A DNA stretch of 63,843 nucleotides, the filler included, from Vermamoeba vermiformis (Eukaryota), in assembly GCA_045837725.1 (NCBI GenBank). It is 8 parts of 8 records of this genome, joined end to end, with 100 filler letters (N's around TTAATTAATTAA, not from the genome) between each part and the next. Parts side by side here need not be neighbours in the genome. Positions count along the whole stretch, not along the records: positions 34,112 to 44,761 come from JBEWZL010000023.1; 7 more parts are not named here. The stretch is one strand, 5' to 3'. Below, in pieces: positions 1 through 63,843 of this stretch. Under the pieces are notes generated by a model. That model had not been told where the DNA came from. It did not search any database and saw only the letters and a list, made by a program, of their open reading frames with translations. The position numbers and the translations under genes are program-made. Numbering within the stretch: position 1 is the stretch's first letter; each line of letters starts with the position of its first letter.

Positions 1-598
1 TCCCTTAGAGGCGGGATGTGCATAACCGAAAAAAAATTGATATCTTTTGTATTTTGCATTCGATTGTTAATCAGAAGCATATCTCTACAGGAAATCGACC
101 CCTCTGCATCGAACGGAAGCATTGCCTTCACAAAATTCACTCCGGTAAGTCCAGATCCAGCCAATCCCCCAGATCGGCTCCGGCCAAACACTCCCAAACT
201 AACCAAACCCTCATTTATTTCTTTAGTTATCAATAAAAAAGGGTGCTCTTGCGGGGAGATGCAGATCGGGATCCCGGGCCCATCGCACAAGATCTGCACC
301 TATACTTATCCACCGTATAAGTACGTTGTACCACAACTTACAAGAGCTGTTAACGATGGTTTGCAAGCGTTAGACGCCCTCATTTCTGAGCCTGACAAAT
401 CCGAAGGTAATTGTTTTTCGCGTTCATCAAAAGACTTCGGCGAGTTTTTTATCGTGTTCATTATGCAGTCTGTTCTGCGCCTAGTCAACAAGGAGTCGGA
501 GCATAGGCAGCCACAATAACTTCGACGAGTTGTTGATTACCGGCTGATTGCCATGGAGCAAGGAATCACCCAAGCTCGGAGAGTAAATTTGTAATTTA

Positions 599-3500
599 TT
601 ACAAGTCAAACACTTTTGATTTTCGAATGTGTCTCGCGCTGCATCCAGTACAAATGAATTGTAAATGACCGCTTTTTGAGCAAGCAAGACAAATGAGAGT
701 TGTTTGTTGCCGCTTTGCTTTTGGACATAAGGTACAACGGCCACGAACTGTCTCTGAAAAATATTTTGAGGGCACTCCTACGTGCATTTGGTTAGTTGAG
801 TGCTCAATTCGTTGAATTTGCCATAGAATGACTCCTCGTCTACTTCGAATTCGATAAAGTTTGGAAGGTCTCTTCGGACTTCTCGACGGAACTTGTGCCA
901 ACTCTCGCGCAATCTTCTCTAAGTACTCGCGAAATATGCCATCATGTTTAGTGACTGCCTTGAAATAAATGAACGAATTCCAAGCTGTTATTGTAATTGT
1001 TGTAGCAAAGAGTGCTTGTGTCCATTTTAAGAATTTGTGAGGATACGCAAAAGTGTGAATTTGTCTCGCGGCCTCGTCAACAAATCCCTTTGCATAGGCA
1101 TACTCTTGAGCGCACAATGGCTTTGAAGCAGTACTTGGCTATTTAAAGAATGTTGGTACTTTAACTAAATAGTGTTGTGCTTACATTGACAGATTTGCTC
1201 GGGCTTGGTGTGGCAAAAATGTTCACTTTCGGGCAAAGTGGTTGCCAGGATCTACGATCTACATTGATTTAGCTAAAAATACTTGGCTCATTTTACGTAC
1301 CTGCGATATAGTTCGAGAACAGATTCATTATTGCCGATTTATCTTTGAAGGACGTAGCCGTAATTAAATTGAACTTTCCGTTGGTATAGTAGCTCTTTGC
1401 GCAATTCTCTTGTAAGTTTGTTTGTAGGTTATCGAACACGTAGGAGGGTGAGTTTTTCTTTGCCGACAACAAGAAGTATAGTCCTAGCTCATCTGATAAA
1501 CAAAGTCAGTAGGTGCAGTAGGAATGGCAGATTGTCGGTACCTAGTTTACGAGAGGCCTCTTCCGATCCCCATTTGCTATCTGTAGTCAAAATGTAACCG
1601 TCATTTCGAGCAGCTAACTTCTCGGCAACCTCAAGCAACTGGTATTTTGGAGGTAAACATAAACCAAGGTACACGTCAAGGTCCCACACAAAGTGTTGGC
1701 TGTCGGCAAGCAAATATAATAGTATTCCATTTGGATGTGGCTTAGTCGGAATATATTGCTGACAAAGCGTTAGATTGGTCGAAGTGTTCTGTAATTACAT
1801 ACCTTTGCAAAGAACTTCCCTAGAAACGGCGTAATCGTTTCATCAAAAGTTACGTGCTGATGAGGAGTCCAGTGTGCTTGATACTTTTTCTTCAGCGATG
1901 CTATTAGGCTATCAACATCGTAATGAAAATTCTTCCAAATGAGCTCGTATCTGCTGCTTGATATTCGGCTTGAAACCCACTCATTGCCGTAGAGTGGGTT
2001 GTTTTCAATCCAATTGTCGCGTACTCGTCTTCCTTTAACCACCGTAATAGCAATTGTGACACCAAGAAATGTTCGGAATTCGTCCAGAGTTAGAGGTTTT
2101 TTTCGCCATTGCTTTGCGCTGTTGTGCTGCCATATCTTCTCTTTGTCGGTCAAAGTGATAGGCGCATTATAGTGGTCGTAAAGCTTTTGTAAATTGCCTG
2201 TCCAAGTATTCGATTTTATCAATGCAGGATACTTCTGCTCCATTTGCTTTGCCCATGTTTGTGCTTTCAATAATTGGTCCCGTCGAATTCTGATTCTTCG
2301 TTGCTGCTTTTGGTCGTTTGACAGAATTGCAAATTCGTTCATTTCATCGACAAGTTGTTGTTGTAGTTCTCCTATTAAGGGTATCAATATAGTTAAGCAT
2401 TCGATTAAGTGGCAATAGGTATTACTTGTAAAAAACATCTCAAAAGCTTCCAACGCCGTGAGGCTTTTTGGCGCACCAACGGGACCGGGTTGCGGACAAG
2501 TATCACGGAAATATTTGAGCGTTGTCCGTGGAACCTTAGGTATGTCAGCAATCCACCCTTGTTGTAATAAGGCTCTGGAAGAGCGTAGGTAATTTGTCAG
2601 CTGCTTGTGGCAATTTGTGGACAGTTCGGATTTCAAAAACCAATTGAAGTGCATTGCGTCGCCGTTCCGCCACTCTAATAGCCACTCTCGCTCATTATTT
2701 TGATAGCGAAACATTATTACTTTGGATAAATTGTTAATGGAGAGCTTCTTTGACATCTTAGTTCGCGTGTACTTGCCACCATCAATTTCAATCGCTGGCG
2801 TCAATTCAATTTCTTTTTTGATTCGCTTCTTAGGTTTTGGCTTTACCACTGGTTCGTCTTCGATATCTTCATCCACGCTAATTTCACTTAATTGCATTAA
2901 ATCAATGGAATTTGAACTTTGCGATACCGGCTCCATCTCCATCGAATCCGAAGACAGCTCAACATAATCCAAGTGTGATATTTTTTGCCCTGTTCAAAGT
3001 TATTACCATACCAACAAAATCTCTGTGCGCAAACTTACTCTTCCTTGGCGGAGCGGCATTTTCTTCATTGCCTTCGTTCAGTTGTTGGGCAAACGGAAAA
3101 AACCTTGCCGCTTTTTCTTTGTTGATGTAAAACAGATGTTGGGCCGTTCTATATCCTCCTCTTATCTTTGCTAATTGAGCGGGAAACTTGACACGATTAA
3201 CGTGAGTATCGTTGTAGAGGATCCAATGCTGTCTAAGTTCTTCATTTATCAGCACTTCATAATGGCCAGAATTTTGAGAGTTGCCGGAATGAATTACTAC
3301 TGCAAATAACGTGTAGTTTGAACCGGCGACTGAAATATCAATGTCTATGTTGACATTTTGACGCGATTTGGTCCACTCGTTTGGTGAGGTTTCATTAAAG
3401 CGATGTAAATGTAGGTGAAGGATATCCGGCATTGAGACTAACTCATACAAATCAGTGCACTCCTAAACAAGTGTTACTAATCGGTCATAGCACGTGGGAC

Positions 3501-4486
3501 ATACTTTAACGCCGAGACCTGGTTCGGGTTCAAATTGAATTTGATGAGGAGCCGAGTATTGTGTGATGGACAATTGAATTGAACCTTCGGGTTTGATAAC
3601 GAGCTCTACCAATATTGGTTAAATTTCGGGTAGTGAATTAGTAGGACTTGCCTCTGACCTCGTCAACTTTATTGACCACTTGAATTCCATTGTATAAAAT
3701 TTTTCTTCTCTGTTGCATTACAAAGTAGTTGCCAAATTCACCCAGGTGCGGCATCAATGTCAGCATAAACTCGTGAAAGCAATCTTGCTGATTTTCTTTG
3801 ATTTTCCACACACGATGTTGCTCTAACGCAGCGGCAAAATCACGCAGATGGCTCTGTTGTTGTGCCAACGACGCAAAAACAGATTGTAGGGAGTCGACTA
3901 TCGCTTTGTTTGCTTCGTTGCCATCCTGCCGAAATGACAGATGCGCAAACTTCATTTTCCAAAGCAGAATAACGGCAACGTTTGCGTAGCACTTGGTTTT
4001 TGACGCGTTTTCTAATCCAAATCGGTAATAAGGCAGCTGGTATTTTTAATTAATTACTATTTTAAAATAGAGCGGTACTAGTACTAGCTTACATCAAATC
4101 CAAGTGCGCGTAGAGGATTCTTGCTTGTTGTGTGCGCCACATGCTTGTATCTAATTTATAATGAATAAATGCAGTATAAATGCTATTTTTTTGCTTACTT
4201 GAGCGCATCCTTAAATCGTGGCTGAAATTCGCCGAACTGCATCTCGCTACCGCCAAACAATTCACAAACATGAAATAAATCACGATCCGTTAGCCAACTC
4301 TCATCGTTTGAGTCGGTAACATGACACAACTGACTAAGAATTGGGGTGTAACCGCCAAAGCAGGAAACATCCGAGGCTGAACCGTAAAATAATTAGTAAA
4401 AATCCGGTAATCTAAAATTAGTAAATGGGGCGGTGGAACTTACCATTAAAGATGAAGCTGCAACTTAAAATACCTCGGGATTGCAT
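599..4486 (-). CDS. USP (peptidase C19) deubiquitinase - chromo-like - piggyBac-type transposase fusion protein, multi-exon (copy 1)
   Basis: USP motifs: Cys box GLENASKTKCYANVAV (~3970-4020), QQDCFHEF, LHLHLHRF, His box VVIHSGNSQNSGHY..WILYND. A 49-nt GT-AG intron (2990-3038) joins this in frame to ORF 1770-2972. piggyBac motifs: EFRTFLG, FDETITPFLG, KQYIPTKPHPNG, TTDSKWGS, YAYAKGFVDEA, and a C-terminal Cys-rich domain CTLC..CLAC..CTGC; stop at 599. The start at 4486 and one GC-AG intron (~3606-3651) are inferred. Confidence 0.85.
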
Positions 4487-4647
4487 TTTCTACATGTCAA
4501 AATTAGCAAATCTGGATCGTGCCCACTTTTACGAACTTTTTACCAGTTGTTTATGAATCGCGTGCTTGTAATAAAATAATAAGCACGATTCGCAGAAGAA
4601 ACAAAACTCCCACGTGTGGGAATCTGGCACGTGGGCGTGACACTTTC

Positions 4648-7110
4648 TTAAAATTTTCGCAAGCCAAGTGTGTTCAATGCACGAGTGATCATTGCCTCAT
4701 TTTCTATACGATAAGGCAATTCAAAGATTGATACAATTGCATTACAACTGCGATTAAAAAACTGGAGGACATCGGGTAGTGCAAGGTCTTGCAAGAACAT
4801 TTGCTTAATAGCTTGCTTGCCACTCGCTAATAGATGCTCATCGCCATGGTTGTCCCGCACGCACTCCACGTAGAGCCAGCAAAAAGCTTCCAGGCAAGTA
4901 TCTACAGTACTTGAGTACACTTTTAACAAGGGAACGGAACTTACTCTTTCCTTCGTTAGGATTTAAATGGTTTGGTTGTGCGAGGTAGTTGCAGCGGCTT
5001 ATCAAGTCAAAGACTAGCACTGGATCATCGCTAGTTTCACTCCAAGATCTTATTCTTGTCTCTTTTAGGTACCACGTTCCTGAATTTAGATTTAGTAAGG
5101 CCTTCGTGCAAACGTAATACATACCAATGTACAAATAACTATCGTCTTCGTTCTGCACCGCAACTTCGATAGGCAACTTGTAACGGCCATTGCGTAGCAC
5201 CATCATATTTCTAAAAGCATCGAGGCCTCCAACGGCACCCCCAACATGAATAATACCATTGCACCAAGAGGAACAATCGTTGCCTTCGTAGTCTCTGCTT
5301 AGGATCATCGAGGTGCAGCCTAATCAACGACGAACAGTTAGATTGTAATAAAGTTTTTGCGTTCGGAACTAACCAATATCTAATAAGCCATTAAAAGAAG
5401 AGTCGATGTGAACTCCTCCCGTAAACTGAAATCTGGCCAGCTCGAATTTTGAATATATCTCTCCGACCTAACAATTTGATTATTATTGAACCTCATGCTT
5501 GACTACATTACCTTTAAATGTTGACGCTTGCCAAATAAACAAGACTTGCCTACTAGACACGGATGCAGTTGATGAATCATGATCTCGTTGCAGGAAGAGC
5601 AATACAATAATGAATTGCTCAAAAGCAATGCACGTGCCCAAGTGTAGTTGCCGCGTTCAGGATAGAGGACAGTAAGGAGTGAGGGTAACTTCTGTTCGGT
5701 TGTTTCACTACCAAATTTGCGTTTTTTGCGAAGCCTAGTGTCTGAATTCGATGATATGGCCAGCGTTCTCTGCCATTCAAGAAGCAGATCGCCAGATGTC
5801 CATGATGTCAACGAGTGGCCATCGAGCTTGTTCGACTCTAAGTTTGTGTTAAATCGATAGTAATTAACAAATACACGTACCTAGCGATTCCTTTCCCGCA
5901 CAATAGGTCTCTATATTTACGTCGCGTATCGTCGCTACCCATCGCACAAAATTTGTCATCGTGCCCCAGACACAGTGTTGCAAGAACGCTTGCATTCCAG
6001 TAGGCTGCAACAGCATCATGTTGTCGGCTAGGGGAATGTACTTTTCTTCTGCAATGGCTGTTAGTATCGGGTGTTGCAAGGCAAAATGAAGGATGCCTAC
6101 TCTTTCGGTGATGCCCGTGACCAATCACAAAACTCCAGCCCGTAGGCGATGGGTTATTCTCGATGTCATTCATATCGATAAAGCCCGACAATGTGAATAC
6201 TTTAACATCCTCTGGGTTGCCCAAATAGTCGTCATCTGTAAATTATTAATAAATTGCCGTTCAACAAATGCAATATGAGCATTACCGTCGGCATGATAGC
6301 CCATTGCCTTGAATACATGCCTATCACAGCCTCGGGCCACGTTTATACTATCATCTGAGAGCGGAGGATACACCGTGAACATCACGCACGTAGTATTGGT
6401 GACTGAATAATTGAACGGCAGTAATGAAGAAAATAAAATTCGCACGCATTCTGGGACTTCATCAATTGCATCGCGATAGAATCCGCTGTTGCTAACATTT
6501 ATATATAATCCAAACAAATTGCATTGATGGATGTACCTACTTGTACGACACTCCGGTGCCGGCCGAGCCATACACAGCATAAAGCCGCTTTGTTACAGAT
6601 ACAATTCTACTATTCTTCTTCCCCTCGGGCACGAAAGAAATGTCTCGTACCAATGAACGCTTGAATTGAATGTAGGCTTCGTTGGTGAAAAAATTACTGA
6701 AAATAGGCAGATCTACTCCAAAAGCGGTAACCGTTGCAGTTGGCCTAAACTGCAGTTAATTTTCGAACGTAAAAAAAAATTATCACTTACTGGGGCTCGC
6801 TTGTTGGTACCCTGACCAATGATTGACCGAATTCAAAAAAGGAAGAAGCGTTTTCGGCCAGATCGGTTGGCACAAAATCCTCTCCAGCTGCATCGCTATG
6901 CTGGCACATTAGCTGATCATCTGAACGATTATTAATTATTAAATTGATTGTGTATACCGTACATTTGACAATCTCGCACTTGCTAACAAGGCTGCACATC
7001 CATTTTTTTGAGTATAAGTACTGCACGGGCAATGAGTTGGGGATTTGTAACTCTGCCCCAAGGAAGTGCTTAATTCGTTGTTCAAGTTCAGTAAAATTCA
7101 AACAAATCAA
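4648..7110 (-). CDS. Multi-exon hypothetical protein(s) with an SRA/YDG-like (PUA-fold) segment near the C-terminus
   Basis: Chain of minus-strand ORFs separated by short introns. The spliced segment HLKVGEIYSKFEL..GGVHID..GCTSMILSRDYEGND..PIEVAVQ..SYLYIGMYYV resembles the SRA pattern. Exon chain not fully resolved. Confidence 0.45.
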
Positions 7111-7454
7111 GTCCTTAATACGGTGCCAGACGGTAGCAGCGACATCTCTGGAAAAAAAAACTAGCCGTTAGCAAATATTTCTGAATTTATTCCACATTAT
7201 AATTACGCAAAATAATGTAAATTACTAAATATATATTTTTGGGCCCTATAATAACCAACGTGAAGGGGATCGGCGCAGATCCTTGATTAAATTAATAAAT
7301 TTACAACTTCCGTCAACGCGAATATTCATATGAAGTAATATACTTACCGAATTGAAACCGTTCGCTCGTTATTATAATTAATTGCGAAGCACTGCAGAAG
7401 TGTTTCGCGGATCAGTCTGTTTTGACCTTTGCCCGACAAGTTCCCAGTACTGGC

Positions 7455-8673
7455 ATGGTAGAAAACAACCCTACCGTGTTCAGCAGGGTTGCATTCCATA
7501 CTCAATACCCACGTGTTGTCTTGCGCAAGTCGCAACAGTAAATGATCGGAAAAAAACGGCAACATTTTTATTCAGCGCAAAGCAAGTTTCACGGGAGCAC
7601 GCAGGCAACTATAATATGCTTAGGAACGAATACAAAAGTACTTCAATCCGAAGAAAATCGCACAACAGCGAAGATTCAACTCACCAATCCACGAATCTGC
7701 TCCCTACCTGCACTGATTAATGCATCTTTTGCGTTCCGGGGTAGGTTATGATATATATTACGTACAAAATAACGATAATTTTATACCAAACGCTCATTCA
7801 GATTTTTTGTTAATTTTTTTTTTACGATCCGCTTTTAACGGATATTTGGCAATACCCACAAAATATTTTGAAGACGAAGAGTATTTCTACATGGTATTCG
7901 ATAATGAATATGAATCGCTATTAGAATATTTCAGTACTATACCAGCAGAAGAATATAACGAAAAATTAATCGTTCGGCTGATCCAGCAAGTGATCCACGC
8001 CATGAAATATTTGCACGAACGAAATTTATTCTTGGTAACTTGCTTTGGCACACTTCATTTAGGCATGAAGCGGTCTACAAACGGAAAGGTATATTCGAGA
8101 ATATTATTATTCATATTTTGATTACTTTTCCTCGGATCTAACTTGGATCTTGGATCTTAGATCTGTTTGCAGCTCGCCAACTACATGTATAATTGGTATG
8201 CGATATATGCACCTATAATATACCCTGGGTATTTGCTATCTCCGGATATAGTCCATGAAAATCCTACGTTGACTGTTAGTTCGGATCTGTTCTCGCTTGG
8301 TACGTACAATTTCCTTTTTTGGAATAGTCCATTAGACATTTTAGAAATTAATTGACATTATTATTCATAAGGTATATTGACCAAGTTCTTATTAACTGGA
8401 ACATACTTGTACGATATTCATCCGATGAGAGCAATGTTCGAAATGAGAAAATTTCAAAGTTACGCGCTCCAAGATCCGAACAACGAGTTGTCAGATCTGG
8501 CCAAAGATTTCATTTTGCGATTATTGAAGCGTAATCCAGAAGATAGAATGACATTAGAAGAGGCATTGAATCATCCGTGGCTGACGAATCCGGAGCCAAG
8601 TACTTCACCTCTCAAAACTGCCTATGCGAGCCTCACTACTGACGATATTTCTCAAAGCGATGATGAAGAATAA
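7455..8673 (+). CDS. Ser/Thr protein kinase-like protein, probable pseudokinase
   Basis: C-lobe motifs IQQVIHAMKYLHERN, SDLFSLG, AKDFILRLLKRNPEDRMTLEEALNHPWL are present. No HRD or DFG (LQLANY at the DFG position). Start approximate. Confidence 0.7.
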
Positions 8674-8928
8674 AAAAAATTTATTAATTTGCCAAATTTT
8701 TGGCTTGTACGAGCAAGCATTTCAAAAAAATTTCGTCTTAATTCCAATGATTTGGAATGTTTGAACGAGTATTTACCACGCAAAATGAACGCAAACAATG
8801 TGAGTGTTACGCCGAAACAGTGTAAGTCCTATTTATTTTGCCCTTTTGATATCCCATCTACGGAGGACCTTTACAGGAACATAAATTTTGACGAACCCCA
8901 ATTTTAACTCGCATTTGGAACGAACACC

Positions 8929-10102
8929 ATGAAGAGAAGATTTGAAGACCAAGTAAGCGCAATTTAATTATAGCGTAGTTTAATTTGTATAGCAGGATGA
9001 GGATAGAATCAATTTAAAGCGATTTAAGGCAGATGATCAACAAAAAATAGTAGAATTGCCAAAAGATATTTTGAAAATAATTATTGGATATTCGGAAGCG
9101 AAAGAATTAGCTTTATTTATAATTTCCGCTAAGTCTGTGCAAGATCTTTTTTCAGAATCTGAATGGATGCGTCTTTACGTTCAGCGGTGGAAAATTGATC
9201 AAGTTAAAAACCCTCCTAAAAATACTTTGGCGATGGTAGAAGGCATAATACTTATTTTTGGCTAATATAAACCTAACGTGTCTTGCCCCAGACTCGATCC
9301 CCAAGTGCAAGAAGATTCGTCCTGTTTAACTATTGGCACGAATATTCTTGGAAAATTAAATACAAATTACGCTCACAATTAGGCAATGAAGTGCCTGTTC
9401 CCCAAGTTAAGCCTTTACTCTTTCCAAATCTGAATCCACTACGGATCTCGTTCTATAAAATGAATAACGACGGTCAAGAAGTTAAATATGATAATTTGGA
9501 TACTATCAAGGAGGAAAATAGAGAAATGTATCCGGATGCAATTACCGATCCACGACAAGAAGACGATTTTGACACGAAACATGTGGCCGTAGAGTTCATT
9601 GCAATTGGTCCTTCTACAATTCCGGTGAAATTTCGCGTGGAGATGCAGCCACCAATCAGAATATCAAAAGTCGTTCGGCCACCAAAGCCACCTGTGTCAC
9701 ATCCACGAGTGCAATCACGACGAGGATTAGCTGTTCGAAGAGCTCCTATTGAAAATGAATATAGACCTGCAAAAATGAGATATTTTAGTGAGAGATTTAT
9801 GGTGTATAATAACGAGACTAAGAGCTGGCACGTAAGTCGTAAACCGAAAGTTGAAACTTGGAAATTTCCTTATTTGGAAATTACGTAGAAATCAATCTCC
9901 AATCCGATCTTAATTATTATATTGTCAGGTAATTGCAGTGTATTATAACAACTTTCGACTAGAAGAAGAAGAACGATTGCACTACGGTGATTTTCATTCC
10001 GTGCTTGAACTCGTGATAGGCCGTGAACAGTACAAAGAATCGTATGTGAGAGCGCTCAATGTCATGGATCAGCTTCGTGAGGCAGCGAATATTGTATTAT
10101 AA
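8929..10102 (+). CDS. F-box-like protein
   Basis: IVELPKDILKIIIGY....LALFIISAKSVQDLF..SEWMRLY N-terminal F-box pattern; short introns link ORFs 9056 and 9283. Confidence 0.6.
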
Positions 10103-10270
10103 TAAGCAGTTCATTACTCGCTCAGAATACCGAACTAAAAAACTTAGTTACTAATTCGCAGGCCTTGGTTCTATTTTTACTCTATTGTTCGTTCATGAAA
10201 TATCACAAATTGTTCCTTTGTTTGTATTCGATGGTTGGAGATAAAATCAATAAGGGTCATAGGTAAAGCC

Positions 10271-10370
10271 NNNNNNNNNNNNNNNNNNNNNNNNNNNNNN
10301 NNNNNNNNNNNNNNTTAATTAATTAANNNNNNNNNNNNNNNNNNNNNNNNNNNNNNNNNNNNNNNNNNNN
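10271..10370. other. Artificial contig linker (N44-TTAATTAATTAA-N44)
   Basis: Identical 100-nt spacer with stops in all six frames, repeated seven times in the window. Confidence 0.98.
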
Positions 10371-10584
10371 AGCTTGATCCGCGTGCTCATACGTATGTCC
10401 TATTAGGGACAAGATCCGAACCCATCGCATCGCCAACCGGTAACTATGTCATTAAGTTGAGGCCTGATGTGCATCACACTGCTTGCCAAGGCCATTAGCT
10501 CTGGTCTGCACCAGGACTGTGGCATGAAAGATCTGTCTCAGCGCGGGACTCACCGACCAACTTCTCGTCCACATTGGAAAAAGT

Positions 10585-11501
10585 TTATTTAGCGATCGTT
10601 TGCAACATGGTTCGGAGTTCAGATGCATCGATAATTTCCTTCGAGATTGATTTGTTGATTCCGTTGTCGCGGACATTAAGGCGATAGATCCCTTTGGCTA
10701 CTCTTATTCCTGGAAGAAATTTGCTTTCGTATTGATTGTTCCGATAGTCCGCGACAGCACTTCCGTGTTCCTTGTACAACTTAACGAAGACGAAGCGATT
10801 ATCTGAGAAAAACATGAAATTTAAATTCTGCCCGGATCTTGAAACATCAAAACATACCCCACTTTAAGGCTAAGTCCTTGATTTTCTTAGGAAGTGCTTC
10901 GTCGTCGAGTCGAGTAACCACGTCTTCGAAGTGCAATAGCCAAGAGTTACTAGGAACTGACAAATCGTCGGTCCAAAAGACATATTCAAAGTTAGAGTTG
11001 ATTTTTTGCAATTCTTGCGTAATAGTGCTCGGAAAATCACCCTTTGAGACGTAAATTTTCGTTTCTGTCAATAATAATCGATTTAATTATTAGATACGAA
11101 TAAGAAATACTATTAAACTGCTTACTTGTAGGACGTTCGACAGCGATGTGTTTCGGGGGTATATGAGCTGAAACTTGGACTTGAGGCTGACGAAAAGTAG
11201 TCAGATCGGATCGTACCGGAGCAGAATAATCTTTGACTGCTTGGGAGGAATTTGGATATTTAAATATATTTCTGGATATGAAATCTAATTCTTGTTCCTT
11301 TGCTTTTCTCGTTCTTTCGTATTTTTCTTTGGTAGCCAACTTGAATTCTTCGGATCTGGTACGCACAGAGCTCATAGCATTTCTTAACTCCATAATCCTC
11401 GTAGCAAAGTCATCGATGCCATTTTTCAAACCTAAACCCTCTTCTAGAGCTTCAGCGATGATTTTGTCAAGAGTAAACTCGTCGTAGAAAACAGATCCCA
11501 T
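10585..11501 (-). CDS. Hypothetical protein, multi-exon
   Basis: ORFs 11037-11516, 10847-11071 and 10585-10815 are separated by short AT-rich GT-AG introns; no recognised domain. Confidence 0.6.
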
Positions 11502-11885
11502 CCTGAAGTTGTGCAAGAGTTTTTATGTTGTTGGATTGGTCCGCGGATTTAAGGAGAATATGAAGATCTTCTGCTATCGAAACAGGTATAATTTATATGT
11601 TCAAAACGAACTGAATTTCAACACGCCGTGTTGGAGAATTGTGACACAATTTCAACACGGCAAATCAAAAACGATCAAACAAACGGTTGTACAAGACCCA
11701 AATCAACACGGTATAATTTCAATAGACGAAAATCCATTTGTGTGAACTGTGAAAGTTGAAATCAGAAACGTGCAGTCTTCGCCGTGTTGAAAAAAGTTAA
11801 CTTTAAAAAACAATTTCAATCTTCTTCTATTGCAACACGGAACTTAAATTGTCATTACAACCGTACTCTCGATCAAACTCCGCTA

Positions 11886-13202
11886 ATGACAGATGAAAAA
11901 CACGATAAGGGCCTCTTTCGCAGCTTTGTTAGTAAGTGTTTTTGGCTCGTTCTCATATCGATGTTAACTTTGTTGATTGAGGCGGCGTTGTGAGCATTTT
12001 CAGTCCAAAAAGCAAGCAAAAATGGGCCGAGATTGCAAAAGCTTTATGGCCTAAGTTTGAAATTGTTGCAGATCCGAGCGTCAGATCGGATGCCAGAGGA
12101 CATTGGAAATCAGTCTGGACTAGGATATCCGTCAATGATGAAGAGGGATGGAAAATGCTTGGAGAAATGATAGCAAGTGTAATGGTCATTGAAAAGAAGA
12201 AAGTCAGAGCAAACGACCGATTGCTGGATGTCAAACGCGCATTGGAAGAAAAAATGAAAAATATATCGCTGCTGAATGAAGTTGTTTCTTTGGAAAGCGA
12301 ATACAGATCTCTCCGGACATCGGAGTTTTTTCCTTTGCCTTACTTTTTGGATAGTTTGGTCGCCGATTTAGACTCACTTGAAAGACGAAAATTCGATTTT
12401 CTCGTAAAAGAAGAGCGTAGTAAGCTCGACATGCAGGTTCAAGAACAGAAACAAAAGATGACCAACGAAGAAAATCTTCTCGCATCCGCCTTACAAAACT
12501 TCAAGTCACCAAAAAGTAAGATTTCTTTGTCGAATATATACGGTATCGTACTGATATTTTACTCAAGTCGCTGTCTGGATTCGCGGTGACGAGCAGATCT
12601 GTCAGTGTTTTGCAGCCAAATTTTTGAACGACCGTACTTGTTACGAGGTCAAGCACTGGCCTTCAACTGAAGTCATTTTTGACTTTAATGCTCCGACTGT
12701 ATTGCTCAACTTGCATATTGTCCAATCGAATGTCAAGGAAATTATCGAAGCAGATCCGGACTATGTCAAAACATACGAGTTATTTGGTACGACTATCTAA
12801 CTTAAAACAGTATTATAACAAATATGTTAATGTATCATTCGAACACGGACGAATAATTGAGTCCTTATTAATTCTTAACCTTTAGAAAATTGTCTGTTGA
12901 TCCGTCTGCACAAGTACGAAGATTTCGGCTACTCAAATGAGTTCCATAATGATATTGATGATGGTTACGTCCCATCTACTATCCGCGGTCTGCATTCCGT
13001 TCTAAAACTTCAATATTTGATCGGTGATGATGGAGTTCGTTTGTACGATAGTGCCAATCAGTTTGCGAGATTTCAAAAGTACTCGCATCCAACTGCAGAG
13101 GAGAAAATGACAAATTTTTATTTCTTACTTGACGGTCTTGTACGCTCATCTAAAGAACGTTTAAGCCTCTTGCAAGGCTTGCGTGACAGTATTGAGCATT
13201 GA
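11886..13202 (+). CDS. Hypothetical protein with coiled-coil region, multi-exon
   Basis: ORFs 11990-12589 (helical, charged) and 12897-13202, followed by AATAAA at ~13218; divergent from the previous gene. Confidence 0.55.
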
Positions 13203-13338
13203 ACATTTGTACTATGCAATAAACAAGTCTTTCACATCGATTATAATATCATTTAATTTACTACTTTAAAAATAAAATAAAACAATTTTTGCCTTTCATG
13301 ATCCGGATCATGGTTTTATCGGCAGCTTTTTTCAGCTT

Positions 13339-16300
13339 TTACTGGTATTCAACGGACTTATGATTGACCACGCTGTGTAAAAATTCGTGTTCTTGGTGCC
13401 AGGCCTCGCTTCTGAAGTTCACACGAATGTTGGGCAAACTCGTCTTCGACGGATCTTGCAACGCAAAAATTAACTTCCATATAAGGATATCTTATATTTA
13501 TAACGAAGCTTACCGTTGCCCTCGACACCTTCTTTCTCGTAGTGTTTGCCCAAGATATTAGTTTTGACGTCTTTGTCGAAACCAGAGTGCAAAACACTGT
13601 TGCGCGCAATTTCGGCCAAATCGCACGTAGAGAATTTCCACATCTAAATATGGTATTCAAAGTTAATAATCATCATAATCAAATTAAACGCATTCTGTAA
13701 CAATTTCAATAGTTTCGTAAAAAAAACTGCGAAGTTTTACCGGCTTAAAAATTTTTGTCGAGGGTTAGGGTTTGACTTTCGTTTTTAAAAAGTTTTTCCG
13801 TACCTGAGCAGCAATAGCGTATTCTTCAGCGACAGGATCGTTCGTGATGTGAATTTGCAGCGGGTTTTCAGTCGCTAAAGTGACAGCCAGACCTCGCTTG
13901 TAGAACTTCTCGAACGGATTTTTCTCGTAGTCGATCACGAGGTTATTGACGCTGAGTGGACTTATGAAAATTCCGATCTGTGCCAAATAATACAAATATT
14001 GAAGCGTCGATGATTTCGCCAAGTCAATGCCTTGCGAGATTTCTGCAAAGAACAAAAGTTAGACACGTGATTATTTCCTTATTTGGTATATAATCAAAGT
14101 CATTTTCGTACCATCGGCCAATAAGAATGAGATCATAACGTCAATAGGAATGCCCGAAGAAACTTCAAGGCTCAATCCGCTTTGAGGCACAAACTTGATC
14201 GTAGCTAAAAATGGAAATTAGACTAATTGCCATATATAGAAAAAGTGTCCGTACAAAGTCCCAAGTTCTTTCTGAATGAGTTCAATGACTGCAAATTAGC
14301 CCAAAAGTAGTACATCGTGTACGCGACAGAAGGGTTATCGTCGTTGATCCAGTCACGTGGCAAAACATTGCCTGAAATGATCGTGCGATGAGTCGAAGAG
14401 CTGTTGAGCTCGTGAGGGATCATAGAGATCGCTGAAATTTTGTGCATAACACGGGCCAAGGCTGGATGCGTTGAGGGATCTGTGCAGAAAATTCATTAGA
14501 TCCGAATCCACGATTGAGCCTCACTTACCTTGAGTGACTTCGAACAATGGTGCAAAGATGTCTAATAAGAGTATATTAGATATAAATCTGAGATAGAACG
14601 GTAGACTTACTGTCCAATTGTTCCTGGAATGAATGAACAGATCCGTTCATTTTTAGCGCTTTGTAGCCACGAGGAATTTCAATGACCCAGTTAATTTGCG
14701 ATGAATCCAAGCCATTAGTTACTACCCAATCGGCCAAGTCATCCCATTCACGACGATTTCTAAAAAAGGAAATAAAATGAGCGAGGTGAAGTTTGATACT
14801 TTCGATCGATCGTGACGAGTTTTACCTTCCCAAAAATGGCAATCTGTACTCGAACAAGTGATACGGCGTCTTCTTCTTCTTGCTCAACAACTCTCGCGCC
14901 AATTCACCGAAGTACTTGCCCTTGGAGAAGTTGTCGTACTTCAAGAACAAAGTCTGCAGCTCTCCAACTCCGAACGGATTAGTTTTCATTTCTAACGTGT
15001 CGTAGCGTTGGAAAGTGCCTTCAGCTTTGACATCAAGCGAATCTAACGTCAAATTTTCAAGCGTGATGCCCATGCCATCGAACACTTTTTGAAGTGTCAC
15101 AGGGTTATCGCCGTGCATGTACACGATATCCTAAAAAGGAAATATTGTAAGTACATCACGAGCACTTGCCTAATATAGTCATTGACTTACGTGAGGATGG
15201 TTCTTAATCTTGGTCTTGATGAACTTGAGCAAATGTTTGGCGACCATACCAGTGTTCAATCGAACGTTGTTATCAACCTTGTACATATGATAGTAGTCCA
15301 ACTTCAAGTTCTATATAAAAATGTTAATAAGCTTGCCGAGCACTACATATATTCCAATTATAGGTACCTTCATTGCGTCAGACTCGCGGCTACCGTTCAA
15401 CAAAGTATGGAACTCGAATCGATATTCCATCAATCGCATACGAATGTGAGACAACGTAGCTGCAAATATAAAAACGTTAATATAAAGTTACTAACTCACT
15501 TTTGAATAGTTTTTTCGTACCAGTAGGACCGCAATGGCATATCTCAACGATCTTATTGTAGTCGTGAATGAACTCGGCGTACTTTGGCAACACGATGAGT
15601 GCGGTGGGATCAACGAACGTTCTATCGCCAACAGTGATGCATTCACGCACGTAGTAAACACCTCCTTGCGATCTGAACGTATACTATTGAACAGTAACGA
15701 TTAGATCCGCTCCTATGAAAAATATGAAATTTCGTTACTTACGCCTGACGTGAAGCCAGGGCCTTCGACTTTAGCTTTAGTAATGATTGGCTGTTTGTAC
15801 TTTCGACGCAACTCTAATGCACTGGTCAAGCGGCGAGCGCCCAATTCTTCTTCATCAGTAACAGGACCTTATAATATTTACATTAGCTGCTGAAAAACTA
15901 CTTGATGAGATAAGGTAAGCTTACTTGGATGAGGACTTTTAACGACAATTTTGCCCAAAGCTTCAGTAGTCTCCATGCTAACTGAAATGTCACGAGGGCT
16001 CATTTGACCAGAAGTGCTGAATCTACGCGACAGATATTAAATCGGTGTTTTTTTCAGCGAACTTTTTTTGCGTACCTTTTGAGCACGTTGAGTTCCGATT
16101 GCAAAGTTTCGTAACGGTAGCAAATACGAATGTTAGGAATATTCGTGAACCGAATGTCATTGCCGTCAGATCCTTCTTTCTTGTAATTAGGTCCGAGCCA
16201 TCTCATCTTTTCAGAGTGCTCGAAACTCGATTGCAAGACACTGTTGCGTGCAATTTCTGACAAATCACAAACGCCCAACTTCCATCTTTGCGCTGCAATT

Positions 16301-18837
16301 GCGTACTCCTCGAGCAACGGATCCTCCGTGTAATGGAACTGAATGACAATAAGCAACGGGTGCTATATTAAAACGACATGAAAAGCGTACCTGAAGAGGG
16401 TCATCGGTTGACAATGACACGTTAAGACCTTTCTTGAAGAACCGTGCAAAAGGATTGTCCTTGTACTGCAAGAACAGTTGGTGGTTGCTGAGCGGACTAA
16501 CAGCGAGACCAATCTGCTTCAAGTAATACAAATATTGCAGCACTGGCGTCTTGGCCAAATTGATGCCGTGGTTAATGTGCTTGGCGACCAAGAAACTCGA
16601 GGCCAAATGGTCCAAGTCACCAGATTCACCGCAGTGAGGTCTGAAATCGAACGGTTTCATGCCACGAAGTCTTCGGAACTTGTTCAAAACCGTGATATTT
16701 GCCCAAAAATAGTAATTGTAGTACGCGTACGGTGGATTTTCTTCCGTGTTCCAATTCTCAGGGTAAACCTTCGCCGTACTATGAAATCACAGTTAGATTT
16801 TCATTCCCTACTCAAATAGGCTTACTTTTCGTCGAATTTACGCTCAGCTCTGCTTTCATCATCGACACTATCAAAGGCGCAAACATGAGTCAAAAACTTG
16901 TGGAGATCCGGATGCGAAGAAGGATCCCGGGTTACTTCGAACAACGGCATGAACATATCTGAGAAGATATTATTAGTGATTAATTCGACGATTGAAATCG
17001 TTATCTTACTTTCGAGCAGTTCTTGGAAGTGCTTCAAACCGACTTTCTTCAACACGAAGAAAATTCTCGGGAACTGAATGACCCAACGGTTGTGAGCTGA
17101 AAATAGATCGTTGTTCACGACCCACTTGGCCAATTCATCCCACTCGCTCGCCTTACGACCGTAGATCGATACACGGTACTCAGCCATTTGGTACTTGCTT
17201 TTCTCCATCTTCTTCAGGCACTCCTTTGTGATGTCAGCGTAATATTTGCCTTCAATCACATTGGCCGTCTTTAAGAAGACATCTCTTAGCTCGCCTTTGC
17301 CAAATGGATTGTACTTCATATTAAACTTGTCGAAGCGTTGGAACGTGTCACCAGCCTGTCCAAAACGTCAGATCCGGATCCAAATTTTTCAAATTTGCTT
17401 TGTTATGGATACTATGGTAGGGATATATGTACTTACGCGAGTCTCTAATGAGTCCAAAGTAAAGTACTCGGGGTTAATGTTAAGACGATTAAACAAGTCT
17501 TTCAAAGTTTCTTTCTTGCCGTCTTTGGTGACATTAACGATATCCTGCAACACATATAAATAACACTATAATGCTCGCAAATAATGATTTATACTCACAT
17601 CGGGACGCTCTTTAACAGTCTTCTTAATAAACTCCAATAGGTGCTTTGAAGTCATTGCAGCACTCAAATGAATGTGCGTGTCGACCTTGGTCACGGACTC
17701 GAAGTCTTTCGGATCCCACTAAAACATGAGGGATTAAGCAAATGAATAGTATTAATATATCTTATATATACTTACTTGTGATGCCAATTGTTCTCTCGAA
17801 TCGTTCAATAGAATGTGAAAATCGAATTTGAATTCCAAACTCTTCAAACGGAAGTACGAAAACGTCTTTGCAGGGCCAGTATTATCAGTTTCGACGACAC
17901 TAAATAATGAAATTTCAGCAAATTAAGAATACAAATAGAAAGCATAAAAAGCCTTACAATTTGTAGTCTTGCAAATAATCTTCGACACTAATGACCGGTG
18001 TAACGTCTATAAGACAGATTAATAACTTATAAAAGCATATTTTTATAGCATACCTGTTTCACCGTCAAATGCGTGTATAATACCGTTAATAGTCTTCATA
18101 GTGTGCTGCATTAAAATTTTTCAGTAAACGATCGGAGCACAAACGGCAATTCCGTTTGATTTAAAATTAAGATCATGATTGATATTAATACCTGTGATGC
18201 CGGCATGATAGGATCAAATGTTCCCAGCGTAAACATGCGATCTACGCACGGATTCTCTGCCTCGTACTTTGTTCGAAGTTGTAAACATTTTGTGATCAAA
18301 CGGCAGGCGGTTACGGCCTCCTCTGAAGGGGCAACTATAAAAATAAAATTAGAATAATTATTTAGTGCTCCGTTAGCAAACCCGGACCTCAAGAGCTAAA
18401 TCTGGAAAATTAAATCGGAAATTTATTTTTGAGGCGTTACTCCTTGATCTTTAATAAGACTTACCACTAGACTGAATAACGGCTCGAGGGAAATTGGTAT
18501 CATATCCTTTAGATAATTTTTCTATGAGCTGCTTCTTTTGCAAGATCTGCGAGACGGGTTTTTTCCACCAAGTATGCGAAGTTTTCAATGACTCATGTCC
18601 TTGCAAAACTGTGCCAGGGGCTGTATGATAAATATAATTATATTTTGGTCTAACTCGAAGGACTTAGAATTGTAGAATTTTATTTTTTCGGTAAATCTGG
18701 CTTAGCCAAGTAATTTGACCATTGTAGTATTATTACATAATCCACCTTTTGAGGAGAATCGATTTTTAGAATTTTTCTGATTACTTACCTTCCACAACGT
18801 TCGGATGGAGGGTGGGAAGCTCTCCTTGACTATCCAT
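13339..18837 (-). CDS. AMPD: AMP deaminase with two tandem deaminase domains (N-terminal canonical, C-terminal degenerate)
   Basis: Domain 1: [60 protein letters not shown]. Domain 2: [44 protein letters not shown]. Intron 16023-16075 joins them in frame. Many short introns. Confidence 0.92.
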
Positions 18838-19259
18838 CGTGCAAACTCACAGTAACAATAGTGTGCTTCCTAGGAGTTAAATGTAATATTATAATCGACC
18901 AAGAAAATCTCGCGGCCTGGAGAGGAGAGGTTTTTTTCTTTTTTAACTTGCCAGTTTCGTTGATCATAGCAACAAACAACAAAATGTCATTGTAGACCAA
19001 CAATCTCACTTCATAGAATTAACTTTGTTAATTTAAATGCGCATTAAGAAATGCAGTGAAAACCGAAGAAGTGTTAATTAAAACAAGACGCGTCTTCGTT
19101 TGATCTACACCCTAACCCTCTGTTGACAAAATCAAGAAAAATTTTATTACGGAAGTAAGTAATTTTACTGATTTCTTCGCTGGACAATTCATTTGATCAG
19201 ATGAGAAAAAATATTTCGAAAAGGAGTAATTTTGGCACGCCGTTAATTTTCCTTTAATA

Positions 19260-19359
19260 NNNNNNNNNNNNNNNNNNNNNNNNNNNNNNNNNNNNNNNNN
19301 NNNTTAATTAATTAANNNNNNNNNNNNNNNNNNNNNNNNNNNNNNNNNNNNNNNNNNNN
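19260..19359. other. Artificial contig linker
   Basis: N44-TTAATTAATTAA-N44. Confidence 0.98.
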
Positions 19360-19417
19360 GACTACTTTTATCTCCGTCACTGCACCGAGATTTGATCGCG
19401 TTTTGTTCGCGATCTTA

Positions 19418-19925
19418 AAGCCGCGCTGGAACGACGCTGAAAGTCGTTTGGCGCGTGTGTAATAACAATAAATTAACTATCTAAATAAACAAATCGACCC
19501 TTGTGGCCGATCTGTTGCGAATCCGAGATTCGCTACTGTCAATCCTCGAAATAACTCGCGCTGAACGGCCGTGTTGACCGTGGCGCGGCACTGTCTGCTG
19601 GTAATAAACAATAATAAATAAATGTAACGACCTTTGTGGTCGTTCTGTTGAATTACTGATGCGAAATAGCCCGTGCGCCATTTTCGCATCAGCTCTGATC
19701 CAAAATAGCTCGCGCTGGAACGGCTCTGACGCTGCGGCGCATTACTATCAGCTGTAATTACAACGTTGTAATACCAAAAAATAAATAAATCGACCCTTGT
19801 GGTCGATCTGTTAGCTAAAGTTTAAATCATGTCAAAACTGGCGCGTGCAATTTTGGAAATTCCAAATTATCCGCGCTGCAACGACGTTGGTGTCGCGGCA
19901 CGTAACTGCCAACTATAAAAAACAA
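19418..19925 (+). repeat. Array of ~135-160 bp structured repeats (ATCGACC-CTTGT-GGTCGAT hairpin plus CGCGC..GCGCG hairpin)
   Basis: Hairpin cores at ~19493, 19626 and 19790; companion (TAACT)CGCGCTG motifs at ~19422, 19552, 19707 and 19872. Confidence 0.85.
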
Positions 19926-20617
19926 TAAATCAACGCTCAATCGTCCGTTTTAGTTGACCTATTATGTTAACGATGACTTACCTCCTCGATCCGATCCAAT
20001 CAGCTGACGTCTTTTTAACTCTAGCGCTAAATTGAGCCTATTAGCAACAAATTAATTAATACCAATGAATTCAATCGTCAATTGACTGCGAGTAACGAGA
20101 ATCTCGTTAATCTCGCGGATTTAAGAATTGATCGGCGTTCGAATCTGACCTCGAACGCAACCAAAAATCAAATCGTTATTAAATCCTTTATTAGTACGTA
20201 CCTTGAATAATCTGAGAGCCATTAATTTGCCAAGATTCTTCAATGATCCGTCATTCCTAGTCGACGGATCGGCGCGACGATTTCTTGCTTTCTCCACCAC
20301 CAAGAATTTTGGCAATAATTTCGCGCGTTGTTTCTCGGCGGTCTGAAGCCAAAATAATAAATAAAAATTAATTGAGAGGTCTGGATCAAAATTTAAAGAT
20401 CCAGGGGCCCGTTGGCTCCCTCGGATCCCCGCGCTATTTATCGCTTACCTTGTCGCATTAACAAAATAATTAATATAGCCATATTAGCTCATTGTTTGAG
20501 CTATTGTTTCGCATTATCGCGAAATTGAACAGTGTTCGTTCGAGACAGTACTGTTCAATTTCGTTCCATTTTTTGCCATTAAATTCGGGGCGCCAAATTT
20601 TCCGGTTTTCCAGTCAT

Positions 20618-21543
20618 CAGGCGCCCCCCAGTGCTCCCCTAACCCTAAAATTTCGTGTCCGGTCTCTTCCCTCGCGTAAGTGAAGTCTTCCAGGACTGTC
20701 CCAGTGTACAAGCCATGGAAAACTAAAATAATTAATTAGTACACCATCAAATACAATTAAATTTACTTGCGTAGGTGAACATATAAAAGGATCGGAGCAA
20801 AAGTTCCGCGAGTACTTTGGGGATCTGGGTTGAATGTGCTATTTTGCCAGATCCCATTATCGTAGAAGAACTTCATTGTGCTCTTCACGTTCATGTCTCT
20901 GGATTCAGCTGTTAACACGTTAGTTAAATCGTGCTTTAACCGTAGCAGGAACTTACGATCTTTTTCTCGGCGCAACCGGCACCATTCTTGCACATCAACG
21001 ACAGTTTCACCAAGTCGGCGGCGCTTTGGTTGGCGCTCGTTGTCTGCCTGATCACTGCCACGCTTTCGGCGTGGGCGCTTTGGTGCATCTGTCAATTTAT
21101 TACTTACTAACATCGGCATTAATAAACTAACCAATACATACCACTACCCATTACTAGCTCCTCCTCATACAAGTTATCTTCAGTCGCAATACCTTCGTTG
21201 ACACTTAATTCTCTGGATTCAACTGCCAAAACTTAGCACAGAGTTTTAATTCGGTTTGGGCAACTTACCTTCATGTGACGATGATTTGTCAGTGCTAAAA
21301 CGATCTCGGTAAGTAATGGTGCTAATATTAACGTGTTTACTTACCTTTTAATCTGATCAGATTCACCGCTATCTTCATTTGAGGCGACACTTGCTCTGTA
21401 TTCAACGAATAAATAAAAAAAAGCAATAAAGAGCATTACTTACAATTCAATTCTCTCTCCATCGCTCGTAAAACTGGATGAACACTTAGCAACGACAAAA
21501 ATAATATCTAAATTAACCGAAATAAAAATAAAATGCATACCAT
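20618..21543 (-). CDS. Cluster gene D: hypothetical protein, acidic N-terminus and basic NLS-like patches
   Basis: ATG 21543-21541 is followed directly by an intron. Short exons splice in frame (MCSSSFTSDG..) into ORF 20763-21134 (PKRPRRKR, PKRRRL). Confidence 0.6.
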
Positions 21544-21868
21544 AATTCCGAGTCTATTGTGCGATTGTTATCTGTAATTAATAGCAATTATTAATGTTAT
21601 TGCCAAAGCTGCGCTAGATTTGATTTTTTGTAATGCAATAAAAATGTCACAAACAGCACAAAAAAGATTATTAAAACACTTACTTCTTTTATTATGAGCC
21701 ATTACAATAACTAACGGTCCGTGGTCACTTATTTGAAGTGATTGTTGCAATAAGTCAGGTTTTTTTCTGATCAAAAAAGTTCGCGTGTCGAGAACATCAC
21801 GCTATTGAAGGCCCACCACCACATTCCCACCTGCGAACTAATTTGCAGGCCCTTCAATGACGTTCAGG

Positions 21869-24800
21869 CTACTTGCCAAAGTATTGGCGATACTTCGATA
21901 CCCAAATCCCTTCATCCACGGGCAAGATCGGAGCGCGCCTTCCGGCTTGAGAGAATAACTGTGTGTCCAGCATATCTTCGATCTTCATGCCGTGGTACTT
22001 TATAGTAGCCTCGGGATTGGACTTGGTCAGGTGAAAGATGCAAACCGTGCGTAGTTCTGTCTTGTTCTTGCACTTCTGTACCAGCGGCGTTTGCTTGATT
22101 ACGTAGTCGATAATCTGACAACTCATTAGTAACGAAATGAGGTGAAATTGAACACCCACCTTAATTTTTGCTTCTAAGTCCAACATTGAGTCGCTTCTTA
22201 CTAGTATAGGCTGGCCTTCATCTCCGACAGTCATAATAGACGTAGGAGCAGCAAGCGTTGAAATGCGGACAAACTTGAAGATTCTAACGTCCGTGTCATT
22301 TTTGGGTGGTTTTCCCCAAAATGAATCGTTCGAGATGAGCGGGAACAACTTCAAACCAAGCTTCGCCAATAACTGCTCGATCTTCTTCTTCAAACCTCCG
22401 ACAGTGACAACAGCAGCAGCGGTGTTCTTGTTTGTCAAGTACTGAACGGTTTGAACTGCTTTTGTTTTTCCCACCTTAATGTTGTCGTTAAGCTGGGCTA
22501 TTACTTTCTTTTGCGCGAGTCGCCAGTGGTTGAAGTACTCGAGAGTAATCGGATAACGTTTGAAGCTGCGAGTGGCATCAGAAGGAAAGGCACTTTCACA
22601 CACACTCTCAAACGCGACAGTATCTCTAATTTTTACCTGTTGCAATAATTCGATTAATATTCATGCAAGTCGTGTGATAATACTTACAGTGCAGCCGGGG
22701 TGGCGAGTGTCGAACAAAGAGCGAAGCGCCTCACGTCCTCGACGCAAAGCATCGATAAATTGTTGCTTTTGTGTGGGACTACGGAAGCTGCCAGCGGTAC
22801 ATAGTGCAGCTAATAGCCCATTTACGAGATTGGCTGCAATAGTACCGCAAATCGACTTGTCTCGGGGAGTAACAAAGCCATCTTGAGGACGAAGACAAAG
22901 TCTAATTCTTGCACTAATGTCCATCATTTGTTCCTTATCTTTGACGTGTTGTGGGAACAGGCTGTGGAGAAATTTCGGAGGCAATGCAAGAATCAGGTCG
23001 TCTCCAGCCTGCAAGTCAGCAAGATCGGCCTCTTCAGCTTCACGGGCAGCGTCGTCAAGTGGTAACAGGCATTTAACTTGGTCGAAGTTGGAAGTAAATT
23101 CCACCAAGTCAGGCATGAAGTGTAGGCGACCATAAGTGAAGACGCTTTCTTTCAGTTTGTACCGGTTGAATAACTTTGGATGCGCTAATTGCAAGACCGC
23201 ACCGCTCCAGATAAATGTCAAGCAATCTTGAAGCAAAAAGGCGGCACGTAGCAAGTCGTCATTGTAATCCAGAGCGTCCAAATGGTGTGCTGATAATTTG
23301 TTAGTGTAAGACCTTAAATTGTGTTGTTGTATGCACCTTGGACGACATGATCCAAAAGGAGGTAGAAATACGTTCCAATGCTGTCGGTGAACTTCCGTGG
23401 GAATAAACACATCGTCTCGGTGAGCACAGTCTGAAGTGGGCTGCAGCGCATCATTTCTAACGGTATTAAGCCGCATTGATACAGAGCTTTCAACATATTG
23501 AATAGCTCAGTCAGCGTTTCCCCAAGCCTAGCCATTTCATGATACGCGTCAAGCAGTTGTTGCATAGTCGGATTTTGTAGAGTGATTTCAAGACGCGGTC
23601 CGTATGCCTTCTGAGGCATGATGGTTGAATAGTATTTTTCCGCTCGCTTCAACTCCTTTCGAGAATTAACGTCATTGATCTCTTCTTTAAGTCTAAGCAC
23701 ATTCATTAGGATACAATTAACAATAAATTATAATAATCAAACTTACCGAGAATGAAGTTTATCGGAGACTCTAACATCCGCTCCGATAAGTTGTTTGACT
23801 TTCTCAACCGGGAATGCTAGGACCGCATGATAAGAGTTCGAGAACGGAATTTGGTGTCGGAAATCCTCACTTCCTTTGTGATAAGCTTTGACACGCGCCA
23901 ACAACAAATGTTGTTTTGAGTACTCGATCATAGTACTGGTGCACGTGCCAATTCCAAAGTTGGGATATTCCGTGATTCTGCAGCAAGAGTAAGTTGAAAT
24001 TCGCTTAAGATTAACTACGCTTACTTAGGTTTTAAGTAGTCTTCGTCAAACTTGTTGCAACGAGCATGCTCAAAGATTGTTGTGTTGCGAGTCATTAGAC
24101 CTTTTAATGGCGAGTTGTGCATGTCAGCAAGAAGCGAGGTGAAGTTTCTGGTAAAGAACATTGTAACGTTGCTATCGTCCCCGCATCTGTACACAAAAGA
24201 ATTAGGACAAATGTCACGTGTCATAATGTCAATTCCTGACACGTGTCAAGAATTCTCAGATCACTTACTCTAAATCCAACCCAATATCTTGCATGAACAT
24301 CACTCTATTCCCTGGAGTGTGGTAGTAGACTTTGTCCATATCAAATAGATCGTTCAGCTTGTCGCTTAATTTGCTGATGTCATCGGCAGATGTTACTGGA
24401 TCTTTGCGGCCAAAGTGCTGGATGACAAATACTGGCTTGAATCTGTAAGCACGATTAGTATTTAATTAAATAATGGTGAAAAACCTTACTTGGGTTCTTT
24501 TTCGACAAGTTTTTTAATTCGGCGCTGAATGTGCCGAGTAGTTTCGGGTAAAATTCTTGTCGTTTCCCCTGGCCTTCTTTCTTCAGAGACTGCTACGAAG
24601 GGTAATGCGACTGGTGTGGTTCTGCCTTGTTCGGGAGCGTCTACAACACCTAATGGGAACAGTTAACAAGTTGAATTCAACGCTAAGTTTCCGTACCTTG
24701 ATATGCGCATTTCTCAAAAAACATTGTGATTGCTTCAACTGACCTTTCCCAAGGACAGTCCGGAAACACCGCAAATACGGGAATATTCCCGTCAACAAAT

Positions 24801-26109
24801 CTTGGCAATTAACATTAGTAAGTATCAGAATATGACTTCGAAAACTTACCCTATACCAATGCTGGGACAAGTGTGCAATGATTTGCCTTTGTAACGCATC
24901 TTGCAAGACTTTAAAAGGACATTGTGGTTCGGGCGAATTGACATTTCCCAAGAGCCACGAATAACCTTAAGGGTCTCACTGACGAAGCCGGTGAAGTCGA
25001 TATCCAAGCGAAAGCTTATTCTTGTATCTTTGGCTTCGGTGAAGTAGTAGTTGGGTCCATAGTAAGTGGTCGAAGTCAGCCAGTCAATGCTTTTGAAGTC
25101 ATCATCAAAATCTTCTTCTTCTTGAATAATTCTAGCACCTTCGATTAGGTGCTGCGTGAACAAATTCGTTTTCAAAGCCCCAACAGCCTGCGCATGACGA
25201 ATCTCGTCAAGCAAATTGACGTCGTAGACTGTGCGACCGTCATCGTCTTTTAAGTGATGTTCCCTAAGAAGTACTTCATTAATGACATGTACGACACGAT
25301 AACATTTACTTACTGGTCTAATTTTACCAGAAGCTGCATCTTTTCTTTTGTTGTCAGCGCATGGTAGTCTTTCCAGTTTGCGAGAATCGCTGCTGCACCA
25401 TCTCGTCGTAGCAACCGAAGCAACGAATAGTACTCGTCTGAAAGGGTTGCCGGGTCAACAGAAACTTCTTCTGAAGATGTCTCGAGTGGTGGCACGGGAT
25501 CGGCGCAAGCTGTTATAACATAAGTACCGTATTTAGCATTTTTTAACGAAAACCTTACCATCAGAATTGTACGAAATAGGTGACGAAGGAGGGGAACAAT
25601 CCGAAGACGAATAAGACCGCGGAGAAGATAATGGAGAAGGGGAACGAGACCTTGGAGATCGTGGAGATGGTGGGGATCGCGGAGAAGATAGTGGAGATCG
25701 CGGAGAAGACGGCGGAGACGGAGATCGTGGACGAGGACATGAACGTGAGGACAAAGGCGAGGGAGGTGTTCTAGGAGCCTTCCTTGAACCTAACTAATAG
25801 TTAAATCCAATGCGTCAGAAAAATAAAACAATAGTGCTTACGCTGGGACTTCGGCGTTACAAGCCAATCATTTACGTCCACTGAAGAGCCCAAAGACTCC
25901 TCATAGTTGGCGAGGTCTTCGTCAGTGGCTAGTTGCGTGGCTTCTTGGGTGAATTCTGAAAACGAGTCACCGGGGAAGTTATTCTCCTTTGAGTCAAGAT
26001 TGAAAGCAGAATGCAAAAGCTTATCAAATCTTTTTGTTGGAGAAAGAGCTTCTGTTTTTTTTATAAGTCAGTGTCCAGCGAAGCATTTATATATAAATGA
26101 ACTTACCAT
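21869..26109 (-). CDS. Cluster gene B: large multi-exon protein of unknown function
   Basis: Exons collinear with the homologue at 57941-61278: DIDFTGFVSETL, EYPNFG, KAYH, MPQKAYGPRLEITLQNP, YQCGLIPLEMMRCSP. SPR-rich N-terminus. ATG 26109-26107 followed by an intron. Confidence 0.8.
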
Positions 26110-26176
26110 CGATCGAGGAGTTGAGAAATTCGTTGTTGGTAATATCGCGAAGGCTAATGGAAGTCTACAAAATTGG

Positions 26177-28628
26177 TTAATGCAACCAATCAGGAAATTC
26201 ATCACTGTGTGCCTTAATATATCTAAATATGCGATTTGTAGATTCTAAATCAGGAAACACTCTCGTCAAGAACGAGAACGGTAAATCAGTAAATATTAAT
26301 TTCCTTTCGGTGCAGCAGATTTCGTAAAACTTTAGGATACGAAATTTCCATTTGCGAAAGAATTCTCGTCGGGCTGGAGAAGCGCTGGAAGGGCCTGTGT
26401 CTTTCCCGTCAAAGTCGTCGCTCATAGCAGCCGCCAACTTGGTCACATTGATTTTGCCCAGGATTTTAAACAACTTGTCGTTGACTTCGATCTCCACCGT
26501 CCTTAGGGCCATATTCGGTTTCTCCTCCATAATTTCGGTACGAAAGCCTCCACAGAGGGTGCTAACAATCCCACCAAGGTAGAATAGTTTCAACTTGGTG
26601 ATTACGTGAAGCCCCAGCTGAGTTTGAAAAAGTACTGACATTCCGTCTAAGCCATCGGTTAAATGCTGCACCAACGTGTCTCTTGCAACCAAACTAAGAC
26701 TGAGGTGTGACGAATTGAAAAATTTGACAGCCGCAGAGTCAGCTCCTTCTTTGACACCAGCCACATCAAGTTCCATCGAAGAGACGACCAAATCGTATGA
26801 AGACTGTGCAAATTCGCAATTACGGAGGCCAGAAAGTAGTTGACTGGAGGCACCTGCAGCAACAGGTAAGAAAGCTTCATAAAAAAGTTGCAAAACCCTT
26901 ACCGGATTCGTGTGTTATCAGGTCAGTTCCCGTCAGCTTTGGCTTGATCTTTACATCAGCCTTGACCTTATCTCGAAGAAGAAATTGCTTGTTTTCGTAA
27001 GTGAGTGCAACGATCATTGGGCGCTCGTTTGCATTTTCCACATCGATGCCAATCCCGTGAACGTGAAGTCTCTCCAGATGTTCTCGCAATGCAATGATAT
27101 ATCGATGAGTCCGCCTTGCAACAGAGTCGGGAGAGAGGTCTTTGTTGTCCAAAAACCGTTCTCTCCTTTCTAATTTTAGGAGTTGCTCTAAATAGAAATA
27201 CGTTAAAACCGGTATTACTATTTTTGGATTGTTTCGAAACTTACCTTCTCTTTTAGTTCTCTTGCTCTCGCGAGAGCTGTTTGACTTTGAACGATTGGAT
27301 TTTTTCTTTTTCTTCTTTTTTTTGTTCTTCGTATCTTTGGCATTGTTATCGCTCAAATCTGGCTCTGATTCTGGCTCATCTTCCTCGGAAAGGACGGTAC
27401 GGACATTTCTTGGAACATTCGCTTGTGTATCACTTAATAGCTCTGAAAATGGTCAGTGATAAATAAAGGAAGACTGCATAATAGCTTACCAGGGGAGGTT
27501 TCGTGATCGGCTGATTTTTCTTCTTCACTTCGATTTGTATTGTTTTGGTCTTCAAATGAGATGAATCAATAAATAAACATTAAGCCAAGGTAAATACTTA
27601 CTCTCACTGAGGACCGACTCTGGATCCGGCTCACTTTTTTCTCTTTCATTATCGTCAATTTCCTCTTTGTCCTCGTCCTCTTCGTCGTCCTCTTCGTCCT
27701 CCTCTTCGTCTTCTTCTTCTTCTTCCTCCTCCTCTTCATCTTTGTTTTGGTCGTAGTCTTCGTCGGTGGGAGGAGGGACATCTTCGGAGTTATCAATAAA
27801 GGCAATGTCGTCGGCATTTGGCTCTTCATGCTGGTTCAAATCATTCCAATCTTCTATCATGCCACGTACCGATGTAAGAGATATTTTCTTGGTTCCTTCT
27901 GGGACGTCATCTTCGACGTCACTTTCGGCTTTCTCACAAGAAAGTTGCGAGGTCTTCTCCTTGGTTTTTGTCTTTGTTTTCGTGACTATCACCTCTGTGG
28001 CCTCACCGTCTTCATCAGAGAGATCAATATCGCTAAAATCTGCATCGATGTCAGAAAACAAGAGTAAAATTTTGCTTAGGCAAATTCTAAGTACCTTTAG
28101 GTTCGTGAGTAGCGGCTCGCCGAGGCATAACTCTTGTTTTTGCACTCTAATATAGATGGGTTAGTCATATTTTGGCGCGAATTGGTCTGTCATTAGCTTA
28201 CCTCAGTACTGTTGTTCCGTGAGCCTTTGGCCAACTTTTTCGGCGGTGAATTATTCGATTCCAAAGCCTTCTGAGGCGACGACTTGTTGGATATTGACTT
28301 CTTGGGCGAGGACTTCTTGGGCGAGGACTTCTTGGGTGAGGACTTCTTGGGTGAGGACTTCTTGGGCGAGGACTTCTTGGGCGGGGGATTCTTCGAGGAT
28401 TTCTTTGGCGACTTCTTGGATGATAGGTCGCTTGAAGCAGATTTTTTTGACACTTTGGGGGATTGTTGCTTCGACCCAGAAGCAACAGTGCTGGAGCGCG
28501 AAGGAGACGTTCGAGAGCGAGTTGCGACACCGGGAAAGAACATGCCCTTAACAGCAGCCATACAATCCAAGCCCGACTAAGTGATTGAATTTAGTGCGAT
28601 ATGATTGCCAAAGCAAAAAACTTACCAT
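26177..28628 (-). CDS. Cluster gene A: protein with KKSSP repeats, acidic tract and conserved C-terminal domain
   Basis: ATG 28628-28626 then intron; KKSSP repeats; D/E tract. C-terminus KLKLFYLGG..RREFFRKWKFRI..DEFP matches 57062-57922 (KLKAYYVGG..KRDFFRQWKCRI..DEFP). Confidence 0.75.
28297..28381 (-). repeat. 15-bp coding tandem repeat encoding KKSSP
   Basis: GACTTCTTGGG(C/T)GAG repeated about 6 times on the plus strand. Confidence 0.9.
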
Positions 28629-28769
28629 TGTTGCAAGTACGAGAAGTTGATGAGTTACGTTTCGATTCTGAATAAGTAACAATTAACTTAAAATCGCGCT
28701 GGCTTTAAAAAGAGCGGGCTTACACACTATTGGTCAAATAAACATTTTTTTTCTATATCTTTTAAACAA

Positions 28770-31352
28770 TCACACACTAAACTTGATAAATTCCTCTCGC
28801 AGCAAATCAATGGCCTTCTCGTCTTCTATGTATATGACTTTGGCTCTTCTTGGTAGGACCCTGCGTTGAACTGGCGTCAATTGCTTTGAGGGTGGGATGA
28901 TAGCAGGATAGAAAAAGGGTCCAAAGCTGTCAAGCGGGAGGTCTCTGCGGGGTCGTTCATGAACTTGCGCTAACAATTCGTCGTTCCATTCATAAGAAAA
29001 TAGGCTTGGAGGATAAACGTTTTGCGGAGTAATAGCTCGCGGATGGAAGCGAAACCTGCGTAAGAAAATAAGTATCTTTGCGCAAAAACTTTGAGAGTTA
29101 ACTTACGGGCGATGAGCTAAGATATGCTTCATGATACTGATGGTATTATCGATGCCGTATCCTCCTAGATATAGGCGTGGCCCCGTCGTGTTGAGAGAGA
29201 CATTGCGCGGATCCACCTCCTCGAAGAAATCAAGAGGAGATATAAATATATTGACCAGGCAGAGGTGACGTAATGCAAGCTGGTTTAAACCACGCAAGTC
29301 TACGTATACACCTGGACAGTGCGATTCAAGCTCTAGCAGGTGAAATTCGGCAGGAAAGTTTACACCACGCAAAGATATTTCCCAGGCCCTTGTTGATTTG
29401 TCTTCTCTGGGAATTGGCAGACGCAACCCAACCAATCGCGGAGAAGCTGCAAAAATCTTGTTGATCACGGCAACAGTTGTGGCTCCCATCGTGTTGTACA
29501 GATCAAGTTCTTGCCCAAGAGCAAGATGGAAGTGAAGAAAGCGCAGGTGCCTCCACTCGTGACTGGCAAATCCATACGACACTAATTGAGTTCTAATGTC
29601 GACGATAGCCAGGGCTTGAAGAGAAGCGACACAAGCCGGAAACATCTTTGCGGCAACAGGAGGATCAACATCCTCAAAGCGGAGTTCGAGCAATTGACCG
29701 AAACTGGGAAGTGTTAGTTTAACGTACCAGTAAAAATTAATTATTTACTTACAAGGCACTCGCAGAATTGTTCATTGACTCGCCTGTCGGATCCAAGCTC
29801 ACTCGGGTCAGGTAGCAACCACGACACGCTGTCGAATCAATAGGGTGGATCGCACCAAAGTCGGAAAGGCGAATGATACAATCTTCAACTTCTAAAACCG
29901 AATACACGTGGTTGTTAACGGTTTGGTAGACGTGCCTTGGATCGTTGACAATGTTGATGGCATTAACCGGCTTGGGCTTAGTTTTCGGTGGGATGGCACC
30001 TTCATTAAGCAGAATGTTAGAAAGATGTAAAATAAATTAAGGACTTCATACTTAATTGTATTGGCTTGCCAACAGGTTCCTTGTCAGGAACTGTTAGAAC
30101 TTCAAGTGTTTCGGGTTCACTGTCTTGGATCGGTGAAGCAACGTAAGTCGATGATTCCTGTACCACTAGATTAATCATGGTAAAAATAATTTTAAATTAC
30201 TTACCGGCATTTCTTGTGCCGGGCTGGAAATTGAGGATGGGCTGATAGGGCTACTAGGGCTGGAATGTGACGCCTGAGAATGATGGGGGCTGGCATGGAC
30301 TTCGAAGAGATCAATCGAATTTGAAACTTCTTCGCCCGCCGAGACAAAACTTTGCTTCTCTTGGGGTACTTCGACGCGAGCTTTCTTCGTGATGGTTTGT
30401 GCCAATTCCTCTCCCTTTCTCTTAGGCGGTGGTACGTAGGACATGAATACAGGAGGTCGCAATTCGAGTGCTGGAAGATGAAACGCCTCGTAGCCAAATC
30501 CGTTGATATTCGGCAGGAAGTCTACCTCGGTGAATTTATTGGCATCAGGAATTTCGGTCGTAGCGCCATCAGTGCCTAACAACATATTAGAACGCCGTAT
30601 TAAAATCGCTATTGTACTAGCCGTTACTTACCTTTACTTTCGAATTTGGTTTCCTTTGCTGTGTATTGCGAGAACAAAGGGACATCATAGCGACAATTTT
30701 CGGTTGAAATGACCGCCAAAAGGGATTCCAAGGACTTGGTGGAAGTCCAGTGACCGTAGTGGTAACGCATCGCACACCAGAGTTTTGCGTGCTCGGTGTG
30801 GGTCACGTCTCCGCCTTCCGCGCGACTGGCGCCCTTAGTCATGTTGGGAATGATTACGTTGTCTCGGGCTGACCGCAATATCTCGGGAAACGTGCGCATG
30901 AACTTGACGAATCTCTGCCAGGCGACGGATGCGAGGCTAATGCCGAGGTGTTGAGCTATGGCAGCGCTGTACGACTTATACCAGCGAGGGTACACCATTG
31001 TGCGCTCTGGACGGGGGGCTAGCATTCCGTGGAAGTCAAAAACAACGTAGTAGAAGAGGAAATCCGCTCGGCTGCTGAACATGAAGTATTCCAAGCTATC
31101 GTGGAGTTTCTGCACGTAAGCATTGAAATCTCCTCCAGGCACTGACCGGTTTCTAGCTAGTACAAGGAACTCTACAAAGGTCACGATGTTCTGTTTCACA
31201 TCCGGTGACTTTTTGTTATTCTGTAAATAATAAAGTATTAGTATATAGTTATAACGATTTAATATATAAATACACGAAATAATATTCGGGCTTATTACAT
31301 TCGTGTGCACAGTAATAGTAATAAATAAAATTTTTAAAACAGATTTTACCAT
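28770..31352 (-). CDS. Cluster gene C: hypothetical multi-exon protein, C-terminal part leucine-rich-repeat-like
   Basis: ATG 31352-31350, intron 31349-31221, then NNKKSPDVKQ.. ORFs 30624, 30175, 29103 and 28770 are linked by short introns. LxxLxL patterns in 29103-29693. Confidence 0.6.
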
Positions 31353-31708
31353 TTCAGATTTAATTGCAACAAGAAGGATATAATATATATTATATATACT
31401 ACGGTAATTCGTAGTATAGATAATATTACAAGCGGATTTAAGCTCTTTTGGAGACTCAAATCCGGATTTGCAAGTACGAGCAGCTTTTGGCCGCAAGGAA
31501 ATTACTAACGAAGTCTTGTGGACTCGCAAGCAATTAAAAAAATAGGTGCGGATCACTTGTGGTGACGCACGTTATTTTTAAATTGGAATACTTGCAACAG
31601 GAACGCGAGATTTTGCGCACATGTGACTTGAAATTCCCAACACGTGGTCGTCACGTGTCATGCCAAAAAAAGATCTTTTCCAAAACAGGAATTAAAGTCA
31701 AAACTTTG

Positions 31709-32005
31709 ACAGAACGACCACCACCGGTCGATTTATTTATTTATTGTTAATGTAGTCAACTGATAGTAACGCGCCGCGGCATCAAAGCCGCTCCAGCGCG
31801 AGTTATTTCGGATTCAGCCGATGCGTGAAGTTCGCATGCGTCAGCATGCATTTAAGCTCAACAGCGCGACCACAAGGGTCTTATTTGCATTGATTATACA
31901 GCCGACAGTAACGCGCCACGGTCGCCAGCGCCGTTCAGCGCGAGTTATTTGGATTGAAGCTGATGCGACTTTAGATGACGCATCAGTTCTACTCAAAGGG
32001 TCAAT
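31709..32005 (-). repeat. Inverted copy of the structured repeat array at 19418-19925
   Basis: CGACCACAAGGGTC (31867) and CAGCGCGAGTTATTT (31794, 31936) are reverse complements of the left-array motifs. Confidence 0.85.
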
Positions 32006-32237
32006 TTATATACCAGCATAATGGATCAACTGTGAATTTTGGTAAGTGCACTAGATAATTGTTTGATCCAGGATTTGGATTTGAACGAATAAATTAATTT
32101 AAATAAATTAAACGTTAATACAGACAATAACTAACGATTTTATTAGGTTTTGCATGGAAATAGATCACGATCCCGACTGTTCGCGCGCGCAATTCTGTAA
32201 TTCGGTAATAAATAAATAAATTTTAGTAACTGGCACA

Positions 32238-32623
32238 GTATTTTTTAGGAGATCGTCTCCGCGCTGGAGACGACCTTTACGGACTTGGTTTTTTTAGGAG
32301 ATCGTCTCCACGCTGGAGACGACCTTTACAGACTTGGTTTTTTTTCGCAGATCGTCTCCACGCTGGAGACGACCTTTACGGACTTCGGTTTTTTTTGGAG
32401 ATCGTCTCCACGCTGGAGACGACCTTTACAAACTTAGTTTTTTTCGCAGATCGTCTCCGTGCTGGAGACGACCTTTACGGACTTGGTTTTTTTAGGAGAT
32501 CGTCTCCGCGCTGGAGACGACCTTTACGAACTTAGTATTTTTTAGGAGATCGTCTCCGCGCTGGAGACGACCCTTACAGACTTAGTATTTTTCACCGATC
32601 GTCTCTGCGCTGGAGACGACCCC
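32238..32623. repeat. Minisatellite, 8 x ~50 bp, each with TCGTCTCC(A/G)-CGC-TGGAGACGA hairpin
   Basis: GATCGTCTC at ~32251, 32300, 32350, 32400, 32449, 32498, 32548 and 32597; units near-identical. Confidence 0.95.
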
Positions 32624-32796
32624 TGGGTACATTGGGCTTTATTGCAGGTTGTGTTGGATGTGAGTGTGGGTTTGGGTACGGGATTACCTAAGCAAAATTT
32701 TGCTTAAGTAAAATTCTACCCGGACTTTTGTTTATTTCTGTAACTTTTTAAGGCTAGCCCTATATGGCCAGGCCCTTTTACATATATGAATTGAAG

Positions 32797-33060
32797 ACCA
32801 TCCGAAGTTCGGATGCCCATGTGGAAGAATATCAGCTATGAAAGTTACATAGCTGCTTTTTGACCATCCGAAGTTCGGATGGCTGTGGGAGATCCATGGC
32901 TAAAATGCAAAGCGGTTCACACCATCCGAATTTCGGATGCCTGTAACAATCTTGGCAATGGATTTTCATGGCTATTTTACACCATCCGAATTTCGGATGC
33001 CCTGACAATCTTAGCTATCAGGTTTTCATAGCTGCTTTTTGACCATCCAAAGTTCGGATG
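32797..33060. repeat. Five copies of the 17-bp palindrome CATCCGAAnTTCGGATG at ~60-bp spacing
   Basis: Copies at ~32799, 32865, 32923, 32983 and 33044 (last has one mismatch); spacers are diverged but related. Confidence 0.92.
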
Positions 33061-33114
33061 CTTTGACTGAGTACAAACTTCTACTAAATCATTTATTTTA
33101 CGTCATACAAGCAG

Positions 33115-33767
33115 GGACTCTTCACCCCTCAACCTTTAACCTTAACCCCAAAGGTATATTAATTGGCGACAAAATCTTCCTTGCCGATCTGACACTTTCA
33201 GACCCGAAAAATTCCGATAATACGATTAAAATCCATCCAGGAAGCACCATTAAAACAAGAATAGGGCGGGTAGATACAGACAACTTAATCGTATATGGAA
33301 TTGTCTCGTCTAATCTCGGAAAAAAGCTGTCACTGTTCGTCAATTCTTCAGATCACCCAAAAGACCAATTTCCCTACGCTGTGGATGTTGACTCAGTTGT
33401 AGAAGTTCGCGAAAATGCCACGTGGGATGCTGCTGCTTCTGACACTTGGTTAGAATCCTTACAAAAAGAGAGCAGTCAGAGTTCCAATCTGCACCATGGT
33501 GGATCCTCGCATCACACAACATCCCGACACACCATATCAGGACTTAGTGCACATGAAATAACACAGTTAGTGCAGGCAATTGTGACGCCCATCATGTCAG
33601 ATTTTGCGAAGCAATTCCGCGCTGTCATCGCCGAAATTCACGAAAAGGATGAAAACCACCAAAAAATGATCTTGGAAGAATTTAAATCATTGTGGGCTCA
33701 AAATTCAAAAATGATGGTAGATTTGTTAGCACTGGCAACGGAACGGAATCGAACGAACGATAAATAG
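33115..33767 (+). CDS. Hypothetical protein, terminal exon (upstream exons probably near 32154 and 32648)
   Basis: Long open frame after a CAG acceptor at 33114, helical C-terminus, AATAAA at ~33849; 5' structure uncertain. Confidence 0.5.
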
Positions 33768-34011
33768 GATTTATTTGTGTATTTTGTGAAGAAGATATTT
33801 CCGAGAGATTTCCTTGTAGCGACTATCGTCGCACCCTTGTATTTTATTAAATAAATCTACCCTTTCAACCAGCGAACACAGTCCTCAGTTTGGGTCATCA
33901 ACTCAACCCAGCTAAATCAAAATCTTAATATAACAATTTATCGTAAATAAATAATCTTTACTCGATCAATACATTGACTAGTAAATTACACGTTTTTGTC
34001 TATGTCTTTCC

Positions 34012-34111
34012 NNNNNNNNNNNNNNNNNNNNNNNNNNNNNNNNNNNNNNNNNNNNTTAATTAATTAANNNNNNNNNNNNNNNNNNNNNNNNNNNNNNNNN
34101 NNNNNNNNNNN
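34012..34111. other. Artificial contig linker
   Basis: N44-TTAATTAATTAA-N44. Confidence 0.98.
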
Positions 34112-35377
34112 CGTAAAAAGAGATAAAGGAAAATTTCGGCATGATTTTTTTGCGCGTTCCGACAGTTTGCACTGTCAATAATGACTCTTTATATGCAACA
34201 CATATTGTTTATTAATGAGGCAAAACGAGATTAAAATTGGTAGTGAGTGGCAATCGCATCTGAATGTGGCACGTGCCCGTTGTGATTAACAAACAGATGT
34301 TCAAATGCTAGTATATGATCTAGGGTATTTTAGCAGTGTATAATAGATATAATTAACAGCTGTGCTCGTTTTTGTGGCAAATTATGAGATCAGATGTGAG
34401 ATTAGGCCTCGGCGAATTTTGCTCCGTTAAATAATAGTCGTAATATCTTTAATACTAATAATCAATATATTTTTGAGCATTTGATTACACAAGAAAAATT
34501 TCTGGAGCGAATATTTTTTAAAAGATCGGATTGACGCTTTGCCTGCATAATTACTTCGTTTTTATCAATAATTTGAATGTTTTATAATCAATATAGCTAG
34601 GTTTAGCCCATTAGATTTGTTTGAGAGCAATCTGTCGAATTAAATGAGATCGGCAGTGCCTGCTGTATTACTCCATGACGTAATGAGAGTTATACTATTC
34701 TCTCAAAATTTAACAAGCTAATACTTTGCCCTTAAGGGCTAACCCCTGCAGGATCAGGGGCCGGATGTAGTTGTTTTTCAAACATGCTTGTAAGCACAAC
34801 AATTGTACATCGACATTATCAAGATACAGCCGCAGTTTCAACCAAAAAGATGCACTACTAATAGAGAAACCTTCGTGTTTCTTGTGCCCGGCTATTTCCT
34901 TTTTTGTAAAAAAGTATATTTTCTCATGCAAAATTTTTTCTGTTAGTATCTCTTCTTTTCGTAAAAAACCATCACGCAGCAGGATATATATTAATGGTAT
35001 TGTGCTTGCAACAATTTTTGCTGCAGATCCGTTGCTGGATGTGGCTGTAAAAAATTTCAAAGTTTAATTAGAGCCGACTAGCAAATTAACGGCGTCATAT
35101 ATTTTTTGGGCCACTAAACCCACTAAAATTATCCGATGGTGGTCAAATTGACTTCACGGTTCTCGAATCTCGTGGGCACAACCGGAAAAATGAACCTTAA
35201 CAATTTTGAAATGCCGTAAATTATAATTTAAAATGTCCTTGCAGCAGCATGCATTATTTCAATTAATTTTATCATAAATTTTCCTTTATCTCTTTTTACA
35301 ATAGTCATCAATGATCGCATCTGGACTTTTCTCTGTTGTCCATCGATGTGCAATAGGCTGACATTTTATACTTATAG

Positions 35378-38300
35378 GAGAAGTTATTGGCTTAGCAATA
35401 ATCACAATTTCTGAAGCTGCGGTCACCGGAGTCGGATTAGCCTTTTTGATCACTTACGCGCGATATTTGCCTAAAACACCGAAAGTAATCAAGCCAAAAA
35501 TATACTCAGTGTATATATCTATCTGTTGGTTTCTCATTCAATGGTTTCCGCATGCTCAATTACGTAAGTTTGTTACGGGTTATCTCGCGCGAGCACGATC
35601 TAATTTTACGGATGGAGAATCTTTATTTAAATAAATCATACGAATATAAGAATCATAATGGCAGTGATACCATATAAAGATGATTAATAAGCTAATATGT
35701 GCTTTTAGATAAAATGTTCGGGCCAGATGTGAACGCCTTGATCTCGCTCGAAATGACTTTTCATTGGGTTAATGTCGTTGCGTTAAGTATATTAGCATAC
35801 TACCAATTTGACATTATGATGTTGTGCATGGCGTAAGTTAAATAGGCTAATTCCCAATCGAATTCTAAATTTTTATGTTTTTTTTCGGTGGATCCGACCC
35901 ACAACTAAATTTATCTTATTTTTTATCGTCTTCGTAATACAATACCTTAATTAAGTATTTTGATATGATTTAACTGTACGATATTGGTCTGATATTGAAC
36001 TTCTATTTTTAGCCTCACTCGCACGAAAGAAAATTTGGCTCGTTTGGAAAAAGGAGAAAAAACGCGCGAAGAACAAGACCGAGACAGCAATATGAACGCG
36101 AGTCCTATCAAACGATTCTTCTTGAACACCAAGGTCCACGTAGTCCTCATAGTCATCGTTTTCTTTTTCGCCTTGTTCTTTGGTGTTCAAAGGTAAGAAA
36201 AGTATTCACTGCAGATCCGTTTAAGGAAATTTCTGCAAAGATAACAGGTGATGACATTTTGACTCCATGTTTGACACGTGTCATTTGCAGAGGATTTCCT
36301 AAGTCTCCTTTTGAACTAACTGAAGTCCAAGCTGGTTTGTTGATTGCTGTTGAGGTACGACTGTTATATATTTCGCAGTCGACTGTAACAATAAAATTAC
36401 GTTTTTCAACATAGAACGACCACACTTATATCTTAAAGTTATATTTCTGTACAAAGTGGTCCCTGAATTGACGGCAATTGATGCGAAGTGCCGTAACTTT
36501 TGGTTGGTAAGCCAGATGCTGGATTTGTTTTTTCTGATCTTCGCATCACAACAAAATTAACGACTAATTCCATCGCGATAAATCATAATATTAATAATAG
36601 AGTGCCTCGTAAGCAATTACAAGCACTTTTGAATTATTTTGAATTATTTTTTAAAATTAACGCCTCCGATCTGTTCGGCCATTGTGCTGCAACTATTCGG
36701 GTCGTACTTTCGATTTGTAACACTCTTATTAATACAATCTTATTGATAGGTGTGCGACTTCATATTGAGAAGATTTTGTACAGGCGATTTAGGGGACCCG
36801 GACTCTATTGTTTGAGTTTTTTCTGCCATCTTTGTAAACAAATTCCAGTAAATTTCGCACAATAGTGGTGAGTTATTATCACTTTATACATGGCTAATGA
36901 TTACTCAGTTTATTTTTGATGTGTTAGATCCGAACCACACGCGACCTCGAAAAGTGCCTCGGCAATGGCCAAAGTAGTAAACCTTGGTGCCACATGCTAC
37001 ATTAGCAGTTCTTTACAGCTATTATTTAGTATTGAAGCTTTCCGTGAGCTTGTTATATCATCAAAACCTACACACAAACTTGCGATTGAATTTCGACAGA
37101 TTATCACACTTATGAAGAGTAATAAAACAATTCATATCGAACCATTAACAAGGCTATTGAAAATATCAAAAGCAAGCTACCAAAAAGAACACCGTGATTT
37201 ACAAGAGTTTCTGCTCAATTTATTGGACAAGTTAACTGAAGACTCTGAGTTCAAGCGAATTATAAAGCAAGTTTTTGGTGGTGCCTTACAACGTAATGGT
37301 TCAGAATTAATGGAGCCTTTTATAGGTACAAATGACTGCTGCAACTCGACTTAATTTCAATTGACTTTATAATTTAGATATTTCAATTCCAGTTGCCCCC
37401 GGCAATGTTGTGGACAGTTTAGTTCAACTTTTCAGCAGTGTACGTAACATTTGCATAAGACTTGGATTTTAACTTATTCAATGATAAGGACTGGGGTTCA
37501 CACAAATTTTTGACATTCCCCACTGCATTAGTCCTCCACCTTAAGCGTTTTGATAATCTGGGCAACAAGAATGAAGCGAAGTTTCACTTCAAGTCAACTC
37601 TAGTTATTCCAGCAAAGCTCAGTTGTAGTGGTCATGCAGAGACCTACCAACTCAAATCAATAATAGTGCACCAAGGAACTGCTAAACAGGGTCACTACGT
37701 AACCTACAGCCTTGCGAACAACCAATGGCTTGAACTCAATGATGCAGTCGTCTCAAAGGTAGTCAAAGTATGCCATTTTGCAGGTTCTAACCTCAATGTA
37801 GGCTCCCAAAGACTTCATGCAGAGGTTATTTGAGGGAATTGCAAGTGCTTATATCTTAGTGTACTGCACACAGCGTATTTCATCCCCAACCAAGTCCAGA
37901 CCCACACGAATTATTGGAAATGAATCACAGCAATTTAATGATTTTATGGAATGGGACTCAACATCATGTCAAAGTGATCCAATAGAGATATCAGATAGTG
38001 AATATGAAGCAAACGAAAGTGATGATATGAGTGAATCAATTGAAGAAGATAATGAAGAGACATCAGAAGTCGCAAGTCCTGCAGCAGTGAAAGAAGGTAT
38101 TGATTTCTCATTCATTAATCATTTTGATAACCATTACTGGCAGCTAAACTTCAAGCAAAACTGTCTGGGTGGAAAAACGATGGGAGTAAATTCAAGCCCA
38201 AAACTTCTCAACCATTGACAAACCCAGGACCAAAGCACCAGCTCATCTTAACAAAAATTAATGCAATACGTCATCAACTGGGAAAGCCAAAACTGTCTTC

Positions 38301-41036
38301 AACACTACGTGTCACAGAGCTTGACTGTTACTTACTTATGATGAATGACATAATTGAACATATTGAAAAAACAACAGATGCAAATCTGCACATCAAAGCA
38401 GTCGATTTGCGCGCTTATCTTGGTGTTAGAATTGCACAACAATTATCGCCAGGTCATTCTGTTGATGACTCTTGGGCCTCCTTTTTGCATTCACGCGCCA
38501 TGTGGGGCAACAGGTGGATTGCTAAAACAATGCTAAAAGATGAATTCAAGTTTATACACCGGAACAAAAAGTAAGTTCGTTGTTCACTCACTGTAATGGT
38601 TCTTACCTTTGGTCTTAGGTATGATGTGTACTTTGTTTGGGCAGCTCTGAATCAAACCTACTCAGAAATATGGGTGCCATTCAGCCACCTTGCTTTAGAT
38701 GATAAAGCAAATGCTTGGAAAGGAAGGTCAATTTACAAGATTTACAGATTACGCAAGCCATTCCCTTGGGCAATGTTAGAATATGTCATTATTGATGAAA
38801 GTGGATGGATGTCTGGCTTCATTCCTCGATATGGACTGTTTGCTACCATAACAGACAAGTTCAAGAAATGGCGAGAGTTATATCACGCCTTCAAAACAGG
38901 TCAACTTTCGCAAAGACCTCTACCATTTAAAACAATGTTTCCACGAGCATCAAAGACAAATTTCGATTTGGAAAAAGCCGTCAGTTTTTTATTGTCAAGA
39001 CTCCCTGACAAACAAAGGCACGTTTATGACTTTATTAGAGAACCCACAAATTATGAAGAATGGAACAATCTGACAACTCGAAACTTATCACACTATCATG
39101 TATTTTGTGACAGAGAGTTTTCCTCACTATGGCAGCACCTGCAAAAGCACAATATTGGATACACTGTTGGCATTATTGGAACATCACACCCTAACCTGTT
39201 TCAAAACAACCTTGCTCATTGTTTACAGCCAGGACAATGGCGCAGCTTAACAAACGACTCAGATATCATCATGTCATTCTATGACCCTCAAGGCAAGACC
39301 TGTCACTGGGCTAGTAATCGAGGAACAGCAGCCTCAATTTCTGAAAAAGTAATTGATGGAAACAAAAAGAAAAAGCTTGCATACTCTGCTCCCCACTTGG
39401 TGCAACAATATCGGACATACTTCAGTTCTGTGGATAAGCATAACTCCAAAGCCAAGAAGTTTAAGTGGCCCTACCGGATTCGAAAAGTAACAGAGCGCTT
39501 AGTATTTGCAGATTGGGAGCGCTCTGCTCAAGTTCAGGCAGAAACACTCTTCAAAAGACTCACCAACAGTGATATTCCTGCCAAGAAATTTCTTGCCAAT
39601 TTAGCGCGCTCCCTGGTAGAGGAATTCCAATCAAAAAGGAAACGAAACTACACAATAGAAGCGTTAGATCTTGTGCGCGCCAGTGGAAAGCATAATCCAT
39701 ACACCCACACCTGTGCGTACGAATTTGGCAACTCCAAGCGTTGTTTCTTTTGTCAAACTCAAAAGATATCTTCTTCTACACTGTAAGTATGTGTAGGTGT
39801 ACTTTTGTCAAACTAATTAATTGCCTTAGCTACAAGTGCATTCAGTGCAAAGTTGCCTTACACAAGAAGTGCTGGAAGAAATTCAAAGGTGTAAATCTTT
39901 AAGTTTTGTACAAGGAGTTATCAGTTAACTATTGTGTGAATAGCATGTAACACGTTGTGGTGTAGCATGAGCACGAAAGTGCCTGAGGCGGCTTTGACGC
40001 AAAAAACCTCGTGTGTAGGCACTGAGAGTTTGGGGATAGTCAGCTTGCTTCAGATTTATTCACATAATCACCTGCTAGGCTAACTGTTAGTAGCATGTAA
40101 CACGTTGTGGTGTAGCATGAGCACGAAAGTGCCTGAGGCAGCTTTGACGCAAAAAACCTCGTGTGTAGGCACTGAGAGTTTGGGGATAGTCAGTTTGCTT
40201 CAGATTTACTCAACAGACGATAGCCTGGGCTACTATTGAGCTTATTTATGAGAAATGGGAGCAGCCATGTCCAAATTCTGGTACGTCTACCGTGTAGACT
40301 TCCAGTTGGTTAAGGAATATATTCAATAATACTTAACTATGCAATATTTTTTGCTCGGAAACTGGATCTAACAGATTTTTTTACTAATCGTGTTAGGTTG
40401 TGGCTTCGATTACATTTGGTATAGGTGCCGCATTTGCGATATTAATGGCGATTAATATTTCTCGGAATATTGCGCCACGCTATCAAAGAACTGCTTGGGC
40501 GAGTTACGTAGCGATCTGCTACATCTTTTTGACTGATTATTTCCACGGCAAAACGCACGGAATTTTGCGCCCCGACGACTATATCGTACGTATATAATAT
40601 GATTTGGTATGAATGCGTGCTAATGATGATTTTTTAGGGCTTAATCATTGTCGAAATTTTCTTCCACATCGGAGTTACTGCAGCAGCATTCATTTTGATC
40701 TATTATCAGCGAAAAGTAATTAAAGCTGCTTGGGTGAAGCGTCAGAGTACGTACTTTCGTTTCTTACTAAATTTTTGTCCACGGTGGATCCGCACGTTGC
40801 AACTTCTGGATCTACCTATCTAATGATTTAAAGTCATATTTAATAGCATATACTAACAATAGCCGACATCTTCTTAATATTTTAGCATTTGCGAGTGTTT
40901 CAATTGCACATGTACTAATGGATTTGTTTCACGAACCATAGAGCGCGATGTCGTTGGCACATCCGTCACACTTTCCACTTCTGCGGGTGGAAATCAATCT
41001 TCGAGCACTAGGCGTGATGAAGAAGCCGAAAAATAA
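35378..41036 (+). CDS. Polytopic His-rich membrane protein, paralogue A (first exon not located; intron 36355-40396 holds a transposon gene)
   Basis: Exon-by-exon similarity to 41333-44619: EAAVTGVGLAFL, WFPHAQLH, EMTFHW, DYFHGKTH, FFHIG. Confidence 0.8.
36965..39902 (+). CDS. USP deubiquitinase - piggyBac-type transposase fusion protein (copy 2)
   Basis: USP motifs: VVNLGATCYISSSLQ, HRDLQEFL, LVLHLKRF, IIVHQGTAKQGHY..WLELND, AYILVY. Introns 37326-37377, 37440-37488, ~37759-37801, 38097-38143, 38571-38618 and 39783-39829 keep one frame. Transposase motifs: DLRAYLG, LALDDKANAWKGR, VFCDREFSS, YRTYFSSVDKHN, and CFFC..CIQCKVALHKKC; TAA at 39900-39902. Confidence 0.9.
39941..40212 (+). repeat. 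Two ~122-bp direct repeats (period 150) downstream of the transposase
   Basis: 39941-40062 and 40091-40212 are nearly identical (about three mismatches seen). Confidence 0.95.
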
Positions 41037-41332
41037 TAGGGTTCTTTTGTATTGTACAAATTTGTTGCAATCTGATGCGGCAAAATAAAATTTTGTAATT
41101 TAGACCAGATCTTGCTTTTTTAACAATTCGGATTAGTTGATGATTAGCTGCACTATTGCTAATTATGAAATTAACATGCAATTGCTATATCACGCAATGT
41201 ATCAGAAGAGATGCTGATAGAGATTCACATATTGGATTGTGATTCGTCTCATTCTCCCATCGATTACTGAATCGCGTGACATTCATTTTCGAAACTGGTA
41301 GTATAACGAACACAATAGACAATAATACAGCC

Positions 41333-44300
41333 ATGTCGGAGCCTCTCGCGAGATCCCAAAACAACTTGGATGTAGGCACGCCTGGGAAAGCGAAGAAAAA
41401 GTGCAAGATAACGAAATGGCTGATAATTAAGATCTGCATTGTAGTCGTGATATCCTTTTCTCTGTTCTTCATAGCACAATATGCTATCCCAAGTTCTCCT
41501 CCGCCTCCAGGAGGACGAGATCCGACACAAGGTATGTCATACGACCGTTAATGAATAATTCTGCCTCTGGATCGCTCATTTAATTAATTAAATATGATAG
41601 TAATTGTATTAGTGTCCTATAATTTGCGTAGCGAAAGTTTCTAATTTTATGTCAGATCTTCGTTTACCTGAAATTTAAGAAACAAATATCTTTTACGTAA
41701 TATTAACCATTATTTAATATAGGAGAGATAGTGGGGTTAGCTATAATTAATTTATCAGAAGCAGCGGTTACGGCTGTGGGATTGGCCTTCTTGGTCTCTT
41801 ATGCTCGGTATTTACCTGGGACTCCTTCTATAATCAAGCCCAAAATATACTGCATTTATATAGCAGTATGTTGGTTCTTGATTGAGTGGTTTCCTCATGC
41901 TCAATTACGTAAATTAATGTCAAACTGTCGACATCCAAAAATCGATCTGAAATTTTTCTGTTGTAATCAATTCAATTCGCCTTATTAATTCCGTGAATAA
42001 TTATAATATTGATAGATAAGATGTATGGACCAGACGTGAATGCGAACATCGCGCTTGAAATGACTTTTCATTGGATCAATTTGGTTGCGTTAAGCTTGCT
42101 CGCGTACCATCAATTCAATATAATGTTATTATGCATGTTGTAAGTTAATATAAGCTCAAGTCGGGTTGCGAATGCGTTTTATAATCCTTCGTAGAAATTT
42201 CGATCTTCGTACCAATTATTTTTCCGGGGATAGCCTTATTTATTCTTATTGCGCACATTGCAGTTTTTAAACCTTTATAATCAAATCAATTGATATTAGG
42301 TTGACCAAAGTGAAGGAGAACTTAGCGCGGTTGGAACAAGGCGAAAAAACGATCGACGAAGAAAGAGAAGCGCTGCACCGAAAAAATCCAATCAAACGAT
42401 TCTTTTTGAATACTAAAGTGCACGTAGTATTAATTACTATTGCATTTTTCTTCGCCTTGTTCTTTGGGGTGAGAAAGTAGGTGCCCTGTTTTGACACGCA
42501 GTGAAAATAAGTCCGCGTTGAAACCACGTTCCGCAACGCAACGTTGCCAACACAGTTGATGGTTCCACGACACAACGCAACTGTAAAGACACGAAATGCT
42601 TTGATCTATTAATGCCACCCTTTAGGGCATGGTATGCAACTTAAAGCAAGCAGACAAAGCTCGTCCTACTGCGGATCTCGGTGCCCGCTGCCACTTTCGT
42701 TCACAATATTAGAAGCGCCATTGTTTAAATACTGTAACATTGCTAATTTGAACGGATTTTCGGTTTTTTAGAGTTTTGCACTGAAGACACGAAGTTGATC
42801 TGAAAAATTAGGAGCGGATTTGATTTGTCTTTTAGCGACTTTCCGCAGCTTAAAATATGCTGACGAGCTAGAAAGATACATTTGTGAGTATATCCTATCA
42901 AACGACCGGACAATCAGTCATAACAGTGCCCTGATCGAATTTGGATGGAGTAGCTCAAATGAGCGAATCTACGGTTGGGAACTCCAATTACCATATTTGT
43001 ATTATTCCAATGCATTTTAAAGTAACTACGTACTCCTTTCTGTGCCTTAAACCTCAAAACTCCCCTTGTTGTAATCTTGTGCCGAGGTGCGCGCCTAATT
43101 CGAAAAATTTATTTTAAATTTTCAAAACGCGTGTGACGACACAAAGCAGCAAAAATGGCCGGCAAACAATAAGTTATTTAAGGTTAGTATCTACTCCACT
43201 ACATTTGGCGAGTAACTACCAGACGTGCTGCAGCACAGCCAAGTTATCTGCCGAGATTTGACTTCAACAATTTATTCTGAAGCCAAATACCATAAAAGCA
43301 AAAGGTAAATATTTATATATAATATATTAGGGAAGAAATCCCCAAAATTAATTTTCTCGCACGAGTTGAAAAAGTTTGATCATCCCATAAATTCGCATAA
43401 TGTGACCTTTTACTAAACCAATGCTCTTATTATTTATTAATAAATTGTTCAGGGAACTGCCAGCGCCCAACTTACGGATGAGAAACTCGGATGAAGCCCA
43501 ACAAGTTTTTTCAGCGCATCTTGCTCTGGCAGGGTTGTTGTTGTTGTTGAAAAATATCAAAACCCCAAAGCCCTTCCAGATCACCAGAAAGAAGCTCCGA
43601 AGTTCAACGTGGCACAACTTAGCACTTTTGGACCGACCGAAATAAATGCTAAGTTCTAACCGAGCTTGTTTGAGACTTCGTATTTTTTTAGTCGTAACCA
43701 GCGACGAATGGTACTACTGCATTCCGCAACGCCCAAGGTTGCGCAACATTTTTTTTTTCAACGTTGTAAATTTTTTGGCACGCAACGTTGCGTTGCAGAA
43801 CGCGGTTTCAACGTTTACTTATTTTTACCTGTGGAAAGATATAACTTGCACCGTACTCGTTGATTCAACTAAAGCCATTCGCTATTATTATTAACTATAA
43901 TACGATAATAGGGCAATTCCAACTGCTGCTTCAGAAGTAACAGAAGTTCAAGCCGGACTTTTGACAGCGATCGAGGTACTGACTTTGAGACCCATTTCTG
44001 AATTCTGTATTTAACCAATATGTATGTAGGTGGTTGGAGCACTTACCTTTGGAATAGGTGCATCATTTGCTATTTTAATGGCGATCAATATCTCTCGCAA
44101 TATTGCGCCGCGGTATCAAAAAGTAGCGTGGGCGAGTTACGGTGCAATTTGCTACATTTGGCTCACGGACTACTTTCACGGAAAAACACACAATAGTATG
44201 GCTGGTGATGATTATACCGTACGTTTAATTTGAATTTATTCATTCTATGGCTTGGATCCGGCTAACTGTCTAACTAATACCAATTTCAGGGCCGTATTAT

Positions 44301-44619
44301 TGTTGATATTTTCTTCCATATCGGAGTTACTGCCGCAGGTTTCGTCTTGATTCATTATCAGCGAAAGGTTATCAAAGCTAATTACGAAAGACGTCATAAT
44401 AGTAAGTGACATATTGACCCTTTACATTCTTTCACTTTGCTCAGCGTCGTTCACTGAAATTTCATGTTTCTTCGTCAAGATTATTCCCTCAGTGAGGAGA
44501 ATTGATCTTTCCTTTTTATAGAACGAGTGGCGACATCAGTGACGCTGTCAACTCAAGGAGCTAATCCATCTGGCAGCGCGGCAACGAAGCCCGATGATTC
44601 GCAGCCTGAGAAACTATAA
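41333..44619 (+). CDS. Polytopic His-rich membrane protein, paralogue B
   Basis: MSEPLARSQ.. first exon with a TM helix; WFPHAQLH, EMTFHW, DYFHGKTH, FFHIG; stop at 44617-44619. Confidence 0.82.
42504..43825. mobile_element. Non-autonomous TIR element (~1.3 kb) in an intron of paralogue B
   Basis: 44-bp imperfect inverted repeats at 42504-42547 and 43782-43825. Intron is 1435 nt against 98 nt in paralogue A. No TSD seen. Confidence 0.7.
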
Positions 44620-44761
44620 GCGCGGACAATTGTTTTATTATACGAGGCATAATAGTCTCAAAATTGTATTTTTAGTTTAGTTTATTTACCAGAGATCTGA
44701 AAAAATTCTTTGACCCGCTTTGCCGCCCAATCTTGTTGTGCTGCTTAAAATGGAACGGATA

Positions 44762-44861
44762 NNNNNNNNNNNNNNNNNNNNNNNNNNNNNNNNNNNNNNN
44801 NNNNNTTAATTAATTAANNNNNNNNNNNNNNNNNNNNNNNNNNNNNNNNNNNNNNNNNNNN
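44762..44861. other. Artificial contig linker
   Basis: N44-TTAATTAATTAA-N44. Confidence 0.98.
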
Positions 44862-45206
44862 TTCCGTTAACAGAGGAAATCAATCGTGGATCCGTCTGCT
44901 GATAACGAGAATTTCCACACTTCTTTAAATCTTAAAATTAGCTGAATCCTATATAATTAAGTAGTAATTAATTAGTAGGCTATTTAAACATTGAATATGG
45001 AATATTATTAATAATTTTTTGCGGATTTTGCTCTGTACGTACAGACTCATCTTTGATCCCGTAATTTATTTCGGTATTATAATGATTATTATGAGTCTAC
45101 AACGGGACAAGAAGTCACATATGTGTGCTAATGCTGCTTTGCAAAAAATCTACTGTTCAAAGTCCGTTCTGAAGCAACACCACACGTACTTTTTTATAAA
45201 AATATA

Positions 45207-46424
45207 ATGGAACGTGATATAAAAAAGCCAGTGGATAATTTGGTAAATGAGCTACGCTTGTTGATTCTGTCGTACTGCGATTTTCAGAGCGCCATCCGCT
45301 TAATGCAAACAAGTAAGAGTGCTCTTAATCAATATGATAAAATTAATAAAATTTTATTAAATAGCCAAGGCGTGGTACGAATGCTCGAAGATAACTCACG
45401 TTTGGAAACAGATTTACTTAAGCACTTTTGCTGAATTCAATCCAAAACCGGTATGTGAAGCAAGTAAACATCATACTAAATTTCTAACGGTGCTGGAAGT
45501 ATTTTATATTAATATGCTGTTTAGGAGAGCAAAGACTGGAAAGAAGAGATCAAAATGAAAATTAATATGTACGGTCTTGATTTTGAAAAGTTCAGACGTA
45601 AGTAATAGAACTAAGCGAATAGTTATATATGAAAGGCCCGTATTAATCAATCAGCACAGATCTGCTTGGCAACGTTAAAATTTCGTTCAATATCGATCCG
45701 CCGATTGACTTGAAAGAAAAAGCCAATCATCTTCATAGAACGCTGAAATTAGAAGTCAACGGTAATTTATTACCTTGCATGGGTTATTTTGGGCCCACCG
45801 ACGTTTGCTTCGGGTACGTACTGAATTTAAAAAAAAACGACGGATCAGACCAACCTGTTCACAAAGTCGAATAGCAATATATTAATATGGTCTATTTAGT
45901 GATTGGATTAGAGAGGTCTTTGAGCCACTATTTGAAACCTTTGATTTGGTAAGTCTCTCAGATCGCTACAAGTTTTTTCCGTTAATAATGCCTCTATGCT
46001 TGGCAAATTTATTCTATTATTAGCACCAATAATAATACTAATAAATTAATATATAGGGCAATACTAGTCACTCTTGGGATTTTTGCGATCAAGGCATGCC
46101 CGCGTTTGATTTTGTCAAAGAAGGTCAGATCTGCAAGCTTTCGATCGTTGAAGGTACGACGAGTACATGATGATATTACAATAATATTATTATGCGATAG
46201 TAATGTAATTATTTTAAGGTATTTGTAGCAGCGGGGCAGATCAGGAGTGGCAAGATTGGCAAAACGTTGAATTTTTAATCGAAGATTTAAGAGCAGAGTA
46301 CATTAAATTCTTGGAAGAATTGTACGAAGAACTTATTTCCAAATATGGAGATGTTGGACAAGCGTTCTGGGACTCTTTGAAAATCAAGCAAGGCAAAAAG
46401 AACAAAAAGAAAAAAAGAACGTAA
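45207..46424 (+). CDS. F-box protein, tandem paralogue 1
   Basis: VDNLVNELRLLILSYCDFQSAIRLMQTSKAW F-box pattern; shared exons FNPKP, LPCMGYFG, WDFCDQGMP, NVEFLIEDLRAEY. Confidence 0.8.
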
Positions 46425-46756
46425 AAAGGCGAGACCGACCACCTAATGACTATCTATCTATCTATTATGACATATTATGACACTTTGACACTTTGACACT
46501 TCACTCATTAAAAATAACAAGCTTAATTAGTGCGTACATTAGGCAGTTGGTTGGATGTAAGTCCAACATCAAACAAAACGATCTTAAACGCGTGCCAAAG
46601 TGTCGATTGGAGAGATATATATGTACTTGAATAAATCCTATTAATAAAAAGTGTATAATGTTATTGAATTGAAGTATTGGTTCGAACAAGTAGATGCGAC
46701 GAAATTTCTTCGTGTGATTGTTTTTGTCCACGGTTGGAGTATATTAAATGACATTG

Positions 46757-47978
46757 ATGGAGCATAACAACACGAGTGAAGTATTTGATAGAGTGCCTAA
46801 TGATATTCGTGTGTTTATTTTGTCGTTGTGCGATCTGCACACCGCCATCCGGTTGAGTCAATTATGTAAGTTGAATTTATATATTTAGCGTTAAATTCAT
46901 TGTTAAAATATTCATAGCAAAAATATGGCACAGGTGCTTGAAGGATAATCGAATTTGGAAGCAGATGTACTTCAATAATTTTGCTGATTTCAATCCAAAG
47001 CCAGTAAGCAATGATTTTATAATAATTTCATATATATCATATTTAAACTGTAATTTTAGGACGCAAACGCAACAGATTGGAAAAAGGAAATAAAAAAGAA
47101 AATAAAAATCTACGGCTTTGATTTTGAGCGATACAGACGTAAGAAATCATTAACGGCTATAACAAATAACGATATTTAATTTCAATTTGCCGCAGATCTG
47201 CTCGGAAATGTTAAAATCAATTTCGAATTGGATCCGACCGTCGAGGACTTAGCCGAGTCTGGTCATATTCATAGAACATTAGGATTGCGAGTTAATGACA
47301 ATCTATTGCCTTATATGGGTTATTTTGGAGCGAACGACGTTTGCTACAGGTTCGTTTCTGTTTCGTCAATTTTCTAGACCTAGATCTTGCCTCTTGAGTA
47401 GTCAAATATGCCAAAAGTGATTGTATAGTAACATATTAACTTTTACTATTTAGTGACTGGATAGTAGACGTTTTTCAACCACTTTTTAGCCGTTTCGATG
47501 ATGTAAGGCAGATCGCGATACAATTCTTTGCAGTAAAAATCGAGAGCTATTAATAATATAATAATAATATATTATAGGGCATCAACGATCATTTTTGGGA
47601 CTTTTGCGATCAAGGCATGCCTGCCTTTCAGTTCATTAAAGAAGGTCCGATCTGCAAGCTTTTGATCGTTGAAGGTACTCCACGAATACGCATGTAATAA
47701 ACATGAGCAATGTTGGCTTATGCTTGTAACATTATATTATAAGAATAATTTATAATAACGATATTATTGCAGGAATTTGTGGCGGAGGACCACACGCTAA
47801 GTGGCAAAATATTGAATTTTTGATCGAAGATTTGAGAGCGGAATATCTCAAGTTCTTGAAAGAGTTTCATGAAGAGCTGATTGCCAAATATGGAAATGTC
47901 GGTCAAGAATTCTGGGCTGGATTGAAATTGGACAACGATGCGAATCAAGATGGCAAGGATAATGAGGGTGCAGAGTGA
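46757..47978 (+). CDS. F-box protein, tandem paralogue 2
   Basis: FDRVPNDIRVFILSLCDLHTAIRLSQL; same exon structure as paralogue 1. Confidence 0.8.
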
Positions 47979-48472
47979 CACTTTGACACTTTTGAATGAC
48001 ACGTGTCACTTGAAATATGTTTCACGTGTCAAACTCAGCGTTAATTTCATAACGGAGACGAGTTGTGTGATATGCCTCTGAAACGTTTATTTATTATTGT
48101 TCGATGACTTTTGTACTCGTAGAACGGTGGCGATATCATTGCCGCTACAATGGTATATAAATAGGTATTATATTTGTCGCGGTTTCATTAAAAAAGTTTT
48201 ACATTCGCTTCACTTTGGTTGGATCGCGATCAGATTTGTTTTTTAACTTTAACTTTTGTTGTTTCATTGAGGTGCTTCAGGTCGTTAGTCCATACAATAC
48301 GATGACGTATTGTTAGTGTAGATCTTGGAGATTTTCGCCGGCGAGATGAATTTTGCGCGTGGAGAAAGAAAAAGTTTGACTGATGAATGCGCGAGAACTT
48401 TTCTCAGTGGTAAAAAACAGATTTTGGTTAGATATTTAGCAATATGAGCCACTTGAGGTGAAGAGTAGCAGT

Positions 48473-50210
48473 ATGGGTAAGAATAGAGCTCTAGCGAATT
48501 TAATCGAAGACGTTCGGCTGCACATCTTGAGCTACTGCGGATTTCGAGATGCGTTGTCACTGATGCGTATAAGTAAGTAAAATACTCAATTTTACGACTT
48601 ATTATCATGTTTGGATGATTTATTTCTGGTATTATTTGGCAGGAACTCGATTTCGGGTCCGATCCAAAATTAGAGAGGCCTACTAGGTAATTTTTATTTA
48701 TTTACAAATTGATGCAGACGCTTAGTACAAGCTTAAATATTATAATATCACGTTTTAATATCGAGGGATTAATTTAAAAATATTCAGCAAAGCCTTGGTA
48801 TTCTACTTACCAAGTTGCTAGCGTTTGGAGGCCGATCTATTACAACACTTTCAACGATTTCAATCCAAAACCAGTATGTACAATATAAATAGTACATATA
48901 TTCAATAAGAGATTATTATTTCCTTAATTGATTTACTTCATTTTGTAGGGCAGAGGCACCTCGGATTGGTTGCAAGAAATAAAGAATAAAATTCGAGTTT
49001 ACGGCCATAATTTCGATAAATATAGACGTATGATATACTATTATTCAATATAGTTTAATTAACGAGTATTTTTCATCTGGAACAGATCTTATTGGCAACG
49101 CTAAAATTCGATGGAAAATGGATCCGCCCGTTGACTTTGGTGTAACCGGCAGTCATATTCATAAGACACTAGGAATACATATAGACAATCGATTGTTGCC
49201 TTATATGGGTTATAATGGCCCCAACAGCGTGTGCTACCGGTACGCATCATTTCAATTTGAAAACAAGCGGCTATTTTTCAGTTTATTTCGCGGAATTAAT
49301 AAGAGCTATAGTTATAAATTACTTAGCACTTTTGCATTTCGCTAATTAATTAATTTTAGTGACTGGATCGTGCAAGTTTTCACACCGTTGTTCAAAAAAT
49401 TTGATGCAGTACGTAATAATCCAATATTTTGGCATTTATTTTATTAATTTTATTTTCCTAGAATGAAAAGTACACGCATCGATGGGATTTTTGCGATCAA
49501 GCCATGCCTGAGTTTGTTTTCGTCAAAGAAGGTCCGATCTGCAAGTTATCAATATGCGATGGTACGGCAATACTATTACCATTACAGTTATAATAAATAT
49601 TGACGATATTCTTGCAGGAATTTGTGGTGGCAAAGCAGATCCGGCTTGGCAAAACATTGAATTTTTAATCGAAGATTTACGCGTCGAGTACACTAAATTC
49701 TTGGAAGAATTGTATGAAGAGCTTATTACCAAATATGGAAATGAGGGACAAGTGTTCTGGGACAAACTTGGAATTGCCATGTCAAACGACGGAAAATACA
49801 TCGGAGAAAAAGAACCAAAATTTGACACTCAAAATTGGGCAGCGCTCGGGATAGAATTCCGTGCTCCGATTAACAATAACAATACTATTATGACCTTAGA
49901 TAATGTGCCTACAGATCGTCACGTGATATTTGATTCGTCAGACAGCGAAAGTTCGGTGGATCTTAAAATTGACCAATCAGCGCTCAGCCAACATAAAATT
50001 GATAAAAATGATGCTACAGACGCTAATAATACTAAGAAAAGAAAATCTGACTCCGATTTGAACGAGGAAAAGCCAGCGAAGAAACATAAAAAAGAAAAGA
50101 AAAAGTCAAAAGACAAGCACAACAAGTCAAAAAATAAGAACAATGAAGAGTCTGATAATGTCGATAAAAAGAAGCATAAGAAACAAAAAGATAAGAAAAA
50201 ACAACAATAA
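48473..50210 (+). CDS. F-box protein, tandem paralogue 3, with Lys-rich tail
   Basis: LANLIEDVRLHILSYCGFRDALSLMRI; same conserved exons; basic C-terminal extension. Confidence 0.8.
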
Positions 50211-50289
50211 ATTTATTCTAATTCATCTTTATTTACAATACGTTCCGTATTAACGCAGTATTTACATAACAATCGTATGAATCAGGCAC

Positions 50290-51257
50290 CTATTTGCGAA
50301 ATATTTTGTGTTTCAACGCCTGCTTCGCTGAAATTCGTTCGCTCGGATCACCGCCAATGAGATCTTCAAGCAAGTCACAGGTAACAGGGCAATTAATCTT
50401 TTGATAGTACTGCGTTCTAATATGGCTTGGTATAATGTAGTCGGAATAGGCGTGCGACATATCCTCATTAAGCAACTGGATCGTTTGACTTAAAGTTAGT
50501 TTGACTTGCGTTTAAAACGAGCTGCATTAAAATACTAACCAATTCGAGGAATAATACGCCGGCACGACGGACATCTCCTTCACATATATCGTACTTGAAA
50601 TCAAGGAGGTAGTTCATGTTTGTGTGTTCCGCATTCGCAAAGTTGGTCAAATAAATGTGAGGCTTCTTCTTGTTGCTCCACTGCCACGTAATGCTGCTAG
50701 GCCCGACATTATCGTGGCATACATGGCGCTTATGACAGCACGCTAGGGCCTGAAGAGATAAATTTTATTACAAAAATAAATTTTAAATAAATTTTAATTA
50801 AGTTGCTTACTTTTAACAACTGCCGGGCCACGATGTATGCGTATGGATGTAATGTTGATCTACAGTAGTCGTTGTATTTTGGAGTGATGGTGATGTGGCA
50901 TTCCAGCGTTGGATTCACCCGGATGTACTTAAGTATGAGTACTGCTCGGGCAATATACGGGCATTTATCATCATCTACCAAATCGTGCGCTAGATACTCG
51001 CTGTTTAAATGGCGTTGTTGAATATACAGCTGAAAATACGCATTTTCTTTTGTTAACGGTTGGTATTGTCCAATTAACGATTCAAGGGAAGGATTTTTGG
51101 TCGCTTCAGTCAATAATACGTAGCTATGCAACGTAGAACCTATATCCGAGGTTCTAATAAAGGTTTAGTACAAATATTGCAAGATCGACCAAGTGTTACC
51201 GTCGTACCCGAATAAATCAGTCAAATAAGGATACTTAGTACAATTTATGATTGCCAT
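50290..51257 (-). CDS. Protein kinase-like protein, probable pseudokinase
   Basis: IVARQLLKALACCHKRHVCHDNVGPSSI (HDN for HRD), IYLTNFA (NFA for DFG), DVRRAGVLFLEL, DPSERISAKQALKHKIF. Confidence 0.72.
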
Positions 51258-51469
51258 TGTGCTTGCGTTTAATTTAGAAATAAAATAACTTCCAAAAAAC
51301 AAAAGTTTTGTTTGAAAGCAAACGGCTACAAAAAGCGCGCGAAAACCATTTTAGTTTCAATCACACTAATGACGCGCCAAAGAGCTACAGTGGAGTCCAT
51401 GGTACCTTAGGATATAGATTTAGGGTGGCAGGAATACGAAAAAGAAAAAGAAAAAATAAGTTTAAGCTG

Positions 51470-51569
51470 NNNNNNNNNNNNNNNNNNNNNNNNNNNNNNN
51501 NNNNNNNNNNNNNTTAATTAATTAANNNNNNNNNNNNNNNNNNNNNNNNNNNNNNNNNNNNNNNNNNNN
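51470..51569. other. Artificial contig linker
   Basis: N44-TTAATTAATTAA-N44. Confidence 0.98.
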
Positions 51570-54500
51570 CTATCTATAACATTAATATGAGTGTCATGCG
51601 TTGACAAAATAAAATTAATTTCATTGTAACTTACCGCTGAGGCTCGTGTAACGGCAAAGTCAGGTGCGTAGCGCGGGATCCAAACGAACAGAAATTGCTA
51701 AAGTAGTTATTGTTAGTTGTAATAGTGTTAAAAATCGCTTATACTTACCTAATAGTGCTTCAATTTTGCCTTCGCTAATCACTGAACGATCAATTATACG
51801 ATCAGATCGCGCCGTTGTTAGCTTAACCCTACAATCGTTAATTAGTTGGGTTAATATGAGTCAGCATACATATTCAATAAACAATCAATTTAATAGCTCT
51901 GTGACTTACTTCTGATCCAATCATTGTATTTCGACACGCTCTAGATCTGTTCGAGGCACGCACCTTTGTCTCGATCTACATTTATCACATCGCCGCATAT
52001 AACCCTATTAAATTCATAAGTCGATTATACATATTAATTACAATAATTAGGTGTGGTTACCTGGAGTACCAGCGCGAACGAACGGCAGTTTTCTCGTGAC
52101 AGATCTACTGGCATCCAACGTCGGGTGCAACTCGTACCGCGCCAACAAGCCACGAGTGGTCACTTGAACAAATTAATTACTATTATTATTATGATAATAA
52201 TAATTGAATTAATACTTACACCGTATTGAGCCAGTGAAAGCATCCGAATCCGAATCTAAAATTTAAATTGAGTTAAAGCTGTACGCACAATTTGACTAGG
52301 TTATTGCTCAATTTTAAATAATAAAATATTTGACTGTATAAATAAATAATAACACTTACCGTGCGAGAAAATCTTTTCCGATATTACGTGAACAACTCGT
52401 ACTTCTGAAACAAGCACCTTAAATCAAGCTTAGTATAATTACTTATCAATAAATAACAAATTTCAAACTTACCTTTCAGTTGTGTTCGTTTTGCTGAGAT
52501 CGTGCATTTTTAATGACCGAATCCGCCGGCAACTAAACTCGTTCGCGTTCTACATAATCAAATGTTAGCTCCACTATACTTAATTAAATATTGCTTGCTA
52601 ACAACTTACTCTTGTGTAGCAGTGCTAGAAATTTAGCGACGACCAGTGCAACACGATCCGTTAAGTCCGTACACGCTCTCATTCTGAGTATAATTATCAA
52701 TTAGTAACCCTATATTATAAAAGTAAAATTCATTAAGATATAATTACCTTTGGCGCGATCAATGCGATTACTTAAAATTTTTACGGATCGAGATGTGCTG
52801 TCTTCGATCCGGTTCCGAGCAATAACAAACGTATTTTTAGTAATTCTAATCACGTAAGTCATTAATATTGACCGTATACTATTGATTTTGATAACTTACC
52901 TTGTTGTTTGGTGTAGTCTTTGCCTTCAACGACCGCGCAAAGTGTTCACGGATCGCGGATCCGATTTGCCATACAGACTCCTTGCAACTTAAAAATAATT
53001 AATAAAAATAATGTAATATAAATATATTTCTGTACGCTTACTCTTAGCGCGATCGATACGCGCTATGTACATTTTAACGGATCTGGATGTTGCTCGATGC
53101 GCGTCTGTTCTTTTAAATTAACCATTCACCTATTTTATTAATATAACGTATTAGTATTTAGAATATAAAATAATAATATTAACTTACCTCTGAGATTGTT
53201 AGCGATCTGACCGATATTTCCTCGCGGGTCAGATCGCGCCAAAGATCCGTGAGCGAAGTTCTATAATTAAAGTTAGCGTTAAATATTATATTAAATATAG
53301 CATTAAACGATATATACTTACCTTCAGTTGCAGTAGAGCCAGGCTTTTGAGTTTTATCGGATCCGATCTCGCTGATTCGATCCGCGCCAAGTACTAACTA
53401 TGAAAGGGCTTGATATGTTCTGTTAAATAAGGCGTTAGTACGTTGCATCTACTATTGAATTAGCGACTTACCGCGATATGCAGCGTTACTATTGCCGAGT
53501 AATAACGCGCGCACCATACTAGATCTCGCGGATCCGCTAAGTCCGTGAAGACTGTTATTCTATCGAAATTAAATGAATCAGTACAATATAAAAATGATAT
53601 ACAATGCGTTATACTTACCTTTTTCGCGATAGATGCGCTCTATTAACGTGGTACGGATCGAGATCGTTCGATCCGTGTAGTCAGCTCCGTGAGCAAATCT
53701 GGGGCAGACAACCGTTAGATATTCATAATGTATATATTTATAACGCATTATACTTACCGTTGGCGCACTCGATGCCTTTGATCAAAAGTTGAATCCGCTG
53801 CTGGATCGCGGATTCGTACTCGTTAATGATTTCTTCACGGGTCGTGTTAACCCTTCCTGATTTACACTGTATTAGAACACATCGTAATAAACGTTTTTAC
53901 AAGCTTACCATTAAAAACTAAGGAGTGTTGCAGAATTACCGTCGCGGCATCCATTTGACTCGGATCGCGAAAACTTGAAGGTAATCGGTCACTGCTATTA
54001 ACTAAACGTTAGAAATAAATATAAATATATATATTTATCGATTTACTTACCTTTAAAACTATTTGCTTAAAGACTAAGCAATTTTAACGGATCGCTACGT
54101 GAACGGATCGTGAACTTGCGCGGGCCGTAAAAACATTCGCAAGCCAATTAGAACGTATCTGTAATTATAAAACGTTAATAATACTGCATTAATATCGATA
54201 TATATTAATCATCTTAATAACTTACCCTTCTATATAAATTTTTTATCGCGTGAAGTTCGCGATCGAGATCCGTTCTGTACTTTTGTTAAGACCTAAATAA
54301 ACAATGTTAGACCGTTTAGTATTTATTAATTAACTATATTAAATCACTTACCGGTCAAGAAAACTTGGCCTGACACGCATCGAGTTTTCGATCGACCCAT
54401 CCGGTCTACGTCCGCGCCTTCTTCATTCTAACTTGTAAATTTACGATAAATAAAATAAATAAACGATAATATAAATAACTATTTCACTTTGGTTCGAGCG

Positions 54501-55766
54501 GAAAGCTCGATCCGAATAATTCAATTAATTTTTTTACTTGTTGAATTTTAAATATCGAAAAGACGCATTCATTGCGTCATATTCATTATTATTATTAATA
54601 TATTATTACTTACAGATTATTTCGATGCGTCCAACGCATCTGATCGCGCCATCAAGTTGCCGAGTCAATGAGCGAGCACTGAGAAGACTGTCCAACGCAG
54701 GACACGAACGGAAAGCAACAGGTTATCATAAAACGACCATTGGTGGTCGAGATCTCGCGGTACGAAAGTCAATAAAACTTTCGATCGCGCTCGTGTTTTT
54801 GCAATCGTTTCTGTAATTAAAAATAAATATTAGAACGATGTATTAAATATAATTAAATAGTATTTTGTTAAAAATCCGGATAAATTCGAGCACTAAGCTC
54901 TAATCCGGATCTTTAATTTTTAAATTGAAAATCAATAATTGAATTAACGATTTCTATGTATTATAAATGGTGGAAGGATGATAGGAAAATTATTACCTTT
55001 TAAGAGCTCGGTCGCTGCTCCGAGATTTAGACGCGAGAAATTGCTGAGTCGAAAGCCGCGCTGCAACGACGCTGAATATCGTTGTGCGCGTGTTGACTGT
55101 CACTAATATATCTAATTAATACAATAATTCGACCCTTGTGATCGAACTATTGCAAATCCAAAATCGCATCGGCGATCGTCGAGAATAACTCGCGCTGAAA
55201 CGGCTCTGGTACCGTGGCGCGTAACTGTCAGCTGTAAATGATCAATTAATAATCAATAATTCGACCCTTGTGGTCGATCTCTCGGCGAACTATTTTTAGT
55301 GACAAGTTCGTATCCGGAAAAGGACTTGTCAGATCGGAATTAATGACTCCAAGCTGTAATAAAAGTGATTAATAATACTATTAACATTATTTAATGCGTA
55401 AATTTGCGAGAATTTCGCTGATCTCGCGGTTTTGAATCAGATGCGAAATCGGAATCCGACTTAGACCCGCGATTAAAAATGAAATAATCGTTTCTAAATA
55501 ATACTTACGTGTTATAATCGCCATATTTACTGTCAATTTCTTCAGATCTGACCGTTTTGAGTGGTCAGATCTACGCGGCGTTATTTCGCTATCGCGAATT
55601 TTCTGATTTTTTCTGGTGGTAGTACGCGTTAGTACTTGCCAGGAACTATTGTTTTTAATTAAAATTAACCAAAATAAATGCTTATTTAAAAAGTTTTTGA
55701 TCCGGGGCGTTCTGATCCCCGCCAGAATAATTCCGTTTTAGGACTTACCTCGCCGCGCTATCTCGA
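51570..55766 (-). ncRNA. Candidate multi-exon spliced non-coding RNA locus / ~145-bp intron-exon unit array
   Basis: About 20 regularly spaced minus-strand GTAAG-type donors (51632-54351), each with an AT-rich ~55-nt intron and a GATC-rich, often hairpin-forming exon. Exons 53322-53419 and 54226-54292 have stops in all three frames. Confidence 0.55.
55052..55282 (+). repeat. Third copy of the structured repeat array (homologous to 19418-19925)
   Basis: GCCGCGCTGCAACGACGCTGAA, TTCGACCCTTGTG(A/G)TCGA twice, ATAACTCGCGCTG. Confidence 0.88.
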
Positions 55767-55866
55767 NNNNNNNNNNNNNNNNNNNNNNNNNNNNNNNNNN
55801 NNNNNNNNNNTTAATTAATTAANNNNNNNNNNNNNNNNNNNNNNNNNNNNNNNNNNNNNNNNNNNN
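55767..55866. other. Artificial contig linker
   Basis: N44-TTAATTAATTAA-N44. Confidence 0.98.
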
Positions 55867-56040
55867 ATCACAGCACAGCTTCGTCAGCCTTTCTCGGTTG
55901 CAATCTTGACGCTCTAATCGCGAAAGTCTACTACTCCGAATAACACACCGCGAAGGATATGCATTTGTGTATACGATCTAAGGTATGTACATTTTCCTTA
56001 TGAGTTTCCGTTACGTGCCCTGATACGTTCGCTGCAGGTA

Positions 56041-57922
56041 ATGGATATATTTGATAAGGTTCGAAATATCACCAGCAAAAAACGTGCTAAGGCGCAGAAG
56101 CACCCACCAGCCTCCACGAGACAATCCCAACGCTTAGCAGAAAAGAAAAGCCCGGATAGCTCGCCTACAAAGAAGAACGAGAACCCTCCAAAAAAAAGAA
56201 AGCGTCAGTCCGCAGAGAACAAAAAAAATGCAGACAATGAGCCGCCAAAGAAAAAAGCTCGCACGGAGCAGGTAAGTTTAATTGTCAAAGGGCTTTTTGG
56301 ATGCTTTTTAACCCCGTTTATCCCAGCCCGACGTTAAAAATGAAGACAAAGGCGAAGAGAGCGGCTCTGAAGAATCAGAACTTGGTAAGTATACACAACA
56401 AATTTTATTGCGTACACCGGCATCCGTGCATACAGTTTCTAACGTACTGTAGGGTCAATCTCAAAGCCCTTGACTGCACGTGCTGCTGAGAATCCAGCGC
56501 AACGTTGAACAACCAGCGCAACGAGACGGTGGCAGTCAAAACATCGCATCCAAAGCTCTGATCGAGGCCGATATGAAAGAACTACAAATTAAAGATAAAC
56601 CGACATCTTCCGATCTCGATTTCCTGGTTGACGATGACGAAGAAGATGGCGAAAGCATTGAAAACCAGGAGCTGAGCTCTCCTAGAATTACCGGCGATGA
56701 TGAACCGGATGAGTCCTTCAGCCTCTCAAACTCCGCTCCAAACTCCCCACCACGTCAACAGACACGTAGAATTGGCTCTTTGAAAGAGGAGCTGAAAACC
56801 AACAAAGGTGAGTTCGGTTACGTAACTCGATTCGGATGTGACTGACCTTTTGCAACGTAGAAATCAGCTCCAGTACCATGGCTGTTCTCAAACCGTCATC
56901 TCTGTTAGCTAGTGCGGAAGACGAGTCCCCGACTTCCCAAAAGAGGCACATCCGGCGCTACATCTCCGAACTACGAGAGCAGTTTGAAGAGTTTCCGAAG
57001 CTTGGAATATTTTTTCGAATGCACACGGGCTTGGAGAGGCCATTGATAAAGTCAATCGTTTTTGAGAACGATGAATTCCACCTGGATGGCGTCCCGGTTG
57101 AAATTCACAAATTTAAAGAAAAAAAGGGAGAAGATGAAATCGAGAGAGAAGTCGACGGAAATACAGATATGGTGCCCGCCAGTAAGTGTTGAATTAACCA
57201 ACTTATTTTTTGTATACACGTTAACAATTTGGTGTATACGGTTAGAACTGTCCAAGCGCTTGGAGAATGCTTTGAAGAAGTGCTGTCTAGTTAAGAAGTT
57301 CTACGATGTTTTGAAGACTACGCGCAGCATTGGTACTTCCAACTTATTCTCCACTGGCCAAGACGTCGAGAGCTACGTGCGCAACGGAACCTTGGATCTC
57401 GACTGCAACAGCAATGCAGAGGTCATCGAGAAATTGGACGAAGTATTTTCATCTATGGGGCACTTCTACAACAACCAGATGGAGCTGGTCGTCATGTACA
57501 AACTGAAGGCGTATTACGTCGGCGGTATTTTAGCGCAAGTGGGCAAACGCTTTGCCGAAGAGGCTCCAAAACGCGACCCTCCCATCACCGGCACCAGAAA
57601 CATCGAGGTTTACGTTAACAACAACATCTTTGAGTTGTTGAACTTCTGCAAGTGGGATTCTATCGTGGAGGCTGTTGGAGAAGACGAGGAATTGAGTTTT
57701 ATCGGAGCCTCTCCGGTTCCCTTGAAACGAGATTTTTTTCGGCAATGGAAGTGTCGCATCAACAAATTTTTTAATATTTGCAAGCTAGAAATTAAGCTGC
57801 TATTTACTAATCTATCCTATTCCACGATATGCAAATTATTTCCAGCCAAACAACAAACGTTGGAGGCTATAATTACGTCCATTAGAAGTAGATCTGACGA
57901 ATTCCCTGTTTTCGACGATTAA
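56041..57922 (+). CDS. Homologue of cluster gene A
   Basis: Basic/acidic low-complexity N-terminus; C-terminal exon aligns with 26177-26893 and stops shortly after DEFP in both. Confidence 0.75.
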
Positions 57923-57940
57923 TAAATCTTTTGTAGTGTT

Positions 57941-60900
57941 ATGGAGAAGAACGAACGTTTTTCTAAGGATTTCGACCTTGAAGGTAATCGCAGTTAATTT
58001 TTGTAACGGTAAATAATGTATTTTTAGATTATCCCGCCAGGCGAATTTCCGTCGTTGTACGATTTGGAGTCTATAGTTGCTGAAATTGAGCCACAGCCAC
58101 CACAAAACTACCGTTGTTATGGTAATGCGGTCTTTTTAATTGCCCGGTAATAATAATCACTCGCAGACATTGCTCGATTCCAGGATGAGGACTTCGAGCT
58201 CGGAGATGAAGTCGATTTCAATCAATTCATCAACTCACCACCCCCAAAAAGCAACGTACTCAAAGGTAAGGAAGAATATTTATCAAACGAATTTCTTTTA
58301 ATATTTTTGCGATCAGACAAATTGGATTCTAGCATAAGCGACTCAGACGTTAGCAATTCAAACGCGGAAGTTTCGGATTCTGCTGAAGAAAATTTCAGCG
58401 AGCGGCAACAACAGTTTGTAGATGCATGGAAGGCTCTCGACCCATTGCGCGTGGATTTCGATCCGGTCTCTTTCCACCAACTGGAAGAAGAAGAACAGCT
58501 CGGTGTTCTCTGTTCTGTTGAAGGGTAAGTTGTAACAACATTACGGGTTTAAAATAATATTAATCGTGCAACAGGGATCTGTTTGTTAAGAATGATGAAG
58601 GAACTACTGACTACAATGAAAATTACTTGGCACGACTACAAGCTGCTCTTAGAGAAGGCTCGATCAAGCCCACATTGTTCACGCAACACTTAAAAGAAAA
58701 TGCTCGGATCGTATCTGGCCCAGAAGATTTCGGCGACAACTTTCTTTCTTCACTCAAATGGATGACTTCTCGTCATTACCTTGGTCCCAAGTTTTATCTT
58801 ACGGACAACCAAGACACGCAATTCAAAGCGTGCTTGGATTTGGACTTCACGGGATTCGTGACCGAAACTCTTCACGTTTTCAAAACTGGCTTGGAGATGG
58901 TCTACTCACCGAACTTGGCGTCGACATTGAAGTCATGCAAGATGTCCTATGGTCCCAAAGCGTTGAACAAGTGCCCTAGCATGCTTTTTGGGTAAGCTGT
59001 TCGTATACACCATATTTTGTATACACTTTTTGTAGCTATCGCCTTCTAACGATAATTACGATAGGCTAATTGAAGGAAAATACCCAATTTATATGGTTCT
59101 CCCTAAGTGCCCTCCCGCTCAACGATCAGATGCAATTCACGCTCTGTACAAAAATGCCATATTTCCGGGTACGAAAAATTAGATCTTTTCGGTTAAATAG
59201 CCTTTCTGACCAGTAATAGGTGTTATCGAGTCTGAACAAGGTAGAACGTCTCCAGTAGCTCTTCCTTATGAGGACGTTATCTCTGTTGCTCCGAAAGGAG
59301 ACGCGTACCAGATCAACCAAGCAACGTTGATGTGCATCCAAAAGCACATAAATGAGTACACAGTTTCAGAGCCAAGGTATAATAATCTAATTACTTTCAT
59401 CATTTACTAAAATTGTACAGCTGGAAGCCGATCTACGTGGTTCAGTACTTTGGGCACAAGGAAAGAATCGAGTCGGAAGAGGAATTAACAGCATTTTATG
59501 CGACATTGGAGAAGACTTTCAATTTAGCCTTTGTGTTTGAACACACTGAAAACAACGTGACTATGTTTTATCAGGACATTGCCGTCGATGTTGTGTAAGT
59601 CTGTGCGCACGAAATTTTGTATACACTTTTTAACTCGCTCTTATTTTAGTTGCGAGGATGAGGAAAACGTGATGTCGTTTTGGAACCGAAATTTATTCTC
59701 CAAGTTCATGGATAAAGCTTTGTCGCCTTTTAAGAACTTAATGGTACGAAATGCAACAACATTTAAACGCGAGATCGCTGTGGATGTTGAGCGCGACTAC
59801 ATCTACCCCACGTGAGTCCTTTATTTACGCCAAATTATCATTTTTAATATTTACGAGTTAATTAGATTTACTGAATATCCTAACTTTGGGCTCGGCGCGT
59901 TGGCAAATGGCGTGATCGAGTGGAAGAAGCGGCATCTACTTTTGACCAAGATCAAGGCTTATCAGCGAGTCAGCCAAGACTTTCGCCACGTTGTTCCATT
60001 TAGCAAACTCCTTCACGCTGCTTTGACCTTTCCTTTCGCCAAAGTTAAGTCGTTCTTCGCGGGTGAATCTGGCCTCTCTACAAAATTCCTCCAAAAGTAA
60101 GTATAATTTGTATAATAATATAGTGCTAATACGCCATCAATTTCAGGTTGGATGCTGAAGTCGCTGCAGTTCAATCCCGAAAGCATCTGCTCGATGCAGA
60201 GAAAATGTTCGGGATCATGCCCCAAAAAGCTTATGGTCCTCGTGTGGAGCTCACTTTGCAAAACCCGCGGTTGCAGAACTTGGTTGAAGCATTCAGAGTC
60301 CTTGGAACTTTCGCTCGCGCAGTTGGAGCTTCGTTCAATATGTTGAAGGCTGCCTATCAGTGCAGCTTGATACCGCTCGAGCTGATGCGCTGCAGCCCAA
60401 TACAAACAGTATTGACATCTACAGTTGCTCTCTTTCCGCGTATGATGACCAGAAGTCTTGCCAATTCGTTCTACATTTTGCTTGATAACGCGATACAAAG
60501 TAAGTTTGTGTATACGAAGTTATGTGTATACATTTCTAATTTTGAGTAGACCGAAAACTTGATGGCTTGGACTTCAACAGCCACTGGATCAGATTGGCAT
60601 TTTTGCTGCAAGACCAGCTTACCTTTTTGTGGACGGGGTCGTTGCAATCTTTAGTTCATCCGTCTCTGTTCGCTCGCTACAAACAGAAGGATGCGATCCT
60701 GGATCTCGGTCACTACTTTGTTCCTCCTCAATTGCTTCAACTTAGTCAAGATTACGGTCGAATCAGATTGCATCTTCCCGTCAGATCTGAGTTCGGACTC
60801 ATAGAAGAAGACGAGGTTGACGAGTTAGATGTACTGACTCTTCCTCGTCGCATGATCTACGCTCTTTTCCCTAATTTCGACGATCAAGACGCCATTGAAG

Positions 60901-61278
60901 GAATTATGCATAAGATTCGACTCTGCTTGCATGTCTCAGAAGGTCCAGTGGCGCCGTTGGAAAATAGCGTGGGGTGGATCATGGCCGCTAATCTACTGAA
61001 CTCTATGTTCGAATCAGTCTTTGAAGTGGCCAACATAACGACGAGAGAAGACAGAGATGATTTCCTGGAAGCACTGAAGACGGGAGAAGTTGCCCTCGAA
61101 CAGTTTTTCGCCGGTCGCGTTCCGCTGATTGAAGTAAGTTAGAATAACACTGAAATAAGTTCAATTTAACTTTTATCTTTATTTAAATCAGGTTCACACC
61201 TCTCCAATCGTTGTTTTCCCAGCGGATGTGGTCGATTTGGTTTTTGGTGATCCGCAAAAAAGATTGTTCCGCAGTGCA
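57941..61278 (+). pseudogene. Homologue of cluster gene B, 3'-truncated by telomere repeats
   Basis: DLDFTGFVTETL, EYPNFG, KIKAYQ, MPQKAYGPRVELTLQNP, YQCSLIPLELMRCSP. The last exon (from 61192) runs into (TTAGGG)n after ~29 codons, whereas the contig 3 copy continues for over 200 more codons. Confidence 0.75.
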
Positions 61279-61378
61279 AGGGTTAGGGTTAGGGTTGAGG
61301 GTTAGGGTTGATGTGGGTTAGGGTTAGGGTTAGGGTTAGGGTTAGGGTTGTGGGTTAGGGTTAGGGTTAGGGTTAGGG

Positions 61379-61412
<34 letters not shown>
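61279..61412 (+). repeat. Telomeric (TTAGGG)n tract
   Basis: About 21 units with a few variants (TTGAGGG, TTGTGGG, TTTAGGG), G-rich strand pointing to the contig end. Confidence 0.96.
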
Positions 61413-61512
61413 NNNNNNNNNNNNNNNNNNNNNNNNNNNNNNNNNNNNNNNNNNNNTTAATTAATTAANNNNNNNNNNNNNNNNNNNNNNNNNNNNNNNN
61501 NNNNNNNNNNNN
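61413..61512. other. Artificial contig linker
   Basis: N44-TTAATTAATTAA-N44. Confidence 0.98.
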
Positions 61513-62002
61513 TATCGAAGAAAAAGCTGATTGGTAAATTTTTGTGACAAATCGATTTTGTTCGAACAAGGAGGTGAATTAGCAAGCGTTCTTTAGCGCT
61601 ACAAGCCTGTCAATATACAAGCAGACCTTTATAATAATTACATGCCACGAGGTGATGGCCATAGGCTTCAATTTTGGTGGATAAGATATCGGTTAAGTAT
61701 AAAAAAAATCAATCGGTTGACACGAGTAACTAAGCCAAAAAGGCCCGGCAAAGCCTTACCATCGCAAACGATTTTATTGTACTAATAAATACCTAAAAAT
61801 TTCAACCATAGAAAAGAACGAAAACTTTTCGACCGAATCTGCAAACAATTTCAAAAACGATACATAATTAGATCGGCTATCGTGCAACAAAATTTCATAT
61901 TACGTTGCTAGCATTGGGGCCTCACTCAAATAGATATAATCTTGCATATTTCCTTCGAACTTTTGTATTGTACCGGCGCTGATCAGGGTCAAAGGAATAT
62001 TC

Positions 62003-62413
62003 TTACAAGGTCTTTTTATTTAAATCAATTACCTTTCGTTTTATTAGATACCACCAGATGTGTCCTTTGCCTCCTATTACTTCCATGATAAACGTTGGAG
62101 CGGCAAAGTTCTGAAAATTCTGTTGGTTTTTCTCGAGCTCCGATTTCGTTATATAAATATTATTCTCGAATAAGTGGCGATGATGGGTCATTCTTTTGTA
62201 ATCTTCGCTCGTATAAATGATGGTGCTGCTTTGCTCAATACTGGATTTGCCAAAATAATCGGATAGTGGTGGCTTTATTGTGACTCTACAGTCCCAAAAA
62301 ATTGTTCCTTCTTTGTCATATATACGCACTTTCCATTCGTCTTGCAGTTCGACTTCGCTGAGCGGAATCATCTGACTGCAATTATTGCTCGCTGTATTGC
62401 TCAGGTTCATCAC
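62003..62413 (-). CDS. Small hypothetical protein, tandem paralogue 1
   Basis: Intronless ORF sharing CSQM..LSEVELQDEW, PPLSDYFG, HRHLFENNI and WWYLIKRKVID with its neighbours. Confidence 0.75.
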   Translation of the reverse strand: MMNLSNTASNNCSQMIPLSEVELQDEWKVRIYDKEGTIFWDCRVTIKPPLSDYFGKSSIEQSSTIIYTSEDYKRMTHHRHLFENNIYITKSELEKNQQNFQNFAAPTFIMEVIGGKGHIWWYLIKRKVIDLNKKTL

Positions 62414-62564
62414 GTGAAGAGTTATTCGAACAACTGCTTCTTCTGTTGGCGATCATTCGGGTAGTAGGGAGATAATTTTGCGACCGAAAAAAACATCTGG
62501 TTGTCAGAAAGTTCTTTGTTATCGGACGCCGAATTTTTATTGAAAATAAAAGACTTCGTTACGC

Positions 62565-62969
62565 TTACAAAGACTTCTTATGTGTATCAATTACTTTTCT
62601 CTTTACCAGCCACCATGAAAAGTCTCCCGGACCTCCCACTTCCATGATAAAAGTTGGATCGACCTTTTTTAGAAAATTCTCTTGGTTCTTCTCAAGCTCC
62701 GCTTTCGTGATAAATATATTATTCTCGAATAAGTGGCGATGCTGCGTCATTCTTTGGTAATCTTCGCTCGTATATTTAATTATTCTGTTCTCATACAATA
62801 TGTACTTGCCAAAGTAATCGGATAGGGGTGGCGTGAGTATGACTACATTGTCACCAAAATGTCTTCCATCAGCGTCGTATATACGCACTCTCCATTCGTC
62901 TTGCACTTCAACATCGCTGAGCTGAGTCATCTGACTGCAATTATCGCTCGCTGGATCACTCGAGTTCAT
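62565..62969 (-). CDS. Small hypothetical protein, tandem paralogue 2
   Basis: Same motifs; upstream region (62970-63060) is also duplicated at 62420-62510. Confidence 0.75.
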   Translation of the reverse strand: MNSSDPASDNCSQMTQLSDVEVQDEWRVRIYDADGRHFGDNVVILTPPLSDYFGKYILYENRIIKYTSEDYQRMTQHRHLFENNIFITKAELEKNQENFLKKVDPTFIMEVGGPGDFSWWLVKRKVIDTHKKSL

Positions 62970-63251
62970 CAGTTATTCGAACAATTTCTTCTGTTGGCGA
63001 TCATTCGGGTAGTAGGGAGTTAATTTTGTGACTGAAAAAAACATCTGGCTATCAGAAAGTTCCCCGATATTATTTTTGCTGAGCAATAATTTGCGCTACA
63101 AATTTACTTAAACTTGCAAGTTTTGCGATTCTTATTTATTAAATTCAGGTAGGTAATTTACCTTATCGTCGTTTTGTTTTGTTATGTACAGAAGCTTTTG
63201 TTATCTGAAGATTAAAAAAGTTTTTATTGAAAATAACGGGCTATGTTATGC

Positions 63252-63713
63252 TTACAAAGACTTCTTATGAGTATCAATAACCTTCCTTTTCACCAGCCAC
63301 CACGAAATATATCCCGGACCTCCCACTCCCTCCATGATAAAAGTTGGATCGGCCAAAATTTGAAAATTCTGTTGGTTTTTCTCAAGCTCCGATTTTGTGA
63401 TACAAATATTATTTTCAAATAAGTGGCGATGCTGCGACATTCTTTTGTAATCTGCGCTCGTATATTTAATTATTCTGTTCTCATAAAGCACGTATATGCC
63501 TAAGTAATCGGACACCGGTGGCGTGAGTACGATTATATTGTCATCAAAATGTCTTCCGTCTGGTTCGTATAGACGTATTCTCCATTCGTCCTGCAGTTCA
63601 ACTTCGCTGAGCTGAATCATCTGACTACAAGTCTCGCTCGCTTTCTCGCCGGATCGCTCAAGTTCATCACGCAAAGAGTTATTAGAATAATAACCACTTC
63701 TATTCACTATCAT
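63252..63713 (-). CDS. Small hypothetical protein, tandem paralogue 3
   Basis: Same motifs; first ATG (MIVNRS) at ~63713. Confidence 0.75.
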   Translation of the reverse strand: MIVNRSGYYSNNSLRDELERSGEKASETCSQMIQLSEVELQDEWRIRLYEPDGRHFDDNIIVLTPPVSDYLGIYVLYENRIIKYTSADYKRMSQHRHLFENNICITKSELEKNQQNFQILADPTFIMEGVGGPGYISWWLVKRKVIDTHKKSL

Positions 63714-63843
63714 ATGGTTGTTTGGATTAATACTGGTCGGCAGAGAATTTTCAGTCGAAATTTGCAGCAAAATCTGAACGGCAGATATTTATTGCAATTT
63801 TTCGACAAATTTATTATTACAGGCACTAGGTACAATCTTATAT

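Follow-up and report, generated by a model that had tools for sequence, protein, structure and literature searches.

Genes and repeats at the locus

The window analysed is a stretch of 63,843 nt from Vermamoeba vermiformis (assembly GCA_045837725.1), in which eight contigs are joined through N44-TTAATTAATTAA-N44 spacers; contig 3 spans positions 19360-34011, contig 6 51570-55766 and contig 7 55867-61412. Contig 3 carries a block of orphan genes with arrays of hairpin-forming units on both sides of it, contig 6 ends in a flank related to the start of contig 3, and contig 7 holds a diverged paralogue of a contig 3 gene (Table 1). A Pfam scan of nine contig 3 ORFs returned no family at E ≤ 0.01, with no transposase and no viral family among the results. 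The contig 7 and contig 3 proteins share 34% identity over 200 aa (E 2e-40). The domain of the contig 3 protein has two close relatives among 5.8 billion proteins and 20 representatives among 1.84 billion; ten longer relatives gave no Pfam family and the six looked up carried no name, no usable match was found in the Atlas, and the AF2 model of the domain (pLDDT 72) had no PDB match in Foldseek at E ≤ 0.001.

Several smaller features accompany these genes. A small ORF (20763-21143, minus strand) separates the large orphan genes from the hairpin flank; it has two basic, NLS-like runs and is probably split by a 47 nt intron. The exon that follows it (approximately 20450-20718) contains three stems of 8-9 bp. 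One contig 3 gene includes coding 15 nt repeats, Pro/Lys/Ser-rich, and a long acidic run (28253-28402 and 27667-27751); the apparent breaks in RNA reads at 27295-27334 and 27659-27751 arise from these repeats having been skipped in read mapping. Outside the right array, a 220 aa orphan ORF (33105-33764, plus strand) has no Pfam family and just two relatives, 70% and 73% identical, among 5.8 billion proteins; its summed DNA depth is around seven times that of unique sequence, hence it is probably multi-copy. Two further tandem arrays lie nearby. The first (32241-32691) has at least seven copies of a unit of around 50 nt, a T-run followed by an 8-10 bp hairpin (GATCGTCTCC..GGAGACGACC), in which one plus-strand A.C mismatch is kept in seven of the nine copies seen; its summed DNA depth reaches 4-5 times the level of unique parts. 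The second (32790-33063) has a period of around 60 nt, alternates the hairpins CATCCGAA..TTCGGATG and AGCTATG..CATAGCT, and runs into the start of a plus-strand ORF at 33015.

Elsewhere in the window are a fragment of an AMP deaminase gene, whose closest Atlas cluster is mostly arthropod (a weak hint), a ubiquitin hydrolase fragment, and piggyBac-type transposase fragments (DDE_Tnp_1_7) at 1773-2993 (minus strand, E 3.5e-13) and 38575-39783 (plus strand, E 3.8e-11). These last two have weak mutual similarity, and the one on contig 1 adjoins the ubiquitin hydrolase fragment. Contig 5 (44862-51469) has a hairpin density of 1.36 per kb, against approximately 0.6 in shuffles, and an intron-like form at six of its ten plus-strand GTAAG sites; no similarity to contigs 3, 6 or 7 was detected in it.

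Table 1. Features of the hairpin-bearing flanks and adjoining genes, as positions in the window
Feature	Position	Strand	Basis or remark
Outer conserved segment, contig 3	19360-19407	-	CCGAGATTT..CGCG with hairpin GATCGCG..CGCGATC; homologous to 54990-55042 (alignment); contig 3 ends here
Left array, U1-U4	19408-19967	-	Model R1, E 1e-16 to 3e-21; U4 3e-9
U1	19408-19520	-	Model R1
U2	19543-19653	-	Model R1
U3	19697-19816	-	Model R1
U4	19858-19967	-	Model R1
Left-array spacer hairpins	19517-19533; 19656-19692	-	P ≤ 0.013
Mini-exon, 56 nt	19982-20037	-	Followed by GTAAGT donor, GT 19981-19980 (ACTTAC at 19976); inferred splice sites
Predicted intron, 164 nt, with hairpin block 20095-20184	20038-20201	-	Block alignment score 45
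Predicted exon, 141 nt, with hairpin 20245-20270	20202-20342	-	Homologue of 55509-55645
Predicted intron with GGGG/CCCC hairpin	20343-20448	-	Donor GT 20448-20447
Orphan protein-coding genes, contig 3	20763-31571	-	No Pfam family
Right inverted array	31704-31986	+	blastn E 2e-34 on opposite strand; model R1
U8	31704-31814	+	Model R1
U7	31856-31956	+	Model R1
Right-array spacer hairpin	31960-31986	+	Stem search
GTAAGT donor just outside right array	32042-32047	+	Predicted; only strong donor there
Mini-exon array, contig 6	51570-54989	-	Predicted; exons ~63-108 nt, introns ~49-68 nt; GTAAGT, CTAAC-like branch, AG
Homologue of flank, contig 6	54990-55766	-	Alignments, model R1
Outer segment, contig 6	54990-55042	-	Alignment with contig 3 start
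U5	55043-55155	-	Model R1
U6	55177-55287	-	Model R1
Hairpin, contig 6	55300-55331	-	Stem search
Predicted intron with block 55406-55499	55354-55508	-	Inferred splice sites
Predicted exon with hairpin 55544-55572	55509-55645	-	Homologue of 20202-20342
Predicted intron, contig 6	55646-55748	-
Diverged paralogue of contig 3 gene, contig 7	55867-61412	+	tblastx, collinear with contig 3 28420 to 22682 (minus strand)

Homology between the flanks of contigs 3 and 6

A preliminary description had held the non-coding start of contig 3 to be collinear with the end of contig 6, and pairwise alignment of three segments bore this out for 19360-20470 and 54990-55766. The blastn alignment of 19417-19646 with 55052-55280 (E 5e-35) has 232 columns, 75% of them identical. 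The conserved block at 20095-20184, equivalent to 55406-55499, had a local alignment score of 45, compared with 20.4 ± 2.4 (maximum 30) in 200 shuffles, whilst the global score of 20185-20470 against 55500-55766 was 35.5, compared with 9.1 ± 3.0 (maximum 22.5) in 500 shuffles and 10.5 ± 3.4 (maximum 20.5) for 24 windows of contig 6 used as natural controls; local alignment alone of these two segments was not significant beyond the block. The similarity extends to the very first bases of contig 3, which ends 48 nt beyond its outermost unit. Descent of the two flanks from a common sequence is supported by these alignments.

The individual landmarks that had been described were all recovered, none more than 1-2 nt from the positions first given. 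The CCGAGATTT..CGCG motif is present at 19386 and 55021, and the GAGAAT..ATCTCGCGG motif marks the conserved block common to both flanks. The first predicted donors on the minus strand correspond in position (GT at 20201-20200 and 55508-55507), as do the second (20448 and 55748). Between them, the exon hairpin has its arms at 20245-20252 and 20263-20270 in contig 3 and at 55544-55553 and 55563-55572 in contig 6, and the intron hairpin pairs GGGG at 20404-20407 with CCCC at 20427-20430, equivalent to 55704-55707 and 55717-55720. The fold z score of the contig 3 exon is approximately -2.4 (computed on 20211-20350). The flanks differ in that contig 3 has four units and an extra 56 nt mini-exon, which is without a counterpart in contig 6, where there are two units and a partial one.

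A family of structured units

The repeats in the flanks were modelled by building a covariance model, R1, from seven aligned units folded on both strands, with which the window was searched with filters off. Eight units were found in the 63.8 kb, both strands included, confined to three arrays beside this locus family; nothing else scored E < 0.2. One of these arrays (31704-31956), absent from the preliminary description, lies in inverted orientation beyond the contig 3 genes, which are therefore bracketed by inverted arrays. The feature is real, and larger than first noted.

Units are 100-120 nt long and spaced at 133-163 nt. In the sense of the model, each consists of a 9 bp hairpin (B), a U-rich linker, a YAG motif and a GC stem (A) with a variable hairpin inside it. 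Six of the eight units have an identical hairpin B loop, and a YAG follows the U-rich tract in six of eight when read off the alignment in this sense. The spacers between units contain hairpins of unrelated sequence, with a perfect stem of 7-11 bp in four out of seven (P ≤ 0.014 each), and comparison of these with the rest of the window revealed no match beyond chance words of 9-13 nt. Within contig 6, the segment 54707-54760 has a degenerate stem resembling hairpin B (CGACCA..TGGTCG) followed by AGATCTCGCGG, scoring 14.5 bits against the model (E 0.7); it resembles a unit core fused to the block motif.

More generally, stems of at least 8 bp occur at 3.6 and 5.9 per kb in the two contig 3 flanks and 2.6 per kb in contig 6, compared with 0.3-1.4 per kb in other contigs and coding stretches and approximately 0.1-0.6 per kb in shuffles.

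Predicted introns and short exons

Contig 6 has 21 GTAAG sites on its minus strand, and each one leads into an AT-rich stretch of 49-108 nt with a branch-like motif and AG, whilst shuffled sequences had a mean of 0.77 such intron-like sites and a maximum of five. Sixteen of the 21 predicted introns are 49-68 nt long, and their form matches that of a bona fide 51 nt intron in the AMP deaminase gene (GTAAGC...CTAAC...AG); the features expected of a spliceosomal intron, namely GTAAGY, a CTAAC-like branch and AG within around 50-60 nt, are thus present in the sequence. The complementary word ACTTAC occurs 19 times on the plus strand of contig 6, at 4.5 per kb, compared with 0.15-1.4 per kb in contigs having any; contigs 7 and 8 have none. 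These contig 6 introns look genuine on this evidence. A reading of the plus strand as a set of U1-like small RNA genes was dropped, since the branch and acceptor signals fit minus-strand introns.

No continuous open frame was found across the ten consecutive contig 6 exons tested (54292 to 52900). With acceptors placed heuristically, stops block every frame in four of them, and the chain of frames is interrupted between exons 53856-53758 and 53698-53619. The exons appear to be non-coding and are moderately hairpin-rich, with similar moderate fold z scores on both strands (-0.94 and -1.10, mean approximately -1). The repeat units of this array are barely alike, one pair reaching 68.6%, whilst their splice signals are intact; hence the splice signals seem to have been kept as the exon sequence drifted. 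Similar short exons are found in contig 3, from approximately 21700 down to 19982. The donor outside the right array is oriented with respect to its units just as those on the left are, so that, if the flanks are transcribed, the direction would be outward from the genes on both sides, as judged from two independent cases only.

The mini-exon array of contig 6 had originally been taken as the continuation of the contig 3 flank, placing the protein genes and a putative non-coding RNA array in one element family. The homology of the flanks, the structured repeats and the minus-strand intron signals support this in part; the association with the protein genes is plausible, given the collinearity of the contig 7 and contig 3 proteins and the inverted third array beyond the contig 3 genes.

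Pairing and compensatory change

Across the eight units, 91.3% of 149 cells are paired, compared with 29-43% in slid controls. Double changes were seen in five of 19 pairs, and the covariation score of 0.246, against 0.158 in shuffles, was reached by none of 500 shuffles; as the alignment was fitted to the model and the eight units are related, such shuffle tests overstate independence. Comparisons between orthologous units (U1/U5, U2/U7 and U3/U8) each contain 0-1 double changes, as against 2-4 pairs lost in one copy, and their paired columns are 82-89% identical compared with 65-72% for unpaired columns. The original proposal that stems change sequence and keep their pairing applies to the exon hairpin, where a C-G pair has become T-A and a T-A pair A-T within a stem that is still paired, and to a lesser degree to the units, whose orthologous stems have for the most part kept their sequence. 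With few double changes, and loss of a pair in one copy just as frequent, compensation is real but modest, resting on a handful of events.

Wobble pairs were examined with respect to strand. The modelled sense contains 18 G.U and three A.C cells, the structure having been picked on that strand; over the core helices that both strands share, the counts are six and two. An unbiased scan of near-perfect stems in the three flanks gave G.U:A.C ratios of 7:4, 12:12 and 2:9.

Relationships between arrays and copies in DNA

The best partner of each unit is located in another array (U1-U5 70.8%, U2-U7 76.0%, U3-U8 78.2%), whereas neighbouring units of the same array are only 57-70% alike. The identity matrix thus differs from that of a satellite or homogenised tandem repeat, in which units of the same array are most alike, and TRF detected no period of around 140 on contig 6. 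The arrays therefore appear to be old, to have been copied as arrays and not to have been homogenised since. Exon and intron sequence next to the units can hardly be aligned between contigs 3 and 6; together with the identity of the paired columns and the 34% identity of the proteins, this suggests that the units are under constraint. Were contig 6 to form one locus with the reverse complement of contig 7, the units, at approximately 75% identity, would be far better kept than the proteins.

Summed DNA depth, which is not equivalent to copy number, is approximately 10,100 in 19360-19848 against 573 in the unique region 22294-25227 (around 18-fold), with 2,400-4,200 in the other hairpin arrays. 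Contigs from the DNA run also link units in other ways; for example, two join 19811 to 20088, and 19812 is joined back to 19538. The raised depth and alternative joints indicate further, differently arranged copies of the units in the DNA run. Such rearranged copies, and the inverted layout, fit repetitive DNA equally well.

Searches of RNA data and known families

Three RNA runs with the same species label, from other samples, yielded four, five and two partial reads, 11 in total from approximately 39 million records. Most of these cover the 33 nt hairpin core 19779-19811 only and have flanks unlike contig 3; all five from run X5 are on this core, and one from run X4 lies in 20338-20826. Some member of the family is present in RNA at trace level, and the reads are uninformative on the expression of contig 3, its genes included.

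Rfam 15, with its tandem-repeat ribozymes, snoRNAs, snRNAs and miRNAs, had no match at the gathering score anywhere in the window; in E-value mode the best hits were of 20.3 bits (gathering 48) and 18.1 bits (gathering 57.6). ARAGORN found no tRNAs in the window. Matches to the hairpin B pattern, one each in IMG/VR and JGI metagenomes, were treated as chance, as they lie in GC-rich, coding-like sequence from which the unit is absent (model R1 E 0.09 and no match, respectively). A viral origin was not supported: IMG/VR yielded no related locus, and phage records had no tblastn match to ORF 22664-23506. As searched, no Rfam, Pfam, phage-record, IMG/VR or PDB family explains the feature, and nothing comparable to the array was found in the literature searched, which is not proof of its being unpublished. 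The invariant PSEA core, as given in PMC1761439, occurs at 31633-31640, upstream of U8; however, the pattern has ten occurrences in the window where chance alone predicts 17.5, which makes it uninformative, and an snRNA-type promoter was discarded.

Discussion

We tentatively favour, with something short of even confidence, the interpretation of these flanks as a constrained hairpin-repeat module that forms part of a spliced non-coding transcription unit at a lineage-specific, multi-copy locus. The flank would be an old and selectively maintained module of this gene locus, comprising an array of units, each with two conserved hairpins, the variable spacer hairpins, the intronic hairpin block, and short non-coding exons separated by canonical introns of 50-60 nt. 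Transcription would be by Pol II, the sense strand being minus for contig 6 and the left flank of contig 3 and plus for the right flank of contig 3, and would produce an intron-rich non-coding RNA heading away from the protein genes. As structured elements, the hairpin units might offer an RNA-binding factor a series of docking sites or, alternatively, serve as processing or alternative 3' splice-site signals.

Two kinds of known transcript share features with such a module. The Xist A-repeat, the roX stem-loops and the NORAD units are tandem, diverged units of spliced Pol II non-coding RNAs that combine a hairpin with single-stranded motifs. The units described here are likewise individually diverged, each keeping a small hairpin and short single-stranded motifs, but they have no sequence relation to these RNAs, any transcription of them is putative, and they occur in several copies, inverted around a gene locus. 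In snoRNA host genes of the UHG/GAS5 type, many short, poorly conserved non-coding exons are bounded by well-kept splice sites. The short non-coding exons here, and the one longer intron with a conserved structured block, are similar; however, the AT-rich introns of 49-68 nt are too short to hold a snoRNA, and no box C/D or H/ACA RNA was evident across the introns, the best Rfam snoRNA score falling well below its gathering threshold.

Second in probability, and in our judgement unlikely though not negligible, is a foldback-type mobile or duplicative element of around 12.6 kb, in which the arrays would be long inverted terminal or subterminal DNA repeats with the orphan genes as cargo, and the hairpins would be relevant to single-stranded DNA or to a recombinase and not at the RNA level. 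Foldback-type DNA transposons such as Drosophila FB and Galileo have long inverted arms of tandem subrepeats of approximately 130-155 bp, varying in number between copies, around a central coding part. Contig 3 resembles these in its central genes and in its inverted arrays, putative terminal repeats in which units follow the same outer-to-inner order (U2 and U3 against U7 and U8), in the spacing of its units, close to that of foldback subrepeats, and in its variable repeat number; yet the central genes carry host-type introns and gave no transposase or other Pfam domain among the nine ORFs tested. The summed depth over the left array and the alternative joints of units in the DNA run are both in keeping with a mobile repeat, whereas arms only 73-78% alike, and a paralogous protein as diverged as that of contig 7, would be old for an active element. 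Both contigs 3 and 6 break in or near arrays, and other, unrelated hairpin tandem arrays adjoin, as might be expected of such an element; these same breaks leave no termini or target-site duplications definable, and the homology of contig 6 continues on both sides of its array, the outer side being 3.4 kb of predicted spliced mini-exons and not unrelated DNA. The wobble pairs, lacking a strand bias in the unbiased scan, accord with a role in DNA.

Neutral repetitive DNA, with palindromes generated by replication template switching or arm-to-arm conversion and the likeness of units reflecting recent gene conversion, we regard as improbable. Template switching is reported to give rise to hairpins, and to preserve them, with changes that look compensatory (PMC8794818). 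The flanks also hold hairpins of many unrelated sequences, and double changes are few; the 11 partial reads from other samples, moreover, provide no RNA support for a functional product. Against this, units keep their individual identities across arrays with no homogenisation, their single-stranded motifs and the hairpin B loop are conserved as well as the stems, and identity drops sharply outside the units and the block.

Improbable to a similar degree is a more far-reaching form of the interpretation we favour, in which the units would constitute a new class of small structured RNAs or RNA-protein docking modules arrayed in an intron-rich host transcript. Each would comprise two hairpins around a U-rich tract and a variable hairpin, the host would conserve its splice sites only, and the units would be tied genetically to a fast-evolving orphan gene family whose locus they bracket on both sides, making this a eukaryotic array of repeats plus variable hairpins with a host gene of its own. 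Lastly, it is very improbable that exons 20202-20342 and 55509-55645 are the protein-coding terminal exons of a small gene with incidental hairpins, as whilst minus-strand open frames of 107 and 116 codons cover both, with 35% identity over 51 residues in a single BLASTP comparison (E 0.002), the similarity crosses the predicted donor uninterrupted, as nucleotide conservation would, the predicted lengths of 141 and 137 nt do not differ by a multiple of three, the two exons have perfect stems, of 8 and 10 bp, at the same place, and the contig 6 exons include those closed in every frame.

The palindrome arrays between genes are also reminiscent of the hrs of large arthropod DNA viruses, which are arrays of imperfect palindromes scattered among genes whose function is unknown. 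Here, however, spliceosomal introns occur throughout, the protein tested has no IMG/VR or phage relative, and no viral Pfam family was found.

Whether a non-coding module or a foldback-type repeat, the arrays account for the break in the short-read assembly at this locus. If the units are foldback-type repeats, they would define a large, non-canonical element carrying intron-containing orphan genes, which bears on how lineage-specific gene families are duplicated. If instead, as we tentatively favour, the units act as RNA, they would represent an undescribed structured non-coding family, for which a covariance model is ready, flanking a lineage-specific gene family, and their host would offer an exceptionally clear example of a transcript that conserves its splice signals whilst its exon sequence is free to change.

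What the first reader, a model, noticed from the sequence alone, without database searches (positions are those of the whole stretch)
36965..39902. Second, highly divergent USP-piggyBac fusion shows the architecture is a family
Seen: six short introns give one frame from MAKVVNLGATCY (Cys box) through the His box, an acidic linker, the DDD core (LDDK, CDREF, SVDKH) and the CxxC..CxxC..H..C tail. It shares only motif-level similarity with copy 1, has largely different introns and lacks the chromo-like insert, yet keeps the same domain order and catalytic residues. Inference: long-term selection on the fusion, i.e. a deubiquitinase-armed piggyBac lineage rather than a chance exon trap.
Basis: partly seen in the sequence, partly recalled or inferred. 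Interest (0 to 1): 0.9.

Follow-up and report, generated by a model that had tools for sequence, protein, structure and literature searches.

The report
Conserved deubiquitinase-piggyBac transposase fusion gene
An unidentified eukaryote carries an intact, spliced gene that joins a ubiquitin-removing enzyme to a piggyBac-type DNA-cutting transposase, and a second organism or gene copy has kept the same seven-exon fusion, so the pairing looks selected rather than accidental.

Summary
Window 36965-39902 (+) gives one 883-aa frame across seven exons and six GT-AG introns of 43-52 nt. Pfam finds a USP/UCH domain and a piggyBac DDE_Tnp_1_7 domain. Cys11/His210/Asp226 and Asp499/636/744 are all present.

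Spliced contigs of run X1 confirm three of the six introns and two 5'UTR introns. X1 does not cover the USP-to-transposase intron 38097-38143.

New evidence: metagenome contig L001 encodes an intact 888-aa homologue, 58% identical. All six introns keep position and phase, including the linking one. Synonymous sites are saturated while pN is 0.35 in the USP part and 0.23 in the core. Selection therefore acts on both halves.

No terminal inverted repeats were found. I read it as a long-lived, probably domesticated gene.

The claim of one family with copy 1 is not supported. On the transposase tree copy 1 lies outside a clade that joins copy 2 with USP-less relatives (AU p=1e-9). The USP tree cannot decide. 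The two copies also sit on different contigs, because the window is a concatenation of contigs.

The parts
36749..36964 (+). 5'UTR exons of copy 2 (36749-36867 and 36928-36964), split by intron 36868-36927. A further 5'UTR exon ends at 36505.
   Evidence: X1 contig joint 36505/36749 and a loose end at 36867 that continues with the letters found at 36928. TGA across the 36867/36928 joint closes the frame upstream of the ATG (sequence).
36965..37873 (+). USP/UCH deubiquitinase domain of copy 2 (residues 1-255; exons 1-3 and the start of exon 4). Cys11 in NLGATCY, His210 in GHY, Asp226 in LND. Introns 37326-37377, 37440-37488 and 37759-37801.
   Evidence: Pfam UCH 59 and 64.6 bits. The Cys-box half aligns to USP34 7w3r (E 7e-10, NLGATCY identical). 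The His-box profile hits USP28/18/12/46/7 chains. Introns 2 and 3 are seen in X1 contigs.
37874..38096 (+). Ser/Thr-rich then acidic linker (residues 256-330) in the same exon as the end of the USP domain. This is the least conserved part.
   Evidence: Model. 38% identity to L001 and pN/pS near 0.86. USP-less relatives P0004 and P0042 have a similar acidic N-terminal stretch.
38097..38143 (+). Linking intron 4 (47 nt, GT..AG, phase 1).
   Evidence: Predicted. L001 has a 43-nt intron at the same position and phase. If it is not spliced, the frame stops at 38216-38218. In L001 the frame stops 3 codons into the intron, at its 4th and 5th in-frame codons. X1 does not cover it.
38144..38570 (+). 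Transposase N-terminal region (residues 331-472), with the GW..G..F.P and PGPK motifs shared with USP-less relatives.
   Evidence: 60% identity to L001. Weak DDE_Tnp_1_7 match. X1 contig 38286-38570 with 0 differences, joined to 38619.
38619..39693 (+). piggyBac catalytic core (residues 473-830) with Asp499 (LDDK), Asp636 (CDREF) and Asp744 (VDKH).
   Evidence: Pfam DDE_Tnp_1_7 43.3 bits. The three Asp are invariant in alignment A1 of 10 sequences. The profile aligns Asp499 and Asp744 to Asp268 and Asp447 of piggyBac chain 6x67_C. The low-confidence model's best three fold matches are piggyBat and piggyBac.
39694..39902 (+). Cys/His-rich C-terminal domain (residues 831-883), split by intron 6 (39783-39829). 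Stop TAA at 39900-39902.
   Evidence: Sequence. 83% identity to L001, pN 0.105. Only weak Pfam zinc-finger matches (RING-like E 0.041, C1 E 0.18).
39935..40234 (+). Two tandem 150-nt units just 3' of the stop, each with the core CATGT..CA.GTTGTGGTGT..CATGAGCAC. They are present as two units in L001 too.
   Evidence: TRF. blastn alignment of L001 runs through the stop into this region. Alignment A3 has 75% mean column identity. The motif is found only at these two places in the window (2 matches, 0 expected).
40282..40321 (+). 40-nt block, 90% identical to L001 3813-3852: a small hairpin followed by CCAGTTGGTTAAGGAATAT.
   Evidence: blastn. Sequences.
599..4392 (-). Copy 1: a second USP-piggyBac fusion on another contig of the concatenated window. 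At least 10 exons and about 1115 aa in my model, with an in-frame TAG at 3465-3463 in the USP-homologous frame.
   Evidence: Models. Pfam UCH 62.7 bits and DDE_Tnp_1_7 50 bits. Sequence. Stop identities.

Best explanation
Copy 2 is a real, expressed, seven-exon gene. Its single product carries, from the N-terminus:
- a compact and probably active USP-type deubiquitinase;
- a poorly conserved Ser-rich and acidic linker;
- a complete piggyBac-type transposase (N-terminal region, DDD RNase-H-like core, Cys-rich DNA-binding tail).

I read it as an old, immobile, host-maintained ('domesticated') transposase fusion, not a currently mobile element.

Inferred mechanism: the transposase-derived half brings the protein to DNA. 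Because the DDD triad is kept, it probably still nicks or cuts DNA, as PiggyMac/PGBD5-type proteins are reported to do. The tethered USP would remove ubiquitin at that site. Possible substrates are chromatin (H2A/H2B-type marks), repair factors, or the protein itself, which would protect it from degradation.

Shown here: the domain content, the catalytic residues, splicing at three of six introns, and conservation of the whole fusion under purifying selection.

Inferred, not shown: use of the linking intron, both enzyme activities, the substrates, and immobility.
For: - One open frame through six GT-AG introns of uniform size, 43-52 nt.
- Pfam UCH and DDE_Tnp_1_7 above their cut-offs.
- Catalytic Cys, His and Asp align to solved USPs. 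Asp499 and Asp744 align to Asp268 and Asp447 of piggyBac 6x67, and all three Asp are invariant in 10 of 10 aligned relatives.
- X1 contigs are spliced at introns 2, 3 and 5 and at two 5'UTR introns. They match the gene with 0 differences in the listed pieces.
- L001 has the same seven exons, an 888-aa open frame and 58.4% identity: USP 49%, linker 38%, transposase N-terminal region 60%, core 65%, Cys-rich tail 83%. The six introns have equal phases. Pfam finds UCH twice and DDE_Tnp_1_7 on L001.
- pS is 0.79-0.90 (saturated) against pN 0.346 (USP), 0.233 (core) and 0.105 (tail). The linker is nearly neutral.
- Without splicing of intron 4 the frame stops in both sequences, and the conserved transposase N-terminus has no start codon of its own.
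- For immobility: no inverted repeat between the flanks longer than 10-11 nt, in the window or in L001. No partner was found for the conserved 3' block. The gene has 5'UTR introns and three introns inside the transposase part.
Against: - The linking intron is not seen in RNA, because X1 has no contig over about 37928-38285.
- No whole genome is held, so copy number and insertion polymorphism could not be checked. Two USP-piggyBac genes within 64 kb of concatenated contigs hint that there may be many.
- The region 3' of the stop is conserved with L001 for about 420 nt, while the 5' flank is not. A conserved end could belong to a transposon.
- I cannot tell whether L001 is an orthologue in another species or a diverged copy of a mobile family. 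Active transposons are also under purifying selection.
- The structure model of the core is poor (mean pLDDT 53).
- No activity was tested.
Confidence: 0.65

Rival explanations
1. It is the transposase gene of an autonomous piggyBac-like transposon that carries its own deubiquitinase. The USP would help transposition, for example by countering ubiquitin-dependent degradation or by modulating repair, as has been proposed for OTU, Ulp1 and VTD domains of other DNA transposons.
For: - The DDD triad and Cys-rich tail are fully kept.
- Two fusions lie in 64 kb of contigs.
- The 3' flank with tandem 150-nt units is conserved in L001, as subterminal repeats of a transposon could be, and a TTAA sits inside the last conserved block.
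- Passages of PMC2836005 and PMC9741609 describe protease and DUB domains in Ginger, Mutator and Helitron elements. PMC2836005 also mentions a Trichomonas vaginalis protein that combines a transposase_11 domain with a Peptidase C19 domain.
Against: - No terminal inverted repeats, and no partner of the 3' block upstream, in the window or in L001.
- The 5' flank is not conserved, while the 3' flank is.
- Two spliced 5'UTR introns, and three introns inside the transposase part kept in L001.
- The only close relatives found are 53-66% identical, not near-identical copies. The library is clustered at 50% identity and the genome is not held, so this point is weak.
Confidence: 0.22
2. There are two adjacent genes, a small USP gene ending at 38218 and a piggyBac-derived gene, and the joining intron is only predicted. 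The fusion would then be a gene-model artefact.
For: Intron 4 is not covered by X1 contigs. Read unspliced, the USP frame ends cleanly at 38216-38218.
Against: - The first Met in the transposase frame lies about 55 residues into exon 5. That would drop an N-terminal stretch conserved in L001 and in USP-less relatives.
- L001 has a GT..AG interval of similar size at the same codon position and phase.
- Only 47 nt separate the two frames, which leaves no room for a terminator and a promoter.
- Copy 1 has the same domain order with an intron after its USP domain.
Confidence: 0.06
3. It is a decaying pseudogene or a chance exon trap with no function.
For: Copy 1 carries an in-frame TAG in its USP-homologous frame. 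The family is very sparse in databases: 37 hits in 1.84 billion proteins.
Against: Copy 2 and L001 both keep 883-888 codons open. All catalytic residues are kept at saturated synonymous divergence, with pN far below pS in each domain. X1 holds spliced contigs of the gene.
Confidence: 0.03

Closest known systems
CSB-PGBD3 and PGBD1 (host exons fused N-terminally to a piggyBac transposase in mammals)
   Same: Host-derived exons are spliced upstream of a complete piggyBac-derived transposase, and the fusion is kept by selection. piggyBac transposase is said to tolerate N-terminal fusions (passages of PMC5381638).
   Different: - The partner here is a USP deubiquitinase, not a SWI/SNF ATPase fragment or a SCAN domain.
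- The DDD triad is fully kept. The table in PMC5381638 shows it altered in PGBD1 and PGBD2, and a discussion passage calls it 'not strictly conserved' in PGBD3.
- The end of the USP domain and the acidic start of the transposase part lie in one exon, so no intron marks the junction.
- The transposase part itself holds three introns.
PiggyMac / Tpb2 / PGBD5 (domesticated piggyBac transposases that keep catalysis)
   Same: A piggyBac-derived gene without recognisable transposon ends, with the catalytic Asp residues and a Cys-rich tail conserved. What I saw on these genes: the titles and abstract openings of PMC8086355, PMC3861120 and PMC4625184 in the listing, and one discussion passage of PMC5381638 that mentions PGBD5.
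   Different: No deubiquitinase domain is mentioned for them in what I read. The organism here is unidentified and uses ordinary stop codons in these genes. No link to programmed DNA elimination is shown.
DNA transposons that encode ubiquitin- or SUMO-directed cysteine proteases (Ginger1 OTU/Ulp1, Mutator Ulp1, Helitron OTU/VTD), and the T. vaginalis transposase_11 + Peptidase C19 protein
   Same: A DDE/DDD-type or other transposition enzyme is combined with a deubiquitinase-like protease. One mention concerns the same protease family, C19 = USP (passages of PMC2836005, and of PMC9741609).
   Different: - Those domains are C-terminal in Ginger1, or belong to other protease families.
- None is described on a piggyBac transposase.
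- The T. vaginalis case is a one-sentence mention. Its source (PMC7187635) is not held, so I could not check whether it is piggyBac-like.
- No transposon ends are seen here.
USP34-, USP7- and USP25/28-like catalytic domains
   Same: The Cys box is identical to that of USP34 (NLGATCY). The His-box profile matches USP28/18/12/46/7. On the USP tree, copy 2 + L001 sit next to USP7-like proteins (SH-aLRT 93).
   Different: The domain is only about 255 residues, without the CxxC pairs of the zinc ribbon. No accessory USP domains are present. Placement among USP subfamilies is weak: 22 reference proteins and long branches.

Membership tests
piggyBac transposase superfamily (Pfam PF13843, DDD) | Match to DDE_Tnp_1_7 above the curated cut-off | tested here: met
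   Exon 6 scores 43.3 bits against a cut-off of 22.4, E 3.8e-11. The L001 homologue scores 40.2 bits. The A1 profile hits piggyBac 6x67 (E 1.1e-7) and piggyBat 9c0f (E 6.9e-6).
piggyBac transposase superfamily (Pfam PF13843, DDD) | Three catalytic Asp residues in the right places | tested here: met
   Asp499 aligns to Asp268 and Asp744 to Asp447 of chain 6x67_C, counted from the printed alignment. Asp636 (DREF) is invariant with the other two in 10 of 10 sequences of A1, but it lies outside the aligned PDB stretches.
piggyBac transposase superfamily (Pfam PF13843, DDD) | C-terminal Cys-rich DNA-binding domain | tested here: inconclusive
   A Cys/His pattern is present and 83% conserved with L001. 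Pfam zf-Tnp_2 is not matched; there are only weak RING-like and C1 matches at E 0.04-0.2.
Mobile piggyBac-like element (PBLE) | Terminal inverted repeats flanked by a TTAA duplication | tested here: not met
   No inverted repeat between the flanks beyond 10-11 nt chance matches, in the window (34200-36964 against 39903-41200) or in L001. No upstream partner of ..CCAGTTGGTTAA.. was found. Ends further out than the contig pieces cannot be excluded.
Mobile piggyBac-like element (PBLE) | Several near-identical copies in the genome | not testable with these tools
   No genome is held for the window. Within the window only the very divergent copy 1 is found.
USP/UCH deubiquitinases (peptidase C19, PF00443) | Match to UCH above the cut-off over both halves of the domain | tested here: met
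   59 bits (profile positions 3-129) and 64.6 bits (142-238) against a cut-off of 23.9. The same is found in L001.
USP/UCH deubiquitinases (peptidase C19, PF00443) | Catalytic Cys (Cys box), His and Asp/Asn (His box) | tested here: met
   NLGATCY aligns to the Cys box of USP34 7w3r. GHY and ND are invariant in A2 and align to USP28. All are kept in L001.
USP/UCH deubiquitinases (peptidase C19, PF00443) | Isopeptidase activity on ubiquitin | not testable with these tools
   Needs an enzyme assay.
Domesticated transposase-derived host gene | Intact homologue in another genome under purifying selection | tested here: met
   L001 has an 888-aa open frame. pN is 0.10-0.35 against a saturated pS of 0.79-0.90 in the domains. 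Whether L001 is an orthologue or a diverged paralogue is unknown.
Domesticated transposase-derived host gene | Fixed, syntenic, single-copy locus | not testable with these tools
   L001 is 4379 nt and holds no neighbouring gene. No genome is held.
Domesticated transposase-derived host gene | Expression as a spliced mRNA | tested here: met
   X1 contigs lack introns 2, 3 and 5 and two 5'UTR introns. The run's RNA label is a guess, but spliced contigs imply a cDNA origin.
   On the tree of 33 rows, copy 1 lies outside the 13-row clade (support 100) that holds copy 2, L001, P0002 and ten USP-less proteins. The AU test of one clade gives p=1.05e-9. Caveats: the group was named after the tree was seen, and copy 1 is a long branch.
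   They do not group on the tree of 25 rows. A single clade is not rejected, AU p=0.265.

The most novel reading that the evidence does not exclude
USP deubiquitinase domains were joined independently, at least twice, to the N-termini of two distant piggyBac lineages found in one assembly, and were then kept with both active sites intact. This would point to a functional need for local deubiquitination in piggyBac-type DNA cleavage. It would define a new class of DNA-guided 'DUB-nucleases', possibly acting on the conserved 31-nt motif repeated just downstream of the gene, or in some programmed genome rearrangement.
Probability: 0.2. Interest if true: 0.8.

Novelty: new variant of a known kind. 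Interest (0 to 1): 0.6.

Why it matters
Domesticated piggyBac transposases drive programmed DNA elimination in ciliates and are implicated in vertebrate neural development. Several other DNA transposon superfamilies have picked up ubiquitin- or SUMO-directed proteases whose role nobody has tested.

A piggyBac transposase with an apparently active USP built into the same polypeptide links these two themes. It is conserved across deep divergence.

It offers a compact natural system in which to ask what deubiquitination does for a cut-and-paste enzyme: stability, chromatin access or control of repair.

If the two copies are independent fusions, it would also be a case of convergent domain recruitment.

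piggyBac is a widely used genome-engineering tool that tolerates N-terminal fusions, so a natural DUB fusion may interest that field as well.

Tried and rejected
- **Whole genome:** none is held.
- **The search for homologous proteins, 'longer' mode:** exon 6 gave no hit and USP exon 1 gave no hit. With the His-box alignment A2, 22 USP proteins were found, and 0 of 22 carry PF13843 in the precomputed Pfam column.
- **Pfam on relatives of the transposase part:**
  - 0 of 18 proteins scanned have UCH (10, 8).
  - Two of those 18, P0001 and P0002, belong to copy 2's own branch. P0001 is 415 aa and P0002 300 aa; each covers little more than the stretch matching exon 6, so neither can show whether a USP is present.
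  - The other predictions are also ORF calls on short contigs. Their upstream DNA could not be fetched because the look-up of encoding contigs is closed.
  - P0004/P0045 and P0042 share an MKR..R start followed by an acidic stretch. I take that as their true N-terminus, by inference.
- **Atlas search with exon 6:** only piggyBac clusters came up, and none lists UCH among its Pfam families.
- **Collection scans:** L002 is a 28%-identical relative with only 235 nt upstream of the match, too short to say anything about a USP. Scans of viral contigs and of genome contigs with the copy 1 ORF and with A1 found none.
- **RNA runs:** no RNA holder is listed for the stretch. Runs X8-X10 (RNA, raw reads, 'same species label') gave 1, 1 and 0 reads over 10.5 kb, neighbouring genes included. 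The organism is evidently not in them, so they are no test.
- **Structure:** AlphaFold2 on exon 6 with A1 gave mean pLDDT 53.3 and pTM 0.50. This is too poor for detailed reading, although Foldseek ranks piggyBat and piggyBac first (E 3e-6 to 5e-3, TM 0.36-0.43). The USP domain was not folded, because it is split over exons and spliced proteins cannot be handed to that tool.
- **dN/dS as a ratio:** not computable, because pS exceeds 0.75 in every domain.
- **Global nucleotide identity of introns against exons:** uninformative. Unrelated flanks already give about 60% with my scoring.
- **Rfam on 39850-40450:** only a chance-level snoRNA match, 15 bits against a gathering score of 50.
- **Earlier findings of this scan:** nothing relevant.
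- **Literature:**
  - Searches found no paper describing a USP-piggyBac fusion.
  - ('transposase' + 'USP domain' + 'piggyBac') returned 0 papers.
  - I read only matched passages of PMC12062965, PMC5381638, PMC2836005 and PMC9741609.
  - PMC7187635 is not held.
Candidates are the domain co-occurrence tables of PMC12062965 and supplements S4 and S9 of PMC5381638.
- **Rejected ideas:**
  - The 12-nt TTAATTAATTAA between N runs is not a biological repeat but an assembly linker.
  - The loose end of an X1 contig at 40320 need not be a transposon boundary. L001 has a 12-nt indel at that place and similarity resumes after it, so I read the loose end as an indel or allele difference, by inference.

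Full report
**1. What is in the sequence**

Reading 36700-40200 and listing stop-to-stop frames gives a chain of open frames on the + strand. I joined them by coordinates in a script.
- Exons: 36965-37325, 37378-37439, 37489-37758, 37802-38096, 38144-38570, 38619-39782 and 39830-39902.
- The six intervals between them are 52, 49, 43, 47, 48 and 47 nt. All begin with GT and end with AG.
- The joined frame is 883 codons without a stop and ends in TAA.

Pfam places UCH (PF00443) on exon 1 (59 bits) and on the exon-3 frame (64.6 bits). It places DDE_Tnp_1_7 (PF13843) on exon 6 (43.3 bits, cut-off 22.4). Exon 5 gives a sub-threshold match to the start of the same profile.

The catalytic residues are all present:
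- Cys11 lies in NLGATCY. That heptad is identical to the USP34 Cys box in the alignment.
- His210 (GHY) and Asp226 (LND) are invariant in A2 and align to USP28.
- Asp499 and Asp744 align to Asp268 and Asp447 of piggyBac chain 6x67_C, counted from the printed alignment.
- Asp636 (CDREF) is invariant, with the other two, in all 10 sequences of A1.
- The tail is Cys/His-rich.

**2. Is it expressed and spliced?**

One run, X1, holds 26% of the stretch's sampled words. Its RNA label is only a guess. Laid on 34200-44700, its contigs skip 37440-37488, 37759-37801 and 38571-38618, which are my introns 2, 3 and 5.

Upstream they skip 36506-36748. One contig leaves the window at 36867 and continues with the letters found at 36928, which gives a second 5'UTR intron, 36868-36927. 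Across that joint the frame reads TGA, so ATG 36965 is the start codon.

The listed pieces inside the gene (38286-38570 and 39588-39739) have 0 differences, so X1 comes from the same or a nearly identical organism.

The depth table shows that the bin 38061-38411 is filled entirely by the contig that starts at 38286. The USP contig ends near 37927. The linking intron 38097-38143 is therefore simply not covered, and introns 1 and 6 are not covered either.

Runs X8-X10 gave 1, 1 and 0 reads over the whole 10.5 kb, neighbouring genes included. They are no test.

**3. Relatives**

An exhaustive HMMER search of 1.84 billion representative proteins with exon 6 found only 37 proteins at E <= 1e-3. This is a sparse and divergent branch of piggyBac.
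- Three are close: P0001 (66%), P0002 (53%) and P0007 (57%).
- A second group, P0003-P0006 and P0008, is about 26-32% identical.
- Pfam finds only DDE_Tnp_1_7 in them: 0 of 18 scanned proteins have UCH. P0001 and P0002, which are among the 18, are exon-sized ORF calls from copy 2's own branch. They say nothing about a USP.

A scan of metagenome contigs with alignment A1 returned two loci.

L001 (4379 nt) is the contig behind P0001. tblastn with my copy 2 protein matches it in four collinear pieces that cover residues 1-883.

I built the L001 model from the sequence. It has seven exons: 523-886, 928-992, 1047-1316, 1356-1659, 1703-2126, 2173-3339 and 3388 to the stop. The protein is 888 aa and begins MAKIVNLGSTCY. 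Pfam confirms UCH on two exons and DDE_Tnp_1_7 on exon 6.

All six introns sit at the same codon positions and phases as in copy 2 (phases 1, 0, 0, 1, 2, 2). This includes the linking intron, which is 43 nt in L001. If that intron were retained, the frame would stop 3 codons into it.

Identity is 58.4% overall: USP 49%, linker 38%, transposase N-terminal region 60%, core 65%, Cys-rich tail 83%.

Nei-Gojobori counts give these proportions of differences:

| Part | pS | pN |
|---|---|---|
| USP domain | 0.79 | 0.346 |
| Transposase N-terminal region | 0.81 | 0.270 |
| Catalytic core | 0.81 | 0.233 |
| Cys-rich tail | 0.90 | 0.105 |
| Linker | 0.549 | 0.473 |

Synonymous sites are at or beyond saturation in every domain. 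A ratio cannot be computed there, but replacement changes are strongly suppressed in both enzymatic halves and nearly free in the linker.

This is the key result. Two sequences that have diverged to synonymous saturation both keep the whole fusion, its splice pattern and both active sites.

**4. Mobile element or host gene?**

I found no terminal inverted repeats.
- The repeat finder on 34200-42500 gives no pair bracketing the gene.
- A short-word search of the upstream against the downstream flank gives only 9-11-nt matches, at E 0.09 or worse, in the window and in L001.
- The conserved 3' block has no inverted partner upstream.

The gene has two spliced 5'UTR introns and three introns inside the transposase-derived part. 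These features fit a resident gene.

Against this, the nucleotide alignment with L001 runs through the stop codon for about 420 nt. It passes through two tandem 150-nt units that are also two units in L001. It ends in a 40-nt block of 90% identity that holds a small hairpin and the string CCAGTTGGTTAAGG. The 5' flanks show no similarity.

A conserved non-coding stretch beside saturated synonymous sites must be functional. It could be a 3'UTR or regulatory element, an RNA, a binding site of the protein itself, or one end of a transposon.

Without a genome I cannot count copies. I put the domesticated reading at about 0.65 and the active-transposon reading at about 0.2.

**5. Is it one family with copy 1?**

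Copy 1 lies on the minus strand, about 4392-599. Pfam gives UCH at 62.7 bits and DDE_Tnp_1_7 at 50, 22.8 and 18.1 bits on successive exons. The order is USP, long linker, DDD core, Cys-rich tail.

Its USP-homologous frame holds a TAG at 3465-3463. An open frame needs an unusually short 36-nt intron with a poor acceptor, or a frame-switching alternative found by my splice search. Its integrity is therefore uncertain.

Copy 1 and copy 2 share 30% identity over 115 aa in the transposase part (E 3e-15) and 24% over 194 aa in the USP part (E 3e-4).

*Transposase tree.* It has 33 rows. Of the 46 stored proteins I left out those under 300 aa and the five members of the P0001 cluster, which duplicate L001.
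- Copy 2 + L001 + P0002 form a clade with support 99.
- That clade is sister to ten USP-less proteins, inside a 13-row clade with support 100.
- Copy 1 sits outside, next to P0016, among ordinary piggyBac-like proteins, on a long branch.
- Holding the four USP-side rows together costs 62.75 lnL units (AU p=1.05e-9). I named the group after seeing the tree, and long-branch effects apply.

The USP-less relatives P0004/P0045 and P0042 share an MKR..R start followed by an acidic stretch. This suggests that they really begin there, but their upstream DNA could not be fetched.

*USP tree.* It has 25 rows, using 22 USPs, none of which carries PF13843.
- Copy 2 + L001 sit beside USP7-like proteins (SH-aLRT 93).
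- Copy 1 sits elsewhere on a very long branch.
- A single USP clade is not rejected (p=0.265).

On present evidence, the architecture recurs in two distant piggyBac lineages. That means two fusions, or transfer of the USP module between them, or an ancient fusion lost many times.

Two copy 1 USP introns lie at roughly the places of copy 2's introns 1 and 2. This hints at a related USP source, but the alignment is too weak to rely on.

**6. A caveat on the window**

The seven pairs of 44-N runs each enclose TTAATTAATTAA. This is a six-frame stop linker, so the window is a concatenation of at least eight contigs of 2.3-14.7 kb.

Copy 1 (piece 1-10270) and copy 2 (piece 34112-44761) are not linked. 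Their 'distance' is meaningless.

GC content (0.36-0.44) and intron style are alike across the pieces. That fits one organism, but I cannot prove it.

**7. Comparison with what is known**

N-terminal host fusions to piggyBac transposases are known. Examples are SCAN-PGBD1 and CSB-PGBD3, with the '3' exon trap' idea and the note that piggyBac tolerates N-terminal fusions (passages of PMC5381638).

Ubiquitin- or SUMO-directed proteases on transposons are also known: OTU and Ulp1 on Ginger1, Ulp1 on Mutator, and OTU and VTD on Helitrons. One sentence mentions a T. vaginalis protein with transposase_11 plus Peptidase C19 domains (passages of PMC2836005, and of PMC9741609).

Five literature searches found no description of a USP-piggyBac fusion. 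Supplements were closed and might hold one.

I therefore class it as a new variant of a known kind, not a new category.

**8. Mechanism and verdict**

*Shown:*
- domains, catalytic residues and partial splicing;
- conservation of the whole fusion under selection.

*Inferred:*
- a single polypeptide, through use of intron 4;
- DNA targeting by the transposase half;
- retained DNA cleavage, because the DDD triad is kept in all ten aligned relatives;
- local deubiquitination by the USP half, of chromatin, repair factors or the enzyme itself.

The finding is real and moderately interesting. Its 'one family' claim does not stand.

Noticed in passing
window 10271-10370, 19260-19359, 34012-34111, 44762-44861, 51470-51569, 55767-55866, 61413-61512: Each gap is N44-TTAATTAATTAA-N44, an artificial six-frame stop linker. 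The window is therefore a concatenation of at least 8 separate contigs (2.3-14.7 kb), and order and distance between pieces carry no meaning.
   Followed up: yes
window about 61373-61412: The contig piece 55867-61412 ends in (TTAGGG)n with one TTTAGGG unit, G-rich strand running 3'-outward. This looks like a real chromosome end with vertebrate-type telomere repeats.
   Followed up: no
window 39935-40234 and 40282-40321; L001 3485-3784 and 3813-3852: The non-coding DNA 3' of the stop is conserved between the window and L001 although synonymous sites are saturated. It holds two tandem 150-nt units with an invariant 31-nt core and a 40-nt block of 90% identity with a hairpin. The 3' parts of unit 1 and unit 2 pair up across the two sequences, so the duplication predates their split. 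RNAalifold proposes a fold in which 13 of 37 pairs have a change on both sides, but from only 4 sequences. There is no Rfam match.
   Followed up: partly
window 35373-36195 and 41718-42479: Two paralogous spliced genes, about 75% identical in three blocks and with no Pfam match, bracket the fusion gene at a spacing of 6.3 kb. The upstream one is expressed in X1 with 145- and 180-nt introns.
   Followed up: partly
window 3463-3465 (minus strand): There is an in-frame TAG inside the USP-homologous frame of copy 1, between a CPTC zinc-ribbon remnant and the LVSMPDILHLHLHRF block. It could be a pseudogene lesion, a 36-nt intron, or read-through. Copy 1 ends in TAA.
   Followed up: partly
window 38619-39782 (alignment A1): In copy 2's clade the first and second catalytic Asp are 137 residues apart (Asp499 to Asp636). 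In piggyBac they are about 78 apart (Asp268 and Asp346, the latter number recalled). The extra segment (PRF.P...KP.P.K...K..F.L...LLS.LP) is conserved in all 10 aligned sequences, the USP-less ones included.
   Followed up: no
Only the DDE_Tnp_1_7 match at its C-terminal end is reported.
   Followed up: partly
window 42476-43912 and 40584-40638, 44217-44290: X1 contigs show a 1435-nt GT..AG skip, far longer than the usual 40-60-nt introns here. They also show two joints listed with CG..AG ends that each carry one extra letter. These may be alternative alignments of ordinary introns.
   Followed up: no
window 16825-17367 (minus strand): An AMP deaminase exon (Pfam 213.8 bits) has its nearest Atlas clusters dominated by Arthropoda and Chordata records. 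This is a weak lead that the organism may be a small animal rather than a protist. Nine of the ten neighbouring ORFs scanned have no Pfam family.
   Followed up: no

What the first reader, a model, noticed from the sequence alone, without database searches (positions are those of the whole stretch)
36355..40396. The USP-transposase unit sits in a host intron whose paralogous intron is empty
Seen: exons ..GLLIAVE | VVASITFGIG.. are 4042 nt apart in paralogue A, but ..GLLTAIE | VVGALTFGIG.. are 54 nt apart in paralogue B. Inference: USP and transposase moved together as one mobile unit after the gene duplication. Same-strand insertion could also allow exon-trap chimaeras as in CSB-PGBD3. A ..GGTTAA at 40308-40313 is a plausible right end, but no matching left TIR was visible, so the ends may be decayed or atypical.
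Basis: partly seen in the sequence, partly recalled or inferred. Interest (0 to 1): 0.75.

Follow-up and report, generated by a model that had tools for sequence, protein, structure and literature searches.

The report
Young piggyBac transposon with fused deubiquitinase
A recently spreading jumping gene of the piggyBac kind has landed in a host intron; unusually, its cut-and-paste enzyme is fused to an intact-looking ubiquitin-removing protease and it inserts at ATAT rather than the textbook TTAA.

Summary
The intron contrast is real: 4042 nt in paralogue A, 54 nt in B. The insert is a 3945-bp piggyBac-superfamily transposon (36372-40316) flanked by an ATAT duplication. The genome holds 10 near-full copies differing by 0-2 nt, so it moved very recently; a ~90%-identical second copy of gene A has the same intron empty. 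One six-intron frame (883 aa) joins a USP domain (C11, H210, N225/D226) through an acidic linker to a DDD transposase and cysteine-rich domain. Three further families (two here, one metagenomic) keep the fusion and the right end; USP stays 39-58% identical while synonymous sites are saturated, so it is selected cargo. No in-frame host-to-USP acceptor exists, so a CSB-PGBD3-like chimaera is unsupported; the two RNA runs tried did not map. Best reading: piggyBac-type cut-and-paste with a tethered deubiquitinase that protects the transposase or strips ubiquitin from nearby chromatin (inferred, untested). Proteases are known cargo of other transposon superfamilies; ten paper searches found no USP-piggyBac and no ATAT-specific piggyBac family. 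New variant of a known kind.

The parts
36291..36354 (+). Host gene A exon ending ..GLLIAVE (multi-pass membrane protein; 0 of 8 exon pieces of genes A/B reach a Pfam cut-off)
36355..40396 (+). Host intron, 4042 nt; 93 nt without the element and one ATAT; homologous intron 86 nt in the C156 copy, 54 nt in paralogue B
36368..36371 (.). Left target-site duplication ATAT
36372..40316 (+). Transposon, family A, 3945 bp; 10 near-full copies in the genome, 0-2 nt differences
36372..36385 (+). Left terminus, degenerate inverted repeat (8/14 to the right terminus; 10/14 in family B, 6/14 in C, 13/14 in non-autonomous E)
36868..36927 (+). Candidate 60-nt 5'-UTR intron of the element (GT..AG; predicted only); its acceptor is out of frame for the host donor
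36965..37325 (+). Exon 1: start codon, USP Cys box (N6, catalytic C11 at 36995-36997), D78/Q80
37378..37439 (+). Exon 2 (USP)
37489..37758 (+). Exon 3: USP His box (H210 at 37693-37695; N225/D226 at 37738-37743); an alternative donor at 37768 adds 3 codons
37802..38096 (+). Exon 4: end of USP and acidic Ser/Thr-rich linker (20 D/E in residues 271-330)
38144..38570 (+). Exon 5: N-terminal part of the transposase
38619..39782 (+). Exon 6: catalytic core with D499 (38698), D636 (39109), D744 (39433) and first Cys pair of the C-terminal domain
39830..39902 (+). Exon 7: rest of the cysteine-rich domain (C863, C866, H871, C874) and stop
39935..40212 (.). Two subterminal direct repeats, 128 nt, 96% alike, 150 nt apart; a similar pair in families B and C
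40285..40299 (.). Subterminal palindrome (6-bp stem, 3-nt loop); a stem at this place is predicted in 4 of 5 families, with other letters in family C
40303..40316 (+).
40317..40320 (.). Right target-site duplication ATAT
40397..40582 (+). Host gene A exon VVASITFGIG..
43976..44029 (+). Homologous empty 54-nt intron of paralogue B

Best explanation
An autonomous, recently active DNA transposon of the piggyBac superfamily inserted into an ATAT near the 5' end of a small host intron. SHOWN: ends, ATAT duplication, copy number, one open spliced frame with USP and DDD motifs, conservation of the fusion in four families. INFERRED from piggyBac biochemistry: the transposase binds the two unequal ends (the invariant right end with its repeats probably carrying most of the recognition), cuts through hairpin intermediates with a 4-nt stagger, and integrates at the palindrome ATAT, which like TTAA would allow footprint-free excision. 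INFERRED for the cargo: the N-terminal USP, captured once from a cellular USP, is an active isopeptidase tethered by the acidic linker and kept because it helps the element. Most likely it removes ubiquitin where the transposase sits: from the transposase itself (escape from degradation, about 0.35) or from chromatin at the element or target (counter-silencing or access, about 0.35); another modifier or self-cleavage about 0.1; no catalytic role about 0.2. For the host gene the insertion is more likely neutral-to-disruptive than a source of a new fusion protein.
For: Copies: 10 of 28 matches span nearly the whole element, 0-2 differences, 3 variable positions. Target: ATAT at 13 of 13 left and 16 of 16 right ends with flank in hand, and at both ends of element E; background 0.0075 per position. 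Empty sites: at a paralogous site on C44 the one-ATAT reconstruction aligns without a gap at the junction (score 239 against 226 and 225); C156 agrees weakly (175 against 171). Family: profile hits only piggyBac 6x67 (E 3e-7) and piggyBat 9c0f in PDB, the fold search gives the same entries (E 2e-6 to 2e-5); D499 aligns to D268; D499, D636 invariant in 13 of 13 rows and D744 in 12 of 13. Fusion: frames of 883, 887, 889, 887 aa in families A-D; B and D share all six intron sites with A. Selection: USP 39-58% identical, pN 0.26-0.41, pS 0.76-0.88 (saturated), against 21-33% in the linker; N6, C11, D78, Q80, H210, N225, D226 kept in 4 of 4. The four USP-bearing transposases form one branch (SH-aLRT 100, quick tree).
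Against: No RNA evidence: 0 reads laid from two RNA runs, so splicing across the USP-transposase junction is predicted, and the models of B-D were chosen by likeness to A. The USP lacks about 25 residues of the finger region, including both Cys pairs seen in host USPs, so ubiquitin binding may be weak or changed. No substrate evidence at all. The structure model is mediocre (pLDDT 56; TM 0.3-0.4). Some joins across the repeat look misassembled: two copies share one right flank over 1400 nt, and the left flank of L007 continues into unrelated DNA at its element-free homologue, so 9 right flanks and 7 left flanks, not 10 sites, are distinct. No contig piece listed spans the whole insertion. Mechanism at the ends is by analogy only.
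Confidence: 0.72

Rival explanations
1. Exon trap as in CSB-PGBD3: the host donor at 36355 splices into the element and gives a host-USP-transposase protein.
For: Same-strand insertion in an intron. Two internal acceptors of the element (37489, 37802) are phase 0 like the host donor, so a host-transposase fusion is formally possible. PGBD3 precedent (PMC5381638, passages).
Against: Both acceptors upstream of the USP ATG are out of frame; the in-frame internal ones skip the catalytic Cys. The host part is a membrane protein with several hydrophobic segments, a poor partner for a nuclear enzyme. The element has its own ATG about 590 nt inside the left end in families A-C and this copy is identical to mobile copies elsewhere, with no sign of domestication.
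Confidence: 0.07
2. USP and transposase are two separate genes (or a cleaved polyprotein) carried by one element.
For: No RNA or protein evidence for the fusion; a long low-complexity linker lies between them; no fused protein was returned by the protein searches, whose databases hold exon-wise calls for these loci.
Against: The frame stays open through the linker after removing short GT-AG introns at the same places in four families 55-72% alike; no stop or conserved internal start is seen.
Confidence: 0.1
3. The USP is a passive passenger or a catalytically dead ubiquitin-binding module; the element is an ordinary piggyBac with hitch-hiking DNA.
For: USP evolves faster than the transposase (39-58% against 55-72%); finger region shortened; related transposases show no USP in their called frames (0 of 46 other proteins).
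Against: All catalytic and oxyanion residues are kept in 4 of 4 families despite saturated synonymous sites; a passenger would have decayed like the linker.
Confidence: 0.1
4. Loss from B, or an assembly artefact, rather than insertion into A.
For: The assembly breaks or misjoins at this repeat in several places; C80 repeats the left flank and ends one base before the duplication.
Against: The flanks on both sides are the consecutive exons of one gene, colinear with two empty homologues; copies are 99.95% or more alike while A and B exons are about 75% alike; no contig joint skips the element.
Confidence: 0.03

Closest known systems
piggyBac-like elements (Trichoplusia ni piggyBac, PDB 6x67; piggyBat, PDB 9c0f)
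   Same: DDD triad, C-terminal cysteine-rich domain, acidic region before the core, 4-bp palindromic duplication, unequal left and right ends (PMC7351741 passages).
   Different: ATAT instead of TTAA in every copy; termini begin with T, not the conserved C; left repeat degenerate; six introns; N-terminal USP. PMC5381638 (section 10 and passages) reports ATAT only for single copies and ascribes such cases to mutation. PMC13461360 (passages) filtered for TTAA-like sites and two-mismatch TIRs, so family A would probably have been dropped; it reports fusion domains in 4.6% of clusters, and its Supplementary Fig. 4 and file 2 could not be read.
Protease-bearing transposons: HLE2 Helitron-like elements with UCH, OTU or Ulp1 domains; Ulp1-bearing MULE, CACTA, Zisupton and OTU/Ulp1-bearing Ginger
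   Same: A ubiquitin or SUMO isopeptidase domain stably carried with the transposase (UCH in HLE2 subgroups c and d: PMC11417382 passages; the other superfamilies are recalled, from no call).
   Different: Here the carrier is a piggyBac DDD transposase, the USP is N-terminal and minimal (about 255 aa), and the element is intact and still multiplying.
CSB-PGBD3 exon-trap fusion
   Same: piggyBac-type element in sense orientation in a host intron (PMC5381638 passages).
   Different: PGBD3 is a fixed, domesticated copy with an in-frame acceptor; this copy is one of ten near-identical mobile copies and has no in-frame acceptor before its ATG.
Cellular USPs of the USP34/USP24/USP9 kind (MEROPS C19, Pfam PF00443)
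   Same: Cys box best matches USP34 (7w3r, E 7e-10); His box matches Ubp8, USP36, USP28 and others (22 sequences); three host USPs with the same Cys-box type match at 21-24%.
   Different: No flanking domains, finger Cys pairs missing; the donor gene cannot be named at this distance. A shortened finger region recalls CYLD (recalled, not tested).
Repbase/Dfam subgroups 'piggyBacA' / 'piggyBacX'
   Same: Recalled only: subgroups of divergent piggyBac-like elements, one of which I recall as having an ATAT-like target.
   Different: Could not be checked: no TE library here, the search for these names gave no description and the review I recalled is not held. The ATAT target may therefore already be on record in Repbase.

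Membership tests
piggyBac superfamily | PF13843 transposase with D268/D346/D447 equivalents | tested here: met
   Pfam E 3.8e-11; PDB hits only piggyBac and piggyBat; D499, D636, D744. The D450 equivalent is N747.
piggyBac superfamily | C-terminal cysteine-rich domain | tested here: met
   C847, C850, C863, C866, H871, C874; 68-85% identical among four families.
piggyBac superfamily | 4-bp target-site duplication | tested here: met
   One ATAT at an empty paralogous site, two at the filled one; 13/13 and 16/16 ends.
canonical piggyBac-like elements (PBLE) | Target is TTAA | tested here: not met
   0 of 29 ends examined have TTAA; all have ATAT.
canonical piggyBac-like elements (PBLE) | TIR of 12-19 bp starting with C | tested here: not met
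   Termini start with T; left-right match 8/14 (A), 10/14 (B), 6/14 (C), 13/14 (E).
piggyBac superfamily | Hairpin intermediates and footprint-free excision | not testable with these tools
   Needs an excision assay; inferred from PMC7351741 (passages).
USP / peptidase C19 | Cys box, His box and Asn/Asp with oxyanion Asn | tested here: met
   N6, C11, H210, N225, D226 in 4 of 4 families.
USP / peptidase C19 | Complete finger subdomain for distal ubiquitin | tested here: not met
   Gaps of about 8 and 17 residues against host USPs remove both Cys pairs.
USP / peptidase C19 | Isopeptidase activity | not testable with these tools
   Needs a biochemical assay.
CSB-PGBD3-type exon trap | In-frame 3' splice site ahead of the element's reading frame | tested here: not met
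   Acceptors 37 and 10 nt before the ATG, both out of frame for the phase-0 donor.
CSB-PGBD3-type exon trap | Chimaeric transcripts | tested here: inconclusive
   0 reads laid from RNA runs X15 and X17; no test.
Helitron-like elements | Rep-helicase, no target duplication | tested here: not met
   No such domain; 4-bp duplication. Considered only because of the subterminal stem.
Repbase piggyBacA/piggyBacX subgroups | Phylogenetic placement and target of those subgroups | not testable with these tools
   No reference sequences or description available.

The most novel reading that the evidence does not exclude
An undescribed, deep piggyBac lineage of microbial eukaryotes that has changed target (ATAT), relies mainly on one invariant end, and carries a tethered, finger-less deubiquitinase as a counter-defence that removes host ubiquitin marks from the transposase or from chromatin at the moment of transposition. 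It would be an intact, active system in which the role of transposon-borne proteases can be tested by one point mutation.
Probability: 0.4. Interest if true: 0.8.

Novelty: new variant of a known kind. Interest (0 to 1): 0.62.

Why it matters
Ubiquitin and SUMO proteases turn up in several transposon superfamilies, but why elements keep them is largely open. This family is intact, young (0-2 differences among ten copies) and small, so wild type against a catalytic-Cys mutant is a direct test. It also shows that piggyBac-type 4-bp targeting can be fixed on ATAT across several families, which bears on how the enzyme reads its target and could give a gene-transfer tool with a different site preference. 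Surveys that demand TTAA and clean TIRs would miss such elements. The intron insertion itself is ordinary.

Tried and rejected
RNA: no RNA holder listed; two same-label RNA runs laid 0 reads, no test. Empty allele of copy A: no joint skipping the element in contigs of X1 and X3; the empty intron seen in X3 matches the C156 copy. Two other flanks seen were not found in the assembly, so they gave no empty site. Of six flank searches, two found only themselves, one only the shared L005/L006 flank (55), one an uninformative partial hit (87), two gave element-free homologues. Fused proteins in databases: none among 2897 candidates of 680-2000 aa and one unrelated stand-alone USP among 8000; weak evidence, as these databases call the loci exon by exon. 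Phage and viral collections: no match. Three 517-607-bp 'MITE-like' copies (C219, C270, C126) have true ends but garbled, homopolymer-rich middles; treated as probable consensus artefacts, not as MITEs; their ends are among the 13 and 16 counted. Rejected: GGTTAA as right end; ATAT as part of the element; Helitron-type movement. The tree is the quick one; the careful run did not finish; 23 of 46 non-USP proteins were put in it, chosen as the longer ones. The subterminal stem had no shuffle control. Earlier findings by place and by sequence: none. Paper searches without a describing paper.
Full report
Observation. The window is eukaryotic, with introns of about 45-55 nt; I did not determine the organism. 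In gene A the exon ending GLLIAVE stops at 36354 and the exon VVASITFGIG starts at 40397; the intron between them is 4042 nt. In the tandem paralogue B the same intron is 54 nt, 43976-44029. Inside the long intron, on the same strand, two exons match Pfam UCH (E 1.3e-15, 8.8e-18) and one matches DDE_Tnp_1_7 (E 3.8e-11).

Ends and copies. A search of the own genome with 36300-40450 gave 28 matches, 10 of them nearly full length, the window's copy included. The shared sequence runs from 36372 to 40316 (3945 bp); the copies differ from the window's by 0-2 bases, at three positions in all: one in an intron, two changing an amino acid. Seven copies have both flanks, three lie at contig starts. Nine right flanks and seven left flanks are distinct; L005 and L006 share 1400 nt of right flank, and contig C80 repeats the window's left flank and ends one base before the element's flank repeat, so the assembly is unsure at this repeat. 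In run X1, single contigs inside the element have depth about 6000 against about 350 outside (table 8), which suggests more copies than were assembled; the tool warns that depth is no copy number.

Target site. ATAT stands at 13 of 13 left ends and 16 of 16 right ends for which flank was in hand (left out: four left ends and one right end cut by contig ends); ATAT occurs at 0.0075 of positions in the window. Three element-free homologues were examined. At a paralogous site on C44 the reconstruction with one ATAT aligns without a gap at the junction (score 239, against 226 with none and 225 with two). At the C156 homologue of the window's site the same choice wins narrowly (175 against 171); at C77 the left flank runs into ATAT and then into unrelated DNA. 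ATAT is therefore a 4-bp target duplication.

Timing. Contig C156 holds a colinear copy of genes A and B, about 90-94% identical around A and 83% over the later part of B; its intron is empty and 86 nt long. It is either a second haplotype or a segmental duplicate; I cannot tell which. Either way the insertion is younger than that split and far younger than the A/B duplication (exons about 75% alike). Loss from B is not needed.

The gene. Removing six GT-AG introns of 43-52 nt gives one frame of 883 aa from ATG 36965 to stop 39902: USP (about 1-255), an acidic linker, the transposase core and a cysteine-rich tail. USP residues N6, C11, D78, Q80, H210, N225 and D226 are in place; the Cys box is closest to USP34 among solved structures. 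Against three host USPs (21-24% identity) the domain lacks about 8 and 17 residues holding both Cys pairs of the fingers. The transposase profile matches only piggyBac (6x67) and piggyBat (9c0f) in PDB; a model of modest confidence (pLDDT 56) finds the same entries. D499 aligns with D268; D636 and D744 sit in the motifs of D346 and D447.

Relatives. The genome holds two more families with the same build: B (one copy, 3881 bp) and C (three copies, about 3850 bp), and a 1161-bp non-autonomous element E. A metagenome contig, L068, holds family D. Frames of 887, 889 and 887 aa result; B and D share all six intron sites with A, C lacks one and has one extra. These models were guided by likeness to A. 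The right 14 bp are identical in A-D; the left end matches them at 8, 10, 6 and 13 of 14 positions in A, B, C and E. A short stem is predicted just inside the right end in 4 of 5, with different letters in C (no shuffle control), and two long direct repeats precede it. USP is 39-58% identical between families with pN 0.26-0.41 and pS 0.76-0.88, the transposase 55-72%, the linker 21-33%; the catalytic residues are kept in 4 of 4. Among 1.84 billion representatives 37 proteins match the core, 10 at E below 1e-10. In a quick tree the four USP-bearing proteins form one branch (SH-aLRT 100) and join six divergent proteins apart from 17 more ordinary piggyBac-like ones. A USP profile hit none of the 46 transposase-related proteins held, but these are frame calls that may miss upstream exons.

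How it works. Shown: a multi-copy element with fixed ends, ATAT duplication and an intact frame. Inferred from the piggyBac structures (PMC7351741, passages): hairpin-mediated excision, 4-nt staggered integration, specificity read from the unpaired tetranucleotide, and an asymmetric complex; ATAT is palindromic, so seamless excision would still work. Inferred for the USP: it is selected, probably active, and acts where the transposase brings it, on the transposase itself or on nearby chromatin; I put these at about 0.35 each, another modifier or self-cleavage at 0.1, no catalytic role at 0.2. Nothing here identifies a substrate.

Exon trap. The host donor is phase 0. The two AG sites between the last in-frame stop and the USP ATG lie 37 and 10 nt upstream, both out of frame. 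Two internal acceptors are phase 0 but skip C11, and the host part is a membrane protein. Two RNA runs under the same species label laid 0 reads, so there is no transcript test. A 4-kb intron among 50-nt introns more likely harms gene A; paralogue B and the C156 copy remain.

Comparison with print. PMC5381638 (section 10 and passages) gives TTAA and a terminal C as the rule and ATAT only in single copies. PMC13461360 (passages; four supplementary files searched, one unreadable, figures not seen) filtered for TTAA-like sites and reports fusion domains, without naming USP in the text I could search. PMC11417382 (passages) reports UCH, OTU and Ulp1 domains in Helitron-like elements. PMC5751038, PMC2872659, PMC3627910 and PMC9004415 (passages) held nothing on this. 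Ten searches (listings only, apart from the papers named) found no USP-piggyBac and no ATAT-specific piggyBac family; the library lacks most subscription papers and Repbase, and I recall, unverified, a Repbase subgroup with an ATAT-like target. Earlier scan notes describe USP domains on Mutator and Helitron transposases in other genomes; they are unchecked leads and make the cargo look recurrent rather than unique.

Verdict. A real, young piggyBac-superfamily element; not a canonical PBLE (target and termini fail), not an exon trap on present evidence. The intron insertion is ordinary; the USP fusion with ATAT targeting, kept across four families, is the finding. New variant of a known kind, interest 0.62.

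Noticed in passing
window 34113-35299: About 1.19-kb element with a perfect 24-bp inverted repeat in the first intron of gene A, absent from the C156 copy; possibly longer imperfect ends and GATC on both sides.
   Followed up: partly
window about 42503-43829: About 1.33-kb insertion with long CAG..CTG inverted ends in an intron of paralogue B, absent from the C156 copy; no clear target duplication.
   Followed up: partly
window 35300-44700; G000:C156:141900-146495: Genes A and B encode a multi-pass membrane protein of no Pfam family (0 of 8 exon pieces); three different insertions sit in this copy of the pair and none in the C156 copy.
   Followed up: partly
L067:354-1514 (G000:C291): 1161-bp non-autonomous element with 13/14 terminal repeat, ATAT on both sides and the same subterminal repeats; no coding remnant.
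   Followed up: yes
L011, L013, L035 (C219, C270, C126): 517-607-bp copies with true ends and garbled middles; probably assembly or polishing artefacts at real insertion sites.
   Followed up: partly
L050 (G000:C301): A distant (20-24%) transposase relative with several stops in the matched frames, whether introns or damage not resolved; no USP match seen.
   Followed up: no
window 34012-34111; L034 (C80): C80 overlaps the first 2256 bases of the contig after this gap at 100% and carries gene A's first exon, so it looks like the true left neighbour, rather than the contig placed before the gap.
   Followed up: partly
P0042, P0045, P0046, P0006, P0008, P0009; L069: A divergent sister group of piggyBac-like transposases (24-31% to the core) from metagenomes and assemblies, without USP in the called frames; ends and targets unknown.
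   Followed up: partly
run X3: A water metagenome of another study holds family A with no differences listed inside the element and a left flank not found in the assembly; may be a new insertion site or an unassembled one.
   Followed up: partly

Follow-up and report, generated by a model that had tools for sequence, protein, structure and literature searches.

Why would a stretch of DNA keep a regular series of introns on one strand if the short exons between them hold no reading frame? The question is raised by a 4,197-bp contig (51570–55766) in the window, which here means the whole 63,843-nt stretch of DNA that was analysed and which consists of eight contigs with N linkers between them. 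The contig is unplaced and is read as arthropod, and its companion contigs are rich in piggyBac-type transposase remnants and repeats; the window also includes a housekeeping gene, AMP deaminase, at 16822–17319. A first-pass annotation had suggested that it may encode a spliced, structured RNA composed of hairpin exons. Based on 24 predicted donors on one strand and on the N-linker boundaries, the whole contig (51570..55766, minus strand) is described here as a putative fragment of an intron-dense non-coding transcription unit. The unit is open at both contig ends, beginning within an exon and stopping 4 nt past an acceptor. Neither contig end reaches a border of the unit, so that its promoter and poly(A) site, as well as any ORF beside it, would fall outside the contig.

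Splice sites and introns

The 24 GT donors predicted on the minus strand comprise 20 that belong to the array (first intron base at 51634, 51748, 51909, 52060, 52219, 52359, 52472, 52609, 52747, 52899, 53041, 53187, 53321, 53471, 53618, 53757, 53908, 54050, 54225, and 54351) and four additional ones upstream of it (54613, 54996, 55508, and 55748). All 20 minus-strand donors of the first-pass annotation were recovered, displaced by at most 1–3 nt, and its period of about 145 bp agrees with a donor-to-donor distance of 143 ± 15 bp (19 intervals). The donors read GTAA in 24/24 cases, GTAAG in 21/24 and exactly GTAAGT in 19/24, with a G at position −1 in 18/24. On the contig, GTAAGT was found 19 times on the minus strand versus once on the plus strand, and GGTAAGT 14 times versus never; the minus-strand density of GTAAGT was 4.5 per kb, compared with at most 1.4 per kb on either strand of the other seven contigs.

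The array itself (51635..54431, minus strand), delimited by the exon model, composition and splice-site logos, contains 20 short exons, e5–e24, and 19 internal introns at a mean period of 143 bp. The splice model placed e5 at 54431–54352, e6 at 54292–54226, e7 at 54158–54051, e8 at 53994–53909, e9 at 53856–53758, e11 at 53559–53472, e12 at 53419–53322, e15 at 52987–52900, e17 at 52683–52610, e18 at 52549–52473, e19 at 52404–52360, e20 at 52255–52220, e21 at 52162–52061, e22 at 52004–51910, e23 at 51828–51749 and e24 at 51697–51635 (all minus strand); the remaining four exons are located below together with their repeats. Exon lengths span 36–108 nt, a wider range than the 65–100 nt annotated at first.

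The array introns (n = 20) measure 51–104 nt, 17 of them 51–68 nt, and they are AT-rich as had been noted, with a pooled GC of 0.23 compared with 0.47 for the exons. A YTRAY branch-like motif, which is permissive and common by chance in AT-rich DNA, was found 8–45 nt upstream of the chosen AG in 23/24 introns, and the strict CTAAC/CTAAT motif in 14/24. Acceptors were assigned as the first plausible AG past the branch-like motif, and several may be off by a few nt. By sequence, the introns show the extended GT consensus and the branch motif near the 3′ AG that are expected of the U2 type. The coding gene on the 19360–34011 contig has introns of similar length (44–56 nt), and the array introns are of the minimal length that is usual in this genome. 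Three longer introns are found in the 5′ part of the contig: intron 4, of 182 nt (54432..54613, minus strand), and two others at 54811–54996 and 55354–55508 (minus strand). All three contain small GC hairpins within AT-rich sequence and gave MFE z values of −2.6 to −3.3, compared with a mean of −0.25 for the short introns; no Rfam family was detected in them.

Preservation of the splice signals far exceeds that of the exon bodies, and the locus is therefore best read as giving a spliced non-coding transcript. We put the probability at roughly 0.5 that the contig holds a fragment of a minus-strand RNA polymerase II transcription unit that is spliced, lncRNA-like and encodes no protein, and the predicted extent of this unit, at least 25 exons and at least 24 ordinary U2-type GT-AG introns, is held at the same even odds. 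Conservation of splice signals around drifted exon bodies would imply that the locus is transcribed and spliced by intron definition, now or recently.

Expression, paralogous stretches and the large gene

Three RNA-seq runs labelled as the same species, from two samples of one study, were searched (approximately 13 million records each, 46–48% per run). Between 22 and 24 reads per run aligned to the contig, all partial and none at least 99% alike, and neither splice joints nor locus-specific reads were found in the three runs, which were searched with no control region alongside, so that silence is inseparable from a difference between strains or from expression limited to some tissues or stages. 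The partial reads, at 90–95%, match the upstream repeat and some exon blocks; other copies of these sequences are transcribed. Concerning the spliced structured RNA proposed at first, the non-coding spliced architecture thus stands from sequence, while the transcription and splicing were not seen in the three runs, nor are hairpins a general property of the exons (see below).

The 5′ part of the contig has relatives elsewhere in the window. The end of exon 1, intron 1, exon 2 and intron 2 (55368..55756, minus strand) were shown to be colinear with 20051–20456 (minus strand) on another contig, with a local alignment score of 117 against a null of 29 ± 4 (maximum 45), and paralogy of the 5′ part extends to 19365–19646 at approximately 75% identity. 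Upstream of the array, at 55052..55283 (minus strand), blastn and alignment revealed two copies of a repeat unit of about 130–160 bp, consisting of a CAGCTGACAGT..GCGCCACGG..CAGCGCGAGTTATT..GACCACAAGGGTCG hairpin and an AT-rich spacer. This unit also occurs at 19417–19812 and, inverted, at 31708–32009 (blastn 74–76% identity, E 1e-14 to 1e-34); relatives of it numbered 0 in metagenome_contigs and 0 in viral_contigs. Paralogy between the 5′ part of the contig and a spliced non-coding stretch on another contig places the locus in a small multi-copy family.

Family membership, the lack of locus reads and joints in the three runs with related copies transcribed, and the setting, an unplaced contig of 4.2 kb whose companions abound in transposase remnants and repeats, would all suit a silent relic. 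The contig would then be a duplicate that has died, or a divergent haplotig, derived from a family member that does function; its splice sites would look clean only because the copy is young, and its array would be inert. We regard this as unlikely, although it is the strongest of the alternatives. With 24/24 donors intact and the branch sites and GC contrast kept, nothing points to decay; the one paralogous stretch available shares about 75% identity, so that the copy is not obviously young, and absence from two samples does not prove silence. Moreover, the parent gene of such a relic would still carry the unusual architecture.

The paralogous stretch at 20051–20456 is itself non-coding, is split by GT-AG introns and lies directly 3′ of the stop codon of a large gene (20763–31571, in the contig at 19360–34011) on the same strand. 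The large gene is coding and lineage-restricted. Of its 14 ORF pieces, 11 gave no match in Pfam and three gave only matches below the curated cut-off, to Glyco_transf_43, Herpes_pp85 and DUF5363 (E 0.018–0.05). Word-based searches returned no homolog of the gene, and the ESM Atlas gave weak leads (at most 0.85) to bacterial Rep proteins that were judged untrustworthy. With HMMER, 11 relatives were recovered (E up to 1e-3); most are fragments the size of a single exon with 29–61% identity, and none of the 11 gave an informative Pfam domain. For the last coding exon, 174 pattern matches were obtained in metagenome_contigs and 0 were confirmed. A Helitron, which the GC hairpins and these Rep leads had brought to mind, was rejected, since no helicase or Helitron family was found among the 14 ORF pieces.

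The position of the paralogous stretch would agree with a multi-intron 3′ (or 5′) UTR of a coding gene located off the contig, a paralog of the gene at 20763–31571. This is less probable again than a silent relic. More than 20 UTR exons would be extraordinary, no transcript links the coding gene to the downstream exons, and an independent non-coding gene downstream fits the arrangement equally well. Introns far 3′ of a stop codon normally trigger nonsense-mediated decay, which also counts against a UTR.

Diverged modules, half-sites and coding potential

Smith-Waterman comparison of the exons placed 20 of 210 pairs above the 99th percentile of the null. The clearest relationship was found among exon e10 (53698–53619), which contains the hairpin ACGGATCGA/TCGATCCGT (MFE z −2.5), exon e14 (53129–53042), in which the hairpin arms are mutated, and exon e16 (52845–52748), with the hairpin CGGATCGA/TCGATCCG (all minus strand). 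Pairwise scores among the three were 39–40 (40 for e10) compared with a null 99th percentile of 22, and their 3′ halves are alignable up to the donor. An nhmmer profile of this module matched exons 10, 14, 16 and, weakly, 9, and nothing else in the 63.8-kb window; within the window, one family thus recurs across exons and is rare elsewhere, as in a local repeat. The homology is detectable only by Smith-Waterman, MAFFT and the profile: Tandem Repeats Finder reported small AT-rich repeats only and no 145-bp array, and blastn of the contig against itself gave no exon-to-exon match. The block that the first-pass annotation had described as shared between exons was located in exons 11 and 17. Its view of the exons as differing in sequence holds in that they are strongly diverged, yet they are diverged copies of one exon-plus-intron module with palindromic half-sites.

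The half-site, CGGATC/GATCCG, was observed 19 times in the array exons, with 1.12 ± 1.1 expected from dinucleotide shuffles, and GATC 36 times versus 9.5 ± 2.8. All 19 half-sites lie in the array core, e6–e17 (52610..54292, minus strand), where the motif is present in 11/12 exons, and GATCCG stands 41–43 nt upstream of the donor in e7, e10, e12, e14, and e16. The two orientations are nearly equal (9 and 10) and the full palindrome CGGATCCG occurs three times, so that a palindrome acting at the DNA level fits as well as an RNA hairpin.

The four inverted repeats pointed out in the first-pass annotation are present, in exons 13, 10, 16, and 9, but hairpins are not general: the mean MFE z of 22 exons was −0.41 on the sense and −0.79 on the antisense strand, and only exons 2, 9, 10, and 13 (4/22) fell below −1.8. 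The spliced core folded at z −2.6 in sense and −2.9 in antisense. As exon folding is alike on both strands, it gives no strand-specific sign of RNA-level structure. Modules 10 and 16 share a hairpin that is disrupted in their homolog, module 14, with no compensating change. Exon e13 (53260–53188, minus strand; MFE z −2.2) contains an 11-bp inverted repeat, GCGATCTGACC/GGTCAGATCGC, and its stem core is identical to that of exon 2 (55509..55612, minus strand), which lies outside the array and contains the inverted repeat AGATCTGACC/GGTCAGATCT (MFE z −5.3). In the paralog alignment the paralogous exon at 20202–20339 retains the hairpin of exon 2 through two double changes, the pairs being read directly from the two sequences of this one paralog comparison. 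The exon stems measure 8–11 bp and are therefore too short for a pre-miRNA. Rfam searches gave only a chance-level match to mcrA on the contig (E 0.2 in a search up to E 1) and no match on the whole window at gathering score. Neither Rfam nor folding revealed recognisable small-RNA precursors (snoRNA or miRNA host, mirtron cluster) in introns or exons, and ARAGORN found no tRNA genes. A tRNA/SINE B-box likeness of GGATCGAA, seen by eye, was rejected, as no properly spaced A box was present and ARAGORN was negative.

The strand-symmetric half-sites, the three full palindromes, the equal folding signal on both strands and the regular 143-bp period could together describe a DNA-level element, in which GC-rich palindrome blocks alternate with AT-rich spacers to bind proteins or phase nucleosomes and any likeness to splice signals is incidental. 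This is very unlikely, as the strand-specific GTAAGT (19 vs. 1), the branch motifs and the well-placed AG would be unexpected in an array of DNA only. One nucleosome per unit is also unlikely, because a core particle with any linker takes up more than 143 bp.

The array exons are non-coding. Six of the 20 are closed in all three frames, in line with the stops reported at first, and the array contains 74 stops over all frames compared with 89 ± 7 in shuffles. Period-3 power was 0.41, compared with 0.73 in shuffles and 2.4–4.5 in four coding ORFs of the same window, and the longest open stretch of the spliced model is 82 codons. Permissive GT-AG chaining without stops reached 1,520 nt on the minus and 518 nt on the plus strand; the former lies within the shuffle range of 1,124–2,123 nt and below the shuffle mean of 1,614 nt (40 shuffles), and the chain keeps introns as exon sequence and relies on odd acceptors. 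Stop counts, period-3 analysis and permissive chaining all lack a coding signal, which bears out the earlier claim that there is no reading frame. All three stop codon types occur in all three frames (5–14 each), and no single codon reassignment would therefore open a frame. A protein-coding gene or recent pseudogene, using another exon chain or another genetic code, is extremely improbable: in its favour, the stop-free chain of the minus strand (1,520 nt) exceeds that of the plus strand (518 nt), but this chain is shorter than the shuffles average, and the other coding tests came out negative.

Known systems and a possible function

For the spliced non-coding transcript that we prefer, several known systems offer partial parallels. 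In NORAD and the Xist A-repeat, short units of motif plus hairpin are reiterated in non-coding RNA, as here, and are thought to give multivalent protein binding. Those units sit within single long exons and their motifs are strand-specific protein sites, whereas each array unit is its own exon and bears a self-complementary half-site that occurs in both orientations. Host genes of snoRNAs, of the UHG/GAS5 type, resemble the array in their numerous short non-coding exons, which are little conserved between well-preserved splice sites, so that splicing and not exon content counts. Their introns carry snoRNAs, whereas the array introns are 51–68 nt (17/20) and match no Rfam family. Mutually exclusive exons of the Dscam type share tandem short exons and short introns derived from exon duplication, but they are coding, of equal length and alignable; such a cluster was rejected here, as the array exons vary from 36 to 108 nt, 6/20 are closed, and neither a frame nor a period-3 signal was found.

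The closest parallel is Firre, in which, according to PMC4820808, the local repeat RRD overlaps 7/13 exons in human and 11/23 in mouse. Firre resembles the array in being a many-exon non-coding gene with one local repeat across separate exons; here the module recurs in exons 10, 14, and 16 and the motif in 11/12 central exons. Firre differs in being mammalian, with no sequence relation to the array, whose host is read as arthropod, and in an RRD of 156 nt compared with modules of about 85 nt; the array introns are minimal (51–68 nt) and strictly periodic, its copies are far more diverged, and its expression was not seen in three runs. The aphid Ya family, as described in PMC7293609, consists of separate three-exon genes of 357–403 nt in tandem with 85–99% identity. 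Like the array's family it is lineage-specific within arthropods, multi-copy, spliced and non-coding; it was rejected as a match, as the Ya genes are separate tandem genes, whereas the array forms one unit with over 20 diverged exons. A full-text literature search for comparable arrays and for three motifs of the window returned no equivalent, which is not proof of absence. By analogy, a Firre-like architecture is the best reading of the predicted lncRNA-like unit, with a function that we infer.

Such an array may have grown by tandem duplication of an exon-plus-intron module, with selection keeping the 5′ splice site, the branch site, the 3′ AG and the GC contrast between exon and intron as the exon bodies drifted. 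The mature RNA, more than 2.3 kb from this fragment, would be a lncRNA or a long non-coding tail of an upstream gene's transcription unit, and could serve as a multivalent scaffold or decoy whose reiterated short motif or hairpin modules are offered to a binding partner. Since the half-sites pair with each other, local and inter-module duplexes would be possible in it, and the half-site motif may act in RNA or in DNA. A stronger version is tentative and rather doubtful as a whole: the locus might be a selection-maintained non-coding gene of at least 25 exons, one per 143 bp, from a lineage-specific family physically coupled to a giant orphan coding gene, whose CGGAUC/GAUCCG modules zip into multi-module duplexes or form a multivalent platform, and whose dense splicing, with an exon-junction complex every ~85 nt, is possibly functional in itself.

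A typical non-coding gene has few exons, and its splicing is weakly conserved. In this array, two dozen sets of splice sites are near-perfect and the exon bodies have drifted almost to randomness. If the locus is silent, it is an ordinary relic of a multi-copy family. If its transcription were confirmed, it would offer a clean example from nature of selection that acts on splicing or short exonic modules and not on sequence at large, and an invertebrate counterpart of local-repeat lncRNAs such as Firre. The same repeat units flank a large orphan gene family to which the locus is linked, a hint of a lineage-specific cassette of gene plus non-coding RNA, possibly mobile or segmentally duplicated.

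Splice signals and exon modules of the array

The window consists of eight contigs joined by seven linkers (each N44-TTAATTAATTAA-N44), and the source assembly is fragmented and repeat-rich. The contig at 51570–55766 (4,197 bp) was filled by the array locus, whose exons are numbered here along the minus strand, the array being exons 5–24 (51635–54431). On this strand 24 donor sites were found: the 20 donors of the first-pass annotation were all placed correctly within 1–3 nt, and four more lay upstream of them. GTAAGT occurred 19 times on the minus strand versus once on the plus strand, and GGTAAGT 14 times versus none, while the GTAAGT density in the other contigs was at most 1.4 per kb on either strand. 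All 24 donors contained GTAA; position +5 was G in 21 of them, +6 was T in 20, and −1 was G in 18. With acceptors set at the first AG that looked plausible downstream of a branch-like motif, the 20 array introns were 51–104 nt long (17 of them within 51–68 nt); in 23 of all 24 introns YTRAY preceded this AG by 8–45 nt, and 14 had a strict CTAAC/CTAAT. Such introns are normal for this genome, since those of a large minus-strand coding gene in the window (~31571 to 20763) are mostly 44–56 nt. Array exons ranged from 36 to 108 nt, donor-to-donor spacing was 143 ± 15 bp (19 intervals), and pooled GC content was 0.47 in exons versus 0.23 in introns. The CpG observed/expected ratio of the contig was 1.98 (1.2–2.8 in its exons) compared to 1.0–1.33 in the other seven contigs.

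A 145-bp repeat was sought with Tandem Repeats Finder and blastn, and none was seen. Smith-Waterman comparisons placed 20 of 210 exon pairs above the 99th percentile obtained with shuffled exons; the scores among exons 10, 14, and 16 were 39–40 (threshold 22), and the 3′ halves of these three could be aligned column by column as far as the donor. A profile built from these three exons matched exon 9 weakly (E 0.006) and, searched against the whole window, gave nothing outside the array. The mutually reverse-complementary hexamers CGGATC and GATCCG were present 19 times in the array exons compared to 1.12 ± 1.1 expected from dinucleotide shuffles, and GATC 36 times compared to 9.5 ± 2.8. All 19 of these half-sites were confined to exons 6–17 (the core), and GATCCG was found 41–43 nt before the donor in exons 7, 10, 12, 14, and 16. 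Together, the module alignments and the shared half-sites indicate that a module of one exon and one intron was duplicated in tandem long ago. The parts of it that have survived divergence are a short palindromic motif and the splice signals.

The strongest inference rests on near-perfect splice signals next to exon bodies that are almost randomised among themselves (~37% identical in pairs when all are aligned). Neutral decay would erase signals of 6–8 nt equally fast, so selection has probably kept the unit spliced through most of its history. The explanation that we favour, with a probability of about one half, is that the contig carries part of a transcription unit that is spliced and non-coding.

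A second copy of the locus type, and RNA reads from other copies

Two copies of a ~130–160-bp repeat unit were found at 55052–55283. Within this unit lie CAGCTG, GCGCCACGG..CCGTT..CAGCGCGAGTTATT and, as a hairpin, GACCACAAGGGTC; an AT-rich spacer of ~40 nt comes next. Further copies with 74–76% identity, direct at 19417–19812 and inverted at 31708–32009 in the contig 19360–34011, bracket the large multi-exon gene. This gene showed a strong period-3 signal, a chained ORF of ~8.2 kb, and acidic and lysine-rich low-complexity stretches in its product. In a Pfam scan of 14 of its ORF pieces, 11 were without match and three had only sub-cut-off matches (Glyco_transf_43, Herpes_pp85, and DUF5363; E 0.018–0.05). 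A word-based search found no homologs, and HMMER, run against 1.8 billion representatives, gave only 11 relatives, mostly exon-sized fragments with 29–61% identity.

Upstream of the units, 55368–55756, which spans the end of exon 1, intron 1, exon 2, and intron 2, was colinear with 20051–20456 (alignment score 117 compared to 29 ± 4 for the null), a spliced non-coding stretch after the stop codon of the large gene. This colinearity and the common units identify the array contig as a second copy of one locus type. Its order would be large orphan gene, non-coding spliced exons, repeat units, and exon array, the last seen only at the array contig; the contig 19360–34011 ends exactly where an array would start.

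Across the large gene from this end, a ~57-bp repeat recurs about seven times in tandem at 32230–32620 (plus strand), and each copy combines the inverted repeat GGAGACG/CGTCTCC with a run of T that ends in AG. With a plus-strand GTAAGT donor upstream at 32042, these copies suggest a putative divergent non-coding transcript on that side of the gene. At 32790–33060 (plus strand) the palindrome CATCCGAAGTTCGGATG, with variants, was present in six spaced copies inside ~60–70-bp repeats. Elsewhere in the window, two contigs contained piggyBac-type transposase remnants with partial coverage of the DDE_Tnp_1_7 profile (1770–2972, minus strand, E 3e-13; 38596–39786, plus strand, E 4e-11), and the contig 10371–19259 an AMP deaminase gene with ordinary short GTAAGT introns (13300–17319, minus strand; exon 16822–17319, Pfam E 1e-55, nearest ESM Atlas clusters arthropod). 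From these clusters the assembly was taken to be that of an arthropod.

Three RNA-seq runs labelled as this species (~13 million records read per run) were mapped to the array contig only. Each run gave 22–24 reads on it, all partial and none at least 99% alike, and no splice joints were reported there. The partial reads, clustered at 54728–54759 and 55057–55093 with a few in array exons, come from other copies; the family is thus transcribed, and the reads are not evidence for the array locus itself. Reads of other unit copies (90–95% alike) cross the AT-rich spacer, which is therefore unspliced in those copies. That the array contig holds a silent relic copy is unlikely, yet it is the alternative that survives best. 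Somewhat less likely still is a giant multi-intron UTR, a reading that the spliced stretch after the large gene's stop codon speaks for.

Folding and coding potential

The four inverted repeats named in the first-pass annotation (exons 13, 10, 16, and 9) were real, but its generalisation to hairpin exons failed: against 200 dinucleotide shuffles per exon, the MFE z averaged −0.41 sense and −0.79 antisense over 22 exons, and only exons 2, 9, 10, and 13 were below −1.8. In exon 14 both hairpin arms shared by its homologs 10 and 16 were mutated without compensation. The spliced core (1,047 nt) folded with z −2.6 sense versus −2.9 antisense. The stems derive from the palindromic half-sites, so the folding signal is strand-symmetric, and RNA structure and DNA palindrome are indistinguishable by it. 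An array acting at the DNA level is judged very improbable.

The sole hint of maintained pairing lies outside the array, in exon 2 (55509–55612; MFE z −5.3). Exon 2 and its paralog at 20202–20339 contain a hairpin at the equivalent place, in which two base pairs carry substitutions in both partners (T-A to C-G; A-T to T-A), as read directly from the aligned sequences of this one paralog. In a MAFFT alignment the 3′ arms were offset by one column, and RNAalifold therefore missed the stem. Three longer 5′ introns (minus strand; 54432–54613, 54811–54996, and 55354–55508) also folded better than shuffles (z −2.6 to −3.3 for the trio); these AT-rich introns contain small GC-rich hairpins, e.g., CGAGC..GCTCG, GACGCA..TGCGTC and ATCCGGAT (twice), and matched no Rfam family.

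Spliced as modelled, the whole contig yields 2,305 nt; its frames contained 33, 39, and 33 stops, and the longest open stretch was 82 codons. The 20 array exons (1,625 nt), six of them closed in all frames, contained 74 stop triplets over all frames compared to 89 ± 7 in shuffles. In these exons TAA, TAG, and TGA each occurred 5–14 times in every frame, so no frame is opened by a single reassigned stop, and their period-3 spectral power was 0.41, compared to 0.73 in shuffles and 2.4–4.5 in four coding ORFs of the window. Permissive chaining, in which any AG 40–220 nt after a strong donor was allowed, gave a stop-free path of 1,520 nt with retained introns and odd acceptors; as 40 shuffled controls gave 1,124–2,123 nt (mean 1,614), the alternative long-ORF chain that the first-pass annotation had named as a refutation was not found. 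A coding gene read differently is accordingly the least credible alternative.

Comparison with known non-coding genes

The first-pass observation of the units is thus confirmed, and its interpretation is partly supported, as to non-coding exons with strong splice signals, though not as to hairpin exons in general. The defining features of a snoRNA host gene, a mirtron cluster or a Dscam-type exon cluster were not found in the array, and the aphid Ya lncRNAs, which are three-exon tandem genes (PMC7293609), were rejected as a match. A literature search found no description of an equivalent, though this does not prove that none exists. In sequence architecture the closest is Firre, also a non-coding gene with one repeat across many exons: its local repeat RRD occupies 7 of 13 exons in human and 11 of 23 in mouse, and serves as a domain for nuclear retention and for hnRNPU binding (PMC4820808). 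The array differs from Firre in host and module size and, unlike it, has minimal introns, strict periodicity, and a self-complementary motif. The locus is classed with the local-repeat, multi-exon non-coding genes. The spliced non-coding unit may be an independent lncRNA, or it may form a non-coding tail to the transcription unit of the upstream gene, and its reiterated modules might offer a binding partner a multivalent motif or hairpin platform.
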